This document shows, piece by piece, positions 1 through 64,000 of a stretch of 64,000 nucleotides of DNA (its first letter is position 1; each line of letters starts with the position of its first letter). The position numbers and the translations under genes are program-made. The DNA is from a virus. The stretch covers positions 1 to 64,000 of IMG/VR virus record IMGVR_UViG_3300028388_005362; one strand, 5' to 3'. The notes below the pieces were generated by a model. That model was not told the origin of the DNA. It searched no databases and worked only from the letters and a program-made list of their open reading frames with translations.

Positions 1-2
1 GC

Positions 3-200
3 TCTTCTTTGGAAGAGACCACAGCGATCGTCGAGGCCCAAAGCGAATACACGGCATACGCTATGGAACACTCTGGTTTCGAGCCCATCATGTGGCCCTA
101 CCTGGGCAAATTCATGGTTTCTCCACTGCGCCTTCAAAAGATAAACGAAGCCAAAACCGATGGGATTATTCCGAGAAGAAAATCACAAGATACTCCTTGA
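3..200 (+). CDS. 5'-truncated HU/IHF-like small protein
   Basis: Frame is open from the window edge. IVEAQSEYTAYAMEHSGFEPIMWPYLGKFMV resembles the 'I.LP..GKF.V' arm of crAss HU-like proteins. Confidence 0.45.
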   Translation, partial: SSLEETTAIVEAQSEYTAYAMEHSGFEPIMWPYLGKFMVSPLRLQKINEAKTDGIIPRRKSQDTP

Positions 201-780
201 CCCGGAGGTAAAACTCATTCCAGAGTTCAAGGCAATCCAGGCGCGGGACAAGGACCGGGCCAAGCGGAATGCTTTCAAGGAGTTCGTATTCATCTATTTC
301 TACACCGATTTCAAGAGCCCTTATACTATATATGATAAGGACAAGAGATTCAAGCTCTCCCTGAAGGACGCAGGTCTTCCAGAGGACACCAAGCTGGAAG
401 GGCCTTTGAAGAAAGCAGTGGAGAAATACCGGGAGCTGCAAAAAACTCCCGCTATCCGTACTTTGGATACTTTACGCAATGCTCTTTTCACCTCCCTCAA
501 TGCAGTGGAGGCTCTCAATATGTACCTCAACGAAAGGGTTGCCCAGGTAACCCAGAGTCGTGACCCGATGGATGAGGACGAAGATGAGGATATGCTGGAT
601 GCAGACCCCACACCTGATGTGGCGGAGATGGTCAAAGCGGTCACTGAGCTGGTTAAGCTCTCCAAAGAGATTCCCAACGTAATTACCACTTTGGGTACTG
701 TCGAAGAACAAGTTAAGAAAGAACAATCCGAGTCTCGCCGAGTCAAAGGTGGGGGCGGAGTAAACCAATTCGAAGAATGA
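160..780 (+). CDS. Conserved crAss-like protein upstream of terminase (possible small terminase subunit)
   Basis: 206-aa helical ORF with RDKDRAKRNAFKEFVFIYFYTDFKSPY and C-terminal RVKGGGGVNQFEE. Lies upstream of TerL. Confidence 0.5.
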   Translation: MGLFREENHKILLDPEVKLIPEFKAIQARDKDRAKRNAFKEFVFIYFYTDFKSPYTIYDKDKRFKLSLKDAGLPEDTKLEGPLKKAVEKYRELQKTPAIRTLDTLRNALFTSLNAVEALNMYLNERVAQVTQSRDPMDEDEDEDMLDADPTPDVAEMVKAVTELVKLSKEIPNVITTLGTVEEQVKKEQSESRRVKGGGGVNQFEE

Positions 781-1157
781 TTATAGCAGTCGATTTTGAT
801 TTGACCTTGTCTCTTGGGGAATACCCCAACGTAGGCCCCCTGGCTCCGGGAGCAAAGGACGCCCTTGAGCAAATGAAAGCTGATGGGCACGAAGTCATCA
901 TCTGGACCTCCCGAAACGGGGTTCATGTACAGTCAGCCCGTAAGTTCTTAGAGGATAACGGGGTTCCTTTTGATTGTATCAATGAGAATTTGCCCAGGAT
1001 ACTGGAAGAGTACCATGGCAAGGATAACCGAAAGGTATACGCGGATGTGTATATCGATGATAAGAATATTCCCCCCATGCCAGTCAACAAATACGGTGAA
1101 CCGGACTGGTCAAAACTGATGGGACATTTACAAAACCACGAAATGTATTACGAATGA
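777..1157 (+). CDS. HAD-superfamily phosphatase
   Basis: Motif I IAVDFDLT, motif II IIWTSR, motifs III/IV KVYADVYIDDKN. Confidence 0.85.
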   Translation: MIIAVDFDLTLSLGEYPNVGPLAPGAKDALEQMKADGHEVIIWTSRNGVHVQSARKFLEDNGVPFDCINENLPRILEEYHGKDNRKVYADVYIDDKNIPPMPVNKYGEPDWSKLMGHLQNHEMYYE

Positions 1158-1564
1158 AAGACATAGAAAGAGCGTATTATCAAGGACTGGACGTAGCAGC
1201 AGCCAATGACCTGCACAAAATCCTACAAAACTTCAATCTGTACGTCACTCCTAAGGATGAGGTGGGATTTCCCACAGATCCTGTACGGGGGCACATCTTC
1301 GACCGACTGATTCAGATTGATGACAAAGACAATATCAAACGCTGGAAATACGAGATGGTTCTGCTGATTTATGCAGGTAGTACCATGCTTCTGAGCCAGA
1401 CCTCCGGTGTTGTTCAGTACACCAAGAATCGTCCGGATGACTCCTTCATCGAGCAGATGGCAAGGAAACTCTATGACAAAGCCGCCAATGAGCTGTTCAA
1501 CGCAGGCTTGGTCAAGTTAGTAGAGGCGAATCGCCAGGTTTCCAGATACCTACAATACCGCTAA
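1154..1564 (+). CDS. Hypothetical protein
   Basis: 136-aa ORF with ATGA overlap to the upstream gene. Confidence 0.65.
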   Translation: MKDIERAYYQGLDVAAANDLHKILQNFNLYVTPKDEVGFPTDPVRGHIFDRLIQIDDKDNIKRWKYEMVLLIYAGSTMLLSQTSGVVQYTKNRPDDSFIEQMARKLYDKAANELFNAGLVKLVEANRQVSRYLQYR

Positions 1565-1567
1565 ACG

Positions 1568-1816
1568 ATGGCTGAAAGAGAGATTTTACAACGAAGCGAG
1601 TTCATCACCCGGCTAATCTCCATCGCGGAGGTTGCCGAGGCTGATGGGCATCGCACAGAGGTGCAGATCAACAAACGGGCATCTTTAGAGGTGATGTTCG
1701 AGGAACTTAGCGATGAGCAGTGGGCTCTGGTTCGAAAAAATGTTTCTATCAATACCACAGAGGAAGGCGCAGACTTCATCATGTGGGCAGACGAAAAGAA
1801 GGGGTATACCCCATGA
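1568..1816 (+). CDS. Hypothetical protein
   Basis: 82-aa ORF, tightly packed in the operon. Confidence 0.6.
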   Translation: MAEREILQRSEFITRLISIAEVAEADGHRTEVQINKRASLEVMFEELSDEQWALVRKNVSINTTEEGADFIMWADEKKGYTP

Positions 1817-2115
1817 GAGCCTACAAACTGGTACGTCAAATGAAGGACGGTTCCCTGTCCTCTCTGTTCATCAATAAGAAGGCAAGACTGCCTATTGGTC
1901 AATGGATGCAGGCAGAGGACCACAAGACTAAAGGGTACAAGCACCGTCCGGGCTGGCATTGTACTCCGTTTACAGAAGCTCCACACCTGAGCGAGAGAGG
2001 AAGGGTATGGGTAGAGGTGGAGATAGAGGATGTTGAGATTGAGAACCGCCCTGTAAGCCAGGGAGGTAAATGGTATTTAGCACAAAGAATGAAAATCAAT
2101 AAAATACTCTCATGA
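1813..2115 (+). CDS. Hypothetical phage protein (AYKL...RPGWH family)
   Basis: ATGA-coupled start at 1813. MRAYKLVRQMKDGSLSSLFINK...RPGWHC...GGKWYLA. Confidence 0.7.
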   Translation: MRAYKLVRQMKDGSLSSLFINKKARLPIGQWMQAEDHKTKGYKHRPGWHCTPFTEAPHLSERGRVWVEVEIEDVEIENRPVSQGGKWYLAQRMKINKILS

Positions 2116-2372
2116 GCAAAGTTGCAAATATTCTCGAAGGCTGGGCCAAGTACGCCCAGGACAAAATGGGGAAACTCGATCCCGCTACAAAGAAATTAGC
2201 AGAAAGCCGAATGGCTATCTGTGATGAGTGCCCGATACGGGTAGGGGACATTTGTGCTCCCTGGAAATCTGTTGAACACACAGACGGGGACAGAGAGGTT
2301 CTCGGCTGTGGATGTATGTTAGCAGCTAAGACCCTGGTGGATGGGGAGACTTGCCCAGCAGGAAAATGGTAA
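2112..2372 (+). CDS. Small Cys-rich protein
   Basis: RMAICDECP...C...CGCMLAAKT...CPAGKW, a pattern common in phage small metal-binding proteins. Confidence 0.7.
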   Translation: MSKVANILEGWAKYAQDKMGKLDPATKKLAESRMAICDECPIRVGDICAPWKSVEHTDGDREVLGCGCMLAAKTLVDGETCPAGKW

Positions 2373-2605
2373 GCTATCACGAAAAACTACAAACAGCCCA
2401 CCAGCTCAAGGAACAATTATTCAACAGCGTTGAAGAGGTTGAGCGAGACTTACAGTATTTAGCAAGCGCAGGCTTTCAGACACAGAAGAAGACAGAACAA
2501 TTAGACACCATAGTACTCAAACTCTCTGCCGCATTAACTGTGCTGGACGATGAGTCGACCATTTGTGAACACACTGGAGTTCAGGAAGGAAGCCCTGAAC
2601 TTTAA
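2366..2605 (+). CDS. Hypothetical coiled-coil protein
   Basis: Fills the gap before TerL; ATG at 2366 overlaps the previous gene. Confidence 0.5.
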   Translation: MVSYHEKLQTAHQLKEQLFNSVEEVERDLQYLASAGFQTQKKTEQLDTIVLKLSAALTVLDDESTICEHTGVQEGSPEL

Positions 2606-4184
2606 AAAATACGGATACTATATAGATGCCCCTCCAGGCACGCGTGACTACATGGACTACTGGACCGAGCAGTTGCGCAGATGTCGGGAGGGCTATTCTG
2701 TTGGTGGGGTTAAGATAACCGGACACCATTACGGATACATGAACTTTGCCCAGATCCTGCTGACCGATGATGAGGACCAGAAGGACATCAACGGCAGGAA
2801 AAAGAAGCGGGGCAAGAAGAAGACCCGGGATTTCCCACACTTCTGGGACGGGGATTACGAGTATTTCCATGTAGTGGAGATCGCCCGTCACGGTATGGAG
2901 AGGAAAGCCTACGAAGCCCTTGGGCTGGAAACCCAGGTACTTGACCTGGATGGGGGCTTGAATGTGATGGTGGGTAAGGCCCGACGAAAGGGGTTCTCCT
3001 ATAAGAACGGGTGGATTGCAGCCAATAACTACAACACCCTTCGCCACATGACCACATTGATCGGGGCCTACGAGAAGAAGTATCTCTACCCCGACGGTAC
3101 CATGTCGATGGCAACCAACTACCTAAACTTCCTCAATGAGAACACCGCCTGGGTAAAACGACGCCAGGCAGTAGACAAACAGGACCACAAGAGGGCTTCC
3201 TTTCTGGAGATGCAGAACGGTATCCCCATTGAGAAGGGCTACAAATCCCAAATCATTGCGGTTACCTTTAAAGATAACCCGGATGCAGCCAGGGGAAAGG
3301 ATGCTTCACTTATCCTTCTGGATGAGTGTGGTGCCTTTGACAACCTCAAGGACGCATACGCGGCTACCCTGCCGACCATCAAAGATGGTGGATACATCAC
3401 CGGACAGATCCTCATGTACGGAACCGGGGGTGACATGGAAGGGGGTACCATTGACTTTGAGAGTATGTTCTATAATCCCGAGCCATACGAGCTGATGCCT
3501 TTCGATAATATATTCGATGAGGGAGCTTACGGCACATCCTGTGGATTCTTCTTCCCGGATTACTGGAACAAGACCGGGTTCATGGATGAGATGGGTAACT
3601 CCAAGATCGCTGAGGCAAAAGAGCACGAGGAGGCAAAAAGAGCCTATAAAAAGAAAACAGCAAAAGACCCCTCACAGGTCGACAAGTATATCACCGAGCA
3701 TCCCTTCAATCCCAAGGAAGCCTTCATGCAGGTTTCATCCAATATGTTCCCTGTTGCCGCCCTCAACGAGTGGCGTAATCACCTGGTATCCTCCGGGCTG
3801 TTCACTCAGATGGGTGTTCCGGGAACCCTGGCAGAAACCCAGGATGGGGTGGTCTTCCGTCCGGATACCAACCTCAAACCCATCAACAAGTTTCCCCACG
3901 ACAAGGCGGACGATCTGACCGGGTGTGTGGTGCAATACCAGTCCCCATACCGTGAAGACGGAAAGGTTCCCCCGGGCATGTACATTGTGGTGCATGACCC
4001 CTATGCTACTGATGGTACGGGAGGTATATCCCTGGGAGCTGCCTATGTCATCAAGAGGGTCAACCCTTTTAGTAAGCCAGATGACATGATTGTGGCTTCG
4101 TATGTGGGTCGCCCTGCTTCGCAGGACGAGTATAACAGAAATTTATTCCTGTTGGCTGAGCTATATGTGCTAATGCCGGTGTAG
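2550..4184 (+). CDS. terL: Terminase large subunit, N-terminal part (interrupted)
   Basis: Walker A-like GKARRKGFSYK, Walker B LILLDECG, MYGTGG, nuclease motif VHDPY and IVASYVGRP. Homology breaks off after FLLAELY (~4166). Confidence 0.93.
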   Translation: MSRPFVNTLEFRKEALNFKKYGYYIDAPPGTRDYMDYWTEQLRRCREGYSVGGVKITGHHYGYMNFAQILLTDDEDQKDINGRKKKRGKKKTRDFPHFWDGDYEYFHVVEIARHGMERKAYEALGLETQVLDLDGGLNVMVGKARRKGFSYKNGWIAANNYNTLRHMTTLIGAYEKKYLYPDGTMSMATNYLNFLNENTAWVKRRQAVDKQDHKRASFLEMQNGIPIEKGYKSQIIAVTFKDNPDAARGKDASLILLDECGAFDNLKDAYAATLPTIKDGGYITGQILMYGTGGDMEGGTIDFESMFYNPEPYELMPFDNIFDEGAYGTSCGFFFPDYWNKTGFMDEMGNSKIAEAKEHEEAKRAYKKKTAKDPSQVDKYITEHPFNPKEAFMQVSSNMFPVAALNEWRNHLVSSGLFTQMGVPGTLAETQDGVVFRPDTNLKPINKFPHDKADDLTGCVVQYQSPYREDGKVPPGMYIVVHDPYATDGTGGISLGAAYVIKRVNPFSKPDDMIVASYVGRPASQDEYNRNLFLLAELYVLMPV

Positions 4185-4510
4185 CCATCCGGAAGCTGGG
4201 TAGAAAGTACGGTACGTCCATGGGTAGCAAACAGAGAAAGGGACAGGCCCAGATATACCTCAGGGATTGGCTGTTGACCCCACGTTCGCAGACAGAGGAC
4301 GGAAGCAAGATACTCAACCTGCATCACATCTACGACCTTGCTCTTTTGGAGGAGTTAATCAAGTATAATGATAAAGGAAACTTTGACCGGGTTTCAGCTC
4401 TGCTGGTGGGCATGTTCTACCTGGTACACATGTTCAACCGGGATGTCAAAAGTACCCAAGCCGTAGAAGAAGATGCCGAGGATTTCTGGGACAGAGAATG
4501 GTTCTCCTAA
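4169..4510 (+). CDS. terL: Terminase large subunit, C-terminal fragment in a different frame
   Basis: ANAGVAIRKLGRKYGTSMGSKQRKGQAQIYLRDWL...LLEELIKYNDKGNFDRVSAL is the typical crAss TerL C-terminus, including the NFDR motif. Confidence 0.85.
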   Translation, partial: ANAGVAIRKLGRKYGTSMGSKQRKGQAQIYLRDWLLTPRSQTEDGSKILNLHHIYDLALLEELIKYNDKGNFDRVSALLVGMFYLVHMFNRDVKSTQAVEEDAEDFWDREWFS

Positions 4511-4542
4511 AAAAGACCCTATAATAACACCTCATTTAAAGG

Positions 4543-4606
4543 ATAATTTTATTCTGTATAAACGTCATATAAGCCGTATTTTTGTATTGAAGCATAACAT
4601 AATTAT
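4543..4606 (+). promoter_or_regulatory. Bacteroidota-type promoter of the portal operon with two Lrp-type boxes
   Basis: TATTTTTG (TAnnTTTG) at 4577-4584. ATAAT-TTT-ATTCT at 4543-4555 and ATAAC-ATA-ATTAT at 4594-4606. Confidence 0.55.
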
Positions 4607-4611
4607 GCACA

Positions 4612-6909
4612 ATGAATATATCGGGATTTCCAGTACAACGTAAGGCAAAAGCGGATAAAACCACCCAATGGTGCAAAGATACTATCAACGCACTCATTAA
4701 CAACTCCGAGTTCGGAGGGAGGGAGAACCGTGACCTTGACAAACTGTACCGATACTATTCCGGAAACATCTCTGACGCAGACTACTCCTACGTTACCGAC
4801 CCTTACAAATTCCAAACCAAACGAAATTACCCAGCCAAGCTGCGTAACTACAACATCATCAAACCTGTTGTGGATCTGCTGCTGGGTGAGAAAGCCAAAC
4901 GTCCCCGCAACATTTCCATTATCTCAGTGAATCCCGACGCTGTGGGTATCATGAAGCAGGAGAAACAGGCTTTCGTTAAGACGCGTTTGCAGGACCACTT
5001 TGTCCACAGCATGCAGACCTCAGGTCTGGACGCCGGACTTCAGGTGAATCCGGTGGATAACCTGCAGGATGAAGCCAAGCAGTTCGAGCTTTCCTATACG
5101 GACAAACGTGCGGTCAAAGGGCAAAACATCTACTCTTATCTCAACTGGCAGCATCAGCTCAGCGACCTCTACCAGGAAGCGTTCAAGGACTGGCTGGTAG
5201 CAGGTAAGACCATTACCTACAAGGAACCCTTGCACGGAGATGTGGATTATACCGAGGTGGAGCCCAGTGAGTTTGACCATGACCGCAACCCATCGCTTCG
5301 CTTTATCGAGGACGGGGCCTGGGCGGTCAGACGTGTGAAGATGAGTGTGGCTCAGATCATCGATCGCTGGCATGATTTGCTGACAGAAGACCAGATTGAT
5401 ATGCTGGAGCATCCTTCTTCCTATGATGGGGAGGTAGGCTTCCGCTTTGATGTCAATAACAATGAACTTGAAATCTCCACCACCGATAATGACCAGTTCC
5501 ATTACGTATACCATACCGTATGGAAGACTCTCACCAAGATAGGCATACTTACCTATATGGATGAGATGGGACAGGTCCAGCAGATGGAAGTCTCTGAAGA
5601 CTACCAGCTCAGCGAAGAGGATGGGGACATCGATATTGAGTACATCTGGGTAAACGAGGTGTGGCATGGCTTCCGTATCGGAAGGGACATCTTCCTCAAA
5701 CTCAGGGATGATAAACCGGCTGAAGCATTCCCTATCCAGAGGGGCTCACTGAATAACCCTTCAGACTGCAAGCTCCCATACAATGGTCGGGCACAGCTGG
5801 TCTCTCCTGTGGAGTTGGGTATTCCTTACCAGGAACTCTACAACATCTTCCACTATCGTTTGGAGCTTTCCATTGCCAAGAACAAAGATAAGATTGCCCT
5901 TTTCGACATCAACCAGATTCCCAAGAAAAAGGGATGGGACGAGGAGCGGTTCATGTTCATGGCTGAAGCCGCCGGATTCGCTTTTATAGATCCTACGGCT
6001 GAGAACGCTCAGGGAGAAAAGACCGGCTTCAACAACTACCAGGTACTGGATATGTCCCTGGGACAATACATTCAGGCCCAGTTCCAACTGCTGAATTCAG
6101 TTCAGGACGAGTTTGAAAGCGCCTTAGGTATTTCACGCCAAAGAAAAGGAAATATCATGGCCTCTGATGGAAGAGGCACCACGGAAAGAGCTGTTTTCCA
6201 ATCCTCTGTCATGAGCGAAGAAATGTTCCGTCAGTTCGAGGAATTCGAACGTATGGAAGCTCAGGGATTGGTAGATACCGGAAAGATAGCTTACAAAGAC
6301 GGCAAGAAAGCCACCTACCTGGATGAGGAAGGTAATGTGAGTTATCTGGAGGTTGACCCCGAAGACGTTCGCAACATGGAATTAGGTGTGGCAGCGTCCA
6401 ACTCAGCTATGGATTACGAGAACATTCAGACCATGAAGCAGCTCTCACTGGAATTCGTCCAGGGAGGTATGCAGGCTTCTTCTATTGCTGAACTTCTGGA
6501 GAGCAAGTCCATGGCGAAGATCAAACAAAAACTGCTTGAAGCCGAACAGGCTCAGCGTGCTTGGGAAGAGAAGATGAAGCAAATGGACCAGCAGACGGCC
6601 CAGATGCAGCTCGACGCCCAGAAGGAAGACCGCGAAGACAAGCAGGGACACGAAGCAGGTGAAAATGCACTTGACCGTGAGAAGGACATACTAATCAAGC
6701 AGATGGATATATCTGCTAAGGACGGCTCAGACGATGGGGCAGATGAAAAACTTTCCCTGGACCGCCAGAAGTTTGAGGCCGACAGGTCGATGAAAGAGCG
6801 CGAGCAATCGCATAAGGAAAGGGTAGACAACAAAAAACTGGAGCAGGAGGATAAAAAGATCTCTATTGCCCGGCAAAAGAATGCACAATCTAACAGTAAA
6901 CAGTCATGA
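4612..6909 (+). CDS. Portal protein
   Basis: 765 aa following TerL. YPAKLRNYNIIKPVVDLLLGE, CKLPYNG and GISRQRKG are crAss portal motifs. Confidence 0.92.
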   Translation: MNISGFPVQRKAKADKTTQWCKDTINALINNSEFGGRENRDLDKLYRYYSGNISDADYSYVTDPYKFQTKRNYPAKLRNYNIIKPVVDLLLGEKAKRPRNISIISVNPDAVGIMKQEKQAFVKTRLQDHFVHSMQTSGLDAGLQVNPVDNLQDEAKQFELSYTDKRAVKGQNIYSYLNWQHQLSDLYQEAFKDWLVAGKTITYKEPLHGDVDYTEVEPSEFDHDRNPSLRFIEDGAWAVRRVKMSVAQIIDRWHDLLTEDQIDMLEHPSSYDGEVGFRFDVNNNELEISTTDNDQFHYVYHTVWKTLTKIGILTYMDEMGQVQQMEVSEDYQLSEEDGDIDIEYIWVNEVWHGFRIGRDIFLKLRDDKPAEAFPIQRGSLNNPSDCKLPYNGRAQLVSPVELGIPYQELYNIFHYRLELSIAKNKDKIALFDINQIPKKKGWDEERFMFMAEAAGFAFIDPTAENAQGEKTGFNNYQVLDMSLGQYIQAQFQLLNSVQDEFESALGISRQRKGNIMASDGRGTTERAVFQSSVMSEEMFRQFEEFERMEAQGLVDTGKIAYKDGKKATYLDEEGNVSYLEVDPEDVRNMELGVAASNSAMDYENIQTMKQLSLEFVQGGMQASSIAELLESKSMAKIKQKLLEAEQAQRAWEEKMKQMDQQTAQMQLDAQKEDREDKQGHEAGENALDREKDILIKQMDISAKDGSDDGADEKLSLDRQKFEADRSMKEREQSHKERVDNKKLEQEDKKISIARQKNAQSNSKQS

Positions 6910-7961
6910 AAATAGATTTGAGTAATGTATCCGCAATGGATATTCTGGACCAAACCGAAGAGACCGTAGAGGAAACCACTGAGGAGACTACTGAAGAAAC
7001 CACAGAGGAGACCACTGAAGAGACCACCGAAGAAACGACAGAAGAGACTACTGAGGAGACTACCGAGGAAACCGAGGAGGAAACAACCGAGGAGACTACC
7101 GAGGAAACGACCGAAGAAGAACCGTCGATCTTTGACACAATGAATACCCAGTTGGGCTTTGAAGTCGAGGGTGAGTTCGAAGACACACCTGAGGGTCTGG
7201 CAGCCTACACGGCACAGGCCGCTCAAACGCTTGCTCAAAGACAACTGGATGCACAATTGGAACAACACCCGGCAGCCGGTGAATTTCTGCGCTATCTGCA
7301 GAACGGTGGTGAGCCGGACAGATACTTCCAGGCTTCTTATCCCGATGTATCATACTCGGAGATAGAGGTAGGGGAGAACGATACTGGAACACAGCGCGAT
7401 CTGGTTCGCACCCTCTTGAAAGCTCAAGGGTACGGGGACCAGCAAATCAACGAAACCCTGACGGATTATGCCGAAGGTGGTTTGTTGTTCAAGCAGGCTA
7501 AGATAGCCAAGGATGTTCTTGCTGATGCTCAGTCGAAGCAGAAAGACAATTTGATAAAAGAACAGCAAAGGGTTGCCGACGAACAAAAGAAGCAAAACAT
7601 GGAAACCTGGAAACAGATTGGCTCGATTGTTCAGGCCGGTCAGGTATCTGGAATTTCCATCCCCGTAGCTGAGAAGAAAGGATTCCTGGAGTGGATGGCA
7701 AAGCCCATCGATGATAAGGGAACCACCAAGCGGGATCAGACCCGTCAGGAATTGAGTTTGGAAAACGAGTTGATGCTCGAATACCTCATATACAAAGGCT
7801 TAAAGGTAAAAGACCTGGTTGTAGCCGCAGGAAAAACAGACAAAGCACAGTCGCTTTCAGGAAGATACAAGAAAAAAGGAACCGGAGCTCGAATGAAGTC
7901 GAATTCAAACGAGAGAACATCCGGTGGTGTTGTGATTCCCTCCCTGGACAATTTCGTTTAA
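6906..7961 (+). CDS. Acidic putative scaffolding protein
   Basis: Lies between portal and MCP; very acidic N-terminus with EETT repeats and a basic C-terminus. Confidence 0.7.
   Translation: MKIDLSNVSAMDILDQTEETVEETTEETTEETTEETTEETTEETTEETTEETTEETEEETTEETTEETTEEEPSIFDTMNTQLGFEVEGEFEDTPEGLAAYTAQAAQTLAQRQLDAQLEQHPAAGEFLRYLQNGGEPDRYFQASYPDVSYSEIEVGENDTGTQRDLVRTLLKAQGYGDQQINETLTDYAEGGLLFKQAKIAKDVLADAQSKQKDNLIKEQQRVADEQKKQNMETWKQIGSIVQAGQVSGISIPVAEKKGFLEWMAKPIDDKGTTKRDQTRQELSLENELMLEYLIYKGLKVKDLVVAAGKTDKAQSLSGRYKKKGTGARMKSNSNERTSGGVVIPSLDNFV
6954..7121 (+). repeat. Degenerate 12-nt coding tandem repeat encoding (EETT)n
   Basis: About 13 TEET/EETT units with synonymous codon variation. Confidence 0.9.
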
Positions 7962-8094
7962 AGGGAGTCAGACAAGCAGATTTTAGCATCCCATCCATTA
8001 GGCTGATTCGGGATACAGTGAATAGCAGGCACGCCATAGTGCTCAGGTAAACCTTAGGTAGTAATCTTTTTAACTAACTAAATACAACTGTATC
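7962..8094 (+). promoter_or_regulatory. Structured 5' leader of the major capsid gene
   Basis: GATACAGT 8012-8019 is complementary to ACTGTATC 8087-8094, which abuts the ATG; several further small stems are present. Confidence 0.35.
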
Positions 8095-9525
8095 ATGGCA
8101 GCTGATAACATTTCAAAACTTCGTCTTTACGAAGATGTCTGGAACGCAGAAGGCATGACCGACGAGAATGCGTTGGCGAATGCGATGCTGACCCAGCCTG
8201 ATGTACTCAGTCCTGTGCTTACCCACCTGCAAGGCCGTGAAGACAAGCGTTTTCCGCTGTCTTTCCTGACTGAAGGTTTAGGGAACATTAAGTACATCAA
8301 TGACACCGAGCACGACTATCCAGTAATGGGTAGGATCAACAAGGCCGTAGTAGCTACCAAATTGGTAGGTACCGGAATCGGTCACACTTATTTCAAAATC
8401 ACTTTCGCTGAGAAGTGGTTTGTACGCCAGTATTTGATTGAAGGTCCTAAAGGTACCGTGCAAGCGCGTATCATGAAAGACCCTGAGCAAACTGCTGATG
8501 GTTGGGAATATACTCTGCAACTTACTTCTCCTGATTCAACTGCGGCTGTTACTGCAGCTCAGGTGGTAGGTAAGAAGTTCGTTCAGCTTTATGCTCCTGT
8601 ATCCATGAGTGGATCTCGTGGTAACGAAAGCAACTGGGTTGCTCCTTCTAAGATGAGGAATCAGATCTCAATGATTCGTAAGTCTTACGGATACGAAGGT
8701 AACATGCCTAACAAGGTGGTTAACGTTGAATTCAATGTCAACGGTAAGAAGACCAAATTGTGGTATGACTTCGAGGAGTACCAGCACATGCTTCGCTGGA
8801 GAGAAGAAGTAGAGAGCAATCTCTGGTATTCTGAGTACAACCGTGACGCCAATGGTGTTATTCACCTGAAGGACGAGAACGGTAAGCCTATCCCATTGGG
8901 TTCTGGTGTTCTGGAGCAGATTCCTAATCTGGACTCTTACACCAAGCTGACCGCCAAGAAGCTCAAGAACGTCGTTCGTGACGCTGTATTCGGTGCTTCT
9001 GACGCCCAGGTGATGAATATCATTCTGTACACAGGTACAGGTGGTATGGAAGAATTTGATGAAGCAATGAAGTCAGAGGTTGCCTCTGGTGCTTACATCA
9101 AGAATACTGACCCTGCCAGCTTCATCACTGGTTCAGGTCGTAACCTGGTACTGGGCGGTTTCTTCACCACTTACCAGCACATTGATGGTCACACCATCAC
9201 TGTTCGTCACCTTCCTCTGCTTGACCACGGTCCCCGTGCCTTGGCAAGTGATCCTCACCCTGTTACAGGGCTTCCAATGGAATCGTATCGCATGATCTTC
9301 CTGGATCAATCAACTTATGATGGCGAAGCCAACATCAAGATGGTTACCCAGAAGGGCCGCGAGCTTGTTCGTTGGGCTGTAGCCGGTGGTACTGTACCTC
9401 CAGGATTCGCTGGAAACGCACTGCGTGCCAACGATATTGACGGAGCGTCCGTACACTTCATGAAAGCTGGTGGTATCGCCATCCGCAGAGCAACCAATTG
9501 CTTACACCTTGAGTGTGTAGCATAG
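8095..9525 (+). CDS. Major capsid protein (crAss-like HK97 fold)
   Basis: 476 aa with MTDENALANAMLTQPD, MRNQISMIRKSY, GSGVLEQI and YTGTGGMEEFD; followed by a strong terminator. Confidence 0.92.
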   Translation: MAADNISKLRLYEDVWNAEGMTDENALANAMLTQPDVLSPVLTHLQGREDKRFPLSFLTEGLGNIKYINDTEHDYPVMGRINKAVVATKLVGTGIGHTYFKITFAEKWFVRQYLIEGPKGTVQARIMKDPEQTADGWEYTLQLTSPDSTAAVTAAQVVGKKFVQLYAPVSMSGSRGNESNWVAPSKMRNQISMIRKSYGYEGNMPNKVVNVEFNVNGKKTKLWYDFEEYQHMLRWREEVESNLWYSEYNRDANGVIHLKDENGKPIPLGSGVLEQIPNLDSYTKLTAKKLKNVVRDAVFGASDAQVMNIILYTGTGGMEEFDEAMKSEVASGAYIKNTDPASFITGSGRNLVLGGFFTTYQHIDGHTITVRHLPLLDHGPRALASDPHPVTGLPMESYRMIFLDQSTYDGEANIKMVTQKGRELVRWAVAGGTVPPGFAGNALRANDIDGASVHFMKAGGIAIRRATNCLHLECVA

Positions 9526-9532
9526 TCATAAC

Positions 9533-9571
9533 GGAGAACCCCTCATTTTCAGGGGGGTTCTCTCTTTTTTT
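9533..9571 (+). terminator. Rho-independent terminator after MCP
   Basis: GGAGAACCCCTC-loop-GGGGGGTTCTCT followed by a T run. Confidence 0.85.
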
Positions 9572-9591
9572 CAACAGTAACATAGATTATC

Positions 9592-10401
9592 ATGTCCTCA
9601 AGAATCATCGAAATTTATCGCAGACCTAACAACACGCGTCTACCAGAAGAGGTATACGCAGGAAGTAATCGTAAAATCGGTTCCTTTTTTGGCCCCAACG
9701 GCTCATTGGTAACCGGACTTACGCCTGAGGAAGAAGAAGCAATTCTTCCTGTTTTGACCGGAGTTCCTTACGACCACCCAACTTTCTTGCAAGCCAAACA
9801 GACTTACTACAATGAGATTTCAATCAAGGTGAGTTTGGAAGGTGTAAAGCTGGAAGTGGGCGTGGACAAGCACGGTCGCCCCATAGACCCAAAAGGCTAT
9901 GTGGATTTCAAATATGCCGAGCAACACCCTTGGGTAGCTCCCAATGAAAAAGAGCTGTCCAATCCTGACTACAAGTTCTTCATCAAAGACTCTCAAGCAG
10001 AACTTGCCAAGGAAACCAAGCAGATTCAGTCACGCAAGCAGGCATACAAAGAGTTCATCAAGATCTCAGATGACACCAAGAAGGTTGACCTTATCATTAC
10101 TCTTTTGGGAGAAACTCCTTCCAAGATGGGTGCTGAATCCAAGGAGATCTTCCTGGAAAACTTTGTCAATACCAACCCGACAGAATTCTACAACGTTGCA
10201 ACTGACAAGCGATTAGAGATGAAGGCGTTCGTGCTGGATTGTATCTCCGCTGAAGTATTGCAGCGCGTGGGAACTGTTATTCTGGACGGGGACGAGCAAC
10301 TCGGAGACACTGTCGAAGAAGCCGCTCTTCGCCTGGAAGACAAAGCCAACTCTGACATTCTTACACGTCTGAAAGCCAGACTGCAACAATACAACAAGTA
10401 A
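9592..10401 (+). CDS. Conserved crAss-like protein downstream of MCP
   Basis: 269 aa with RKIGSFF..GLTPEEE; syntenic position after MCP. Confidence 0.7.
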   Translation: MSSRIIEIYRRPNNTRLPEEVYAGSNRKIGSFFGPNGSLVTGLTPEEEEAILPVLTGVPYDHPTFLQAKQTYYNEISIKVSLEGVKLEVGVDKHGRPIDPKGYVDFKYAEQHPWVAPNEKELSNPDYKFFIKDSQAELAKETKQIQSRKQAYKEFIKISDDTKKVDLIITLLGETPSKMGAESKEIFLENFVNTNPTEFYNVATDKRLEMKAFVLDCISAEVLQRVGTVILDGDEQLGDTVEEAALRLEDKANSDILTRLKARLQQYNK

Positions 10402-10432
10402 GTAAGTGCCCCCTCACCAGGGGGCTTACTTT
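10402..10432 (+). terminator. Rho-independent terminator
   Basis: GTAAG-T-GCCCCCT-CACC-AGGGGGC-TTAC-TTT. Confidence 0.7.
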
Positions 10433-10451
10433 AACACCAAGCAAACACACC

Positions 10452-10772
10452 ATGGAAGAGACATTGAAACTTTATCTGGACGCTAAGTTCGACCATATTT
10501 CAGCAGAGAATCAAGCCATACAAAAAAGGCTGGATACGCTCAACGGTAACGTAGCTCGACATGAGCTTGCTATCGGGGAGTTAAGGGTCAAACAGGCAGC
10601 TATTCACGAAGACTGCCCGGCAACCAAAAAAGTAGAGGATGTCAGAGATAAGGTAGAACGCCTGGACTTCATCCGCAGAAACTGGAAGGTATTCCTGTTC
10701 GGTGGGGTGGGCTTTCTACTGCTCACATACGGAGGACTCTTCCTGGCACTTGCTAAATTCTTCAAAGCATGA
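10452..10772 (+). CDS. Membrane protein (coiled coil plus C-terminal TM), holin/antiholin candidate
   Basis: C-terminal hydrophobic helix VFLFGGVGFLLLTYGGLFLAL; first gene of the lysis cassette. Confidence 0.55.
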   Translation: MEETLKLYLDAKFDHISAENQAIQKRLDTLNGNVARHELAIGELRVKQAAIHEDCPATKKVEDVRDKVERLDFIRRNWKVFLFGGVGFLLLTYGGLFLALAKFFKA

Positions 10773-11026
10773 TCAACGTTCTGACCACCATATTCGGCTT
10801 TATCATCATTACTGCCTCGGTGGTTAGTGTATTCATGTTGCCCAAGGTCAACTGGGGAGATTCCATGTGGGCCGTTCTGGGCGGGGTCATGCTCATATAC
10901 GTCAAAAACAATGCGGCAACGCAGTTAATCACGAAGATATTCGAGAAATATGACCCGAATAAGCAAACACATATCGTACAACGAGGCGATTCGCAGTCGT
11001 ACAGCGAAGAAGAAGGGGTGGGGTAA
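10769..11026 (+). CDS. Putative holin (2 TM)
   Basis: Two hydrophobic segments and a charged tail; overlaps the endolysin gene. Confidence 0.6.
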   Translation: MINVLTTIFGFIIITASVVSVFMLPKVNWGDSMWAVLGGVMLIYVKNNAATQLITKIFEKYDPNKQTHIVQRGDSQSYSEEEGVG

Positions 11027-11438
11027 CCATCCCGGAGCCAGGGAGCTGGAAAACATGCGGGTTTGGGCCGAATATATTTTCGAGCCTATCAGGGCATACT
11101 TCGGTGTGCCTATTGGCATTTCATCCTTCTTCAGGTCATCCCGGCTCAATAAAGCCATAGGCGGAAGCAAGACTTCCCAACATGTCAAGGGTCAGGCCGG
11201 GGACATCGATGCAGACATGTTCCCTAACCCCAAGGTGACCAACGCCAAGATATTTGAGTTCATCCGCAAGCATCTCGAATTCGACCAGCTTATCTGGGAG
11301 TACGGGAATAGCAATGAGCCCGCCTGGGTGCATGTGTCCTATGTTAAAAACGGAAGGAATAGAGGAATGGTTCTGCGTGCCATTCGAGTTAGAAATCGCT
11401 TCGGCAAAAAAGTAACACGATATGTACCATTCGGATGA
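10950..11438 (+). CDS. Endolysin, peptidase M15 family
   Basis: ISSFFRS..LNKAIGGSKTSQHVKGQAGDI...FDQLIWE...WVHVSY. Confidence 0.9.
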   Translation: MTRISKHISYNEAIRSRTAKKKGWGNHPGARELENMRVWAEYIFEPIRAYFGVPIGISSFFRSSRLNKAIGGSKTSQHVKGQAGDIDADMFPNPKVTNAKIFEFIRKHLEFDQLIWEYGNSNEPAWVHVSYVKNGRNRGMVLRAIRVRNRFGKKVTRYVPFG

Positions 11439-11955
11439 TAATAACAATTGGTATCTATATTGGTTGCTGTACTTTGCTCTTGTGGTCGCCTTGATGGCAT
11501 CTTCCTGCAAAAGCAAACAGGTTATCGTGGCTCCTGAGACCACAACTACCATTACTGAGACCATCACTCAACGGGATACTGTTGTGCCCGTACAGCTGGA
11601 AAAAAGCAGCATAAGCGAGAGAATATCCCCGCAGATAATCAGCGGAAAGATAGACTTCAAAACCCGTACTCTGGTCGGGAAATACTCAACGGCTACCATA
11701 TCTGCTTTGGAGGGAGATATACTGGTTGAGCTTGAGAGTCTGGATTCTACCATTGATGTGACCATTAACAATGCGATCACCGAGCGTATGCGTACTGTGG
11801 AGACCGATTCAACCCTTGTGGTTGAAGTCAACCGGTTGACCTGGTGGCAAGAGACCACCTCTAAGGTGGGTAACTGGACACTTATTATAATAGGTGCATT
11901 CCTTGTGTTGGTGGTGCTGAAAATCTTACTGAAAATCAACATTCCATTCTTATGA
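11422..11955 (+). CDS. Putative unimolecular spanin (lipoprotein with C-terminal TM)
   Basis: Signal peptide with lipobox-like LMASSC, beta-rich middle and C-terminal TM WTLIIIGAFLVLVVL; directly after the endolysin. Confidence 0.6.
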   Translation: MYHSDDNNNWYLYWLLYFALVVALMASSCKSKQVIVAPETTTTITETITQRDTVVPVQLEKSSISERISPQIISGKIDFKTRTLVGKYSTATISALEGDILVELESLDSTIDVTINNAITERMRTVETDSTLVVEVNRLTWWQETTSKVGNWTLIIIGAFLVLVVLKILLKINIPFL

Positions 11956-12674
11956 GCCCCAAGGAATTTCATATAGCCATCAATACCGGGTTGCAACAAT
12001 TCAACACCGATGTGTATGAGGTCTACAAGCCCCAGGAGTTAGACCTTGTCATCAACAAAATGATTGAGCGGTTTGTCAAACAACGCTTCTATTTCGGGTC
12101 CAACCCCAAAGGAAAGGGCTTTGAACAGAACCAGAAAAGGTACTCTGACCTACATACCTTGGTCAAGACCAAAGCGGTTGCTGTTCCTGAAGGTGCAGAC
12201 AAGAACGAGTATGCCAAGTACGACGAGACTGCATTTGACTTGCCAGAGGATTACTTGTTCTACGTTGGAGGAATCGTAGAGGCGAAGATAGATCCTTTTG
12301 GGGAAGAGCCCACTGAGTCTTCTCCCGTATCCCAGATACCTGTCATGCTGGTGGAGCATGAAAAACTGGACTATTTGATGCGGAATCCTTTCACGATTAA
12401 GGACCATAATGCGTCCATGGGAACCATCGAGGAGTCGCAAATGAGAATTTTTATCCACAAAAGGTCCCTATTAAAACGACTGGTGGTCACCTACGTTTGC
12501 AAACCAAATAAACTTGACGTACTTTTGTATGAGACAGACAATCAGCAGGGGTTGTGCGACCTTCCCGAGCACACCCATTCAGAAATAGTAGATCTTACCA
12601 TAGAGCACATTTTAGAGATTTTACAGTCAAACAGGTTACAACAGAAAGGATTGGATGTCCTGAAACAGGAATAA
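11952..12674 (+). CDS. Head-tail ring protein
   Basis: GFEQNQKRYSDLHTLV, LPEDYLFYV and CDLPEHTHSEIVDL are crAss ring-protein motifs. Confidence 0.75.
   Translation: MSPKEFHIAINTGLQQFNTDVYEVYKPQELDLVINKMIERFVKQRFYFGSNPKGKGFEQNQKRYSDLHTLVKTKAVAVPEGADKNEYAKYDETAFDLPEDYLFYVGGIVEAKIDPFGEEPTESSPVSQIPVMLVEHEKLDYLMRNPFTIKDHNASMGTIEESQMRIFIHKRSLLKRLVVTYVCKPNKLDVLLYETDNQQGLCDLPEHTHSEIVDLTIEHILEILQSNRLQQKGLDVLKQE
12492..12499 (+). promoter_or_regulatory. Candidate internal Bacteroidota -7 promoter element
   Basis: TACGTTTG(C) about 200 nt upstream of the 12694 gene. Confidence 0.35.
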
Positions 12675-12693
12675 ACCTTAAAACCTTTTTGAT

Positions 12694-13569
12694 ATGTCTA
12701 AACAACTGTTTATCCCCACTGGCTTGGAAGTTGCAGGTACTGCTATTTCAGCCATGACTGCTGGCAGGGCAGGTTTCTATGATGGAGACGCTGACAACCT
12801 GGTAGATGACCTGGATCTTGTATCCAGAAAGGCTCCTCTTCAAATCGTATGGAAAAAATCCGACGGTTCTATTGAGAGTTCAAATATTTTCACCATTGAG
12901 GACATTGTATCCGTTTCCAAAGCGGGCTATGATGCCGGTACTGCTCAGGTAGTTACCATCACTCCAGCTCTTCCTGCCACTCAGGCAAAAGGAGACATCT
13001 ACACCCTTAAAGTGATCATCACCACTCCAGGTACTGCAGTCATGCAGAAGAAGACCTATGAGGTGATTAACACAACTGGTGTTGATTTCACTGCTACCAC
13101 TTTGGGTAACGCTTTCCGTTCACTCATCAATGCTGACAGCGAGATTCCTGTGACTGCCACTGGCACGACCACTCTGATTCTGACTGCTGACATCGACGAG
13201 AACTTCCGCGTGGCTACTGATGACAACATGGCTGCTGCCGGTGTTGTTTACACAACCAACATGGACCTGAGCTTCGGTACCCCCGCGAAGATCAAAGACC
13301 TGGAAGCTGAATGCGAATCTTACGGACAAGGAATCACCAACAAAGTTGGTTTCCCAGTGAAACGTCCTGATTCTGAAGTAGGTTCTGGAAACTACGATGT
13401 GTACATCGTTGCATTGGAGCTTAAAGGCAAGAATGTTGATTCTGCCAATCCTTCCAAGTATGAAGACCTGACTCTCTACATTGCCGAACCTACAGGGGCT
13501 GGCGTAGTTGGAGCAGAGCTTGAGAAACTCTTCCTTGGAATAATTGACATCGCTGACGACGGCGTATAG
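12694..13569 (+). CDS. Virion structural protein (auxiliary capsid/vertex-like)
   Basis: 291 aa, Thr/Ala-rich; follows the ring protein and precedes a terminator, as in crAss-like head modules. Confidence 0.6.
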   Translation: MSKQLFIPTGLEVAGTAISAMTAGRAGFYDGDADNLVDDLDLVSRKAPLQIVWKKSDGSIESSNIFTIEDIVSVSKAGYDAGTAQVVTITPALPATQAKGDIYTLKVIITTPGTAVMQKKTYEVINTTGVDFTATTLGNAFRSLINADSEIPVTATGTTTLILTADIDENFRVATDDNMAAAGVVYTTNMDLSFGTPAKIKDLEAECESYGQGITNKVGFPVKRPDSEVGSGNYDVYIVALELKGKNVDSANPSKYEDLTLYIAEPTGAGVVGAELEKLFLGIIDIADDGV

Positions 13570-13580
13570 CCAACTGATTA

Positions 13581-13617
13581 AAAGGGGGTGCTCACTTAGT
13601 ACCCCCTTCTTTCTTTT
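13581..13617 (+). terminator. Rho-independent terminator
   Basis: AAGGGGGTGCT-CACTT-AGTACCCCCTT followed by a T-rich tail. Confidence 0.8.
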
Positions 13618-13648
13618 CCCCAAAAAACACTACTAAAAATAATCTGAA

Positions 13649-16600
13649 ATGGCCTGGTCAGTAGCCCTTAATTCCCCCGCAAACAATGCTGTTGATGTAG
13701 ATCTGCAGCCAACCTTTACCTGGACAAAGTCACAAAGTCAAGCCGGTGGGGGTGCACCTATATTTATAAACGTATATGAACAGCCAGGCTCTCCGGGTAT
13801 TCCTGCCACTGAAACGGTTGGGGGTGTATTCTGGACCTCTGTTCCCGCAGGTACTGGTGGAAACGCTATCACCAACGTCAAAGACGGGGATGGAAATGCC
13901 ACTACCGTCGATGTTGAAATGCGAACGGGCTGGGATTATGGAGGTATCAATTCAGCCAATGTCACTACCCCTTCCACAGGGCCTTTTGCTTCTGATTCTA
14001 TTGCCAAGAGTTTCGGACAGGATTATGGCGGTGGAGCTTTCATTGATTTAGCCGGACTGGAGCCTAATGGTTCCTATACCATATATGTACTGGCGGCAGG
14101 TGCTGCCGGAAGCGGAAATATCTTTGACATTCATAATGAAGTGGAGGCCGCTACTGCGGGTATCCAGAACTATGATGCTCATGGGGTTACAGTTCCTGAG
14201 ACATACCAAGAACTGCCAAACTTCACTACCACTGCGGATGGTGCAGGTGACCTTGCCATAGAATTCAACGGACAGTTCTGGGCGATGGTTAACGCTATTG
14301 TTATAGAACCTGCTTCTACGCCTGACCCTGAGCCATCCTCAGTATTGAGAGTTTCTTTGAGCTCTAACCTTTCTGCACCGGCTGTTGAGAAGACCCTTGC
14401 CACAGCAGAGACCTACACTCTTCTTGCAGGAGAGGCGCTCGCTGAGAATGATGGATACTTCTGGGGTGTATCTCTGGATGGAGGATCTACATTCGACACC
14501 ATACGTTCCTTTACTACCTTGTCAAACAACCCATTGACTGCTCCGGTATTGACTGGTCCTGCCGATGGAGCCACAGAGGTTCTTAGAACTCCTACATTTT
14601 CCTGGGTTCCTACAGACGCAGCGACCTTGTTCGACCTGGAAGTGTCTCTCAACTCTGACTTCTCTGGGACTTTAGGTGTTGACCGATGGCTCATTGAAAA
14701 CCACAATACCAATTCGTATACTTGGGTAACAGAGTTTGCCAAAGAAGAAACTGTTTACTGGAGAGTCCGCTCAACTGACAATATAGAATACAATTCTCCA
14801 TGGTCTACTTCTCGCAGCTTTACTACTCGTTACGGCGTTCCTGATGCCCCTGTTTTGAGCTCACCCGGTGACGGGGCAAGCGGTGTATCGCTGTCTAACA
14901 CGTTCAGCTGGACTAATGGGGGTGGAGCCACAGAATACGATATTTATATTGACACAGATAGCAACTTTTCTTCTCCTGCAGTAGCCACCGCGTTGGGAAC
15001 TACCTCGTACACTGCCCAAGTTGGAGACATGGATAATTCCAGGGTATACTTCTGGAAGGTTGTTGCCCGTAATGCCTACGGAACGGCTGAAAGTGCTGTC
15101 CGTGGATTCACTTCGGCTGCCCCAAATGTACCTAACCCTCCGGGATTACAATCCCCAAAAAATGGTGCGGTTGACCAATATGTACGTCCGGAGTTTGATT
15201 GGATTGCTTCTCCGGGGGCTACCAAATACAATATTGAAATAGCGGACAATCCTTCGTTTACGAACGCTATAACTTACAATGACCACATCTCAACAAGTAT
15301 CACCATAAACGAATACCTGGAAACAGGAACGTTATATTATTGGAGAGTTGCTGCGGGTAATGCTAACGGCTATGGATCATTCTCCTCAGCCAATACTTTC
15401 ACAACTCAGGCGGTACAACAGACCAATACTCCGGTTTTGGTTTCTCCTGCAAACAATGCAACGGATCAGCCTCTGCAACCCACCTTTGACTGGGATTGGA
15501 CTGCTCCTCAGGCTGGCGGTGGAACCAATTACGGACCTTTACCTGAAGCAAGCACTCGGAACATCTCCAGTATTGTGATCGACTTCTCTTCTGCACCTTC
15601 GTATGTCAATGTGGGACTTGCCCCACTGAAGTACAACAAGACCGGTGTAGTGACAGCGGCTATCGATGACAGTGAAAGGGACGCCTACACCTCAGCTTTC
15701 CAGACAGCGCAAAGCACATTCTTTACCGATGGTTGTGGAAATGATATTCCATTCTCCTTTGCTTTGGCGCATTACATTATAGGATACCAAAACAAAGACG
15801 TTCACTCCCATCCGGATTACTCCTTTAAGTATACCTGGGCGGAGATGGCTGAGATGGCTGTCAAGGGAACAATTCCTGCTAACCACGGTCTATCCGATGC
15901 AGGAGATAATCTGGCATTGGCTGATGCTTATACCAAATGGAAACTTTCCCGCTCACAGCACTTTCCTTCAGGTTTGGTCCGTGGATTCGACCAGAAGTGG
16001 TATGTAGGAACCAATGGAGCGGATGTATCTGCCCAGGCTCTTGCTAACGGGGCTTACGGATGTGATGCTGCCAACTACGGCTCTCAGGGAAGAACATTTG
16101 CAACTGGTGGGGAGAATCTATACAACTCCATCACCCCAGAGACTTTCTTTGCCAAAACCTATCGTCGTTTTGAAGTTCAGTACGATGATGCAGTCAATGC
16201 GATCAATGCTGCGGGAGCCACTACCCGTCCATGGTTGAACTATGGGTTCCATGGGGGAGCGGCCTTATCTTCTCTCATCAACACTGTGGCTTCTGCTCAC
16301 GGTAAGAGTGGAAGTGATAAAGTCTGGTTCTGTTCACAGCAGGAACTTATCGAGTATATGTTCATTCGCGAGTACCTCAGAGTTCCTCATACCGTTAACG
16401 GAAATCAGGTGACTATCACAGTTGACCAGTCTTCTGTACCCGGTGACCTGATGTTCTACGCCGCTACTCTTTTGGTGGATACAGATGCCAACATTTCCAA
16501 CATCACTATAAACGGCGGTATCAACACCGGAATTAAAAAGAACTCGTACAAAATTACCGGGCAGGACGCTATGATTAACCTGGAGTGGAACGGAAACGAT

Positions 16601-19600
16601 TACACTGCTCGTGAGACCATGGCTTCTGATAAGGTGACTATCGCTGAGGGAAATAATACACAGGAGAACCGCGAGATTGCACAGGCGTATGTCAACCTGG
16701 TACCTTCAGGCTCTGCACGTACCACACTGGATGGTAGAATGGCTGCCTTAGGCTCAACGACCTACGTTGCCAGTGAAGACCCTGGTAATATCGATGAGGC
16801 TGCTGGAGTGGTATGGGACCCTGAGAATCTGACCATGAAGTTTGAGCTTCGGGTTTATCCTGATGGGGGAGACATCAACAGCCCAACTGTTGAAGTCACT
16901 GATATTGTAGGAACAGCACACAACCTAACATCTAACTTGGCTGACCGAACCGATTATGACTGGTCTGTTCGAGCCAAGAACGAGGTGTTTGAGTCTGCCT
17001 GGGCAAACGCACGCAACTTTACCACGGTATTTGGTCCACCAGATGCTCCGACACTTGTAGATCCTACTGACGGAGCTGGAGGTGTATCCACCAACCCCTT
17101 ACTTCAGTGGGCTGCTTCTGGCGAAGTGGACGGTTTTGTTCTTCAGTTGACATCCAATTTCGTCGGTCAGACTCCTCAATGGACCGGTCTGGTTGTAGAT
17201 GAAAATGAAACTACTCTGTTAGGCAATGCACGGGATTACCAGGTAACCGGATTGAGCTTCAATACTCAGTACGCCTGGAGGATTATGGCAAAGAACTCTT
17301 ACGGGGATTCTGCCTATGCCGTAGGTACCTTCACCACCGGTAGTGTCCCTGCCCCGGATGCACCAACACCTTTGTCTCCAGCCAACGGTTCGGCAGACAT
17401 CGCAGTCAATGCGGCTTTGAACTGGAACTCTGCTCTAAGAGCATCCTATTACAGGGTAAGAATAATCGACCACAATACCGGACAAACAGTAGTGGAGACC
17501 ACTCAACTGCCCGGTACTACATATTCACTGGGAAGTACAACAGGTATCAATTACGATACGACCTATCGCTGGCAGGTGCTGGCAGGTAATGATACAGGGG
17601 AATCCCCATGGTCTTCTACCTGGTACTTCACCACATCGTCCCGTCCGCTTCCGGGACAGACAGTTCTGATTTCTCCTTCCAACAACGCTTCTGCACAAGA
17701 AGTTCAGCCCACTTTCACATGGGCATCTGACGCCAACGCAGAGGATTATACCTTGGAGGTTTCCACAGACAATCTGGACTTCGACGCCAATATAGTCTAC
17801 ACTGTAGATACTGCAGGAACTTCTCATCAGGTATCAACCCAGTTGAACTACCTGACTACATATTATTGGAGGGTCAAAGCCCGTAACTCATCAGGATATG
17901 GGCCTGCCTCTACCATTCGTACCTTTACTGTAAAGGCTATTCCAGTTCCTGGACAGCCTACCCTACTGACACCTGCTCAGTTCTCAACTGACCTTTCAGC
18001 TCTTCCGAACTTCACTTGGGTAGACGAGCCGTTGAGCGATTCTTACATCCTTCAGGTCAAGAAGATCACTGAGAGTTGGGCAACAGCCAAGAGCTTTACC
18101 CCAGGTGCAGCTACCTATACCATTCAGCAAGCCGACGCTCTGGACTTCTCTGAGGAGTACCAATGGAGAGTAGCCGGTGTGAATGCTTCAGGTACGGGAA
18201 CCTATTCCACCATACGTAACTTCACTGTACAGTCCATTCCTGCTCCTGGAACGCCTACACAGCAGGCTCCGTCTGGAAATGGCATTGCCGTCCGTCCTTC
18301 ATTCACCTGGGATACTGTTCAATATGCAGACCAGTACGAGCTTGAGTTGTGGGAAGAAGGTAAAACCAAAGCAACACTCATCCCTGACTGTAACGCTGGA
18401 TGTACAGAGTATGCTTTGCTGTACGACTTGAAGTACGATACGAACTACTACTGGAGAATGCGTGCGGGCAACTCTACCGGTTGGAGTCCTTGGGGGCCTG
18501 ACCAACTCTTCCGCGTGGGTACTCCTCCTGTATTGAGTGCGCCTGTACACGAAACTCCGGTTGATGGATCTACGAATATGCCGAATCAGCCTTCTGTTTC
18601 CTGGGCCCACGCAGAAAGCGTAGACGAATTTGAGGTGGAATTTGCCACAGATGCAGGGTTCACCAATGTATTTGAGTCCGCTACCCTTAATGAGAGTCAG
18701 CGTATCTACCAGATTCAGACTGTTCTTTCTTACTCTACCACCTATTATTGGAGAGTACGTGCCGCCAAATTCTACAACTCAGGAGACTACCGCCATTTGA
18801 GTGCATACTCTAATGGATGGAGCTTCACTGTTGAAGATCCACCGGTGCCTGGCACACCTACCATCAGCTATCCTACCGGAATCGATAGCCCTCGCCAGCC
18901 ATTGGTACAGTGGAATGACACGGTGGATACGGACACATGGGATATTGACATTGCCGATGATGCAGGTTTCTCCAACATCATCTATACAGCTACTGGTCTG
19001 ACTGCCTCCCAGTATCAGATACCAGCCAAACTGGCTTACAATACGACCTACTATATAAGAGTTCGCTCTGTTAACTCATTCGGAACAAGCGTATGGGCAG
19101 AGGAGAGCTTCACAACTATTGAGCTTCTGGCTCCCGGTACCCCAACAATCAACACGCCATCAAACGGTGATGTGGGTGTATCCAGGGATGTGACTGTGAG
19201 CTGGACACTGGCTTCGTCTTCTGATGAATACGAACTCCAGATCTCCACGGACAACGCTTTTACAGCCCCTGTTGTATATGACAATCTGGGTTCTCTGGAT
19301 TATACCTTCAGCAATCTTACCTATCTGGACACCTATTATGTAAGGGTTCGTGGTAAGAACGAAGCCTACCAGGGAAGTTGGTCTGCTGTGGTCGGGTTCA
19401 CTGTGGAAGAGCCACCAACCCCGGGAAAACCAAACTTGTTAGCTCCTGCAGATAACGACGAGAATGTTTCCCGCTCGGTTACTTTCCAATGGAGTCAGGT
19501 GGTCAATACCGATACCTTCCTGGTGGAGATAGCCACAGACGGTTCGATGAGTAACATCGTATACACCCGAAACGTGGGAAGCGATGTACAGCAACTGGCT

Positions 19601-21076
19601 TTGGGAGAAGACCTGGATTACTTGGGTTCTTACTTCTGGAGGGTTACTGCATCGAATGCCTGGAGAGCCACTCAGTCAGATGTTTCTGCCTTTGTAGTAG
19701 AAGACGCTGCAGAGCCTACGATTCCTGTATTGGGTTCTCCAACTCCTGACCAGAACGATGTGAGTACTACGCCTACATTCCAGTGGTCCAATACCTTCAA
19801 CACAGAGAACTACCACTTGCAGGTATCTCAGGACATCACCTTTGCAAATCAGAGTTTGCTGGTGATAGATGAAGCTCTACTGACCCAGAGCGAGTTTACA
19901 GTCAGCGAGGCGCTGGTTTATCTGACCAAGTACTACTGGAGGGTCAAGGCTACCAACGCTTATAAAGAGAGTGCATGGACAACTGCCCAGCCGTTCATTA
20001 CAACCGATGGTCCTACACCTACTCAGGTGATACAGACCTATCCGGAGGATGGTCAGGTCAATGTGCCTAAGAATACTTCCCTGGTATGGAGACCTTCCAG
20101 CAAGGCTACCTATTACGATCTGGAGATCTCTCCGAATGTGGACTTTATTGGAGCTCGCCAGGTTCAGCTGAACTCTGGTACTCAATACGATGTCTCCGAG
20201 ATAGTTGTCAACAATGACAAGTATTTCTGGAGGGTTCGCGGAGTTAATGTAGCTGACCAAACCTACGTAGGTGACTGGTCTACCATCCGCTCCTTCAGGA
20301 TTGAAAGCGAACAGGCAGAACAGGACCCAAGTGGTGCCCGTCCTGCTTCCAGTATTCAGTTCGACCTGGTGGGATGCAACAGCTTTATCTTCGAACATCA
20401 CTACCGTCTGACGGTATATCCGATAACTCAGAAAGCCCTGACCATCACATTCCCTGACGGAAACGTGCTGCGTTATGCCGAGAAAGCAGAAACCTTCCCA
20501 GAGCTTAACAGCGGTACGGGACTACTGGGTGAGCTGTCTCAGCGCATTTTGGGAGACCTCGATGAATTGGGATACAACACAGGTGCTCCGACCAACATCA
20601 TCATGATGGATTCAGATACCATCAAAAACGATGTGGCGCTCTTCCCTGATATGTTCACCGATGCCAACGGTTTTCCGGCTGCTTACAACTACTCCAGTCT
20701 TCCTGACGGTGTCTACCAGATAGACTTCACCTACCAGGTGGCTGCAGTTGTATCGGAAAGTGAAGCCGCTGCTGAAGTCAAATCAGTGGATGGTAAATCT
20801 ACCCAGTTCACCTTCCGCAAGGAGGTGATGAATACTTGCCTGAGTGATGCCTGCATCAACTCCAAGATTGAGAAGATGTACGAGATACGCTGCAAGGACC
20901 CCATGCGCTGCAATGAGCGTGAGGCGATCCGCAGTCTTATCATGGATGCCACACTTTTAAAAGAAGGCGCAGCAATCGACTTCTCTGAAGGCAGGTTCGC
21001 AAATGCAAATGATAAACTCACCGCGCTGAAGCATTTGTGCTCCACCGGTGAGCTGATCTATAAAAAAGGATGCTAA
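13649..21076 (+). CDS. Giant FN3-repeat tail protein with an inserted polysaccharide deacetylase-like domain and a C-terminal tail-hub-like domain
   Basis: 16 ~95-aa repeats (P.L.SP.NG...PTF.W...Y.L.VS....F...YYWRVRA.N..G.S.WS...FTT), two loop insertions, and a Cys-containing helical C-terminus after DGVYQIDFTY. Confidence 0.8.
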   Translation: MAWSVALNSPANNAVDVDLQPTFTWTKSQSQAGGGAPIFINVYEQPGSPGIPATETVGGVFWTSVPAGTGGNAITNVKDGDGNATTVDVEMRTGWDYGGINSANVTTPSTGPFASDSIAKSFGQDYGGGAFIDLAGLEPNGSYTIYVLAAGAAGSGNIFDIHNEVEAATAGIQNYDAHGVTVPETYQELPNFTTTADGAGDLAIEFNGQFWAMVNAIVIEPASTPDPEPSSVLRVSLSSNLSAPAVEKTLATAETYTLLAGEALAENDGYFWGVSLDGGSTFDTIRSFTTLSNNPLTAPVLTGPADGATEVLRTPTFSWVPTDAATLFDLEVSLNSDFSGTLGVDRWLIENHNTNSYTWVTEFAKEETVYWRVRSTDNIEYNSPWSTSRSFTTRYGVPDAPVLSSPGDGASGVSLSNTFSWTNGGGATEYDIYIDTDSNFSSPAVATALGTTSYTAQVGDMDNSRVYFWKVVARNAYGTAESAVRGFTSAAPNVPNPPGLQSPKNGAVDQYVRPEFDWIASPGATKYNIEIADNPSFTNAITYNDHISTSITINEYLETGTLYYWRVAAGNANGYGSFSSANTFTTQAVQQTNTPVLVSPANNATDQPLQPTFDWDWTAPQAGGGTNYGPLPEASTRNISSIVIDFSSAPSYVNVGLAPLKYNKTGVVTAAIDDSERDAYTSAFQTAQSTFFTDGCGNDIPFSFALAHYIIGYQNKDVHSHPDYSFKYTWAEMAEMAVKGTIPANHGLSDAGDNLALADAYTKWKLSRSQHFPSGLVRGFDQKWYVGTNGADVSAQALANGAYGCDAANYGSQGRTFATGGENLYNSITPETFFAKTYRRFEVQYDDAVNAINAAGATTRPWLNYGFHGGAALSSLINTVASAHGKSGSDKVWFCSQQELIEYMFIREYLRVPHTVNGNQVTITVDQSSVPGDLMFYAATLLVDTDANISNITINGGINTGIKKNSYKITGQDAMINLEWNGNDYTARETMASDKVTIAEGNNTQENREIAQAYVNLVPSGSARTTLDGRMAALGSTTYVASEDPGNIDEAAGVVWDPENLTMKFELRVYPDGGDINSPTVEVTDIVGTAHNLTSNLADRTDYDWSVRAKNEVFESAWANARNFTTVFGPPDAPTLVDPTDGAGGVSTNPLLQWAASGEVDGFVLQLTSNFVGQTPQWTGLVVDENETTLLGNARDYQVTGLSFNTQYAWRIMAKNSYGDSAYAVGTFTTGSVPAPDAPTPLSPANGSADIAVNAALNWNSALRASYYRVRIIDHNTGQTVVETTQLPGTTYSLGSTTGINYDTTYRWQVLAGNDTGESPWSSTWYFTTSSRPLPGQTVLISPSNNASAQEVQPTFTWASDANAEDYTLEVSTDNLDFDANIVYTVDTAGTSHQVSTQLNYLTTYYWRVKARNSSGYGPASTIRTFTVKAIPVPGQPTLLTPAQFSTDLSALPNFTWVDEPLSDSYILQVKKITESWATAKSFTPGAATYTIQQADALDFSEEYQWRVAGVNASGTGTYSTIRNFTVQSIPAPGTPTQQAPSGNGIAVRPSFTWDTVQYADQYELELWEEGKTKATLIPDCNAGCTEYALLYDLKYDTNYYWRMRAGNSTGWSPWGPDQLFRVGTPPVLSAPVHETPVDGSTNMPNQPSVSWAHAESVDEFEVEFATDAGFTNVFESATLNESQRIYQIQTVLSYSTTYYWRVRAAKFYNSGDYRHLSAYSNGWSFTVEDPPVPGTPTISYPTGIDSPRQPLVQWNDTVDTDTWDIDIADDAGFSNIIYTATGLTASQYQIPAKLAYNTTYYIRVRSVNSFGTSVWAEESFTTIELLAPGTPTINTPSNGDVGVSRDVTVSWTLASSSDEYELQISTDNAFTAPVVYDNLGSLDYTFSNLTYLDTYYVRVRGKNEAYQGSWSAVVGFTVEEPPTPGKPNLLAPADNDENVSRSVTFQWSQVVNTDTFLVEIATDGSMSNIVYTRNVGSDVQQLALGEDLDYLGSYFWRVTASNAWRATQSDVSAFVVEDAAEPTIPVLGSPTPDQNDVSTTPTFQWSNTFNTENYHLQVSQDITFANQSLLVIDEALLTQSEFTVSEALVYLTKYYWRVKATNAYKESAWTTAQPFITTDGPTPTQVIQTYPEDGQVNVPKNTSLVWRPSSKATYYDLEISPNVDFIGARQVQLNSGTQYDVSEIVVNNDKYFWRVRGVNVADQTYVGDWSTIRSFRIESEQAEQDPSGARPASSIQFDLVGCNSFIFEHHYRLTVYPITQKALTITFPDGNVLRYAEKAETFPELNSGTGLLGELSQRILGDLDELGYNTGAPTNIIMMDSDTIKNDVALFPDMFTDANGFPAAYNYSSLPDGVYQIDFTYQVAAVVSESEAAAEVKSVDGKSTQFTFRKEVMNTCLSDACINSKIEKMYEIRCKDPMRCNEREAIRSLIMDATLLKEGAAIDFSEGRFANANDKLTALKHLCSTGELIYKKGC

Positions 21077-21934
21077 ATGAAAGAATCACTCGACCCACGG
21101 GACTATACCAACAAACAGGATTTCTTCAAGGTACTGGACGATGAGTTCCAGTCTTTGACCCTGGAGTTGGCGCAAGCCATGCGCTATTCATTGTGCACCC
21201 AGGAAATCTCCCGACAGCTCACTGAGATGAAGCTGTTGGCAATGGAGCAGGGCTATGAACTTCAGCAAGGAGTCAAGGGTCCTCAGACCTACAAGATAAC
21301 CGTGGTGGAATACGACGGTGCAGGGGGGTATTTCTTCCTTAACGGATTTTACCGCAAGCCTGGCAACAAGGTTTTATTTACCATCGTACCTCCAACAGGT
21401 GCACGGGTCAAGAGTGTGAAGATTGGAGAGGAGACCATATTGGGGGTGAGCATGTTTGAATTCTACATGCCTTCCCAAGATGTCACCGTGGAAATTCGCT
21501 ACGAGTCTTTGGATTTGTTCGATGTCAACTACACGGTAGAATGGAGCGATCTTTCTTGTACTGTACAGCTTTACACCTACCAGTTGGGCTGGAGTGATAG
21601 GGTATGTGTAGGACAAGGAGCATTCTTTACTGTCCAGTGGAACGACCAGGTATGTCTGGTGACCGGAAGCGAATACTTCACTCAGTGGAGTGACATCGTT
21701 TGTGTTGTTTCTGCTTCTGCATTCCAGACTCAATGGAGTGACCCTGCATGTGTAGTGACTCCTACAAATGACTACAACATTCGATTCACTGATCCTGAAT
21801 GCGTCGTAGAGGAAAGCAACTATCGTGTGGACTGGACATCACGTGTATGTGAGGCGCAATCAGCAGATTATTCGGTTCGTTGGGAAGACCCTGAGTGCGC
21901 AGTCACAGATACTCAAACCGGGAATATTAACTAA
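21077..21934 (+). CDS. Tail-associated protein with a beta-repeat domain and eight (Y/F)xxxW(S/T)DxxC repeats
   Basis: Repeats are visible in the translation between about 21530 and 21900. Confidence 0.7.
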   Translation: MKESLDPRDYTNKQDFFKVLDDEFQSLTLELAQAMRYSLCTQEISRQLTEMKLLAMEQGYELQQGVKGPQTYKITVVEYDGAGGYFFLNGFYRKPGNKVLFTIVPPTGARVKSVKIGEETILGVSMFEFYMPSQDVTVEIRYESLDLFDVNYTVEWSDLSCTVQLYTYQLGWSDRVCVGQGAFFTVQWNDQVCLVTGSEYFTQWSDIVCVVSASAFQTQWSDPACVVTPTNDYNIRFTDPECVVEESNYRVDWTSRVCEAQSADYSVRWEDPECAVTDTQTGNIN

Positions 21935-21948
21935 TAAACAATAATAAA

Positions 21949-22284
21949 ATGGCTTACGTACAGAATGGTAAGTTTCGCTGTAAAACCGCAACGGTGAATT
22001 ACCTCGATGGCAACGGTCAGAATCTGGCTGGCTATCCCAAGACCTACAACTTCTTGGCTTCTTTCACATTCAACTCAGTGACCTACCCGGTCATAACGGA
22101 GAATCAATTGAAGACAATGAGTGACTCTGACTACCAAACCCGTCTGGCTGCCTTTAACGGTTATCTGGAATTCCAGAACACCGGCTTAAATGCGGCTGGT
22201 TCCGTGGAAACTGGTTTTGAACCTCATGGAGTTTCTCCTTCTTGCCCTGTTGGACAGATCATTGAAATCGCAGACCCGGTGTAA
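21949..22284 (+). CDS. Small putative fibre-associated protein
   Basis: GYPKTYN...MSDSDYQTRLAAF...SCP; 111 aa with an A-rich leader. Confidence 0.7.
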   Translation: MAYVQNGKFRCKTATVNYLDGNGQNLAGYPKTYNFLASFTFNSVTYPVITENQLKTMSDSDYQTRLAAFNGYLEFQNTGLNAAGSVETGFEPHGVSPSCPVGQIIEIADPV

Positions 22285-22499
22285 TGAAACTGGTCAATAG
22301 CTGGAAGGCTAAGAACAAACAGAGCGACAAGTTCAGCCTCAAGTTGAGGCTGGGCTTGCTCACTGTGATCGACATCTACGGGGATTTTTCCCGCAGGACT
22401 TTCGGCCTGATGGTATTCAACTTTGGAATCAAAACCACCCCCAATGGCAACACAAAATCAAATCGTATACGACATTGCCGAGACCATAGGAGCTGCTGA
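22284..22499 (+). CDS. Hypothetical protein
   Basis: TAATG-coupled 71-aa ORF. Confidence 0.55.
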   Translation: MKLVNSWKAKNKQSDKFSLKLRLGLLTVIDIYGDFSRRTFGLMVFNFGIKTTPNGNTKSNRIRHCRDHRSC

Positions 22500-23073
22500 A
22501 GATCCTATCATGCTCGCAAGGCTTGCCTTAAAGGTTCAGTCCTATCGCTCTTTATTGCTTAGAAGAGATGCCGAAAGAACTGGACTTGTGCCCCGTGCCG
22601 CTCTTCAGACCCTTAAATGTGTCGAGATGGAGCGGGTATCTGCATCCGGACTTCCTGGAATGAAAACCGACAAGGTCACCCGCAGCAAGAAAAGACTTCC
22701 CCAGACAGTCAACCTGAAAGGCTCTGATGGAATCCAGGCTGTTAAGACCATTGACGGACGAAGAACTTATGGCAGAATTCAGCCGGCTCAGGTAGCCTAT
22801 GTTGAGTTCTCACGTTACGCTTCCAAGCGTCCCAGTTTCTACTTCAAGGATGGGTATTTGTATATCCACGAGGACTTCCCACAGATGGTAGATCTGGAAG
22901 CCGCCTTTGAAGACCCTACCGAACTTGCCCGATGGAAAGACTGTTCCGGCAAGGCCCAGTACGACCCTGAGCAAGATTATCCTGTACCCGCAGATATGGT
23001 ACAGCGCATCACTCAGAGCATCCTCTCAGAAATAACCCCTTCAGAAGATAAACAAGTAGAAATAAATGACTGA
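22444..23073 (+). CDS. Tail ring protein
   Basis: MATQNQIVYDI...YRSLLLRRD...FEDP...DYPVPADMVQRITQSIL. Confidence 0.75.
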   Translation: MATQNQIVYDIAETIGAAEDPIMLARLALKVQSYRSLLLRRDAERTGLVPRAALQTLKCVEMERVSASGLPGMKTDKVTRSKKRLPQTVNLKGSDGIQAVKTIDGRRTYGRIQPAQVAYVEFSRYASKRPSFYFKDGYLYIHEDFPQMVDLEAAFEDPTELARWKDCSGKAQYDPEQDYPVPADMVQRITQSILSEITPSEDKQVEIND

Positions 23074-23509
23074 TAAGCAGACTCATACCACAGAAGATAT
23101 GTACCGGTTCTTTAAGAAAAAGTATCCGGATTCAGATGTAACCTTTCTTCAGTTCCGATATACTATCGGACAGTTCAACAAGAAGTTGGTCGATGCCTTA
23201 CTGGAAGGTAAGACCATCAACCTGGGTAAAAACCTGGGCAGATTGCGCATCCGCAGGATTGAAAGAAATTTTGAGACTCCTCGGATAAACCATTTTGAAA
23301 CCCAGAAGCTCAAGGCTCAAGGCATCGACAAGACCGTATACTTCACCGACCCATACTACTTTAGGTTTGGATGGGAGAAGAAATATGCCAAGGTCAAGAA
23401 CAAGAGCGTCTACAAATTTAAACCCACCGGCGGACCCAGCGGCAACCGAAAGAAGCTGTCCCGCCTATTAAGAGAAGACGAATTTGCTCAACTAAACTTC
23501 AAACCATGA
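23066..23509 (+). CDS. IHF/HU-like protein of crAss tail modules
   Basis: FNKKLVDALLEGKTINLGKNLGRLRI...YFRFGWEK...KNKSVYKFKPT. Confidence 0.75.
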   Translation: MTDKQTHTTEDMYRFFKKKYPDSDVTFLQFRYTIGQFNKKLVDALLEGKTINLGKNLGRLRIRRIERNFETPRINHFETQKLKAQGIDKTVYFTDPYYFRFGWEKKYAKVKNKSVYKFKPTGGPSGNRKKLSRLLREDEFAQLNFKP

Positions 23510-24555
23510 ACCTGAAGAAAACCATTGACAAGTACATTGAGGAGTATTCCAACGCATCACACATCGAAGTTGCACGGATGATCCTGGAAGACGACGACAG
23601 CATCTCTAAATCCGTCCGTCATTTACGCAGGCTGGTCTCTCAGCGAAGAGCTGAGCTGGAACCAGACAAACCTGTGATGCAACAAGCCCTCGAAGAAGTG
23701 GCGGATGAGTCCGATACTCCTGCCTGGAGACGTATGGCAGATTGGGCTATCGAGGGACAATCCATCAAAGAGGACCTCAATGTAAATGCGTCCTCACACT
23801 ACACCATTGACTTTTCTCACCTGACCAAACCTATCGTGGTCATCTCTTTGAGTGACACACACTTTGGCGGTTGGGGAATGGACTACGAGCGTCTGAAGAT
23901 AATCACAGACGAACTGCTTAACAATGACAATCTGTATGCTACTCTGGACGGAGACATCATCAACCTGGCTATCAAGCGCAGGGGGATGAGCGAGCTGAAA
24001 GAGGACGTACTGCCCCCGTCCATGCAGGAGGATTTCCTTCTGAGCTGGTTGGATGAAGTACAGCACAAGATTCTTTGGTTCGGTTGGGGTAACCATGACG
24101 CCATGCGATATGAAAATGCTCTGGGCTACGACCCGCTGAGCAAGCAGATCGCACGCGACAGAATGATTCCTTACAACAAAGGCATTGCACATGTTGACCT
24201 GAAGGTGGGACAGGAAACTTACAAGATAGCTGTCTCGCACTTCTTCTTAGGCCGCTCATATCTCAACCCTCTGCACTCTCAGCAGCGTTACATGCGCTTC
24301 CAGGGACTGGACAGGGAGATCTGTATTGCCGGTCATACACATACGCCCGCTCTGGCATCATACTTTGATGGTCCCATGAAGCGATTGGCGATAAACAACG
24401 GTACGTTGTACACCAATTCCAGCTACGCCAAACGATTTTTCTCATTATACACCATGCCTATGTACCCGGCTATTGAGTTGTATCCCAATGAGCACCGGTT
24501 CAACGGATACCTTTCACTGGGTGACTGGTTAAATTCATCCCGACATGCAGCCTAA
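23506..24555 (+). CDS. Calcineurin-like metallophosphoesterase with N-terminal helical extension
   Basis: Motifs LSDTHFG, DGDIIN, GNHD, SH and GHTH. Confidence 0.85.
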   Translation: MNLKKTIDKYIEEYSNASHIEVARMILEDDDSISKSVRHLRRLVSQRRAELEPDKPVMQQALEEVADESDTPAWRRMADWAIEGQSIKEDLNVNASSHYTIDFSHLTKPIVVISLSDTHFGGWGMDYERLKIITDELLNNDNLYATLDGDIINLAIKRRGMSELKEDVLPPSMQEDFLLSWLDEVQHKILWFGWGNHDAMRYENALGYDPLSKQIARDRMIPYNKGIAHVDLKVGQETYKIAVSHFFLGRSYLNPLHSQQRYMRFQGLDREICIAGHTHTPALASYFDGPMKRLAINNGTLYTNSSYAKRFFSLYTMPMYPAIELYPNEHRFNGYLSLGDWLNSSRHAA

Positions 24556-25276
24556 CATTTCCTCAAAAGCGGTATTGGATAAGGTCTACCGTGACCTTAA
24601 ACCCAAGGACACTACCTGGGAAGTTGACGCCCTGGAGTGGATTGGAGAAGCCATTGAATATATCGGACATCATAGCGGTTTTGTCCCCAAAAGGAAGGTC
24701 CTGAACGTTGATTCGTTCAGGGCCGCCTTGCCTTGTGATTACTATGCGGTAAGACCCAGGGGAGTACGCAAAGACGGTGTTCCTCTGGTATACGGGCCGA
24801 ACGGACATACCTATGAGCCGGATGATATGGCAACCTATATTTCCGCCAAGCAGGTAGTTCTTCCCTCGGATAATTTCACCGTTACCCGTTATGGAAGCGC
24901 ATTGGTCAAGGGTCAATCCACAAGTGATTACTATCAACTCCAGGGGCTCAGCTATCTGGTCACCTCCTTTGAACAGGGAGAGGTGGAGCTGTTGTACTAC
25001 GGCTTCCCCATGGATGAAGACGGATACCCGACCATACCCAATACCATCTACTATAAGGAGGCATTGTTCTGGTATATCCTCGCCAAGATGATCATGGGAG
25101 GTTTCATCCATCCAATGTTCTCCTATGATTACTGCGATGCCAAGTGGAAGCATTATTGCACGGCAGCCGCCAACGACCTCTCGTATCCAACGCCGGATAA
25201 GTTCCAGGCGTTCACCAACGGGTGGGTCCGTATGATACCCAACTATCCTCAAAGGACTTCAAACGATATTGAGTAA
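24545..25276 (+). CDS. Tail tubular/ring protein
   Basis: EWIGEAIEYIG...TSFEQGEVELLYYGFPMDEDGYPTIP...YKEALFWYI. Confidence 0.8.
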   Translation: MQPNISSKAVLDKVYRDLKPKDTTWEVDALEWIGEAIEYIGHHSGFVPKRKVLNVDSFRAALPCDYYAVRPRGVRKDGVPLVYGPNGHTYEPDDMATYISAKQVVLPSDNFTVTRYGSALVKGQSTSDYYQLQGLSYLVTSFEQGEVELLYYGFPMDEDGYPTIPNTIYYKEALFWYILAKMIMGGFIHPMFSYDYCDAKWKHYCTAAANDLSYPTPDKFQAFTNGWVRMIPNYPQRTSNDIE

Positions 25277-28200
25277 TGTATAAAGGAATCGTAAACGATG
25301 TACATCCAACCGCTCAGCCGGAAGCAACGTATCGCTGGGCGGTCAACAAGATGGTTACCAACCGCTTCGATGCGTTAAGCGACGCATATCCTGTGGTTAA
25401 GCAGCAGCTTTTCTCCCGTCCGGAGGTAGGAGATTTTCAGGTCATAGGCAAGATCCCTTTAACCGAAGGTGATCACGCCCTTATGCTGTCGGTACGGGGC
25501 AGGGGGTACCCGGACTTCTCTGAGTTGGGAATCCTCAGTCAGGCGGGTGTGTACACTCCTGTCATCAAGGATAAGCTGTTGGATTACCTACCCACGGATT
25601 ACATCAAAGGTTCCTGTATTACCAATTTCGATGGCTCCCGTTCGGTGGTGTATACCAACGGAAGGGGCCCTGTTCGTTTGATAAATGTTGACCGTCCGGG
25701 GGTTGAGCTGGATACCAATCTGGCTTTGAAATATCCTCAGGAAATTGTACTGCTGAATTTCTTTCCTGCAGCCAATGTCCCTTATATGGATAAGGTACGC
25801 ATCAACGATGCAGGGGGTATGATAGCTTCCGGGGTGTATTCCATAGCTATCCAGTATGAGATAGAGGACGGAGGATTCACCAATTTCATTTATACCTACA
25901 ACCCCATCCCCATCACGGATTCCAAGGAAGCTGAAGGATTCAATGAATATGGGGGGTGTGATGCAGGTACGATAACTTCCAAGAGCATCACCATGCAGCT
26001 TTCCAATCTGGATACCCGATACGATCGCTTCCGGGTTGCTGTGGTGAAGACCATAGGTGGAGTGACTTCTGCGGAAATCATTTCCACACTCGATGTACCC
26101 GAAAGCGGAGTAAGGGAATTCACTTACACGGGCGGAGAGGTTGCTGAGCCCATACCCACAGAAGATGTACTGGTTGGCTTTGCTTCTTACGACAGGGTGG
26201 ATGCGTTGACCTTCGATGGATACAAGCTATGGTTGGCAGGGCTGCACCGTGACGAGATTCAAAGTGCCCAAGAGTCAGCCAATAATATTTCAGTTAAGTG
26301 GGCCTATGAGGATACCGTATCCCTCAACGGGGTAAGGGGTAGCTTCAAGGATGGAGCCACTGTATTTTTACGTAAATCATTTTTACCAGATGAAGTTTAT
26401 GCTTTCTATATTGCATGGAAACTTTTGGACGGATCTTACTCTTCCGCTTACCATATTCCTGGTCGCCCAGTTGACGTGGTTAGTGTTGGCGGTAATAGCT
26501 ATGCCGAGAACGAGAAGATTGCAACTATCAAAGCGGCAGTGGGCTCGCCTGCTGGGGACCACCTCGATGAAGACATCCTCATTGACCCCAACATTAAGTA
26601 CTTCCATACGCGGGACACGTCTAAGAACGACGGGACTCTTGGATACTGGGAGAACGAAGAGCAGTACCCGGACTGGTTTCCAGGACTCGGAGGACAGAAC
26701 GTTCGCCACCACAAAATGCCGTCTCTAAAGACACTGGACACCAAAGGATTCATTGAGACTTCTGCCGGTGGCAGCACCGCAGGGGGTTCTGCTTCTTTCT
26801 CTGCAGATCTTACCCTGGATGACCCTCCGGCTATCGATACTACCATCACCAACAATATTCCAGTTGAGCTGGCTTCTGTGGGGGGAGACTACATCGAATT
26901 CACCGAGGATGTCAAAGCCACTCTCAAATGGGATGTGGACGTGACCACCGAAGGATTCGGTTATGCCCGTGCCAAGGTTCAGTACGTGATTCGTGAAACA
27001 GCGACCAATCAACTTATCCGGGTATTGGGAACCAATGAGCAGGAAGTAGACCAGCTTATTGAAGACTTTCCGGAGTGGCAGCCGCATGTATCAGCCACAG
27101 CCCTTATCAAGGGAGAAGAGGTGGTGGATATTCAGGCGGGATGGAAGATAGGGTTTGAGTTCGAAGGTGAGGGTGACTACATCAACGTATTCTTCAGGCC
27201 CACAGACGTGACTGTCTCTCAGGCTGGAGGAGAACTTGAGGTTGCTGGTACACGCTTTACCAAATCCCTGGGAATTCAGTTGGAAGGAATCACTGTTCCT
27301 GCAGCCTTGGAAGGTAAGGTACAGGGCTTTGAGATATTCTATGCCAAGCGGACATTGGGTAACTCCACGGTGGTAAGCCAGAGTGCACTGTTTGGAACCA
27401 TCGGAGACAACCCTGCAACACCCACAGGTACCAACTTCTACAACTTCCGTTTCCATGGGCCGGATCTTCTGGCGAATGAAGCCTACCCTGGAGTAGCGAT
27501 CACTCACCTAAAGAGGGACTTCACTATCGGGGGCAACCAGTTCTCTGAAGCGTCGACCTACACAGCCAACGGAAACGACAATCTTCACCAGGTACGGGAA
27601 CACTCGTATACCCCACACGATGAATTCAAGCGGGAAGCAGCTTTACTGTTGGAGACCACCAACCCAATCGATATGGATTCTCTGCAGTTGGCTACCCTGC
27701 ACTCCTTTAAAAAGAACGCGTATTCCTTGTTCACCGAACAGGAGTTGGTATCCACCGGTCGTGTATTCCCCTACACCACAGAGTCCACTCCACGCGTGTA
27801 CGGAGGAGACCAGCACATCAGTGTATATGGAGTCCGTTTGACTCCTGGAACTTCTGCCAAGGTATATTCCTTTGTTGTCTTCTCTGCGGTCAATGCAGGT
27901 CTACGACAGGAAGGAGAGGGTTATGGGGAGAAGTACTTTCCCAAGAGTACCATTCCTGATGATTTTGGTACAGTGCCCGAAGGTATCACAGCGGATGACA
28001 TCTCCAACTACGTGGAGATAAACCCTGATTACACCAAAGTAAACGAATACAACCGGGCCTATCCTTTCAACGGCGGGCTCAAGCGTATCAATGATTTCCC
28101 CCAGCGTATCGCTGGAAGCCCAGTTCTGAAGAGTGAGGGAGAGGCTGGACTTCTCAGGGCAATCCTTCCGGGAGATTACTACGACATCTCCAAGTACAGG

Positions 28201-29583
28201 GGCGCGATAACTAACATCGAGCACTACCAGGGGGAGCTTCTGATACACACCGAGGAATCCCTGTTCAAGACCGTGGGACGCATGTCGATGCAGTCTTCCG
28301 AGCAGGAGATCGTTCTGGGTGCAGGAGACATCTTCAAGGTACCGCCTACCGAATTGCTTCCTTCTGTCAACGGAGCAATGGGACTGCAGTACATCAATGC
28401 AGCCACCATGACCAAGTACGGGTATCTGTTCGTCAATGCCGACCTGGGTAAAGCCTACCTGGTCAACGACAAGGTTGAGGAGATTACCAACACAGGAATC
28501 AAGCAATGGGCACAGGAGAACTTCCGGCTTAAAATAAACGATTCTCTGAGGCTTTCTGCTCTGGATGGTCTTTCGGGTAACGCACCCTACTCAGAGGCTC
28601 AGATTGGCTTCGCAGTGGGCTCAGATGAGGAGAATGACCGCTTGCTTATCACCAAGAAGGATTACTCAACTTCTGCCGAGATATTGCAAGAAGACCCTGT
28701 TGTTCTCACCAGCGTTATGGTCACTGGAACCCTGACAAAGATTGGACCTACCCAGTTCACCTTTGCCTCCGATGAATTGCCCGATCTAAGCGGACAGTTC
28801 AACATCCGCATGAGCTTGAATGGATATACTATTGGCATATCTTCCATAACTGTTGACGGCAGTACGGTAACCATGACAACGGTATCTACATGGCCCCCAT
28901 TCAGCTGGACGGATGGGCAGCATACCGTAACAGTATACTACGACCAGACAGGCGATGATAGTAAGCTGTATTATCACAACGGACACCTGCGTACCTACCA
29001 AGGATATGTGGCAACCCCACAGAATACCGACCTGCTCAAAGACCAGACGGTGACGATGAGTTACAGCATTTCACGCGGCAAGTTCATTTCAGCCCACACA
29101 CGCCACTCGGATCACTTCCTGGACACTCCGTCCGGAATGCTGGAGATAAGCGATAAGGACCTATTTAAGTTTGCCCAGAGTGGAGAACCCCAAGAATCCT
29201 GGGTAGACATCGTGGACAGATACCCGTCCATAGCAAGGGTAGGTTCCATCAGCTGGAGAAGCCAGGATACAAATGATTCTTATGGGTTCACCCATGTGAT
29301 GGTTCATAATGAAGCACAGTGTTCAGGCATCATCGACTTGAGTGAGTTCGAACTTCGACGCAAAGACTTCTGGAGATTCAACCGCTTTTTGGATATTGCC
29401 TTGTCAAGCAACTTCTTAGATGAACATGGAGAGTTGATCGAGGACCAAATCGACCATAACAAAAATTGGTATGACCAAAAAAGGTTCATAGACAGCTACA
29501 CCTTGGTTCGCCTTATAAATAGGAATGCAGGAGAAAATGTCGTACATTTGTACACAGTAGCTACCAGAGCCACAGTTCTATAA
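25276..29583 (+). CDS. Tail stabilization / muzzle protein
   Basis: 1435 aa with KSFLPDEVYAFYIAW..DGSYSSAYHIPGR, GYWENEEQYP and VRHHKMPS; follows the tail tubular gene. Confidence 0.85.
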   Translation: MYKGIVNDVHPTAQPEATYRWAVNKMVTNRFDALSDAYPVVKQQLFSRPEVGDFQVIGKIPLTEGDHALMLSVRGRGYPDFSELGILSQAGVYTPVIKDKLLDYLPTDYIKGSCITNFDGSRSVVYTNGRGPVRLINVDRPGVELDTNLALKYPQEIVLLNFFPAANVPYMDKVRINDAGGMIASGVYSIAIQYEIEDGGFTNFIYTYNPIPITDSKEAEGFNEYGGCDAGTITSKSITMQLSNLDTRYDRFRVAVVKTIGGVTSAEIISTLDVPESGVREFTYTGGEVAEPIPTEDVLVGFASYDRVDALTFDGYKLWLAGLHRDEIQSAQESANNISVKWAYEDTVSLNGVRGSFKDGATVFLRKSFLPDEVYAFYIAWKLLDGSYSSAYHIPGRPVDVVSVGGNSYAENEKIATIKAAVGSPAGDHLDEDILIDPNIKYFHTRDTSKNDGTLGYWENEEQYPDWFPGLGGQNVRHHKMPSLKTLDTKGFIETSAGGSTAGGSASFSADLTLDDPPAIDTTITNNIPVELASVGGDYIEFTEDVKATLKWDVDVTTEGFGYARAKVQYVIRETATNQLIRVLGTNEQEVDQLIEDFPEWQPHVSATALIKGEEVVDIQAGWKIGFEFEGEGDYINVFFRPTDVTVSQAGGELEVAGTRFTKSLGIQLEGITVPAALEGKVQGFEIFYAKRTLGNSTVVSQSALFGTIGDNPATPTGTNFYNFRFHGPDLLANEAYPGVAITHLKRDFTIGGNQFSEASTYTANGNDNLHQVREHSYTPHDEFKREAALLLETTNPIDMDSLQLATLHSFKKNAYSLFTEQELVSTGRVFPYTTESTPRVYGGDQHISVYGVRLTPGTSAKVYSFVVFSAVNAGLRQEGEGYGEKYFPKSTIPDDFGTVPEGITADDISNYVEINPDYTKVNEYNRAYPFNGGLKRINDFPQRIAGSPVLKSEGEAGLLRAILPGDYYDISKYRGAITNIEHYQGELLIHTEESLFKTVGRMSMQSSEQEIVLGAGDIFKVPPTELLPSVNGAMGLQYINAATMTKYGYLFVNADLGKAYLVNDKVEEITNTGIKQWAQENFRLKINDSLRLSALDGLSGNAPYSEAQIGFAVGSDEENDRLLITKKDYSTSAEILQEDPVVLTSVMVTGTLTKIGPTQFTFASDELPDLSGQFNIRMSLNGYTIGISSITVDGSTVTMTTVSTWPPFSWTDGQHTVTVYYDQTGDDSKLYYHNGHLRTYQGYVATPQNTDLLKDQTVTMSYSISRGKFISAHTRHSDHFLDTPSGMLEISDKDLFKFAQSGEPQESWVDIVDRYPSIARVGSISWRSQDTNDSYGFTHVMVHNEAQCSGIIDLSEFELRRKDFWRFNRFLDIALSSNFLDEHGELIEDQIDHNKNWYDQKRFIDSYTLVRLINRNAGENVVHLYTVATRATVL

Positions 29584-29653
29584 GGGTCCATTCCGGGCGA
29601 AGATTACAGCAGAAATTTCAGTAACACTCGTAAATCGTTGTAGTCCATGGACC
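29543..29653 (+). promoter_or_regulatory. Candidate promoter (TACATTTG) and structured leader of the cargo operon
   Basis: TAnnTTTG at 29543-29550; GGTCCAT/ATGGACC and GATTACAGC/GTTGTAGTC stems. Confidence 0.45.
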
Positions 29654-30183
29654 TCGCACCCGTCTCCAATTTACTTAAAACTGGCGCCTCTGCAACTGCC
29701 ATGGTTCCCGGTTGGGGTATGGCTGCTTCTGCAGGCATGGGCGCTCTATCCTTTGGCTTGGACCTTATCCAGGCAAACCAGGAAAAGAAAAAAGCGGAAG
29801 AGGCTGCTCGTCAGGCTGAGCTGGAACGCCAGCGCAAAGAGCAATCCCTCCGAGCCCAGAACTATCGGCAGGTGATGACCACCTTTCCTTCGCAGGGAGT
29901 TGCCACACCTTCTCTCTATGCCAAGGGCGGCAGTTTGATCCCTCCTGCTTACATCGCAGAAGGCGAAGAGGTGGTAGAGCATTCACCCATGGACGTATTG
30001 ATGACCGATGCTAACGGAGAAACCAACCGTCTGTCCAGCAACATGACCAAGCTGGAAGGCGACAAGCACAGTGCTCCCTCAGGCGGAATAGGAGTGAACC
30101 AATCCGGAGGAGGCTTTGTGTTCTCCGACCAGATAGTGGTTCCCCAGGATTTGGTTCAACGCTTCAAAAATGCCCGACTCTAA
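29647..30183 (+). CDS. Cargo/ejection protein, N-terminal part
   Basis: Gly/Ala-rich hydrophobic N-terminus; EGEEV...GDKHSAPSGGI...FVFSDQI. Confidence 0.65.
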   Translation: MDLAPVSNLLKTGASATAMVPGWGMAASAGMGALSFGLDLIQANQEKKKAEEAARQAELERQRKEQSLRAQNYRQVMTTFPSQGVATPSLYAKGGSLIPPAYIAEGEEVVEHSPMDVLMTDANGETNRLSSNMTKLEGDKHSAPSGGIGVNQSGGGFVFSDQIVVPQDLVQRFKNARL

Positions 30184-31091
30184 TGAAAGAAAAGACATTT
30201 GCACAGCTGGCTGAAGAGCTGGCAAAGAAACGTGAAAAATATGAGGTTTTGGCAGACTCGCCAAGCCCCTTCGAACGTAATACTGCTGAGCGGATGCTCA
30301 AGCGCACAGACCGGGTCAGCAACATGCTCAAGGATGAGCAGGTACGACTGGCTCCTGCTCCAGAGACTGAGGAAGTTCCTGTTATGGCACCTGGAGGCTT
30401 TCTTGCACCTGCGGGCGCACGTCAGGCGGCAAGTACTGCTGCAGCTAATGCAGGTGGTGGTAGTTTCCTGAGTGGGCTGATGAGTGGTATTCAAAATAAC
30501 CTTCCCTTACTTTCAGATCTGGGTGGTAGCCTGCTTGATGCTGGCATACGCCAGGTGGGGACAAACAGTATGCAGGCTCCGCCCAGTCCTTCTTTGATTC
30601 CACGAACAACCATCGACACTTCGGTGGACTACTCCCCCCAACTTCGTGCGGTACGGGATGCCCGTACCCTGCAGATGAGAAGTGCTGACCGTAACCTGAG
30701 GGATTCACAGGCCGCTGAAGCCTTCAAGAATAAAGCCTTCTCGGATTCACTCAAGGAGTCTTCTGATATTCAGGGCAAGTCCAACTTCGAGCGAGCTATC
30801 CTGAAGAGGACACAGGCCCAGGTTGACCAACGTACCAACGAGCAGAATGCCGGCATAGTCAATAACTTCAAGATGATGGACAATGCTTTCCAGAACAATC
30901 GCACTGCATCGACAGTGAATAACTGGAGCGGAGCGTTGACCAATTTCCGTATGTCTCAGCGTGACCGTATGGCAAACGCAATGGATATGCTCAAGGCAGA
31001 GATCTATTCCCGCCAGTTTGGAGACTCCGGAATATGGCAACGAAACATTCAGGACATCATTGACCAATTTGCTAACAACAATTCACGATGA
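30183..31091 (+). CDS. Cargo/ejection protein, C-terminal part
   Basis: Begins KTFAQLAEEL; helical and Gln/Ala-rich. Confidence 0.65.
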   Translation: MKEKTFAQLAEELAKKREKYEVLADSPSPFERNTAERMLKRTDRVSNMLKDEQVRLAPAPETEEVPVMAPGGFLAPAGARQAASTAAANAGGGSFLSGLMSGIQNNLPLLSDLGGSLLDAGIRQVGTNSMQAPPSPSLIPRTTIDTSVDYSPQLRAVRDARTLQMRSADRNLRDSQAAEAFKNKAFSDSLKESSDIQGKSNFERAILKRTQAQVDQRTNEQNAGIVNNFKMMDNAFQNNRTASTVNNWSGALTNFRMSQRDRMANAMDMLKAEIYSRQFGDSGIWQRNIQDIIDQFANNNSR

Positions 31092-33184
31092 ACAATCCTT
31101 TTGCTCAAATAGCCCCGGCCCCATATATCTCTAAACGCAATGAGCTTCCATTGGATGCCATCCTGAGTACAGCGGGTGCCCTGCAGAAAAGATATTACGA
31201 GAACAAAGCCCAGATGGATAAGCTGGACATCATGGCGAACAGTTTGCAAATACTGGATAATGACCAGCACATCAAAGACGAACTCTTAGGAGAGGTCGAC
31301 AATACTATCAATGCTATCGCTGCGGATGAGGGAGCTTATGAAAATGCACACCACATCATCGGGCAGTTGGGCAAAAAGGTCAGCGGAGACCCCAGAGTTC
31401 AGGCGGCTATGTTCAATTTCCAGAAGAAGCAGCAGTGGGATGACTGGGCCGCTCAGCAGAGAGCTCAGGGAAAATTCGTACATGACTTTGGAGCAGGGGA
31501 TTTCCGTACAGTGGGGGAAGACGGGAAAATCAATTACTGGAATAACCAGCAAGAGGTTCTTTTAGATTACGGCGACAAGATGACCGATATTTGGAAGAAT
31601 ATCGTCAAGGGAGAAGCCGGAGTCGGAGATATTGACCCCGAACAACTCGACCCTAACAATCCTTTCATTCGCGTAGCTCGCTGGCAGGGAGTCAGTCCTT
31701 CTCAAATCGATCGCAAAAAAGCCTATGCTCTTCAGCAGTACATGGAATCTGACGAAGGACGCCAACACGTTCGTTACCTGCAGAGCACGGGAGAGGAAAA
31801 CCCCATGGATGCTATTGCCACACAGATGGAAATGGCGGGAGATGCACAGACCTATTATCAGGATCAGTCCAGCTACCTGGGCAATCCTGAGTACGTCAGC
31901 AGCTACAAGCACAAGATGGATATGCTTAACTATATGGCTAAAACCAAGGGCAAGGGAGAAGGCATTGAGTCCTTCACTCAGGGAATGGCTATGAGCATAG
32001 CTGAGCAACTTCATGACCCTGACCATCTGAATGAGCGTATTAAAGGGGCAACCAACGATAACGAACGCAATCTGTATACCCATCAAATGCAGGAGGCTCT
32101 GGACCACACCTTTAATGTTAACCCGACCTTACAAGCGGAGCATTCCAAAATCAAAGCGGACCACGTGGCAGAGATTGGAAAGAACTCCTCGGCTATATTC
32201 GACCAGTTCGACCGCTATCTCAATATGCAAGCCGGAGCAAGTGTACTGGATGGTGGAAAGATAAAAGATTTCTTGCACTTGAATCCCGTGCCTGTCAAGC
32301 CTACAACAGGAGAGGAGAAGGTTATGAGAGGAAGGTATGCTGTTGAGCGTCAATCACAGTCCGGAGAATACAATCAACCCCCGGAAACTGCAACCATCAT
32401 GGGTCAAGAGTATACACTGGAAGAGAGAAACCAGCTCTTCCAAGCCTATAAGGATTTGAGAAACTTCAAAGAAGATACATTTGAGGACCAATTCAAAAGG
32501 TCTTCTTCTGAGCTTCAGCGCAACTCCCAGGTAATGATTCCTATGGAGAGTTCGGATATGACCGACTTCAAAGCCAACGTCCGTTCACTTGACCCTATGG
32601 CTTTCAGCATTCAACAAGTGTCTGATGGCAGCGATGAGTCTCTGTCTCCTGAAGATATACGAAGTTTTGAAACTTTCGAGGGAGTGGGCATCACCCCAGG
32701 TAACGGAGATTACAGCGGAAGAATCATCGTTAAGGACGAGTATGGAACCCAGTACGCCCTTACACCTAAGAGCAATAATGCGGACAGCATGCTGATGAAC
32801 TGGCTGGCTAAAATGGATGACGGCAAAAACGGTGCTTACTACAACCAGAAATATGTCGGTGAAACCATTCCACAGGAAGGAAAAGAATACAAGGGTATTC
32901 GTCTGAAGCCTGCTGGAAATGGTAAGTACTCAGCCGACATGTCCATCGAGGAATTCATTGGTAAACTCAAAGAGGTCAACCCCAATGTTGCAGACAGGCT
33001 GTACGTGGATATGCTGATGGAAAGAGGAATATCCTACGCCCAGTTAGAGCTGTATCTGCAGGAACAGGAAGGTGGGGAGCAACAGCTTACCGACCAGACC
33101 CGTCAAAAGATTGAAGACGCCCTCAACTCGGATGCCATTGGCGCCAAGGGGATCATGATTCATAACATCATCAACAATTTCTAA
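31088..33184 (+). CDS. Cargo/internal virion protein
   Basis: 698 aa with N-terminal PYIS...LPLD motif; directly upstream of the vRNAP. Confidence 0.65.
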   Translation: MNNPFAQIAPAPYISKRNELPLDAILSTAGALQKRYYENKAQMDKLDIMANSLQILDNDQHIKDELLGEVDNTINAIAADEGAYENAHHIIGQLGKKVSGDPRVQAAMFNFQKKQQWDDWAAQQRAQGKFVHDFGAGDFRTVGEDGKINYWNNQQEVLLDYGDKMTDIWKNIVKGEAGVGDIDPEQLDPNNPFIRVARWQGVSPSQIDRKKAYALQQYMESDEGRQHVRYLQSTGEENPMDAIATQMEMAGDAQTYYQDQSSYLGNPEYVSSYKHKMDMLNYMAKTKGKGEGIESFTQGMAMSIAEQLHDPDHLNERIKGATNDNERNLYTHQMQEALDHTFNVNPTLQAEHSKIKADHVAEIGKNSSAIFDQFDRYLNMQAGASVLDGGKIKDFLHLNPVPVKPTTGEEKVMRGRYAVERQSQSGEYNQPPETATIMGQEYTLEERNQLFQAYKDLRNFKEDTFEDQFKRSSSELQRNSQVMIPMESSDMTDFKANVRSLDPMAFSIQQVSDGSDESLSPEDIRSFETFEGVGITPGNGDYSGRIIVKDEYGTQYALTPKSNNADSMLMNWLAKMDDGKNGAYYNQKYVGETIPQEGKEYKGIRLKPAGNGKYSADMSIEEFIGKLKEVNPNVADRLYVDMLMERGISYAQLELYLQEQEGGEQQLTDQTRQKIEDALNSDAIGAKGIMIHNIINNF

Positions 33185-33185
33185 C

Positions 33186-36100
33186 ATGCCTATCGACAAG
33201 GATCTTCTCAAAAGGGGGTTGGCAAAGCAAAAGCAAGGCCCTCAAGTGATCGGCCCATACCAGGGACCCATTGATAATATGGAATACGGGTCAGGTTTGT
33301 CGGACGCCCTCAAGTACAGACCCAACATCTACAAAGGCGATGACCTCAATAAGATAAAAGCGGACGGTCAAAGCGAATGGAAGAAGGGATTCAACGCTGT
33401 GGTTGGTGGACTGGCTTCCGGATTACTCACTGCGGTAGAAGATACCGGTTATATCCTGGACTTTGAGAACAACCTGAAGAACCTTGCGGACTTGGAGAAC
33501 GTGGAGAGCAACTGGCTCAGCGACCTTGCCAAAGAAGGAAAGCATGCCATAGATGAGGCAATGCCCATCTATACCGAAGACCCCAACAAGATTTGGGATT
33601 GGAACGACAGTGGTCAATACTGGAAAGCATTGAAAGGCATTCTTGACTCGGCTGTGGGCTTCGCCATTCCCGGTGCAGGTGCAACAAAAGTGGTTGGTGC
33701 GGCTCAGCGTCTGGCACGTCTGGGCAGGTACATGAACTTTCTGAAGACCTCTAAGATGGGTCAGCAATTGACCAATTCTCTGGCAGCTGGTTACATCACC
33801 AACTACGGTGAAGGTAAGATGATGGCATTGGAGCAGTACGAGGACTCGTTGGAAAAGTACAAGCATGACCTCTGGGAGCGTACCTTCAAAGAAATTCAAT
33901 CTAAGAACCTGGGAGAAGACCCTGGTGTTCTTACTCAACGTGCTCAGGATCTCTACAACCAAAGGTTGGCAGAGAGCATGCCTGACTTCGAACGTATTGC
34001 CGGCGAAGAGGCGGACAAATTCATGTTCAAGAACAAGGCATTCATGCTCACCGATGCCATGGGCCTACACGGACTTTACCGTGGACAGGGACTCACCCGT
34101 AACATTATCAAAGACCCTTCTTTCAAAGGCGGGTTGAAGGCTATGGGTAAAGCTGACCTGGATAATCCTATCATCCAGGGACTCAAGGAGAGTGCCGAGG
34201 AAATCGGGCAGAACGTTCTGCAGATGGAAGGCAAGTTCCAAACTGCTCAGCGTATGGGACAAGAAACCGAAAGCAACGAGGACCTTTGGAAACGTGCCCT
34301 GGAGTTTGCCACTTCCGACCAGGCTATACTGGAAGGAGCTATGGGATTCTTTGGTGGTGGTCCTCAACGTGTATTGACCAAAGCCGCATCCGGACAGTAC
34401 TCTGCTAAACACCGCAAGCAACAGCGGGAAGCCTATGAGGACCAGCAGTTCATGATGGACCCTGAGGCTAAGACCCGTACCGTTACACGTAAGCGCCCGG
34501 TCTTTGATAACGAGACCGGAGAAGAAACCTTTGAAGAATATGAAGTAACCGAATACAACAATCAATGGTTCATCGAGAACCGCCTGAGCGAGTTCGATCA
34601 GACCCGTAAGCTGATTGATAAAGCCATGGAAAGAGGGGAGAAGGGATTGGCAGAGACCCTGAAGAACCAGATGTTCTTGAAGATGGCATCTGAGAACTTC
34701 GGCAGGGGAACCACCGCCAACCTGGAGCGTGCCCTCAAGGATGTTATTGAATCCAACCTCTCGGAAGAAGAAGTAGCTGAAAAGGGATGGGACCCCGACT
34801 ACAAAGAGCAGGCCCGTGAACAGCTCAAGCTACTCAAGAAGATGGAGAACCGGTGGAATCGTTACACCAAGTACGAGAACCGTGAAGACGTCTTCTACAA
34901 CCGCATGTCCTATGATACTCTTCATGAACAGTTCTGGAACGCTTATAATAAGAGGAAAGAGGCGGAAGCCCTCACCGACCAGATTCTGGAGATGAAAGGA
35001 CTGCAAAGAGAAAACTTGACCGAGGAGCAATACCAGGAGTATATGCAAATGGAGTCCGTGCAGGATGAAATCTACTACGAGGAGTTGCGCTCTGCTATCC
35101 ACAAACAGAGGGAAAAGCTGGATTCAGATTATCGCAAGATAACTTCTGATGAGTACCAGTCCTCTCTTCGTAAGATGGACCGGCAATTCAAACGTATTGT
35201 CAAAGAACAGGCTGCTAAAGCCCGTGCAGAAGCCAAGCGCCAGAAGGATAAGGCAAAAGCAGAGAGCCGTTCTGAGAAACAATCTAAAACTCAACCTAAA
35301 AATAACAACGCCGATGAATCAACTGTATCTTCTGAAGAACAGGGTGGAAACACTGGAGGAGAAAGTCAGACGTCTGGAACAGACAGTGGAACTACTCAAC
35401 CAAAAACTCGATCCCCCAAAACCCAGCCTTCCAACCCAGGTACCGACGGTTCCAGTGCAACCTCCGATACCCAGCAAACTGAGGCTGAACCCGTTTCAGA
35501 CGAAGAGTACGCAGATTTTGTTGACAACGGCAATGTAAGCGATCATCGCTTGCACATGATTGCCTCCAAGATACAGTCAGGCAAACAGAACGAATTATCC
35601 GAGAGAGAAAAAGCGATACACGCTGCCAAAACGCAGGAGGTGGAAGAGATGCTCCGTCTGCGAAAACAGCATGAAGAAGAACGAAAAAGAAAAGAGAAGG
35701 GCACTGCCAACGAGCAGACCCGTGCCAAGCAACAGCAGCAGGAGAACACCGATGAGATATTCACCGAGCGGGATACCGATTCTACCACAGAGCAGAACAC
35801 CAAGGCTGAGGAGTTGCTCAATGAGACCAACCCGGACGGTATTGAGGTACACGATAAGGTAGCTCTTCTGTCTCGTAACTATATCAGAAAAGGTCAATCC
35901 ACTTTCATCGACCTGGATAACAATGTCATCCGCTCCATGGATGGAATGCACGACATTCTCTTCAGCGATTTGGTAGGAGAAGGAACCAAGATCCGACTGG
36001 TGGTTGTAGATGACCCGGATGTGGAAATCTCTTCCGAGCTGACCTATCAGGTCTCCACTCAGGGAAAGACCACCTGGGGAGCCATCCGTGATAACGAACA

Positions 36101-39100
36101 GGACAAGACCAACAGAATTCCCATCCAGATACAACTGGAGGACGGGACCGCTATTGGCTGGTTGCATGAGATGAACTATGCCAACGAGTTCGCTACTGAC
36201 GACTCTTCGGCGCGTTTATATGCCGTTCGTAAAGCTGTCCTGGAGAAAGGCCCCATTGAAACTACCGTAACGAGCAATAACGGTGGTAAATTTTTTAGAT
36301 ACGCTAACAACGAACAGCGCCCTGTTGGAGAAGCCATGCCGAATGCAACTATGGCGGTTGTCAAGAACGGAGAGCTTATTTCCAATGGCGAGGTTGTTCA
36401 GGTGGACAATCCTGAGAGCCTGGCAAACGGTATGACCTACACCGTAATAGAGAGTGCGGGCAAGCGTTATGCCTTACAGGTCAACCCAACCAAGTTCACT
36501 GATACCGAATCCGGTCGTGCCCTCAAGCGGACCATTCTGAAAGTCATTGAGATCTTTACCGATGGAGACAGCCGTACAGCTGAGCAAGAAGAGATTGTCA
36601 ACCAGATAATGGAGAATACCCGTAACTGGCCCGGAGGTGCAGTCAACATCACCACCGCCAAAGGTATGGACAGGTATCTGAGTGCCATCATGCTCAACAG
36701 CAATATCCACGGAGCTTCTATGCTATGGGCTGGTAGAAACGAAAAGGATAAGTCCAGGGGCTATCTTAACAACAATAAAATCAAACCCGGCGCTGTCATC
36801 TTCACCATTAAGAATGGCGCCATCTCAGGCTCCCGCGATAAGGGGGTAGAACATGTTTCCCTGTCGAAGAACTCCCCGGAGAGTTTCCGTAAGGGAAAAG
36901 GAATCGAGGTATTTGAATCCCTTCTGGACAAAGCCTATGTCAAGATAGACAAGAACCTGGTGGGCTCCGATAAGAACATCGTTCTGATTGGGGAAGACGG
37001 ACAGGCTACCGTTGAGAAATACCAGGACATCGCAGGAAAGATTACCCAGACCAACCTAAAAGGGGTTCAGGTCAACACATCACAGGGCGAACGAACCACC
37101 TATCGATTCCAACCACGGATCACGTTCGATATTTCTTTTGCTCCTCTGCCATTACCTGAGCAAAACGCCCAGAGCCAGCCCGCCAATGAATCCGGGCCGA
37201 ATGCTATGGAAGTATTCAACAAGGTCAAAGGATTATTCATCAGCGACCCCAATGAGATGCTGGACAAGTGGAACAGCATTGCTCCCATGGAACAGTGGTT
37301 GACAGAAGCTGTTGTAGAGTGGTTCACCCAGAACAAGAATGCCTACAACAAAGCCATGGAGGATTATGCCAAGTACAGCGGACAGAAAGCCTCTGATGCT
37401 TACAAGCGCTTGATGGTCCTGCAGAAATCTTTTGAGGCGGCTATCAAAAGGGCATCCCTTAAAGCTATCTCTATGCCAGATACTTCCTCGGTGGTCAAAC
37501 CGCCTTTGGAAAAGCCTGTGCAACCGCAGGAGACTCAACAGGAAATGAGCGAGGAAGAGCTGGCAAGTCATTTGGGGTTAAGTGATGGTCAGATAGGAGA
37601 CATCAATATTTTGGTGGACGCAGACGAGGAGCCTAATTTCGAGGGTCCCGTACTCACAGAAGCCAAGGTGGCTGAGCTTATCAAGGCTACTCAAAACATG
37701 ATTATCGAAGGTCTGGGGCTTAAATTCCAGACCGAACTGGTAGAGACCATGGCGTCAGACATCTTCCGTCAACTCATCGAGAGTGAAGAGGGAAGAATGG
37801 AGTTTGCCGAGACCATGGAAACCTATAAGGATCTGGCAGCCAAAGCCGTTGCCGCTGCACAAAAAGACATTGATACACTGTCCGCAGGTATCAACAGCGG
37901 GACTCTGTCTGAAAAGAATACTCTGACCGCTAAGAAGGTACTTGCCCAACGACAGAAGGTGCAGGATGTATGGAATAATGTACTGAGCAACTGGGACAGA
38001 CTTTCCCAGTTCACCTTCGAGCGTGTGATGCAATTCAGCGACACGGCTATCGACGGAGACCCGGAGAACTTGCGTTGGGATGACAACTCAGCATTCACCG
38101 TGGACACTAAAGAGAGTGTAGCTCCTATGCTCAAACGATTTTTGGCTTTGATTCCTGAGCGAGATGCGGACGGGAATACCGTTAAGACTGTTTTGGGAAC
38201 GACCAAGTACTTGGCTTTCGATAAGGTCTACAACATCCTTCAGCGGACCACACCTAATCGCCGTCCGGACTTCAATGAATTGATGGAAGCCATCGATGAG
38301 AACACCAAAGCCTATCCTTTCTTAGCTGAGGTGAAAGCCGAGTTGATGAAGGCTGACCAGCAGATGAAGAACCTGTTTGTGGGAGCTATGAGCAACCACT
38401 ATGTGAACATGCAACTGGTCGAGTGGTCCAGAGGAGAAAACGGAGAGTTCACTCTTCGCGCTCTGAGTGCTAACTCCAATGCTATTGCATTGACCATCTT
38501 CGACATCTGGAGAGAAAATCTCAAAAGACACGATGATGTTTTTCAGGTGGAAGGTGAAGAGGAAGAGTACTTCATCGGGCCTGAATTGATTAAACGTCTG
38601 ACCGATGCAGCTAATACATGGGGACATGTAACCCCGGATAAAGGAGGCCTCAAGTACTGGTTTGAGCAGTTGGGTATCACTCTAAGTGAGAAGACTGTCG
38701 AGGACATTCTCTCTGGAGCCTTTCAATACGGCAACACAAAGAGTTTCCAGGACCACGTCAACAATCCGGGAGGACTTATCCACACCTTGGTTAAAAACCT
38801 GAGTACCCGTGGAAAAACCAGCCTGAGCGATAACGATCCTTTGAATAACACCGTTGTCAAGCGGTTGTCCCGTCACGATGCCCAGTACAGCCAAAATGCA
38901 CTGAGTAACTCCCTGCAGACTGGAGGAAAGACCGTATATGCTTACGGACAAAACAAGTATGCCATTGTTCGTCACAACGAGCTGAAGCGTTTGAACACTT
39001 CGACCAAGGACGGCAAGAAGGTAAAGACCAATACACTTCTAACCCGCCTGGCGAAATACGGGTTCAGTGGTAATTCCCTGTGGTTGTATAAAATGGCTAA

Positions 39101-42100
39101 GACCAAGAATGGTGAGTTGCAATATGCCGATAACGGAGAGATAATTGTGGATGAGAACGGCGCATTTCTGACCAACCTTCGTCCATGGACCACATCTCTG
39201 GAACCTTTGCGCAAGAAAGGAAGCTCTTCACGTGAAGGCCGTGAGCTGTACAACATCTCTGCCGCTGAGCACGAACTCTTCAAGATGGGTATGCTGATGA
39301 CCGACGTGAGTGATGAGAGCGGAAACAACAAACGTATCATTAACGTCACATATCCGACCAATTCGGATAAGACCACACAGATCGGATTCCAGATAGAAGC
39401 TGCTGATCTGCAGTTGGATCGTGAGGGTAACCTGGACTCCGACTCCCTTGAGTTGTTATACGAGGCGTTGGTTGCCCCGGAAATACAGCGGGTTCGTCAG
39501 GCAAGACAGGGCGGAATCGATGCAAACAACAAGGCGTACTCCAGCGGAGCCAGGTGGTTCATGCTGATGCCTGAGATAAACAATATTGAAGGAATCTTCT
39601 ACGAGGACGGGCGTTTGAACGAGGACATAGAGGGGGAGATGAAGCAGAAGATCATAGAGGTACTCCAAAGCTATGTCAAGCAGTTAGCGGAAAAGAAAGT
39701 ATCCGACTGGAACGACATGGGTATAATCACCAAAAGCTCTGAGCTGGATAAGCGTTACCGCGATCACCTCAGTGCCGTAGATGAGAATAAGCAGCTTCAG
39801 GGAGCAGCCACCGATATGGTAGCCCAATACCTGGTAGCCAATGCCGAAATATTCAAGATGTTCATCGGTGACCCGGCCCAGTTCTATAAGACCTCTGTTT
39901 ACAAAGATGTCAAAAAGAGACTGGTAGCTGAAGGCGTGGTTACACAACAGCAGGCCGCTGATATGAGCAACCGGGAAGTGGAAGAGCACTTCACCTCCGA
40001 TGACATCATTCAGATCGCTGAAGATACTTTCCTCAATGTAGGTAAGCGGTTGGCGGGTGATATTGCTCCGGGACAGGAGCTGGCAGGAACCGACCGTCAG
40101 TACCACCCCATCAAGACAACCAAGCGCAGGTTTGGCAAGAGCAAGACCCGTAAGTTCTCCCGTGCCAACGATACGGGAAAACAATACAAGACTGTGGTAC
40201 TCCAAGACTTTAAAGGAACGTCCACAGCCATGAAGCAACTCAAAGAGCTGTTCAAGGATGACCCCAAGGTAGCCGCCCAGTACGGCGGATTCGAGTCCAC
40301 TGATGCACAGGAGTATACTACATGGGAAGAGCACCTTAACATGATGCTCTGGACAGGTAAGTTATCCGAGGAAGAGTATACCAATTTCTACGATAAACTC
40401 TCCCAGGGAGAAGACCTGGGCAAGAAGGACCTCAAGAAGGTACTCCAGCCCATGAAGCCGGTATATGTCTACAATACCGAAGACAAATCCGGAACATACG
40501 ACCGCCGTGTGTATGTCAAAAGCTCCTCCTTCCCATTGATTCCTCAGCTGGTACGGGGATTGGAATTGGAGAAGCTGGCTAAAGCCATGCAGACACAAGG
40601 CATTCAACGCGCTGCATTTGCTACGGCGGTCAAGGTGGGTGCCCCTGCTAAGCTCGCCCAGGTGTTCAATACCGACGGTACGATAAAAGATGATTTGGAT
40701 TTTACTGATTCCCAGTTGACTCTGGAGCGTGCTGGACTTCGTATCCAGCAGCAGATTCCTTACGATGGTTCCAAAGCCTCCATCAACCGTGTATCTCAGG
40801 CGATGAAGAACTTCATGGTGAACATGATGGATGTGGAAGGATTCAAGGTCAAGTGGCATAACGACGGCAAGCCCATTAACGGTCGCGAACTTCACTCTTT
40901 GTTCCTGGAGAACTACGAGAAGCTGTTCGAGATGAGCAAGGAAGAGCTGTTGGAAGAACTGCAGGATAGCGATGGTAGTTTCTCCCAGGATAAGATCATC
41001 AAACTGTTGCGAAGAGAAGCTATTGAGCGTGACTACCCTATGAGTGAGGTAGAGATGACCGAGTACGAAGACTTCCTTCGCATGATGCCTTATCTGCCCT
41101 CTGCCGATAGATTTGAGGCCCTTTTGAACTCCATTATAACCAATCGCATTGTCAAGCAGAAAATGCCTGGTAAATCGTATGTATTGGGTGCTCAGGAAGG
41201 CTTTAAGACTTTGGATGAGTTGGACAATGATACCCGTGCCGGTATAACATTCACTCCCGCTTTTGATGGGGAGTTGAAGAGCAACCAGGTATTGATTCCA
41301 TGGAAATTCAAGACCCCCGACGGTAAACTGATCAACATGCGTCAGTTCGTGGGCAAGGACGGCAAGATTGACATGGACAGGCTCAGTCCTGAGGTACTGA
41401 AAATATTTGGTATGCGTATTCCAAACCAGGGACCTATGTCACAACGGTCACTGGAAATCGCCGGGTTCCTGCCCAAGGCTTCCGGAGACCTTATCATTGC
41501 TCCTCGTGACCTTGTGGTACAAATGGGTAGTGACTTTGATGTGGATAAGCTCTACACTTACATGTACAACGTAGAGGTGGTTGGAAGCAAGGAACATCCC
41601 CAGCTACTCAAGTTCGTATACAGTGAAGGTAAGCACAACAAGCACAAAAAGTACAAATTTCATAAGAAAATAGATACTGACACAGAGCGTGAGATGACCG
41701 AGGTTGAAACCATCCGGGAGCTTACCCGAATGGAACACCAGAACAAGGTCATCGACATCATGCACGCTGTTCATGAGAACCCTGACCGCTCCGTACAAAA
41801 GCAGATCCACACCCCGTTAGGATTCTGGCATTTGCCTGAGGTAGCCCAGAAGGTTACAAAGGCCCGCCGTGCCCGTATGCAAGGAGGAGATTTGTTCACC
41901 GGACTCTCTGATGCCTACCAGCGTCAGAAGTACATCAACGCTACTGCAGGTAAGTCTGGAACAGGAGTATTCGCTAAGGATTCTGCCTTCAATGCCACCA
42001 TCCAGGGGGTGGAAAAGCCCATGAATCTGAGAGGTAAAGGCAAGAGACCATACACGGTCACTTTCGGAAACCGTAACAGCGGAAAACAGGGACTCAATAG

Positions 42101-45100
42101 CCCCATGGCACTGGATGGCAAGACTTACAAGAGTGATGTCATCTCCGGATACCTGTCTGCGGCTGTGGATAACGAGAAGGAACAGCTGCTGGATAAGCTC
42201 AACATCAACAATGCCACCTTCGGAGTGGTTACCCTGTTGAACCAGATGGGATTCACCGATGAGGTGCTGTACTTCATCACCCAGGACATTATCTTCGACT
42301 ACGCTGAAAACCTGGCGAAGGTCAGAAGTTCCCTCAACGAAGAGGAGAAAGGTAATCCTGAGGCACGGGCCATGAAGATGACCCTCGACCAATATGAGAA
42401 GAAAGCACAGCAGGCTGGAAAGAGTTGGTCCATTGACGACAATGAAGTATGGAACCGCTACAAAGCTCCGTATGTCAAGGACATGGAGAAGATGATTGTG
42501 GAGGGGGAAAATTCCCAGGATTATTTCGTTCGTCAGTTGGCGATACTGGAAAAATTCAAGGAGTTGCAGAAGGCTGCTAAGAGTCTGGGTGCTGTACAAG
42601 CAGCTGTAAACCCGGATTCCAAAGGTATGCCTAAAGATATGGTCGGGTTGAGTTTGAAACAAACTGCAGCCGCTGAGCTGGGCAAAAAGCTCATTAACGG
42701 AGAGGACCTTATCCACCCTGTTGGAAAAGCCAAGACCGTTAACGCCATCGTACACAGGAATGCCACAAACCTGGCAGTCCAGCTTTGGCTCAGCGGAAAC
42801 AACGGGGTGAGCTTCCCATACGCCTCTCCATCCACTTTGGAGTCACTGCTTGAAGGCTATCAACTCATTACCCAGAAAGAGCTGTTCAGCGATACGGAGA
42901 AATCCAATGTTGCCCGCGAGATGTGGAATGATATGAAGAGTTATCTGTTCACCGCCCAAACACTGGGATTGAGCAGAAAGGATGTGAAGTCCTTGCGCCA
43001 TACCCTCACCCACGACGAACGTAAAAAAGAGAAAGGGGATAACAATACGGTTAGCTGGGAGCACACCAAAATGTCTTTGGCTTCCATCGTCAAAGCTCTT
43101 CAGGATTCCGGGCAGCTGGGCAACAATGCCTTCTTCAACAAACTCATTCCTCACCCGGGATACAAAGGAAACCCTGCGCGGGTAGACCTTAACGCTGCTG
43201 TCAGTGAAGACTTTGACCCCATCAATACTTATCGCGGGTTCATCGATTTGTTGATTCATGACAAACCTTTGGGCACATTCAACGGGGTTGAGTACACCAC
43301 ACGTAAGCTGGCGAGTGATCTGATTGCTTATGCGTATGTTACGGGAGGAGTACAAAAGGCCCACCAATTCATACGTTACGTTCCACCGGCATACCTGAAG
43401 ACCATCGGGTTCTTTGACGGGTTGTTTGCCATTGAGGATGCCAAACCGGATGTCCAGATATTTCTGGACCAGTGGGCTCAGCACAATGCCAAGCGGGTTC
43501 CCCAGGTCAAGTTCTCCGAAGCACAAAAAAGTGCTGATGGCAAGGATTGGATCTCTTTGACCAGCTTTGCCCCGGATAACAAAGTGGATACCTTCTGGTA
43601 CCAGGAAACGGTGAAGGGGAAAGAACTTAGCTTCCCTGTTCCTTTTGTTGCTGTTAAGAATAGTAAAGGCACCTTGGCACTGTTCAAACTCAAGGACGGT
43701 GTATACGAGAGGATTGACACACTGGGCAACAAGTTCGGGTACAAGGAATATGACTTCCAGAGTGCTGTCGGAGAATCCCAGATTCCAAAGAATCGGGGGT
43801 ATCGCAAAGACAGTGCGGATGTCAACAACCCTTCCCATGAGGATGGAAAAGTTCAGAACACCGACAAGGCAACAAAGGGTGGGCGATTGATGGACACCGG
43901 TGGAAGAACCACCCACAGGAAGAATTTGGGCAGGATAAAGAAAGCAACTACTAACAAGTACCTGCAGACCCTTGCAGATGCTTTGAGCAAGCGCCCAGAC
44001 CTGACTCCAGAGAATATGAGGGTCACCAAAAGCAAGAATCCATTGATTGCCGGACGCTCGTTTGTGGACGAAAGAGGCGCCAGTATTTTGGAAATGAACC
44101 CACATGTTCCGAAATTTGAAGATGTGAATGAATTTGCCAAGACATACCTGCATGAGACCATGCACCTGTTGACCCGCTCGCAGTTGATCCGTTATGAAAA
44201 TTATCTCAAGGACACGGAAGGTACCCGGGAATCCCGCATGCGTAAATGGGGGCTGACCCCTAAGAGCATTGCCGCGATGGCAGAATTGCGTCGGGTACAC
44301 CTGATGGCAAGAGAGGAGCTGATGAAGGACCCCAAAGCCAAGGAGCTGATGGATAAGTTAGCCCTTCGTGAGCAGTATAAGGAGCAATATAAGAATGAGG
44401 AAATCACCCAGGAGCAGTTACTGGAAAAAGTGGATGCTCTACAACTGAGTACATACGACACACAACAGTACTATGGTATATATAATCTAAAGGAATTCGT
44501 TGCAGAAGCATTGACCAATGAGAAGTTCCAGAGGAGATTGAACGATATTACAGATAACCAAGGCACCACCTGGCTCGACCGCATCCTCGACAAGCTCAAG
44601 GATCTGTTTGCCTCTTTAGGCTTTGAGGTCAAGAAAGGCTCTGTGCTGGAAACAGCCGTAGTGAATACCTTCTCTCTGATTGAGGGCATGCCTGCTACTG
44701 AGGAAGCCGCTCAGCTCAAGGACATCAAAGAGGAGAAGAAATCGGTCGATAGTCCGCTTGCCGGAATGGCTGGACTGGGGACAAACTCTTCGGAGTACCC
44801 CGCTGTGAATGCCAATCCCGTACTGGAAATCAACCGCAAGCTGATGGGGGAGAACCTGGTGGGACAAGACGGTCGCATCACCGGTGGTACCAAGGATTTG
44901 AACCGTGCAGCCGAGATAGTCAAGGGACACAACCAAGCCTCCCTGGAGCGTATTGGAGTACCTTTGGCGAAACTTAACTGGGCTGACCGCAAGGTAGAGT
45001 TCGACCAAGCGGCTGTCGATAAGTATCGAAAGTATATGAATGCCACAGAATTCTTAGGAGAGTTCGAGGCAGAGAAAGTAAATGAATACAAAGAGAAATA

Positions 45101-45113
45101 CAATATTTGTTAA
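33186..45113 (+). CDS. Giant virion-packaged DNA-dependent RNA polymerase polyprotein
   Basis: 3975 aa with TDAQEY, RIPNQG, catalytic GSDFDVDKL (41532-41546) and AAVDNEKE; C-terminal HETMH zincin-like region. Confidence 0.9.
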   Translation: MPIDKDLLKRGLAKQKQGPQVIGPYQGPIDNMEYGSGLSDALKYRPNIYKGDDLNKIKADGQSEWKKGFNAVVGGLASGLLTAVEDTGYILDFENNLKNLADLENVESNWLSDLAKEGKHAIDEAMPIYTEDPNKIWDWNDSGQYWKALKGILDSAVGFAIPGAGATKVVGAAQRLARLGRYMNFLKTSKMGQQLTNSLAAGYITNYGEGKMMALEQYEDSLEKYKHDLWERTFKEIQSKNLGEDPGVLTQRAQDLYNQRLAESMPDFERIAGEEADKFMFKNKAFMLTDAMGLHGLYRGQGLTRNIIKDPSFKGGLKAMGKADLDNPIIQGLKESAEEIGQNVLQMEGKFQTAQRMGQETESNEDLWKRALEFATSDQAILEGAMGFFGGGPQRVLTKAASGQYSAKHRKQQREAYEDQQFMMDPEAKTRTVTRKRPVFDNETGEETFEEYEVTEYNNQWFIENRLSEFDQTRKLIDKAMERGEKGLAETLKNQMFLKMASENFGRGTTANLERALKDVIESNLSEEEVAEKGWDPDYKEQAREQLKLLKKMENRWNRYTKYENREDVFYNRMSYDTLHEQFWNAYNKRKEAEALTDQILEMKGLQRENLTEEQYQEYMQMESVQDEIYYEELRSAIHKQREKLDSDYRKITSDEYQSSLRKMDRQFKRIVKEQAAKARAEAKRQKDKAKAESRSEKQSKTQPKNNNADESTVSSEEQGGNTGGESQTSGTDSGTTQPKTRSPKTQPSNPGTDGSSATSDTQQTEAEPVSDEEYADFVDNGNVSDHRLHMIASKIQSGKQNELSEREKAIHAAKTQEVEEMLRLRKQHEEERKRKEKGTANEQTRAKQQQQENTDEIFTERDTDSTTEQNTKAEELLNETNPDGIEVHDKVALLSRNYIRKGQSTFIDLDNNVIRSMDGMHDILFSDLVGEGTKIRLVVVDDPDVEISSELTYQVSTQGKTTWGAIRDNEQDKTNRIPIQIQLEDGTAIGWLHEMNYANEFATDDSSARLYAVRKAVLEKGPIETTVTSNNGGKFFRYANNEQRPVGEAMPNATMAVVKNGELISNGEVVQVDNPESLANGMTYTVIESAGKRYALQVNPTKFTDTESGRALKRTILKVIEIFTDGDSRTAEQEEIVNQIMENTRNWPGGAVNITTAKGMDRYLSAIMLNSNIHGASMLWAGRNEKDKSRGYLNNNKIKPGAVIFTIKNGAISGSRDKGVEHVSLSKNSPESFRKGKGIEVFESLLDKAYVKIDKNLVGSDKNIVLIGEDGQATVEKYQDIAGKITQTNLKGVQVNTSQGERTTYRFQPRITFDISFAPLPLPEQNAQSQPANESGPNAMEVFNKVKGLFISDPNEMLDKWNSIAPMEQWLTEAVVEWFTQNKNAYNKAMEDYAKYSGQKASDAYKRLMVLQKSFEAAIKRASLKAISMPDTSSVVKPPLEKPVQPQETQQEMSEEELASHLGLSDGQIGDINILVDADEEPNFEGPVLTEAKVAELIKATQNMIIEGLGLKFQTELVETMASDIFRQLIESEEGRMEFAETMETYKDLAAKAVAAAQKDIDTLSAGINSGTLSEKNTLTAKKVLAQRQKVQDVWNNVLSNWDRLSQFTFERVMQFSDTAIDGDPENLRWDDNSAFTVDTKESVAPMLKRFLALIPERDADGNTVKTVLGTTKYLAFDKVYNILQRTTPNRRPDFNELMEAIDENTKAYPFLAEVKAELMKADQQMKNLFVGAMSNHYVNMQLVEWSRGENGEFTLRALSANSNAIALTIFDIWRENLKRHDDVFQVEGEEEEYFIGPELIKRLTDAANTWGHVTPDKGGLKYWFEQLGITLSEKTVEDILSGAFQYGNTKSFQDHVNNPGGLIHTLVKNLSTRGKTSLSDNDPLNNTVVKRLSRHDAQYSQNALSNSLQTGGKTVYAYGQNKYAIVRHNELKRLNTSTKDGKKVKTNTLLTRLAKYGFSGNSLWLYKMAKTKNGELQYADNGEIIVDENGAFLTNLRPWTTSLEPLRKKGSSSREGRELYNISAAEHELFKMGMLMTDVSDESGNNKRIINVTYPTNSDKTTQIGFQIEAADLQLDREGNLDSDSLELLYEALVAPEIQRVRQARQGGIDANNKAYSSGARWFMLMPEINNIEGIFYEDGRLNEDIEGEMKQKIIEVLQSYVKQLAEKKVSDWNDMGIITKSSELDKRYRDHLSAVDENKQLQGAATDMVAQYLVANAEIFKMFIGDPAQFYKTSVYKDVKKRLVAEGVVTQQQAADMSNREVEEHFTSDDIIQIAEDTFLNVGKRLAGDIAPGQELAGTDRQYHPIKTTKRRFGKSKTRKFSRANDTGKQYKTVVLQDFKGTSTAMKQLKELFKDDPKVAAQYGGFESTDAQEYTTWEEHLNMMLWTGKLSEEEYTNFYDKLSQGEDLGKKDLKKVLQPMKPVYVYNTEDKSGTYDRRVYVKSSSFPLIPQLVRGLELEKLAKAMQTQGIQRAAFATAVKVGAPAKLAQVFNTDGTIKDDLDFTDSQLTLERAGLRIQQQIPYDGSKASINRVSQAMKNFMVNMMDVEGFKVKWHNDGKPINGRELHSLFLENYEKLFEMSKEELLEELQDSDGSFSQDKIIKLLRREAIERDYPMSEVEMTEYEDFLRMMPYLPSADRFEALLNSIITNRIVKQKMPGKSYVLGAQEGFKTLDELDNDTRAGITFTPAFDGELKSNQVLIPWKFKTPDGKLINMRQFVGKDGKIDMDRLSPEVLKIFGMRIPNQGPMSQRSLEIAGFLPKASGDLIIAPRDLVVQMGSDFDVDKLYTYMYNVEVVGSKEHPQLLKFVYSEGKHNKHKKYKFHKKIDTDTEREMTEVETIRELTRMEHQNKVIDIMHAVHENPDRSVQKQIHTPLGFWHLPEVAQKVTKARRARMQGGDLFTGLSDAYQRQKYINATAGKSGTGVFAKDSAFNATIQGVEKPMNLRGKGKRPYTVTFGNRNSGKQGLNSPMALDGKTYKSDVISGYLSAAVDNEKEQLLDKLNINNATFGVVTLLNQMGFTDEVLYFITQDIIFDYAENLAKVRSSLNEEEKGNPEARAMKMTLDQYEKKAQQAGKSWSIDDNEVWNRYKAPYVKDMEKMIVEGENSQDYFVRQLAILEKFKELQKAAKSLGAVQAAVNPDSKGMPKDMVGLSLKQTAAAELGKKLINGEDLIHPVGKAKTVNAIVHRNATNLAVQLWLSGNNGVSFPYASPSTLESLLEGYQLITQKELFSDTEKSNVAREMWNDMKSYLFTAQTLGLSRKDVKSLRHTLTHDERKKEKGDNNTVSWEHTKMSLASIVKALQDSGQLGNNAFFNKLIPHPGYKGNPARVDLNAAVSEDFDPINTYRGFIDLLIHDKPLGTFNGVEYTTRKLASDLIAYAYVTGGVQKAHQFIRYVPPAYLKTIGFFDGLFAIEDAKPDVQIFLDQWAQHNAKRVPQVKFSEAQKSADGKDWISLTSFAPDNKVDTFWYQETVKGKELSFPVPFVAVKNSKGTLALFKLKDGVYERIDTLGNKFGYKEYDFQSAVGESQIPKNRGYRKDSADVNNPSHEDGKVQNTDKATKGGRLMDTGGRTTHRKNLGRIKKATTNKYLQTLADALSKRPDLTPENMRVTKSKNPLIAGRSFVDERGASILEMNPHVPKFEDVNEFAKTYLHETMHLLTRSQLIRYENYLKDTEGTRESRMRKWGLTPKSIAAMAELRRVHLMAREELMKDPKAKELMDKLALREQYKEQYKNEEITQEQLLEKVDALQLSTYDTQQYYGIYNLKEFVAEALTNEKFQRRLNDITDNQGTTWLDRILDKLKDLFASLGFEVKKGSVLETAVVNTFSLIEGMPATEEAAQLKDIKEEKKSVDSPLAGMAGLGTNSSEYPAVNANPVLEINRKLMGENLVGQDGRITGGTKDLNRAAEIVKGHNQASLERIGVPLAKLNWADRKVEFDQAAVDKYRKYMNATEFLGEFEAEKVNEYKEKYNIC

Positions 45114-45115
45114 TC

Positions 45116-48100
45116 ATGGGAAAAGCCAATTGTCAGATATTCCCGACGGCGCCTAACGGTAAGGATTCCAACCTGTTCAAGGATGTGTTGGAGTCCACCG
45201 GTAGTCGTGAAGCAGCCACTTACGCATACGGATACGCCAGGAGCGAAGAGTTCCGATACAAAATGGGTGACTGGTTGTATAAGAATCCACATAACCCCTA
45301 TAAAGGAACGCTGGACCAGAACGGTGAACCCATCATGGCGGATCTCACTGAGGTGCTTATCACCAAAGACTTCGAGATGCCTCAAACACAGGATGACCGG
45401 TTCAAGCCTTTACACAAGGTACGGGAACTGGAGAAAAGGGACCTATACAAACAACTCGGGGAATTCAAGCGTAAGCTCAAGGAAACAGAAAAAGATGTTG
45501 ACAGGGTCAAGTACCGTCAGCTTATCCAGCGTACTGAGCAGCGAATCGATGCTTTGGATATGGAAATGGAAGACATGTTGAAGAAGTCCTCCCTGGAAGA
45601 GATTGAACAGTATGCCCGTCAGGACCTTGATCGTGCATGGGACATCTTACAGAAGGATGAAATCACTCCGGGGGAAATGTACCTGGTGGGACACATCATC
45701 TCTTTGTGGCAGAAAGCCGGAGACTTCTCCGAGGATGACCACCTGTTCTTCGACCAGGCAGAGTTAGAAGCCCGCCGGGAAGGACTCAAGGAGATAACCG
45801 ATAAGTTCCTGGAATGGAAGGATGAGGCGGACCACATGTACACCAACTACTTGCTTCCCCTCCAGCGAAACATGGTAGAGTCTTCTGTCAAGGAAACCTT
45901 TGGAGAGAACGCTTCCAGCGGTCTGGATAACTCCAGAAAGGATAAATCGTGGGCGGTGCTAAATTTTTTGGACATCACTGAAACAAGCGATACGCTGCTG
46001 CAAGCCATGGGTGCATGGGTGAAGACAGCTCAATTCAAAGCCCATCAGGAAAGCGAAGCAGTAATGGCTGAGATTGACCAGTTGATTAAAGAGAGCGGTG
46101 TGAAGGATTTCGATCTGTTCATGCAGACCTTCTCCAACGAAGACTCAAGACTCACCGGTAACCTGGTATTCCGCTGGACACAGGCATACTTTGACGAATC
46201 CAAACGGCAGAAAGCCCGCTTGCATAAGGCACGTAACCAGGCAATGCTAATCGAAGACCCTAAGGAAAGGGGCCGTAAGATTGCCAAGATACACCAGAAC
46301 TACTTCCGTCAGATGGCAAAGCGTTCGATAACCTTTGACCTCAGGAAGCTGTTCCCGGATGCGGATATGTACAACGAGACCTCTTTTACCGAAGAAGAGC
46401 GCAGAAATCACGAAGCTGAACTCCGTCTGCACCTGGGAGATAAAGGCTACGAGCGATTCATTGAAGACGCTGAGGAGCTCTTGGAAGACTACAAGAAGGA
46501 CAGAGAAGCCTATATGCTGGAGTTGGAAGCTGAATTCCAGGATGAAATGTCTGCAGGAGACACCTCGAACTTCGATGTGCACCTGCGCGTATGGGAGATG
46601 TCAAACTCACCTTACTGGCATGCGCAGTTCCAGGAAGAGGGATACCCATCCAAAGGAATACAGGGCATGTACGCCAAGCCTACCTCTCGGTATGTCAAGA
46701 CGGTTCCCCGCCGATTCGATACTGACGGCAATGACACCGGCTATTATGATAAGAAGTATGAGCAGATAGAGGCAGACGAGAAGAAACTTAAGCTCTACGA
46801 CTATATCTTTGACACCCTCAAGCAATCCCGGGAATACTTACCCAACCACAAGATCTCTTTCATGCAGGTCAACACCTTGCCCATGATTGAGAAGACCGTG
46901 TTGGAGACCTTTGCCAGGGATGGCATGCTCTCAGGAGCAGCAGGTATGTGGGAGTCCTTAAAGAAAGCCACACGTTCAGATGCTTTATCGGATACTGAAT
47001 ACAACGATATTGACCCTTTGACCGGAGAAGCGGGCATGACCCATCAGTTAGCCTTCGTATCCAATCCTACCAAAAGGGTAGAAGAGTATGTCGAGCGCAA
47101 GGAGATTGAATGGACGGGGAAGAACGGCAAGCCTGAATCGGATGCCGAGTTAAACGAATTGCTTCTGCTCAAAGAAGAGTGGCGTAGAGAAGCCACCGAC
47201 AAGCTGGCGAACCAGAAGTCCCATGATTTGGGTATGGTCACCAAGGCATTTGCCGCTATGGCGCTCTCATTTAAGCACAAGGCGCTTATCGAACCCCAGA
47301 TGACCCTAAGCTACAAGTTGATGAATAACTCCCTTGAGCAGGTCACAAACGATGCCGGATCACAAATGGTTGACAAGGACGGGAACCCGATGAAGAAGAA
47401 GGGCCTGGAGAACATGCGTAAGATGTTGAAGGATTTCATGGAGACGTCCTATTATGGGTATCCCGTGCGCATCAAGCAAGGGCAGACCAAGAAAAGGGTG
47501 CTTACTCCTCAGGAAAAGAAAGTCCGTAAGGAGATTGAGTCTTCCATGGAACAGCTCAAAGCAATGCACGAAAAGGGAGACCTTACCGATGCGGAATACA
47601 ACGGCAAGCAACAAAAACTGCAGGACCAACTCGATAAGCTGGGCGGAGTATTTACCGCAAGTCAGTTCGGAGATATGATGCTCAAGTACGTCCAGATACT
47701 TGGACTGGGATGGAACGTGAAGGCCGCCATTGCGAATTTGGGCTTTGGTTTCATCTCCAATATCATTGAGGCTGCCGATGGTCGCTCGTTCACTATCGGG
47801 GAGTATTTCAAGGCAATGTCCCTGGTCAAAAGTTCTGTATTGAAGAACATGTCCTTCAACCAGATTGAGACCAAGAACGCCAAGAAGATTCGCAATATGA
47901 TGGATAAACTTGACGTACTCAAGGACAGCCGATACGAGCTGTACAAGGCTACTGTCGGGGGCAACAAGCTCAAAGAGAAACTCAACTGGCTTGACCCGTA
48001 TAACCCCAATGCCCGAACCGAGTACATCAACCAGGCTTCCATTATGGTTGCCATGTTGATGCACGACGGACTCTGGGATAAGTACGATGAGAATGGTAAT

Positions 48101-48913
48101 CTCAAAGAAGGCGAGGAAGTCGACGAGAAGGCATTCATTGACACCAAACTCCGCATCGACAAACTCAACAAGATCTCCCACGGTAATTACGACCCTGACC
48201 TGACATTGTCGGTCAAGCGTAAGTTTTTGGGAAGAGCTTTCTCTCAGTTCCGTACCTGGGCCTTTATGGGATTTGCCAACCGTTTTCAGGCAGGCTTTTA
48301 TGATAACCAGTTGGGATATGAGAGAAAGGGAAGATACCGCTCTTATAGCGCACTTGCCCAACAAATAGGCAAGGTGATGAAACAGGAGAGCGGGTATAGG
48401 GCAGCAGCCTTTGGTGCCAAAGAACTGTTGCGTGCAGCTACCTTCGGGGTATATAACCCGGAAAGCGGTATGGTAGAAGGACTCAGCGAGGTGGATCAAG
48501 CCAATCTTCGAAAGAACCTGATGGAGCTTTATCTCTATCTGGCGTTGGCAATCCTGGTGAGGGCATTCTCAGCCATGGCAGACACAGACGATGACAAAGA
48601 GGCGACATGGAAGTATAGTACTTTCTTCACCATCAATATCCTTGCCCGTCTGCAGACTGATATATTGTTCTACACGAATCCGTCGGAATTTGAACGATTG
48701 CAGAGAAACGCTCTGGCTGTATTCTCTTTGGTGGTAGACAGTCAGAAGGCTCTGGATTCCACATATAATTGGATGGTCGGGGGCGACGACATTCTCCAAA
48801 GGGGGCCTAATAAAGGGGAATCAAGGATGCTTCGTGACTGGTCTAAATTGATTCCCATGTGGAATCAGAAGTATCGCATGGAGGCAGCGTACTCGATGAT
48901 ATTCGACCGTTAA
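45116..48913 (+). CDS. Large internal virion / polyvalent-type protein
   Basis: N-terminal APNGKDSNLF...FRYKMGDW...LDQNGEP; C-terminal HGNY...GRAFSQFRTW. Confidence 0.75.
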   Translation: MGKANCQIFPTAPNGKDSNLFKDVLESTGSREAATYAYGYARSEEFRYKMGDWLYKNPHNPYKGTLDQNGEPIMADLTEVLITKDFEMPQTQDDRFKPLHKVRELEKRDLYKQLGEFKRKLKETEKDVDRVKYRQLIQRTEQRIDALDMEMEDMLKKSSLEEIEQYARQDLDRAWDILQKDEITPGEMYLVGHIISLWQKAGDFSEDDHLFFDQAELEARREGLKEITDKFLEWKDEADHMYTNYLLPLQRNMVESSVKETFGENASSGLDNSRKDKSWAVLNFLDITETSDTLLQAMGAWVKTAQFKAHQESEAVMAEIDQLIKESGVKDFDLFMQTFSNEDSRLTGNLVFRWTQAYFDESKRQKARLHKARNQAMLIEDPKERGRKIAKIHQNYFRQMAKRSITFDLRKLFPDADMYNETSFTEEERRNHEAELRLHLGDKGYERFIEDAEELLEDYKKDREAYMLELEAEFQDEMSAGDTSNFDVHLRVWEMSNSPYWHAQFQEEGYPSKGIQGMYAKPTSRYVKTVPRRFDTDGNDTGYYDKKYEQIEADEKKLKLYDYIFDTLKQSREYLPNHKISFMQVNTLPMIEKTVLETFARDGMLSGAAGMWESLKKATRSDALSDTEYNDIDPLTGEAGMTHQLAFVSNPTKRVEEYVERKEIEWTGKNGKPESDAELNELLLLKEEWRREATDKLANQKSHDLGMVTKAFAAMALSFKHKALIEPQMTLSYKLMNNSLEQVTNDAGSQMVDKDGNPMKKKGLENMRKMLKDFMETSYYGYPVRIKQGQTKKRVLTPQEKKVRKEIESSMEQLKAMHEKGDLTDAEYNGKQQKLQDQLDKLGGVFTASQFGDMMLKYVQILGLGWNVKAAIANLGFGFISNIIEAADGRSFTIGEYFKAMSLVKSSVLKNMSFNQIETKNAKKIRNMMDKLDVLKDSRYELYKATVGGNKLKEKLNWLDPYNPNARTEYINQASIMVAMLMHDGLWDKYDENGNLKEGEEVDEKAFIDTKLRIDKLNKISHGNYDPDLTLSVKRKFLGRAFSQFRTWAFMGFANRFQAGFYDNQLGYERKGRYRSYSALAQQIGKVMKQESGYRAAAFGAKELLRAATFGVYNPESGMVEGLSEVDQANLRKNLMELYLYLALAILVRAFSAMADTDDDKEATWKYSTFFTINILARLQTDILFYTNPSEFERLQRNALAVFSLVVDSQKALDSTYNWMVGGDDILQRGPNKGESRMLRDWSKLIPMWNQKYRMEAAYSMIFDR

Positions 48914-49401
48914 AGGTCTTTGACCATACTCATACTTACCTGGGTCTGCCATTCACGGGAGACCCTTTTTGCTACCCTTCTTTTGATGTCAATAACAGTG
49001 AGGTCCTTGACCAGACCTTTAAGGACGTTGTTGGCTTGTTCAATACTTGAGAACATCCAGTGCATCCACAAAGTTACCATGCCCGTCATTTCGTGGGGCT
49101 CGCTCTGGGATATATGCACACAGAGGTTTTCATCCTCTGCACGGGCAGTCAGGGCCTGGATGGTAGCTTCAGAGGCCATTATTTCCACCATTTCCCTGTG
49201 TTCTGTTCTGAAAAAGTCGGTATTCACCTTGATGGTGTACCCGGAGATGACTCCGTTGGTGATCAGGTTCTGCACCCTTACCAATGTAGGAGGAGGGCTA
49301 AGTCCTATCTTCACCGCCAAGTTCCGATTTGTGATACTGGCATCCTGTTCCAGGATTTTAAGTATCTCGACGTCTTTCTCGTCGATGACTTTCTTTTTCA
49401 T
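48910..49401 (-). CDS. Lrp/AsnC family transcriptional regulator
   Basis: IDEKDVEILKILEQDASITNRNLAVKIGLSPPPTLVRVQNLITNGVISGYTIKVN HTH, plus a diverged C-terminal RAM-like domain (HEMTG). Confidence 0.88.
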   Translation of the reverse strand: MKKKVIDEKDVEILKILEQDASITNRNLAVKIGLSPPPTLVRVQNLITNGVISGYTIKVNTDFFRTEHREMVEIMASEATIQALTARAEDENLCVHISQSEPHEMTGMVTLWMHWMFSSIEQANNVLKGLVKDLTVIDIKRRVAKRVSREWQTQVSMSMVKDL

Positions 49402-49469
49402 AGCTAAAGTTAATAACTGATAATTGTTGTTTGTTGGTTAAAGTAACGAAATAAAATAATTTATAACAA

Positions 49470-49498
49470 GCAAAAGAGGACATTAAATCCCCTTTTGC
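49470..49498 (-). terminator. Terminator between ung and the Lrp gene
   Basis: Minus strand GCAAAAGGGGA-loop-TCCTCTTTTGC followed by TTGTT. Confidence 0.7.
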
Positions 49499-49514
49499 AA
49501 AATTAAGTAAAAAC

Positions 49515-50588
49515 TTACCACTTTACGGTCTTTTTCCCGTGGTCCATTAGATAAACATTCGCCTGGGAAAAATGTTTGCACCCGAAAAACCCTCTGTTTG
49601 CGCTGAGAGGAGAAGGGTGTGCGGCTTCAAGGATCAGGTGTCGCTTCGCATCGATTAGGCCCTTGAGATTTCTGGCAGGGTTGCCCCACAACATGAATAC
49701 GACATTCTCCAAATTGTCGTTTATAAGGGAAATAGTTTTGTGGGTGAAGTTCTGCCAGCCTATCCTGCTATGAGAAGCGGGCTCTCCTTTTCGCACGGTT
49801 AAAATGGTATTGAGTAAGAATACACCTTGATAGGCCCATCGCTCCAGTGAGGGAAAACTCCTCAGGTAGAGTCCTCGGCTGACGTCCTTTTCTATCTCTT
49901 TGTAGATGTTCTTCAGAGAAGGAGGTACAACGGAGGGGTCCTTGCTTGAAAAAGCAAGACCGTGTGCCATTCCAGGGGTGTGGTAAGGGTCTTGTCCGAG
50001 TATCACAACTTTTATGTTGTCAAACCCGGTCAATCGATAAGCGTTGAATACGTCGGATGAATCCGGGAAGATGGTATGGGAAGCTCTTTCTTGCTTGAGC
50101 AACTTCATCATTTCCTTCATATAAGGCTGAAGGAACTGCTTACCTATCTTCGGTGCCCACTGATGCCCCACCAGGTCCACTATCTTCTCGTGAAGAGCAG
50201 ATTTAGGACGGCGGGTCCAATGGGAAAGTCCGACTATCCACCAACCGGAGTCATCGGGAGGGGTTCCAGGATACCGGTTCCCGTCCTCGATGACATGTTC
50301 GGCGTTGATGAGATAATCCACATACGGGGTTCTGTAACAGATCACCTTCCCTGCCGAAGACAATCCTTGTCTTACTAAGAATGCCTGTTGTGAAGGCATC
50401 CAATGCTCGTCAGTGACTTCGACAAGGGAGGTGTCGTTATCGACGGTTGCCAGAAGCTCCTCGCTTCCCCTTCCGTCGTCCGGTTCCAGAATTATCATAT
50501 CATCGCGTAATTTTGCCGTAAATGTTGATGGTTGGTACATGTTTAAGGGTTTCAACAGGGTCAGCTCCAAGCAGTTCGCATATTTCAT
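49515..50588 (-). CDS. ung: Uracil-DNA glycosylase (family 1) with ~130-aa N-terminal extension
   Basis: VVILGQDPYH, HGLAFS, PPSLKNIY, GVFLLN and HPSPLSA. Confidence 0.95.
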   Translation of the reverse strand: MKYANCLELTLLKPLNMYQPSTFTAKLRDDMIILEPDDGRGSEELLATVDNDTSLVEVTDEHWMPSQQAFLVRQGLSSAGKVICYRTPYVDYLINAEHVIEDGNRYPGTPPDDSGWWIVGLSHWTRRPKSALHEKIVDLVGHQWAPKIGKQFLQPYMKEMMKLLKQERASHTIFPDSSDVFNAYRLTGFDNIKVVILGQDPYHTPGMAHGLAFSSKDPSVVPPSLKNIYKEIEKDVSRGLYLRSFPSLERWAYQGVFLLNTILTVRKGEPASHSRIGWQNFTHKTISLINDNLENVVFMLWGNPARNLKGLIDAKRHLILEAAHPSPLSANRGFFGCKHFSQANVYLMDHGKKTVKW

Positions 50589-50916
50589 ACCAGCTCTGAC
50601 GGAAGTCTTTGTTGGTATGGATAAGATCCACGGCTTTACTGTTGGCGAACAAGGCTGTGGTCCGATCCTTGTTCAACAGCGGCCCTGCTGTTTCTGCAGT
50701 GTATTTGTATATACCGGTCAAGGCTAACCAAAAGAGTTTACGCCCGTCCGCATAGTAACGTGTCTGGGTCTTGCTGACCAGGTTTTCACGGGTCAACCCG
50801 GTTACTTTCAAAACGGCTTTGTAAACATCTTTCTCAGGGTCCGCAATAAGCCCCAGAATTACTTCCGGGGCGCTGCGGTTGTCTATGGCTTGCTGTATAG
50901 CTTCAATCTTTGTCAT
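50500..50916 (-). CDS. DnaA C-terminal (domain IV)-like HTH protein
   Basis: GLTRENLVSKTQTRYYADGRK...AGPLLNKDRTTALFA parallels the DnaA 'S..R......R....IG..F..RDHTTV' pattern. Confidence 0.65.
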   Translation of the reverse strand: MTKIEAIQQAIDNRSAPEVILGLIADPEKDVYKAVLKVTGLTRENLVSKTQTRYYADGRKLFWLALTGIYKYTAETAGPLLNKDRTTALFANSKAVDLIHTNKDFRQSWYEICELLGADPVETLKHVPTINIYGKITR

Positions 50917-51112
50917 AACCTTTGAATCTTACCTGTCGACTTTGGCACCGGGGACAGGAGATGGCTCCTGTTTTTGGGTCCTCTACGGTACGGGTTTTGT
51001 CGTACATAATTAAACTGCTTGACTGTGGGGGTCGGGGGTGATCAAATACGTGACTGCAATGCAGACACTTTAATTTGACCAGATGGTCGTGTATCTGTTT
51101 CTCCGGGCTCAT
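50903..51112 (-). CDS. Zinc-ribbon protein
   Basis: CLHC...CPRC; likely ATG at 51112. Confidence 0.6.
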   Translation of the reverse strand: MSPEKQIHDHLVKLKCLHCSHVFDHPRPPQSSSLIMYDKTRTVEDPKTGAISCPRCQSRQVRFKGYDKD

Positions 51113-51212
51113 ATCCACAATGTGCGCAGAATCCCTTGGCTGCAGGGACAATCAAATTATCCTTGCCGCACTTGGGGCATTCTGGTAATGGGTCTTTAAT
51201 CTTCTTGTTCAT
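51042..51212 (-). CDS. Small zinc-ribbon protein (56 aa, not in ORF track)
   Basis: MNKKIKDPLPECPKCGKDNLIVPAAKGFCAHCGYEPG... Confidence 0.55.
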   Translation of the reverse strand: MNKKIKDPLPECPKCGKDNLIVPAAKGFCAHCGYEPGETDTRPSGQIKVSALQSRI

Positions 51213-52245
51213 CGGCTGCTACCTCCATAGGTTCTAATACAAACTCCCCACCATTCTCCAGCTCTTCGCGGGAGAATATCCAATTCTGATCCTTAGAGTG
51301 GGAGAGAATACGACGGATGAGGTCCATGTATTCTTCTCTACCCATTTCCAAGTACTTCCTGTGTACTTTGAACCTACGTACCAGGTTGTAGCCCGTGGTC
51401 TCAACAACGACCATATAATGGTCTGCGGGTTTGAAACCTTTAAAGCCAGCTTCTTCCAGGCGGTACATCACTGCACGCTCGTAGAATGCCATCTGGCGGT
51501 AGTATCGATAATATTCGAATGAATTTTGAAAACGTTGGACGCTCTTTGACGTGGTTTTAAGGTCTCTGATGGAGAAGGTCTTGTTCTCCATGTCGAGTAG
51601 AAGTCCGTCGAGCTTACTTTTACACTCAACAATTTGTCCGTCCACATCCAGTTTCCAGAATATCTCTTTCTCCAGAAACAGTTGTTGCTTGGATGTTTGT
51701 GGTTCAGCAAACATCTCTTTAACAGAAGGACGTTGAGTGAGGTTCAGTTTGATTCTGGTGATATTGGACATGGTCTTTGCATCCACGATGTCCTTGCCTT
51801 CGTTGACAAGCATGAAGTTCCAATATGCTTGCCCACTCTTTTGTATATCCTTGATGATACGATCGTCCTTGTAGTTCCCCTTGCCGTATTTTAATTCGTT
51901 GGCTGCTTTGAGAACAAAGACCTTGTTATCTTCAATGGATGTATTTCCCCCGGCTTCTCCAAAGCTGAGGGATTCTGTGCTTCCTGCCTCTTTTCTGTAC
52001 TGTAAGGCTTTGTCGATGATGTTCTTGACCGTGTCACTGGGCACTTTGTCCAGCATGACCGGTTCAATATTCTCCAATATCAACTTATGGACCAAATCGC
52101 CCAAGGTGAGTGCCTTGGTATCGTCTCCTTTAAAGGTGCCCATGACATAGTCGTGGTACTTTTCAGGAGAGCCGCCTTCATCCGGGTTGATGTAGGAGAG
52201 TGAGCTATTGTTGATAGCTTTTGACTCCTCATAGGTAGTGTTCAT
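51196..52245 (-). CDS. PD-(D/E)XK exonuclease (RecE/ExoVIII-like)
   Basis: GDLVH, EKEIFW, CKSKLD, DLKTT and YYRQMAFY. Confidence 0.8.
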   Translation of the reverse strand: MNTTYEESKAINNSSLSYINPDEGGSPEKYHDYVMGTFKGDDTKALTLGDLVHKLILENIEPVMLDKVPSDTVKNIIDKALQYRKEAGSTESLSFGEAGGNTSIEDNKVFVLKAANELKYGKGNYKDDRIIKDIQKSGQAYWNFMLVNEGKDIVDAKTMSNITRIKLNLTQRPSVKEMFAEPQTSKQQLFLEKEIFWKLDVDGQIVECKSKLDGLLLDMENKTFSIRDLKTTSKSVQRFQNSFEYYRYYRQMAFYERAVMYRLEEAGFKGFKPADHYMVVVETTGYNLVRRFKVHRKYLEMGREEYMDLIRRILSHSKDQNWIFSREELENGGEFVLEPMEVAADEQED

Positions 52246-52284
52246 AACTTTATTTTCTTTCTTGATTGCTTGATTAAAGAATCA

Positions 52285-52310
52285 CAAATTTAAACAGAAT
52301 TATATTCTGT
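52285..52310 (-). promoter_or_regulatory. Bacteroidota promoter with adjacent perfect Lrp-type operator
   Basis: TAAATTTG on the - strand at 52285-52292; palindrome ACAGAAT-TAT-ATTCTGT at 52294-52310. Confidence 0.6.
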
Positions 52311-52312
52311 GA

Positions 52313-52383
52313 AAGGGTAGGAAGGAGAATACTCATAAATGAGTATTTTTCACAAAATTTGTGTTAATCTCCTTCCTATCCTT
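52313..52383. repeat. Nested inverted-repeat (branched hairpin) element
   Basis: 16-bp outer arms with 1 mismatch, enclosing ATACTCAT-AA-ATGAGTAT and CACAAA-A-TTTGTG. Confidence 0.8.
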
Positions 52384-52397
52384 GGACAAGCAAAATA

Positions 52398-53807
52398 TTA
52401 TGCTTTTATTTCGAAGTCGGGTCCCGTTTCATTGGGATTGTCCATTGACAGATCCACCAAGCGGCCTTTGAGCAGCTCAATGACCTCATCCAGTTCGACG
52501 TCTTCAATATCACGAGAAGCCATCTCATGACGCTTGACGCGCAACTCCTGCAAACGCTCACTTACTTTGGAGCGTTCGTAGTCCAGAAAGTCCACTTCGA
52601 AATACTTAGTATCTACCTCACGAATTTTCCCGTCCTCGTCCAGTTCACACACCGCATAAGGGTAGTATCTGCTGGTACGCATCTTCTCAAAATTGTAGTC
52701 GTAAGGAACTGCGGCAACGTCAGCCGGATTGACCAGGCATGCCAGGACAAAACGGTCTTCCTGATGCCCCCCAAACATTTTCACATACCCGGGTGCACCT
52801 ACGTGCAGACCGGAAGAACATGTGTTGTTCGGGTTGGTATCGCAATCTTCCATTGGCATTTCCACTGGGGTCCCCAGCTTGATGGTCATGCGGCGGCTGT
52901 GAATGTCGGTGAAGACATCTTCGCCATCGGTGGAGACCTTGAACTTTTGGATGAGTTCTTCGTACAGCTGTTCGAGGTTGCCCAGGTGATGCCACAACTC
53001 TGTTTCGTTCACCAGAGCTTCGACCTCAGGATTGGTCAGACGCTGGTATCCCAAACTCTCAGCCAAGGCTAAGCCGGCCTCAAATGTATAATCCGGGTTG
53101 TTGTACTTGAAGCGTTCGTATGCCTGGTTACGGTCGAAGTCGTCCTGCAGATACTCCACAACATGGTCCCACTCACGCTCATCTCTCCAGAACTCCACAT
53201 TTCTTTCCACGATCTCTGCCCACTCCTTGGGAGTGTATAGCATGAATCCATCATCTTCGTCTTCTCCCTGTCGGAACACCTCGTAATCCTGAGGCTTGCG
53301 TCCGTTGGAGATATGATAGAGGAATTTGCCGGAAATAAAAGCTGCATAGTTCTTGAAGGATTGTCCTTTCCACAGAACAGATTTGTAGGCGATAAAGTAG
53401 CCGTGGTCTGTGATTGGGAACTGGAAGCGGTCTGCAAATGAGAACAAATCATCCTTGACGTGCTCATTCTCATTAGTCATTAGCAGACGCCAGAAGTTGA
53501 TCAGTGGGTCAACTCCCAGCTCATCCTCTTCTCTTTCCTTGATGCGGTCGACCATCAGCTGAGGTAAGGCACGACGGATACCATCGAGGAAGTACTTACC
53601 CTTGCGGTTCTTTTTGAGTACACCTTCGGTGGTCATGAAATCATCTGAGAAAAATTCAGCAAGCATGCTGGGCCAGTCGATCAGTTTTTTGGCGTCCTCA
53701 ACCATTTGCCTGGCGTGTTCCTCTTCTTCGAAGGGAACCTGATACTGTTTTCCATTAACATACGCAGTTACAGTACTACCACTGCGCATTACAATAGGTT
53801 TTGCCAT
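52398..53807 (-). CDS. rIIB-like protein
   Basis: PLINFWRLLMTN, PITDHGYFIAYKSV, CSSGLHVG and VNPADVAAVPYDYNFEKMRTSRY. Confidence 0.8.
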   Translation of the reverse strand: MAKPIVMRSGSTVTAYVNGKQYQVPFEEEEHARQMVEDAKKLIDWPSMLAEFFSDDFMTTEGVLKKNRKGKYFLDGIRRALPQLMVDRIKEREEDELGVDPLINFWRLLMTNENEHVKDDLFSFADRFQFPITDHGYFIAYKSVLWKGQSFKNYAAFISGKFLYHISNGRKPQDYEVFRQGEDEDDGFMLYTPKEWAEIVERNVEFWRDEREWDHVVEYLQDDFDRNQAYERFKYNNPDYTFEAGLALAESLGYQRLTNPEVEALVNETELWHHLGNLEQLYEELIQKFKVSTDGEDVFTDIHSRRMTIKLGTPVEMPMEDCDTNPNNTCSSGLHVGAPGYVKMFGGHQEDRFVLACLVNPADVAAVPYDYNFEKMRTSRYYPYAVCELDEDGKIREVDTKYFEVDFLDYERSKVSERLQELRVKRHEMASRDIEDVELDEVIELLKGRLVDLSMDNPNETGPDFEIKA

Positions 53808-56172
53808 ATAGCGATTTGAAATTTAAAAGGGATTTTAGATATGAGTTGAAATATTTTTCGGGATTTGAGTCATCCACCATCAGCCTGGTGATGAGTGAGC
53901 GGGAAGTCTCCCTAACTCCTGTAATCCAGAGATTGTCTTGCAGGAACCGGTATATCAACCGATGCACAGAGAACATGTCGTAGTTGACTCCGTCCACAGT
54001 ATGAATAATATCAGCATGCAGACTGGCGTAAGGCCCCCAATTACGGAAAGGTATATACGGAAGATCCTTCTTTACCCGGTGCTCTTTATAAAAGGACCTG
54101 TATACTCCATAGAGTTTTTCCAGACGGCTGTCTTTGACAAGGTGCCTGATAGCCTCATACTGCTTGTTGAAGTCAGGAAAAGCAACAATGAAATAACTGC
54201 GGGCAATATCCTTGGCAAATACCTTCATTGCCTGGTTCGGGGACAAGAATCTTGGGTTGTCCCTGAAATACTTCAGATTAGCCTGACTCACCCGGGCAAA
54301 AGCCACCCTTTTAGAGAATCTATTGTACCCTGTAAAGCTCATGCCTTCAAACTTTTTAAGCGATTTAAGCGAAAGCGCCAGGTTCTCTAAACGATTGGTA
54401 TCATCCATGGTACCTACAACAAAGAGTAATTTTTCGGAAGCCTCAAAGATGTCAGCTACTTTGTGGTTGTCCGTATACCAATAGAAATCATAACAGGTAC
54501 TTGGTTGAAGCAATCGGAAAGTGATTTTTTCGTTTCCTCTTTTTCTTTCCCGCTCTTCCTTGAGGTCTGATTCGTACTGCTTGATCCACTCGTCAGGAAC
54601 TTGGTGCTCTTCATAGCTGTCCACATTGTGTAGCAAGTAATTGCTTATGTACTCTCGGTAGAATATCACGGCTTTGTCCTGGGTTTCCTGGGGAATTTTC
54701 ATGGCTTCGCCAGCAGCTATTTTAGCGAACACATTTTGGTTGTAGTTCCTTGGGCGGATCAAGTAGATATTGTTTCCGTACTTCTCATTCAGGTACAATG
54801 CTTTACGCTTTGACACTTTTTCTTCTTGGACGCGCAGGCACACAGTATCCTTGTCCCAATAGCGGTTTTTATATTGAGAGGAAAAACCCCACAAATAAGC
54901 ACCTACCTGGAATTCGTGTTTGGGCTCCCGCCCATCAGCTTCGTCTTTTTTGTAACTTTCGCTCTCTGATGCCACCTTTAGCACTTTCCCACGGGCCAGT
55001 TTTCTTTTGACCTCGTACTCAAAGAATGGGTTTAAAGGAATATCAAATTTCATTTGATTCTCCTTTTCAAAGGCTTCAAAGGGAGTGAAGACTACATGGT
55101 TCTTTATTTTGAAAGGTACCCAAAGGTTGACATCCTCTGTAAGAGGGATGTAGTCTAAAGACCTTCCTTGTAGATACTCTTTCAAATCGTCGAACCGCAG
55201 TTTATTTCTGGTTATCTCAAAGAGTTCCAGCAGCATATCGACAATTTTATTGACTATCTTCTCGGCAACATCGTCCTTGTACTCAAGAGATTCTCGGGAC
55301 ATGGTCACCGGCAGCTGCCCTACCTCAAAGCGAAGGGCAACAGGAGTATAAAGTACTTTGTCAACATTGGTTATCTTGGCAAATCGCTCAGAGATCCTCT
55401 TGGTGAGAAGTTCTTTGATATGGGATTCGCTGATGGGATACCGGACACGCCCCAGGGCAATCTCCAATTTTTCTGGGGTATTGCTTGGGTTGTAAAGGAA
55501 TGTTTTTCCTTTGATTATCTGGAAGTCATTGTCGGCTGTTATGAATCCTTGGTAATACAGCTCTTCGAAGTAGCGAAGCTGGTTTTTGATGGCTATCTTG
55601 AACAGATCTTCGTCCTTAACGGACTTCAACGATATGCTCACCTGGGTTCCATTGCCTTTTTCGGTTTCATAGGAGTCCATCAGTTTGATGGAAGGGGCTT
55701 TCTCGCCCCGGTGTACCGTGTAGATGTACTCTGTACCGGCAAATCGGGTGCGCACATTGAATGCGTCCACGTATGCCAGAGGTGACTTGGCGCCAATACC
55801 AAAACCACCGATCTGTCCGTTGGTCTCTCTTTTGGTGGAAGAAAAGTACTTGGCGTAAATCTTGGCGACCCTTTCACGAGACATACCCACACCGAAGTCT
55901 TCCACTACAAAACGAGCCGGAAGGTCAGAGGATGGGTCCGAGGGAAATAACGAGACGAGTACGGGCTTATCGACCTTGGCTTCTATATGTGAGTCGACGC
56001 CATTAGAGACGATTTCCCGCACGATTGACCCTATCTTATCCGAATAGGTGGAATCGGAGAAAACCTTGAAGAAAATGCCCAAAGATTCGCTGTCAAGGGC
56101 AAATTCCTGCTCTGCTATATTCTCACCACCGATAACTTCGGTAGTGGTATCTTGAACTTGATCAATTATCAT
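53776..56172 (-). CDS. rIIA-like protein (GHKL/HSP90-type ATPase N-terminus)
   Basis: YSDKIGSIVREIVSNGVDSH, DFGVGMS, STKRETNGQIGGFGIGAKSPLAY and NGT. Confidence 0.85.
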   Translation of the reverse strand: MIIDQVQDTTTEVIGGENIAEQEFALDSESLGIFFKVFSDSTYSDKIGSIVREIVSNGVDSHIEAKVDKPVLVSLFPSDPSSDLPARFVVEDFGVGMSRERVAKIYAKYFSSTKRETNGQIGGFGIGAKSPLAYVDAFNVRTRFAGTEYIYTVHRGEKAPSIKLMDSYETEKGNGTQVSISLKSVKDEDLFKIAIKNQLRYFEELYYQGFITADNDFQIIKGKTFLYNPSNTPEKLEIALGRVRYPISESHIKELLTKRISERFAKITNVDKVLYTPVALRFEVGQLPVTMSRESLEYKDDVAEKIVNKIVDMLLELFEITRNKLRFDDLKEYLQGRSLDYIPLTEDVNLWVPFKIKNHVVFTPFEAFEKENQMKFDIPLNPFFEYEVKRKLARGKVLKVASESESYKKDEADGREPKHEFQVGAYLWGFSSQYKNRYWDKDTVCLRVQEEKVSKRKALYLNEKYGNNIYLIRPRNYNQNVFAKIAAGEAMKIPQETQDKAVIFYREYISNYLLHNVDSYEEHQVPDEWIKQYESDLKEERERKRGNEKITFRLLQPSTCYDFYWYTDNHKVADIFEASEKLLFVVGTMDDTNRLENLALSLKSLKKFEGMSFTGYNRFSKRVAFARVSQANLKYFRDNPRFLSPNQAMKVFAKDIARSYFIVAFPDFNKQYEAIRHLVKDSRLEKLYGVYRSFYKEHRVKKDLPYIPFRNWGPYASLHADIIHTVDGVNYDMFSVHRLIYRFLQDNLWITGVRETSRSLITRLMVDDSNPEKYFNSYLKSLLNFKSLYGKTYCNAQW

Positions 56173-56182
56173 GAGATGGATT

Positions 56183-56830
56183 TTAAAATTCGATCTTCTC
56201 GACTGCTGGTTCTTCGCCTATCGGGGTGTGCTGATAAGGACTCAGTCGGATGATCAGACGTCTTTGAACGTCTTCTGGGATGAAACAATATTCCCCGCCA
56301 CCGGCCTTTCGGACCAAGTCGCAGGTGTCATTAGGTATAACGCCAACGTCTACCAGGGAATCCAAGATAACCTTGTTGTATATCCAGGAGTTGTTGTCCA
56401 CATCAAAGAGTTGTTTGGGTTCAGGCAAGTAAAAGCTCAGCTCCATCTGGATAGGAAACCAGTGTTGAGGGATTTTCTTGATTGGAGCATCTTTGAGCGC
56501 CTTGCGTATTTCCTCACGGAAATACTCTTTGATGGCATTGACCATTTGGTAGCGTTGTATAGGCACATTGCCGCCGCTGTAGAAATCCTGACCGTTTATT
56601 TTCTTGAGTCTGGGGGTTCCTACGGTCTTGGGATTGGCAATGACCTTTTCTCCCGTGAGCTTGCTGATTAGAATACCTTCCTTGTTGAATCCGTATAGCT
56701 TACGATTCTGATACTTCTTGGGAAGGTTTTTCTTTTCAACCCATTCACGGGTGTAGTATCGGGCACGTCTGCTTTTTGCCAGCTGGACGTGTGTGATATA
56801 ATTGGGGATTTGAATGATTAATTCTGACAT
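56183..56830 (-). CDS. RusA-like Holliday junction resolvase
   Basis: DVDNNSWIYNKVILDSLVDVGVIPND. Confidence 0.7.
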   Translation of the reverse strand: MSELIIQIPNYITHVQLAKSRRARYYTREWVEKKNLPKKYQNRKLYGFNKEGILISKLTGEKVIANPKTVGTPRLKKINGQDFYSGGNVPIQRYQMVNAIKEYFREEIRKALKDAPIKKIPQHWFPIQMELSFYLPEPKQLFDVDNNSWIYNKVILDSLVDVGVIPNDTCDLVRKAGGGEYCFIPEDVQRRLIIRLSPYQHTPIGEEPAVEKIEF

Positions 56831-57838
56831 TTAAACGTTGTGTTTCTTACGGGCTTGCTCGATTATCTTTTGTGCTCTTTCAATCGAGTGATTGGTAACG
56901 AACTCAGCCGGATCTTTAGCTTGAAAGTTAGCTGAGCCGAAGCGCCCGTTGGTAAGAAATATGGGGTGTATGCCGTATAGACGTTTTATCTGGTTTGCCA
57001 TACATACCCCGGCATAATCGAAATCATACAGGGAGTAAATATGGGTGAACCTTCCGTTGAGTTCCTCGATGAGTTCCTTGGGAGGCAATACGCTCTCAGC
57101 TTGCATCGCACAACTATACAGTCCAAGTCTTCTTATTACGATGACATCCTTCATACTCTTGGTCAAAATCAACAAGTCAGCCGAATCAGGTAGCTGGTTG
57201 TAACCTTGCACGCGAGTGGTGTTGGATATAAATCGCGTCTTTTGCCCGTCCCGCGAACGGTAGGGGAAGTAGACCTTGAACTCTCCCTGGGCAAAGCGGT
57301 AAGCATAAGCCGGGTCGGAAGGGGAGAAGTTGTAGATGATATTGTCGCCGAGCCACAGGGTTTGCACCAGGTGGGTATCGAAATACTGCAGATTGTGGTA
57401 AGTAATACCCATGCCGCCCCAGAAGTCTTTGTCTACCTTATGGGGCTCACGGGTTGAAATGGTAAGTTTTGTTTCCTCCTTGATTGCCTGTTCTATTTTG
57501 TCTATATCTTTTGGTTTGAGGCTTTTGAAATCAGGTGCGGAAATCAAATCGAAATCTCCAGCCACTTTTCTGAGTGCTTGGTCGTAGTTGAGACCGAAGA
57601 CGTGCTGAACGATGTCGAACACGTCTCCAAAAAAGTGACCGGAGAAATCTTTGAAATACAATCTGCCGTTACGAGCGTATTTGAACCCACAGGTAGGATG
57701 GTTGTCCCTTCTCAGCGGTGAGCGTACTTTTTGGGAGAATTGTACCGGGATACCCAGGTAGTGCTCCATCATTTGCTCTTGACTGATATGTCGAAGGATA
57801 AACTCCCGGTCTACCGGGTTGGTAAGCTCGTAGAGCAT
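56831..57838 (-). CDS. DNA primase
   Basis: SPLRRDNHPTC, FKDFSG, TKSMKDV and Toprim YDFDYAG...KDPAEF. Confidence 0.88.
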   Translation of the reverse strand: MLYELTNPVDREFILRHISQEQMMEHYLGIPVQFSQKVRSPLRRDNHPTCGFKYARNGRLYFKDFSGHFFGDVFDIVQHVFGLNYDQALRKVAGDFDLISAPDFKSLKPKDIDKIEQAIKEETKLTISTREPHKVDKDFWGGMGITYHNLQYFDTHLVQTLWLGDNIIYNFSPSDPAYAYRFAQGEFKVYFPYRSRDGQKTRFISNTTRVQGYNQLPDSADLLILTKSMKDVIVIRRLGLYSCAMQAESVLPPKELIEELNGRFTHIYSLYDFDYAGVCMANQIKRLYGIHPIFLTNGRFGSANFQAKDPAEFVTNHSIERAQKIIEQARKKHNV

Positions 57839-57841
57839 GGT

Positions 57842-58531
57842 TTAGAAGCTCAGTTCTTCGGTAGTACTGGCGTCCATGGTTGCACTATCAGCAGCTTCTT
57901 CAGCCGTCTCGTTCTTCGGAGCCTCAGCGGCATCGAAGTTCATGGGAGTGCTGGCTGCAGGAGAACCATCACCATCAGGCTTTGGCTTCTTGACCACGCG
58001 GTCATATTTAGGATCAAGTACTAAACGTGTAGGAACACCCTCTTTCATCAATTCAACAAACGGGCTGATAGCACGCTTGGGGAAGGTGGTGTAGTCCTTA
58101 TTGTTGAGGATGAGCTTGATGCGAAGAGGAATACCTTGGTAATGATTTCCAGCCAGGGCAATGTATTGCTCTGCCAACACTTTGAAGTTGGGAGCTTTCA
58201 ATACCAACTGCTCAGCTGGGATGAAAGGCTCCAAAATATGCTTCAGACGTTCTCCCATGGCATTCATCTCACTCTTGATGAACTCTTTTGGATCTTTCTG
58301 GAATACAGTCTTGGCGAGCTTTTCCCACTGCTTGAAATCCGGTGAAAACTCCTTGTGTACAAAAGTAGAACCTGCAGGGTCAGTAAAGGTGATGGCGATA
58401 ACCATCTTGTCTGAGCCTTGTTTCATGGGTTCGTACTTGATTGAGGTAATTTGCACATTCTCGTTGATACCAGCGTTCATGAATTTACCAGCGCCGGTGG
58501 ACTCGTCAAAACCGAAATGATTTTCTGACAT
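57842..58531 (-). CDS. Putative single-stranded DNA-binding protein
   Basis: Lies between the Sak4-like ATPase and primase; flexible acidic tail ending EELSF. Confidence 0.55.
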   Translation of the reverse strand: MSENHFGFDESTGAGKFMNAGINENVQITSIKYEPMKQGSDKMVIAITFTDPAGSTFVHKEFSPDFKQWEKLAKTVFQKDPKEFIKSEMNAMGERLKHILEPFIPAEQLVLKAPNFKVLAEQYIALAGNHYQGIPLRIKLILNNKDYTTFPKRAISPFVELMKEGVPTRLVLDPKYDRVVKKPKPDGDGSPAASTPMNFDAAEAPKNETAEEAADSATMDASTTEELSF

Positions 58532-58559
58532 AATAACTTATTTAAGTAGGGATTAGAAA

Positions 58560-58600
58560 CAAATTTACGAATTATTACTCTTTATACAGTATATAATTAT
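58560..58600 (-). promoter_or_regulatory. Bacteroidota promoter with upstream Lrp-type box
   Basis: TAAATTTG on the - strand at 58560-58567; AGTAT-ATA-ATTAT at 58588-58600. Confidence 0.5.
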
Positions 58601-58616
58601 GCTTAAAGCACAAAAA

Positions 58617-59288
58617 TTAATCTATATAGATCTTCTTCCAGTCAAAGGGAATGACCTTGCCTGCCAGGTGAGCACTACGGGAGCCGCATTCTACTCCACC
58701 CTGACTGTTAAAGCTGACCATTAGCTTGTCTTCTTCGCTTCGATGAACGAATCCGATAGCGTCCATATCAGCCATGACAATGTTCTTGAGCTTGCCGGTT
58801 AAATCCAGCGAGCTTTCTGAAAACTCGACACTGTCGCTTCCTAAAACGGTCTTCTTCAGGTGTCCCACAATAATGACTCGGCTTCCCAGGGTCTTGAACA
58901 GGTCGACCACTTGCATCACCTGTGTGCGGACAATCCCGTACCCAGCACCGTATTCGATCTCACCGATGTGGGCAACTCCTTTTTCAGCCGCTACTTTGGC
59001 TTCAATCCAGTCGGCGATCTTATCGATGGGGTCAAGGGCGATATAATCGTATTTGTGTTCGCTCTCCTTGATAGCACGGCCTACACTCATCAGCTCGGCA
59101 AGGGAATTGGCGCTTACTTTCAAAGCATCCAGCTTGCGGGTACCCTTCTCCAGGTCAATGATCAGACAGTTGGGAAGTTTAGCAAGCATTGAGGTTTTAC
59201 CGACCTTGGGCGGTCCAAAAATCAGTAAAGGGTCGGGAGACAAACTCTCGGCTTTTACCTTTTTGGTAGGTAATTGAATTGTTGACAT
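58617..59288 (-). CDS. AAA_24 / Sak4-like ATPase
   Basis: GPPKVGKT, IIDLEKG, IALD, YGAGYG and IVGH. Confidence 0.85.
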   Translation of the reverse strand: MSTIQLPTKKVKAESLSPDPLLIFGPPKVGKTSMLAKLPNCLIIDLEKGTRKLDALKVSANSLAELMSVGRAIKESEHKYDYIALDPIDKIADWIEAKVAAEKGVAHIGEIEYGAGYGIVRTQVMQVVDLFKTLGSRVIIVGHLKKTVLGSDSVEFSESSLDLTGKLKNIVMADMDAIGFVHRSEEDKLMVSFNSQGGVECGSRSAHLAGKVIPFDWKKIYID

Positions 59289-59289
59289 A

Positions 59290-60273
59290 TTATTCAGCTG
59301 TAAAGTCAATAAAATCGGGTTCTACATACTCGATGATGCGACCGTTGGCAAAGTCCTCGGTCAGAGGCAGCCACTTGTTGGGCTCTCCGAATCGGTTCTT
59401 CACACTGTGCAGTGCAATGAGCCTGTCGGTATCCAGTGCACTCTCAGGGTCGCTTCCATACTGGGAGATGTGCAGCATCTCCGGGCGATGGATGACAATG
59501 ACGTGGTCCATGGCATGAAATACCTGCTTGGAACCAAAGATGTCTCCCATCTTGGGGAATTGTTTACCGAATTCTCTGCGCTTGGGATCTTCGATGGTAT
59601 CCTTGAGCTGGCCCACCAAAAAATTGATGTTGTTCAGCTTCTGACGCACACGTATGTACATCTTAGCCAGGTTAGCCATCATTTCCACCTCTGATTCTGA
59701 GCCTGCGCGTTCGGTCAGCAGTCCGTGGTCAAGGGAGGTAATCAACATGTGGTCAGGAAATTTCTCCTGTATGTCGTATATGGTCTCCTCGACCTGGTTA
59801 ACAGTTCCGGTGGTGTTTATCCACAGGGTGTCATCCCTGTCGGAGAAAGCCTCCAACATCTTCTTGATATACTCAAGCTGGTTGGGAGTTATCTTCTCGC
59901 CCACACCCAGTAGTTGAGAATATTTCAGCCCAGTTGCAGCAATGATGTCCCGGAGTCCTTCTTCGGTCATATCCATTTCAAAGGTGAAATGCACATTGAT
60001 TCTCTTTTTGGGGAACTTTCCGTTAAGGGCATCGTTGGCAAAATCCTGGTGCAGCATACGCAAGAAAAAACTCTTACCACTACCTGAGAGTCCACTCAAC
60101 AGCACATTTCGACTCTGATGAAACCCACCCACCAACGTACCGTTGAGCTTGGGGTATCTTGTCTGCAGGTAATTGGGGTGCGGACTCATTCCTTTCAGCA
60201 CTCTCTCCAGGGTAGCCTTGGCTACATCGGAATTGCGGTGAAAAGGAAGGTTGTAGTTAAAGTCGTCCATCAT
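59290..60273 (-). CDS. dnaB: DnaB-like replicative helicase
   Basis: GLSGSGKS, FTFEM, LDH, GQL, DIFGS and KNRFG. Confidence 0.88.
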   Translation of the reverse strand: MMDDFNYNLPFHRNSDVAKATLERVLKGMSPHPNYLQTRYPKLNGTLVGGFHQSRNVLLSGLSGSGKSFFLRMLHQDFANDALNGKFPKKRINVHFTFEMDMTEEGLRDIIAATGLKYSQLLGVGEKITPNQLEYIKKMLEAFSDRDDTLWINTTGTVNQVEETIYDIQEKFPDHMLITSLDHGLLTERAGSESEVEMMANLAKMYIRVRQKLNNINFLVGQLKDTIEDPKRREFGKQFPKMGDIFGSKQVFHAMDHVIVIHRPEMLHISQYGSDPESALDTDRLIALHSVKNRFGEPNKWLPLTEDFANGRIIEYVEPDFIDFTAE

Positions 60274-60817
60274 CTTTCTTTCGGGTATTGGATATACGGT
60301 CAGCTTCTTCCAGCAAAGGCTTCCAGACCTCACCCTTCAACCACCGGTCGATACGTGATTTGACCTCATCGAGGTTTTTGCCATGTTGGAGTGCCCGCAT
60401 GATGTCCCTGTGACGGGACAGACTGCCGTGTACTTCGTTATTATAATATTCGATGAATTCTTCCTTGTCCAGTTGCTTGAGGTATACCCTCTGTCCGTTA
60501 ATCCAGGTGGACGGCGGGTACGCATCCCAGAACTCGTAACCGGGTGAGGGGTCAGAGTCCAGACGGAGTTCCTTGCGTATCTTATCAGACACACTGTAAT
60601 AACTCACGTCGGTCTCCTTAGGGTCCTTGGGCGGTATGACCAGCCCTCGGTCAATCAACTCACCAATCTCGCTGTGCAGGAATTTTCGGTTCTTTTCCTG
60701 ATAGATCGTCAGCGGTGCCCAGTTCTCCTCAGCGATCAGACGCATGAAGAAATACTGGTTGGGAGAGATTTTGTGCTTAACCAAGAAATCGGTGTATTCC
60801 TTGACGTTCTGAATCAT
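60257..60817 (-). CDS. Putative replication initiator / helicase loader
   Basis: EFWDAYP and RWLKGEVW motifs; directly upstream of DnaB. Confidence 0.55.
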   Translation of the reverse strand: MIQNVKEYTDFLVKHKISPNQYFFMRLIAEENWAPLTIYQEKNRKFLHSEIGELIDRGLVIPPKDPKETDVSYYSVSDKIRKELRLDSDPSPGYEFWDAYPPSTWINGQRVYLKQLDKEEFIEYYNNEVHGSLSRHRDIMRALQHGKNLDEVKSRIDRWLKGEVWKPLLEEADRISNTRKKDDGRL

Positions 60818-61013
60818 AGTATCTATGTTTCTGTATTTCGTACATCTCATCGTAGTATATGCCTTCGACGGCATCTACTATCTCCTTTAGGGAATACAAG
60901 TTCCCATACGCCAGGTAGAGTTCCCTTTGAATGTCTTTGGAATCATCCGAAAGTGAAATAGGGTTGCTCTTCCTGTGGGTCAAGGCTGAGATTTGCGTTC
61001 TGATTAAACTCAT
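60777..61013 (-). CDS. Hypothetical small protein
   Basis: 78-aa ORF bridging the helicase and initiator genes, overlapping both. Confidence 0.35.
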   Translation of the reverse strand: MSLIRTQISALTHRKSNPISLSDDSKDIQRELYLAYGNLYSLKEIVDAVEGIYYDEMYEIQKHRYYDSERQGIHRFLG

Positions 61014-62098
61014 CTATTTCCTCCAATCGATTAATCCAGAAGACTCCAGGAACGCCCGCCATTCTTTTTCGGGTCCAGTCTTCGTCCTTAGAATCTCGGA
61101 TGTACAGGTTAACAATAAGTGCAGATTTGCCTTCCTTAAAGCGGATGGCTCTTCCGATACGCTGGATTCCCTGGCGTTTGGTCGAGTTACCGCTACAAAT
61201 CACCGCAAGCTCAATTCCTTCCACGTTGAAGCCTTCATCGAGGGCTTTGGCGGAAGAGATCACACGAACCTTGGTTCTTTTGTCCTTGAATCGCTCCAGG
61301 TTTGCCAGGCGTTGTTTCTTGGGAATCTTACTGTGGAATCCCACAGCCCTTTCTGGGATGTTCGTTGAGAATCTTCTTGCGCTGTTGCATGGTACGGGCA
61401 AAGTTGATCGCAGCCACTTGTATCTCCTGAGGCGTCATGTCCCACTCATCGGCGACGGTCTGGCGAAGCAGAGGGTCACTCAGAGCAGCCATAGCCCGGC
61501 GGAAGTCATGGTTGAAGAAACGGAAATTATAGATGAATCTTCGATTGAGGCCCTTGTAGGCTTCTCTTTCGTCCTCTTCCATATCCAAGGGAATGTTGTA
61601 GATCCTAAAATCTGACACATACCCCTCTTCCCGTGCCTCCTTCATGCCCAGAGTGTAGATAACAGGAGCACGATCGGTAATCAAATCGTGTTTGCCATCC
61701 TCTCTTTCCAGTGTGGCTGTTAGCCCCAGGATGAAGTGATATTTTACAGCACTAAAGACCCGACGAAACTGCTCGGCTGCATAGCGGTGGACTTCGTCCA
61801 AAATAAGCAGGTGAATGTCATATTGGTTGCGAATCACCGTATTGATGACCACAACCGTGACATTCTTGAGCTTGTGCGTCTTTATTTCCGCCTCCCACTG
61901 ACTCTTTAGTACCAGTGTTGGTACCACTATCATGGTGGTGCGGTCGGGGTGACGCTCGTTCATGTCTTTAATGATGAGAATTCCAATGAAGGATTTTCCG
62001 AAGCCGGTCACAGCAGAGACAGTCCCTTTTGCGCCGGCCTGTATCCAATCGGCGATGATTGCCTTTTGCTTCTTCAGCTTCTTCTGATTGATTTTCAT
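60943..62098 (-). pseudogene. SF2 (DExH) helicase interrupted by a frameshifting deletion near 61360
   Basis: N-terminal part has TGFGKS, DEVH and GLTAT. The C-terminal part, in another frame, has LDEGFNV and IQRIGRAIR. Motif IV is not seen in either. Confidence 0.8.
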
Positions 62099-62673
62099 TT
62101 TAAGAAGGGTTCTATTACTTCGTTGAACCGCTTGTAGTGCGGAGAGTCTTCTACTTCAGATGTCAGAATGCGGTCGTAGGCATCCATCAGGTTGTCATAC
62201 TCCTTACCTTTGTATGTAAAGGGACCTTCTTCGTCCGAATCGTACTCTCCTTTGGCTTCAAGCTGTTCTAAGAAGTTTTCTAACTCACTTATCTGGTCTT
62301 CGATACCAACGGTCACCAAAGTGTCCTCAAAGATGTACCGGGCGTCATATATGCCCATACCCAACTCCTCTTGTTCGGCGTAAACACCTGAGAGCTGGTA
62401 GGTATCGTAGATGAGCCGGAGCAATTCATCGTCCAGTGCCCAGTCCACAGAGAAGTTGACCTGCAGGTAGGTCTTGGTGTGAGACTCTTCGTACACATAG
62501 ACTTCGTAGATGCCCCTGTATTCCAGATCTTCCTGTTTGGTGCGCTCCAGGTGGAAATACCTATCCTGGCTGTCCTGCTGTTTGCGCTCTATGTCAGCGA
62601 AGTCTTTGTAAGCAGCGGCTATTTTTCCAGGTCCCCCGTACATCTGAAGGAAAACCGCGCAATGATTAGCCAT
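62095..62673 (-). CDS. Hypothetical acidic protein
   Basis: 192-aa ORF, coupled to both neighbours. Confidence 0.65.
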   Translation of the reverse strand: MANHCAVFLQMYGGPGKIAAAYKDFADIERKQQDSQDRYFHLERTKQEDLEYRGIYEVYVYEESHTKTYLQVNFSVDWALDDELLRLIYDTYQLSGVYAEQEELGMGIYDARYIFEDTLVTVGIEDQISELENFLEQLEAKGEYDSDEEGPFTYKGKEYDNLMDAYDRILTSEVEDSPHYKRFNEVIEPFLK

Positions 62674-63463
62674 CGGTCACCTCAGCTTCCTCTACCGGCT
62701 CGATTTGGCGAATCACACCTCCTACATTGGTCCATCCCATCTCCGAGAGGATCTGGTTGTGTACCTTCAGGTGTCCGCCACTGTATTCTCCCGGTGGGTT
62801 GTACTTGAGCAGTTCAGTGAATTGGTTATACACATTCCACACGTTAAAGGTGCGGGGCTCCTTGGGGTCTAATGCCCAGTTCTTGTCTGTATGAAGATTT
62901 CTGCGAAGCATTTCCAGCTGAAGTGTATTCAGCAGGCGCTCCTCCATATAGAACTTACCAGCCAGTTTGTGGACCAGTTCCATATCCACGCGGGTCTCCA
63001 TCATCTTCTGACGGGACTCTTCCAGGTTATTCAGGTACTTATCAGCACCAGCGAATATCTTGTCGAGCAGTTTGGTCAGCTGATCGATGACTTTACCGGT
63101 GTGCATGTGAGAGCCTCCGGCGAACTGACGCTCGGTCACCATTCCGTTGGAGCAGGCAAGCACCAAACCCATCAAACCGATGGAGAGCTTACGGGTTTTG
63201 TCGTAGGAATTGGTGAAGTTGACAGACAGGTTGAGTGGTCCGGGCTTTTCTTCGCGTCCGATCATGGTCACACCGGTTACCACTTTGAGTTGGTTGGTTC
63301 CCATATATCCGGAACCATAAACACGGAATCCTTCATCCTGGGCTCTCTGCCTGATTTGTTGGATGATGGTTTTGTTGGGTACGGGAACATAGGTCTCCGT
63401 AGCCTGTGGGAGTGGGACTTCAATAACGTCCGACTCCCTGACGTTGTACTTCTTTAGTGCCAT
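62666..63463 (-). CDS. DUF932/DUF945-like protein
   Basis: TYVPVPN...NSYDKT...LACSNGMV...WNVYNQFTE. Confidence 0.7.
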   Translation of the reverse strand: MALKKYNVRESDVIEVPLPQATETYVPVPNKTIIQQIRQRAQDEGFRVYGSGYMGTNQLKVVTGVTMIGREEKPGPLNLSVNFTNSYDKTRKLSIGLMGLVLACSNGMVTERQFAGGSHMHTGKVIDQLTKLLDKIFAGADKYLNNLEESRQKMMETRVDMELVHKLAGKFYMEERLLNTLQLEMLRRNLHTDKNWALDPKEPRTFNVWNVYNQFTELLKYNPPGEYSGGHLKVHNQILSEMGWTNVGGVIRQIEPVEEAEVTDG

Positions 63464-63782
63464 CGTTTAACGATTTGCGGGATTGTTCAATAAAATATTG
63501 CGTAGCGTATACTGCGTGGATGTTGGTGCCTCCAACGTTCCAGTTACGCATCATGTGTTTGGGGACTCGGCTATTCCAGTCGTATATGGTGAATACGACA
63601 GAATTTCCGTTTTCGTCCAGACATTTGCCTTGCCAGTGCCAGCGAAATTTGTAATCGATTTCTTCTGCGGGTTCGCCGAAAATAGCAATGAGTTCATCGT
63701 AGGTGACATCGTATAGATGCCCTTTGAAAGAAGTAGGGGTAATGAATACATCACGCCCGGCTTCTAAGTCTGTGAAAATCAT
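63420..63782 (-). CDS. Hypothetical phage protein
   Basis: TYDELIAIFGEP...FTIYDW...WNVGG. Confidence 0.7.
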   Translation of the reverse strand: MIFTDLEAGRDVFITPTSFKGHLYDVTYDELIAIFGEPAEEIDYKFRWHWQGKCLDENGNSVVFTIYDWNSRVPKHMMRNWNVGGTNIHAVYATQYFIEQSRKSLNDGTKEVQRQGVGRY

Positions 63783-63985
63783 TTGAGTGATTCTAAAGGA
63801 TACGAGACTGATTCCTTCAGGTCGTCTTCTTTGTAGTCATCTATGACTAAAACAATAACACAGTCCTGAACCAGTCCGTTCTTGTAGTAGGTTACACTCA
63901 GATTCTCTTCTGAGGTACCATCACTGTCCATATTATCCCATAACTTAAAGACTACTCCCGGATATTCAAGGGATTGCTTCAGCAT
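63779..63985 (-). CDS. Hypothetical protein
   Basis: 68-aa ORF with ATGA overlap to the next gene. Confidence 0.5.
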   Translation of the reverse strand: MLKQSLEYPGVVFKLWDNMDSDGTSEENLSVTYYKNGLVQDCVIVLVIDDYKEDDLKESVSYPLESLK

Positions 63986-64000
63986 GAACTTTTCCCAATA

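What the first reader, a model, noticed from the sequence alone, without database searches (positions are those of the whole stretch)
48910..49401. Phage-encoded Lrp (feast/famine) regulator with candidate operators at both late and replication promoters
Seen in sequence: an Lrp/AsnC gene at the junction of the late and early modules, separated from the ung operon by a terminator. Its HTH (LAVKIGLSPPPTLVRV) closely resembles E. coli Lrp (LSKRVGLSPTPCLERV). Three intergenic TAnnTTTG promoters carry 13-bp 5-3-5 boxes like the E. coli Lrp site AGAAT-TTT-ATTCT. At the portal promoter they are ATAAT-TTT-ATTCT (4543) and ATAAC-ATA-ATTAT (4594). A perfect AGAAT-TAT-ATTCT (52296) sits 3 nt from the -7 element of the nuclease-ung operon. 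AGTAT-ATA-ATTAT (58588) lies before the SSB-primase-rII operon, with a weaker CGAAT half-site 20 bp away. The 4543 and 58588 boxes sit 21 and 20 nt upstream of their -7 elements. Established: Lrp-family proteins bind 5-3-5 sites and sense amino acids through the C-terminal RAM domain. Inference: a metabolite-responsive regulon that gates both replication and head assembly, for example a lysis-delay or carrier-state switch in a phage with no integrase in this window. Caveats: these regions are AT-rich, and the RAM domain is diverged.
Basis: partly seen in the sequence, partly recalled or inferred. Interest (0 to 1): 0.8.

Follow-up and report, generated by a model that had tools for sequence, protein, structure and literature searches.

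The report
Phage Lrp regulator with paired operators
A crAss-like phage that also carries an integrase encodes an Lrp-type DNA-binding protein, and an E. coli-Lrp-like 15-base palindrome sits, mostly in pairs five DNA turns apart, on nearly all of its host-type promoters, so this protein is probably the switch that silences the phage, though binding is untested.

Summary
ORF 48910-49401(-) is a full-length Lrp/AsnC-fold protein: an AsnC-type HTH plus a RAM-fold domain that Pfam does not detect. The four boxes exist at the stated positions. They are the cores of a 15-bp palindrome, CAGAAT-N3-ATTCTG, with about 11 strong sites on the 93.9-kb contig, all intergenic, and several weaker partners. 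Seven promoters carry two boxes 51-52 bp apart, bracketing or overlapping the TAnnTTTG -7 element; several downstream boxes contain the start codon. The boxes are about 50-fold enriched over shuffled AT-rich spacers.

Two other crAss-like phages share the same box and pairing, and their Lrp orthologue has the same recognition helix (PTLVRVQ). The box is near-absent from 1.36 Mb of fragments from relatives in which no Lrp gene was found (most stop short of where it would lie) and from two near-complete Lrp-less genomes. The Lrp gene co-occurs with an integrase (4 of 4 versus 0 of 2).

Best reading: a phage-encoded, cooperatively binding Lrp-type global repressor tied to lysogeny. Binding is inferred, not shown. 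Metabolite sensing is unsupported. "No integrase" is true only of the window.

The parts
48910..49401 (-). Lrp/AsnC-fold regulator gene, 163 aa: HTH at residues 8-48, RAM-fold beta-alpha-beta-beta-alpha-beta at residues 68-143
   Evidence: Pfam HTH_24 and HTH_AsnC-type. AF2 model with a 21-sequence alignment has pLDDT 90.3. The top ~40 Foldseek PDB hits are full-length Lrp/AsnC-family folds (two chains are the AhbA/B enzyme of that fold), TM 0.55-0.80, mostly 0.7-0.8. The family profile's best PDB match is E. coli Lrp, 3.2e-24.
49470..49498 (-). Terminator-like hairpin between the UDG gene and the Lrp gene
   Evidence: Pattern scan finds a 12-pair stem with 5 G-C pairs and a T-rich tail.
4542..4556 (+). 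Upstream operator box O1 of the portal promoter. It ends 20 nt before the -7 element, so its TCTG lies where a -33 TTTG would be.
4577..4584 (+). Bacteroidota-type -7 element TATTTTTG of the portal promoter
   Evidence: The portal protein is identified by PHROG, 5e-106.
4593..4607 (+). Downstream operator box O2 of the portal promoter, 51 bp from O1
52295..52309 (-). Perfect palindromic box, 2 nt upstream of the -7 element (52285-52292) of the nuclease-UDG operon
   Evidence: It matches the E. coli Lrp 15-mer consensus at 14 of 15 positions.
52243..52257 (-). Weak partner box, 52 bp from 52295, containing the nuclease start codon
   Evidence: PWM score 9.6 bits.
58587..58601 (-). Single box ending 19 nt upstream of the -7 element (58560-58567) of the operon starting at 57842-58531 and continuing to primase, rIIA and rIIB
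   Evidence: A box lies at the orthologous position in phage G413.

Best explanation
The window covers bases 1-64000 of a 93.9-kb crAss-like phage contig that also carries a tyrosine integrase. ORF 48910-49401(-) encodes a phage-lineage Lrp/AsnC (feast/famine) regulator. I propose that it binds a 15-bp palindrome, CAGAAT-N3-ATTCTG, which is essentially the E. coli Lrp consensus.

There are about 11 strong sites and several weaker partners. They sit on nearly all strong host-sigma (TAnnTTTG) promoters of the replication, structural and integrase operons. Most come as two operators 51-52 bp apart (five helical turns). The upstream one covers the -33 position or abuts the -7 element. The downstream one lies at about +5 to +25 and often contains the start codon.

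A RAM-domain oligomer would contact both operators, wrap or loop the core promoter and shut it off. The gene and the boxes occur only in integrase-bearing members of the clade. I therefore read the protein as the global, lysogeny-type repressor of a phage whose operons each have their own host-type promoter.

Shown: the fold, the motif, its enrichment, its geometry, and its conservation and co-occurrence. Inferred: that this protein is the binder (about 0.6), that it represses (about 0.7 given binding), and the link to lysogeny.
For: Protein. It has an AsnC-type HTH, a pLDDT 90 model with HTH plus beta-alpha-beta-beta-alpha-beta and full-length Lrp/AsnC fold matches. The family profile is closest to E. 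coli Lrp among solved structures, 3.2e-24 over positions 4-157.

Motif.
- In a PWM scan the 11 best hits are all in the ~6% of the contig that is intergenic, with a score gap from 14.9 to 11.4.
- CAGAAT in a 6-3-6 arrangement is the only recurrent intergenic palindrome half-site.
- Five pairs are exactly 51 bp apart and two are 52 bp apart; 0 of 2000 permutations give 5 pairs at one distance.
- The spacing is kept even where the -7 element sits at a different place between the boxes.
- Sites match yAGhAwATTwTdCTr at 11-15 of 15 positions. Random AT-rich 15-mers average 7.3, with P(>=13) = 6e-4.

Comparative.
- The gene is a positional orthologue, after UDG or the nuclease and convergent with the structural block, in five other contigs: L002-L005 and G413.
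- Phages G001:C25 and G413 have Lrp helix PTLVRVQ(K/N)L and carry the same box at orthologous promoters, paired at 62 and 52 bp.
- 1.36 Mb of relatives' fragments show no Lrp gene and only 7 hits of 14 bits or more.
- Near-complete G008 and G009 lack Lrp, integrase and boxes.
- Lrp occurs with an integrase in 4 of 4 genomes.
- Among 56 loci around the late-operon promoter, the only three with a strong box are among the five that have an integrase there. All five show a two-box layout at 52 bp, although most of their box copies score poorly against the window's matrix (-0.1 to 8.9 bits).

The rival wHTH protein is present in 55 of the 56 related loci fetched around the late-operon promoter and in G008 and G009 whether or not they have boxes, and is only 24% identical between two box-bearing phages. 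The Lrp HTH is about 70% identical between them.
Against: - No binding data exist.
- Phage G002 has an Lrp orthologue and an integrase but no CAGAAT box and no recurrent palindrome. Its helix differs (PTLMRVR), but its operator was not found. L003 likewise has an Lrp orthologue (helix PTLTRVN) and no box in the 16 kb examined.
- The co-occurrence rests on few complete genomes: 3 box-positive against 3 box-negative.
- Three other proteins share the box's phyletic pattern: a dNMP kinase, a 302-aa protein of the structural block, and a stretch of the 2475-aa FN3-repeat protein at 13649-21076. The integrase tracks the Lrp gene but is also present in box-less G002.
- A 51-52 bp spacing is not the ~30-bp phasing recalled for E. 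coli Lrp arrays (memory, not tested).
- In the window no clear promoter was found for the Lrp gene itself.
- A box centred near -40 could also serve a class-II-type activator.
Confidence: 0.5

Rival explanations
1. The regulon is real and the Lrp protein binds it, but as an activator or timer of the lytic programme. It would bind near -40 at promoters that lack a good -33 TTTG and recruit host RNA polymerase to middle and late operons, like a class II activator or the portable promoter cassettes of T1-like phages.
For: In the commonest geometry the box ends 18-20 nt before the -7 element, and TCTG or ACTG stands where TTTG would be. E. coli Lrp both activates and represses (established knowledge). 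The boxed promoters are those of replication and structural genes.
Against: Several boxes abut the -7 element: 52295 and 79269 in this contig, C25 80556 and 62571, and G413 55401. Partner boxes lie downstream of the start site over start codons. These are positions typical of repressors. The system occurs only in integrase-bearing phages. An integrase operon is also boxed, at 90308.
Confidence: 0.18
2. The boxes are real operators, but another factor reads them. Candidates are a host Lrp/AsnC-type or other global regulator, the small LexA-DBD-like winged-helix protein (ORF 93479-93814, downstream of the best double box), or an unannotated phage protein. The Lrp gene would then be unrelated or would only modulate that factor.
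For: The box equals the canonical Lrp consensus, so a host Lrp paralogue could read it; the MAG that holds C25 has its own AsnC-type gene. The winged-helix gene sits in the operon driven by the strongest double box in all three box-bearing phages. G002 keeps an Lrp orthologue without boxes.
Against: The winged-helix gene is present in 55 of the 56 loci fetched around that promoter and in box-less G008 and G009, and its helix is poorly conserved between box-bearing phages. The boxes vanish in relatives without the Lrp gene. No other sequence-specific regulator was found among the proteins shared by the box-bearing phages.
Confidence: 0.25
3. The boxes are not protein operators. They would be chance AT-rich palindromes, RNA hairpins in leaders, or recombinase sites.
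For: The spacers are 21-31% G+C. The downstream boxes are transcribed and could fold. An integrase and a paralogue are encoded nearby.
Against: The boxes are 50-fold enriched over dinucleotide shuffles. The 51-bp spacing is never reached by permutation. The motif is conserved across phages whose proteins are 30-50% identical. The arms vary without compensation, with 4-5 of 6 positions symmetric in most sites, and the upstream boxes lie upstream of the start site. A 3-bp centre is too short for a tyrosine-recombinase crossover region (established knowledge).
Confidence: 0.03

Closest known systems
E. coli Lrp (leucine-responsive regulatory protein) and its SELEX consensus yAGhAwATTwTdCTr / AGAATwwwATTCT
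   Same: Same two-domain fold. It is the best solved sequence match of the family profile (3.2e-24). The recognition helix has the same S-P-x-P-x-L-x-R-V frame. The phage box matches the consensus at 11-15 of 15 positions. Multiple phased sites per promoter suggest cooperative binding.
   Different: It is phage-encoded and about 21% identical overall in the structural alignment. The RAM sequence is not detected by Pfam, and the SGDFDYLL stretch of E. coli Lrp faces non-conserved residues in the family. The sites are high-information pairs at a fixed 51-52 bp rather than degenerate arrays. The host phylum is Bacteroidota.
Archaeal feast/famine regulators with defined palindromic boxes (FL11/PH1519, Ss-LrpB, LrpA)
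   Same: Close fold matches (PH1519, TM 0.77-0.83). They bind 13-15-bp palindromes with an A/T centre, and regularly spaced boxes are bound cooperatively with DNA wrapping (established knowledge, recalled).
   Different: Those regulators act on their own gene or a few metabolic operons. This one would cover about ten promoters of a virus and is linked to an integrase.
Lysogeny repressors of temperate phages (lambda CI, P22 C2 and similar)
   Same: Co-occurrence with an integrase, palindromic operators overlapping lytic promoters, and paired operators suggesting cooperative binding.
   Different: The fold is unrelated: Lrp/AsnC rather than Cro/CI HTH plus an S24 peptidase. No cleavage domain or antirepressor was found. 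Operators lie on nearly every operon rather than at one or two early promoters. Expression in a lysogen is unknown.
Repressor and anti-repressor genes reported in epsilon crAss-like phages (PMC11054128)
   Same: Evidence that some crAss-like phages carry lysogeny-type regulators.
   Different: That paper describes a conventional prophage repressor with BRO/KilAC anti-repressors, and it names neither Lrp/AsnC proteins nor operators.

Membership tests
Lrp/AsnC (feast/famine regulatory protein) family | N-terminal AsnC-type helix-turn-helix domain | tested here: met
   Pfam HTH_AsnC-type 5.4e-11 and HTH_24 7.4e-14 at residues 6-52. All 21 family members hit both models.
Lrp/AsnC (feast/famine regulatory protein) family | C-terminal RAM domain with beta-alpha-beta-beta-alpha-beta fold | tested here: met
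   The AF2 model (pLDDT 90.3) shows this topology at residues 68-143. Full-length Foldseek matches to about 40 Lrp/AsnC structures. The profile aligns to E. coli Lrp through position 157.
Lrp/AsnC (feast/famine regulatory protein) family | Sequence signature of the RAM domain (Pfam AsnC_trans_reg, PF01037) | tested here: not met
   None of the 21 family members reaches E <= 0.01 for PF01037. The domain is diverged in sequence though not in fold.
Lrp/AsnC (feast/famine regulatory protein) family | Dimers assembling into tetramers, octamers or larger through RAM domains | not testable with these tools
   No multimer prediction was available. The fixed 51-52 bp pairing of sites is indirect support only.
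Lrp/AsnC (feast/famine regulatory protein) family | Binding of amino-acid or other small effectors in the RAM interface | tested here: inconclusive
   The C-terminal half has no column conserved in 70% or more of the family. The SGDFDYLL stretch of E. coli Lrp aligns to non-conserved positions. No pocket analysis was possible.
Lrp/AsnC (feast/famine regulatory protein) family | Sequence-specific binding to 13-15-bp palindromes with an A/T centre | not testable with these tools
   In silico only: the box matches the E. coli Lrp consensus, and the box co-occurs with the PTLVRVQ helix in 3 of 3 genomes.
Phage lysogeny repressor (functional class) | Occurs in phages with an integration module | tested here: met
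   An integrase is present in all four Lrp-bearing genomes tested for one and in neither of two near-complete Lrp-less genomes. Boxes occur only in integrase-bearing anchor loci.
Phage lysogeny repressor (functional class) | Operators overlap lytic promoters | tested here: met
   Boxes cover the -33 position, abut the -7 element or lie over start codons at 7-9 promoters. The promoters themselves are consensus matches, not mapped start sites.
Phage lysogeny repressor (functional class) | Expressed in the lysogen and inactivated on induction | not testable with these tools
   No integrated copy and no RNA data were available. No sequencing run was listed. No S24 peptidase or antirepressor was seen.

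The most novel reading that the evidence does not exclude
An Lrp/AsnC-fold protein, not a CI-type repressor, is the master lysogeny repressor of a group of temperate crAss-like phages. It would silence every host-sigma promoter of the prophage through operator pairs five helical turns apart. Its diverged RAM domain would be the induction sensor, so prophage induction would respond to a small metabolite rather than to RecA.
Probability: 0.3. Interest if true: 0.85.

Novelty: new variant of a known kind. Interest (0 to 1): 0.68.

Why it matters
How crAss-like phages persist with their Bacteroidota hosts is an open question, and no lysogeny switch has been defined for them. This finding supplies a named candidate regulator, its exact operator, a map of about ten target promoters and three independent phage genomes with the same design. 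The question can therefore be tested directly with gel shifts and promoter reporters.

If confirmed, it would also be a first worked example of a feast/famine (Lrp/AsnC) protein used as a virus-wide repressor. It would also give a compact, portable repressor-operator pair for Bacteroidota genetics. I found no paper describing Lrp/AsnC regulators in crAss-like phages in the library searched.

Tried and rejected
- Megablast of 48000-53000 against the phage collection found no match. tblastn of the protein there gave only weak, partial hits.
- A single-sequence AF2 model was useless, pLDDT 40. The alignment-based model replaced it.
The contigs of P0004, P0005 (89.9 kb), P0025 (46.7 kb) and others could therefore not be read.
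- The search for related loci with the 21-sequence alignment failed for lack of a conserved stretch. A smaller alignment worked.
- I considered the LexA-DBD-like winged-helix protein as the binder and rejected it as less likely. It is present in 55 of the 56 related loci examined, and its helix is poorly conserved.
- I considered the integrase paralogue or recombination sites and rejected them on the 3-bp centre and the promoter-fixed geometry.
- I considered RNA hairpins and rejected them because the arms change without compensation.
- No operator could be found in G002 by palindrome or k-mer counting.
- Fragments L138, L105, L145, L149 and L151 are too incomplete to say whether they carry an Lrp gene.
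- The look-up of sequencing runs listed no run and no RNA holder.
- A search of 400 other Bacteroidota genomes found no further member of the subfamily at E <= 1e-30.
Full report
**Setting.** The window is bases 1-64000 of a single 93,879-bp virus contig with 47% G+C.
- The + strand from 160 to 48913 holds the packaging and structural genes. PHROGs identify the large terminase (2550-4184), the portal (4612-6909) and the major head protein (8095-9525). There are also giant proteins of 2475, 1435, 3975 and 1265 aa.
- The - strand from 48910 onwards holds replication genes. These are a UDG fusion, a PD-(D/E)XK nuclease, rIIB and rIIA homologues, primase, a Sak4-like ATPase, a DnaB-like helicase and a DNA polymerase.
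- This is the layout of crAss-like phages. Intergenic promoters carry the Bacteroidota -7 motif TAnnTTTG.

**The gene.** ORF 48910-49401(-) encodes 163 aa.
- Residues 6-52 hit HTH_AsnC-type and HTH_24. phmmer against PDB sequences puts E. coli Lrp first.
- Pfam does not detect a RAM domain in this protein or in any of 20 relatives.
- With a 21-sequence alignment, AlphaFold2 gives pLDDT 90.3. The model has three helices followed by beta-alpha-beta-beta-alpha-beta at residues 68-143.
- Foldseek then returns about 40 full-length Lrp/AsnC/FFRP structures with query TM of 0.55-0.80, mostly above 0.7.
- A profile of the family matches E. coli Lrp at 3.2e-24 over positions 4-157.
- The protein is therefore a member of the fold family with a sequence-diverged RAM domain.
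- The family is small. There is one near hit among 5.8 billion clustered proteins and 25 representatives at E <= 1e-10. At E <= 1e-30 it was not found in 400 other Bacteroidota genomes.

**The boxes.**
- When every TAnnTTTG promoter of the contig is aligned, the 13-mers turn out to be the core of a 15-bp palindrome, CAGAAT-N3-ATTCTG. Upstream copies are often followed by TATAA.
- The same pattern finds three further sites in the 30 kb outside the window (78814, 93143, 93194), all at promoters.
- A position weight matrix places its 11 best hits in intergenic DNA, which is about 6% of the contig. They are at 52295, 78762, 93142, 78813, 93193, 90308, 83170, 58587, 4542 and 4593. The score then drops from 14.9 to 11.4 bits.
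- Blind counting of palindromes gives CAGAAT (6-3-6) as the only recurrent intergenic half-site.

**Geometry.**
- Among 62 sites of 6 bits or more, five pairs are exactly 51 bp apart: 4542/4593, 78762/78813, 79269/79320, 85445/85496 and 93142/93193. Two more pairs are 52 bp apart: 52243/52295 and 83118/83170.
- No single distance reaches five pairs in 2000 permutations; the maximum is 3.
- In one layout the upstream box ends 18-20 nt before the -7 element, so its TCTG or ACTG lies where the -33 TTTG would be.
- In the other layout (52295, 79269) the box abuts the -7 element.
- The 51-52 bp spacing is the same in both layouts, so it is not a by-product of promoter spacing.
- The downstream box often contains the start codon (93205, 79332, 85447 and 52245).
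- The arms vary without compensation, which argues for a protein site rather than an RNA stem.
- The boxed promoters serve the portal operon, the nuclease-UDG operon, the primase-rII operon, the 1665-aa protein, several small early-region genes, the operon that leads into the terminase, and the small ORF preceding the integrase.

**Likeness to the Lrp consensus.** The E. coli consensus sequences yAGhAwATTwTdCTr and AGAATwwwATTCT are quoted in PMC5554404. The phage sites match the 15-mer at 11-15 of 15 positions. Random AT-rich 15-mers average 7.3, and 0.06% of them reach 13.

**Relatives.**
- The Lrp-like gene holds the same position, after UDG or the nuclease and convergent with the end of the structural block, in five other contigs. 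These are L002 (=G002, 85 kb), L003, L004, L005 (=G001:C25, a 96-kb contig binned in a Bacteroidetes MAG) and G413 (92.5 kb).
- C25 and G413 have the recognition helix PTLVRVQ(K/N)L, as the window does.
- Both carry the same box as their best intergenic matches to the window-trained matrix: C25 at 82346, 10382, 10444 and 17483, and G413 at 55401.
- Both have a box pair at the orthologous promoter in front of the g93205-like gene, spaced 62 bp in C25 and 52 bp in G413. G413 has three more 52-bp pairs.
- G002 has helix PTLMRVR and no such box. L003, another Lrp-bearing fragment (helix PTLTRVN), also shows no box in its 16 kb.
- Eighty fragments found through the Sak4-like protein (794 kb) and 56 found through the g93205 protein (570 kb) show no Lrp gene and only seven hits of 14 bits or more. 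Most of these fragments stop short of the junction where the Lrp gene would lie.
- The near-complete relatives G008 (96%) and G009 (99%) lack the Lrp gene and have no hit above 12.5 bits. A positive control confirms that the same search finds the gene where it is known to be.

**Rival binders.**
- Outside the window the contig encodes a small protein with a LexA-type winged helix (93479-93814; E 4.7e-5, just under the Pfam cut-off). It lies in the operon behind the best double box.
- That protein is present in 55 of the 56 anchor loci and in G008 and G009, whether or not they have boxes.
- It is only 24% identical between the window and C25. The Lrp HTH is about 70% identical between them.
- No other recognisable sequence-specific regulator is shared by the box-bearing phages.
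- A host Lrp-type protein cannot be excluded.

**Link to lysogeny.**
- The contig carries a tyrosine integrase at 90682-91899.
- Integrases are also present in C25, G413 and G002, but not in G008 or G009.
- Of the 56 anchor loci, only five have an integrase beside the anchor (L105, L107, L138, L149 and L150). These include the only three loci with a strong box. All five show a two-box promoter layout with 52-bp spacing, though most of their box copies are degenerate and score -0.1 to 8.9 bits.
- The Lrp gene, the boxes and the integrase thus travel together.
- In a phage whose operons each have a host-type promoter, a prophage would need a repressor acting at every one of them. That rationale is inference.

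**The regulator's own expression.**
- A terminator-like hairpin separates the Lrp gene from the UDG gene.
- In the window I found no TAnnTTTG between the hairpin and the start codon.
- In G413 the gene has its own unboxed TATATTTG promoter. In C25 its promoter has a weak box abutting the -7 element.

**What is not supported.**
- Metabolite sensing is not supported. The RAM domain is not conserved in sequence across the family.
- Binding, oligomeric state, the sign of regulation and expression in a lysogen are all untested.

**Literature.** Searches of the held library found no paper on Lrp/AsnC proteins in crAss-like phages. The paper on epsilon crAss-like phages describes a conventional repressor and anti-repressors.

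Noticed in passing
G000:C1:89811-90290 (+), outside the window (L093:11811-12290): A Tad2-like (Thoeris anti-defence 2) domain protein, Pfam 5.8e-23, lies just upstream of the small ORF and integrase.
   Followed up: no
G000:C1:90682-91899 and 91911-93008 (+), outside the window: A tyrosine integrase (Phage_int_SAM_5 2.5e-13 plus Phage_integrase) is followed by a 365-aa protein with no Pfam hit. An earlier scan note calls the latter a dead integrase paralogue; its tblastn matches in C25 and G413 fall in those phages' integrase genes. Box 90308 lies upstream of the small ORF that precedes the integrase.
   Followed up: partly
window 49515-50588 (-): The uracil-DNA glycosylase domain occupies only residues 190-347 of a 357-aa protein. 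The N-terminal ~190 residues have no family hit and are partly conserved in relatives.
   Followed up: no
window 50500-50916 (-): A 138-aa ORF has a weak DnaA C-terminal HTH hit (3e-4, below the cut-off). It has no homologue in C25 or G002.
   Followed up: no
window 52322-52345: An inverted repeat AATACTCAT-AA-ATGAGTATT lies between the rIIB gene and the boxed nuclease promoter. It may be a terminator for the rIIB operon, but there is no T-run on the - strand.
   Followed up: no
L002 (G002) 2056-2174 and 9367-9667; G002:C1:74892-75010: This Lrp-bearing relative has no TAnnTTTG promoters in the fetched locus. It has tandem CTCTCTAC / AACTCTCTAC repeats directly upstream of genes, a different and unexplained regulatory or translation signal.
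   Followed up: no
G000 as a whole: the genome search reports the record as linear with a CheckV completeness of 66%, and I found no terminal repeat. G413 is also rated 66%. The estimate may be off for this clade.
   Followed up: no
L006 (Lentimicrobiaceae MAG contig CAZJCG010000003.1) 10001-10486: A member of the same Lrp subfamily (32% identical, helix PTLVRVKYL) lies among many small ORFs with no synteny to the crAss-like phages. It may belong to another mobile element.
   Followed up: no
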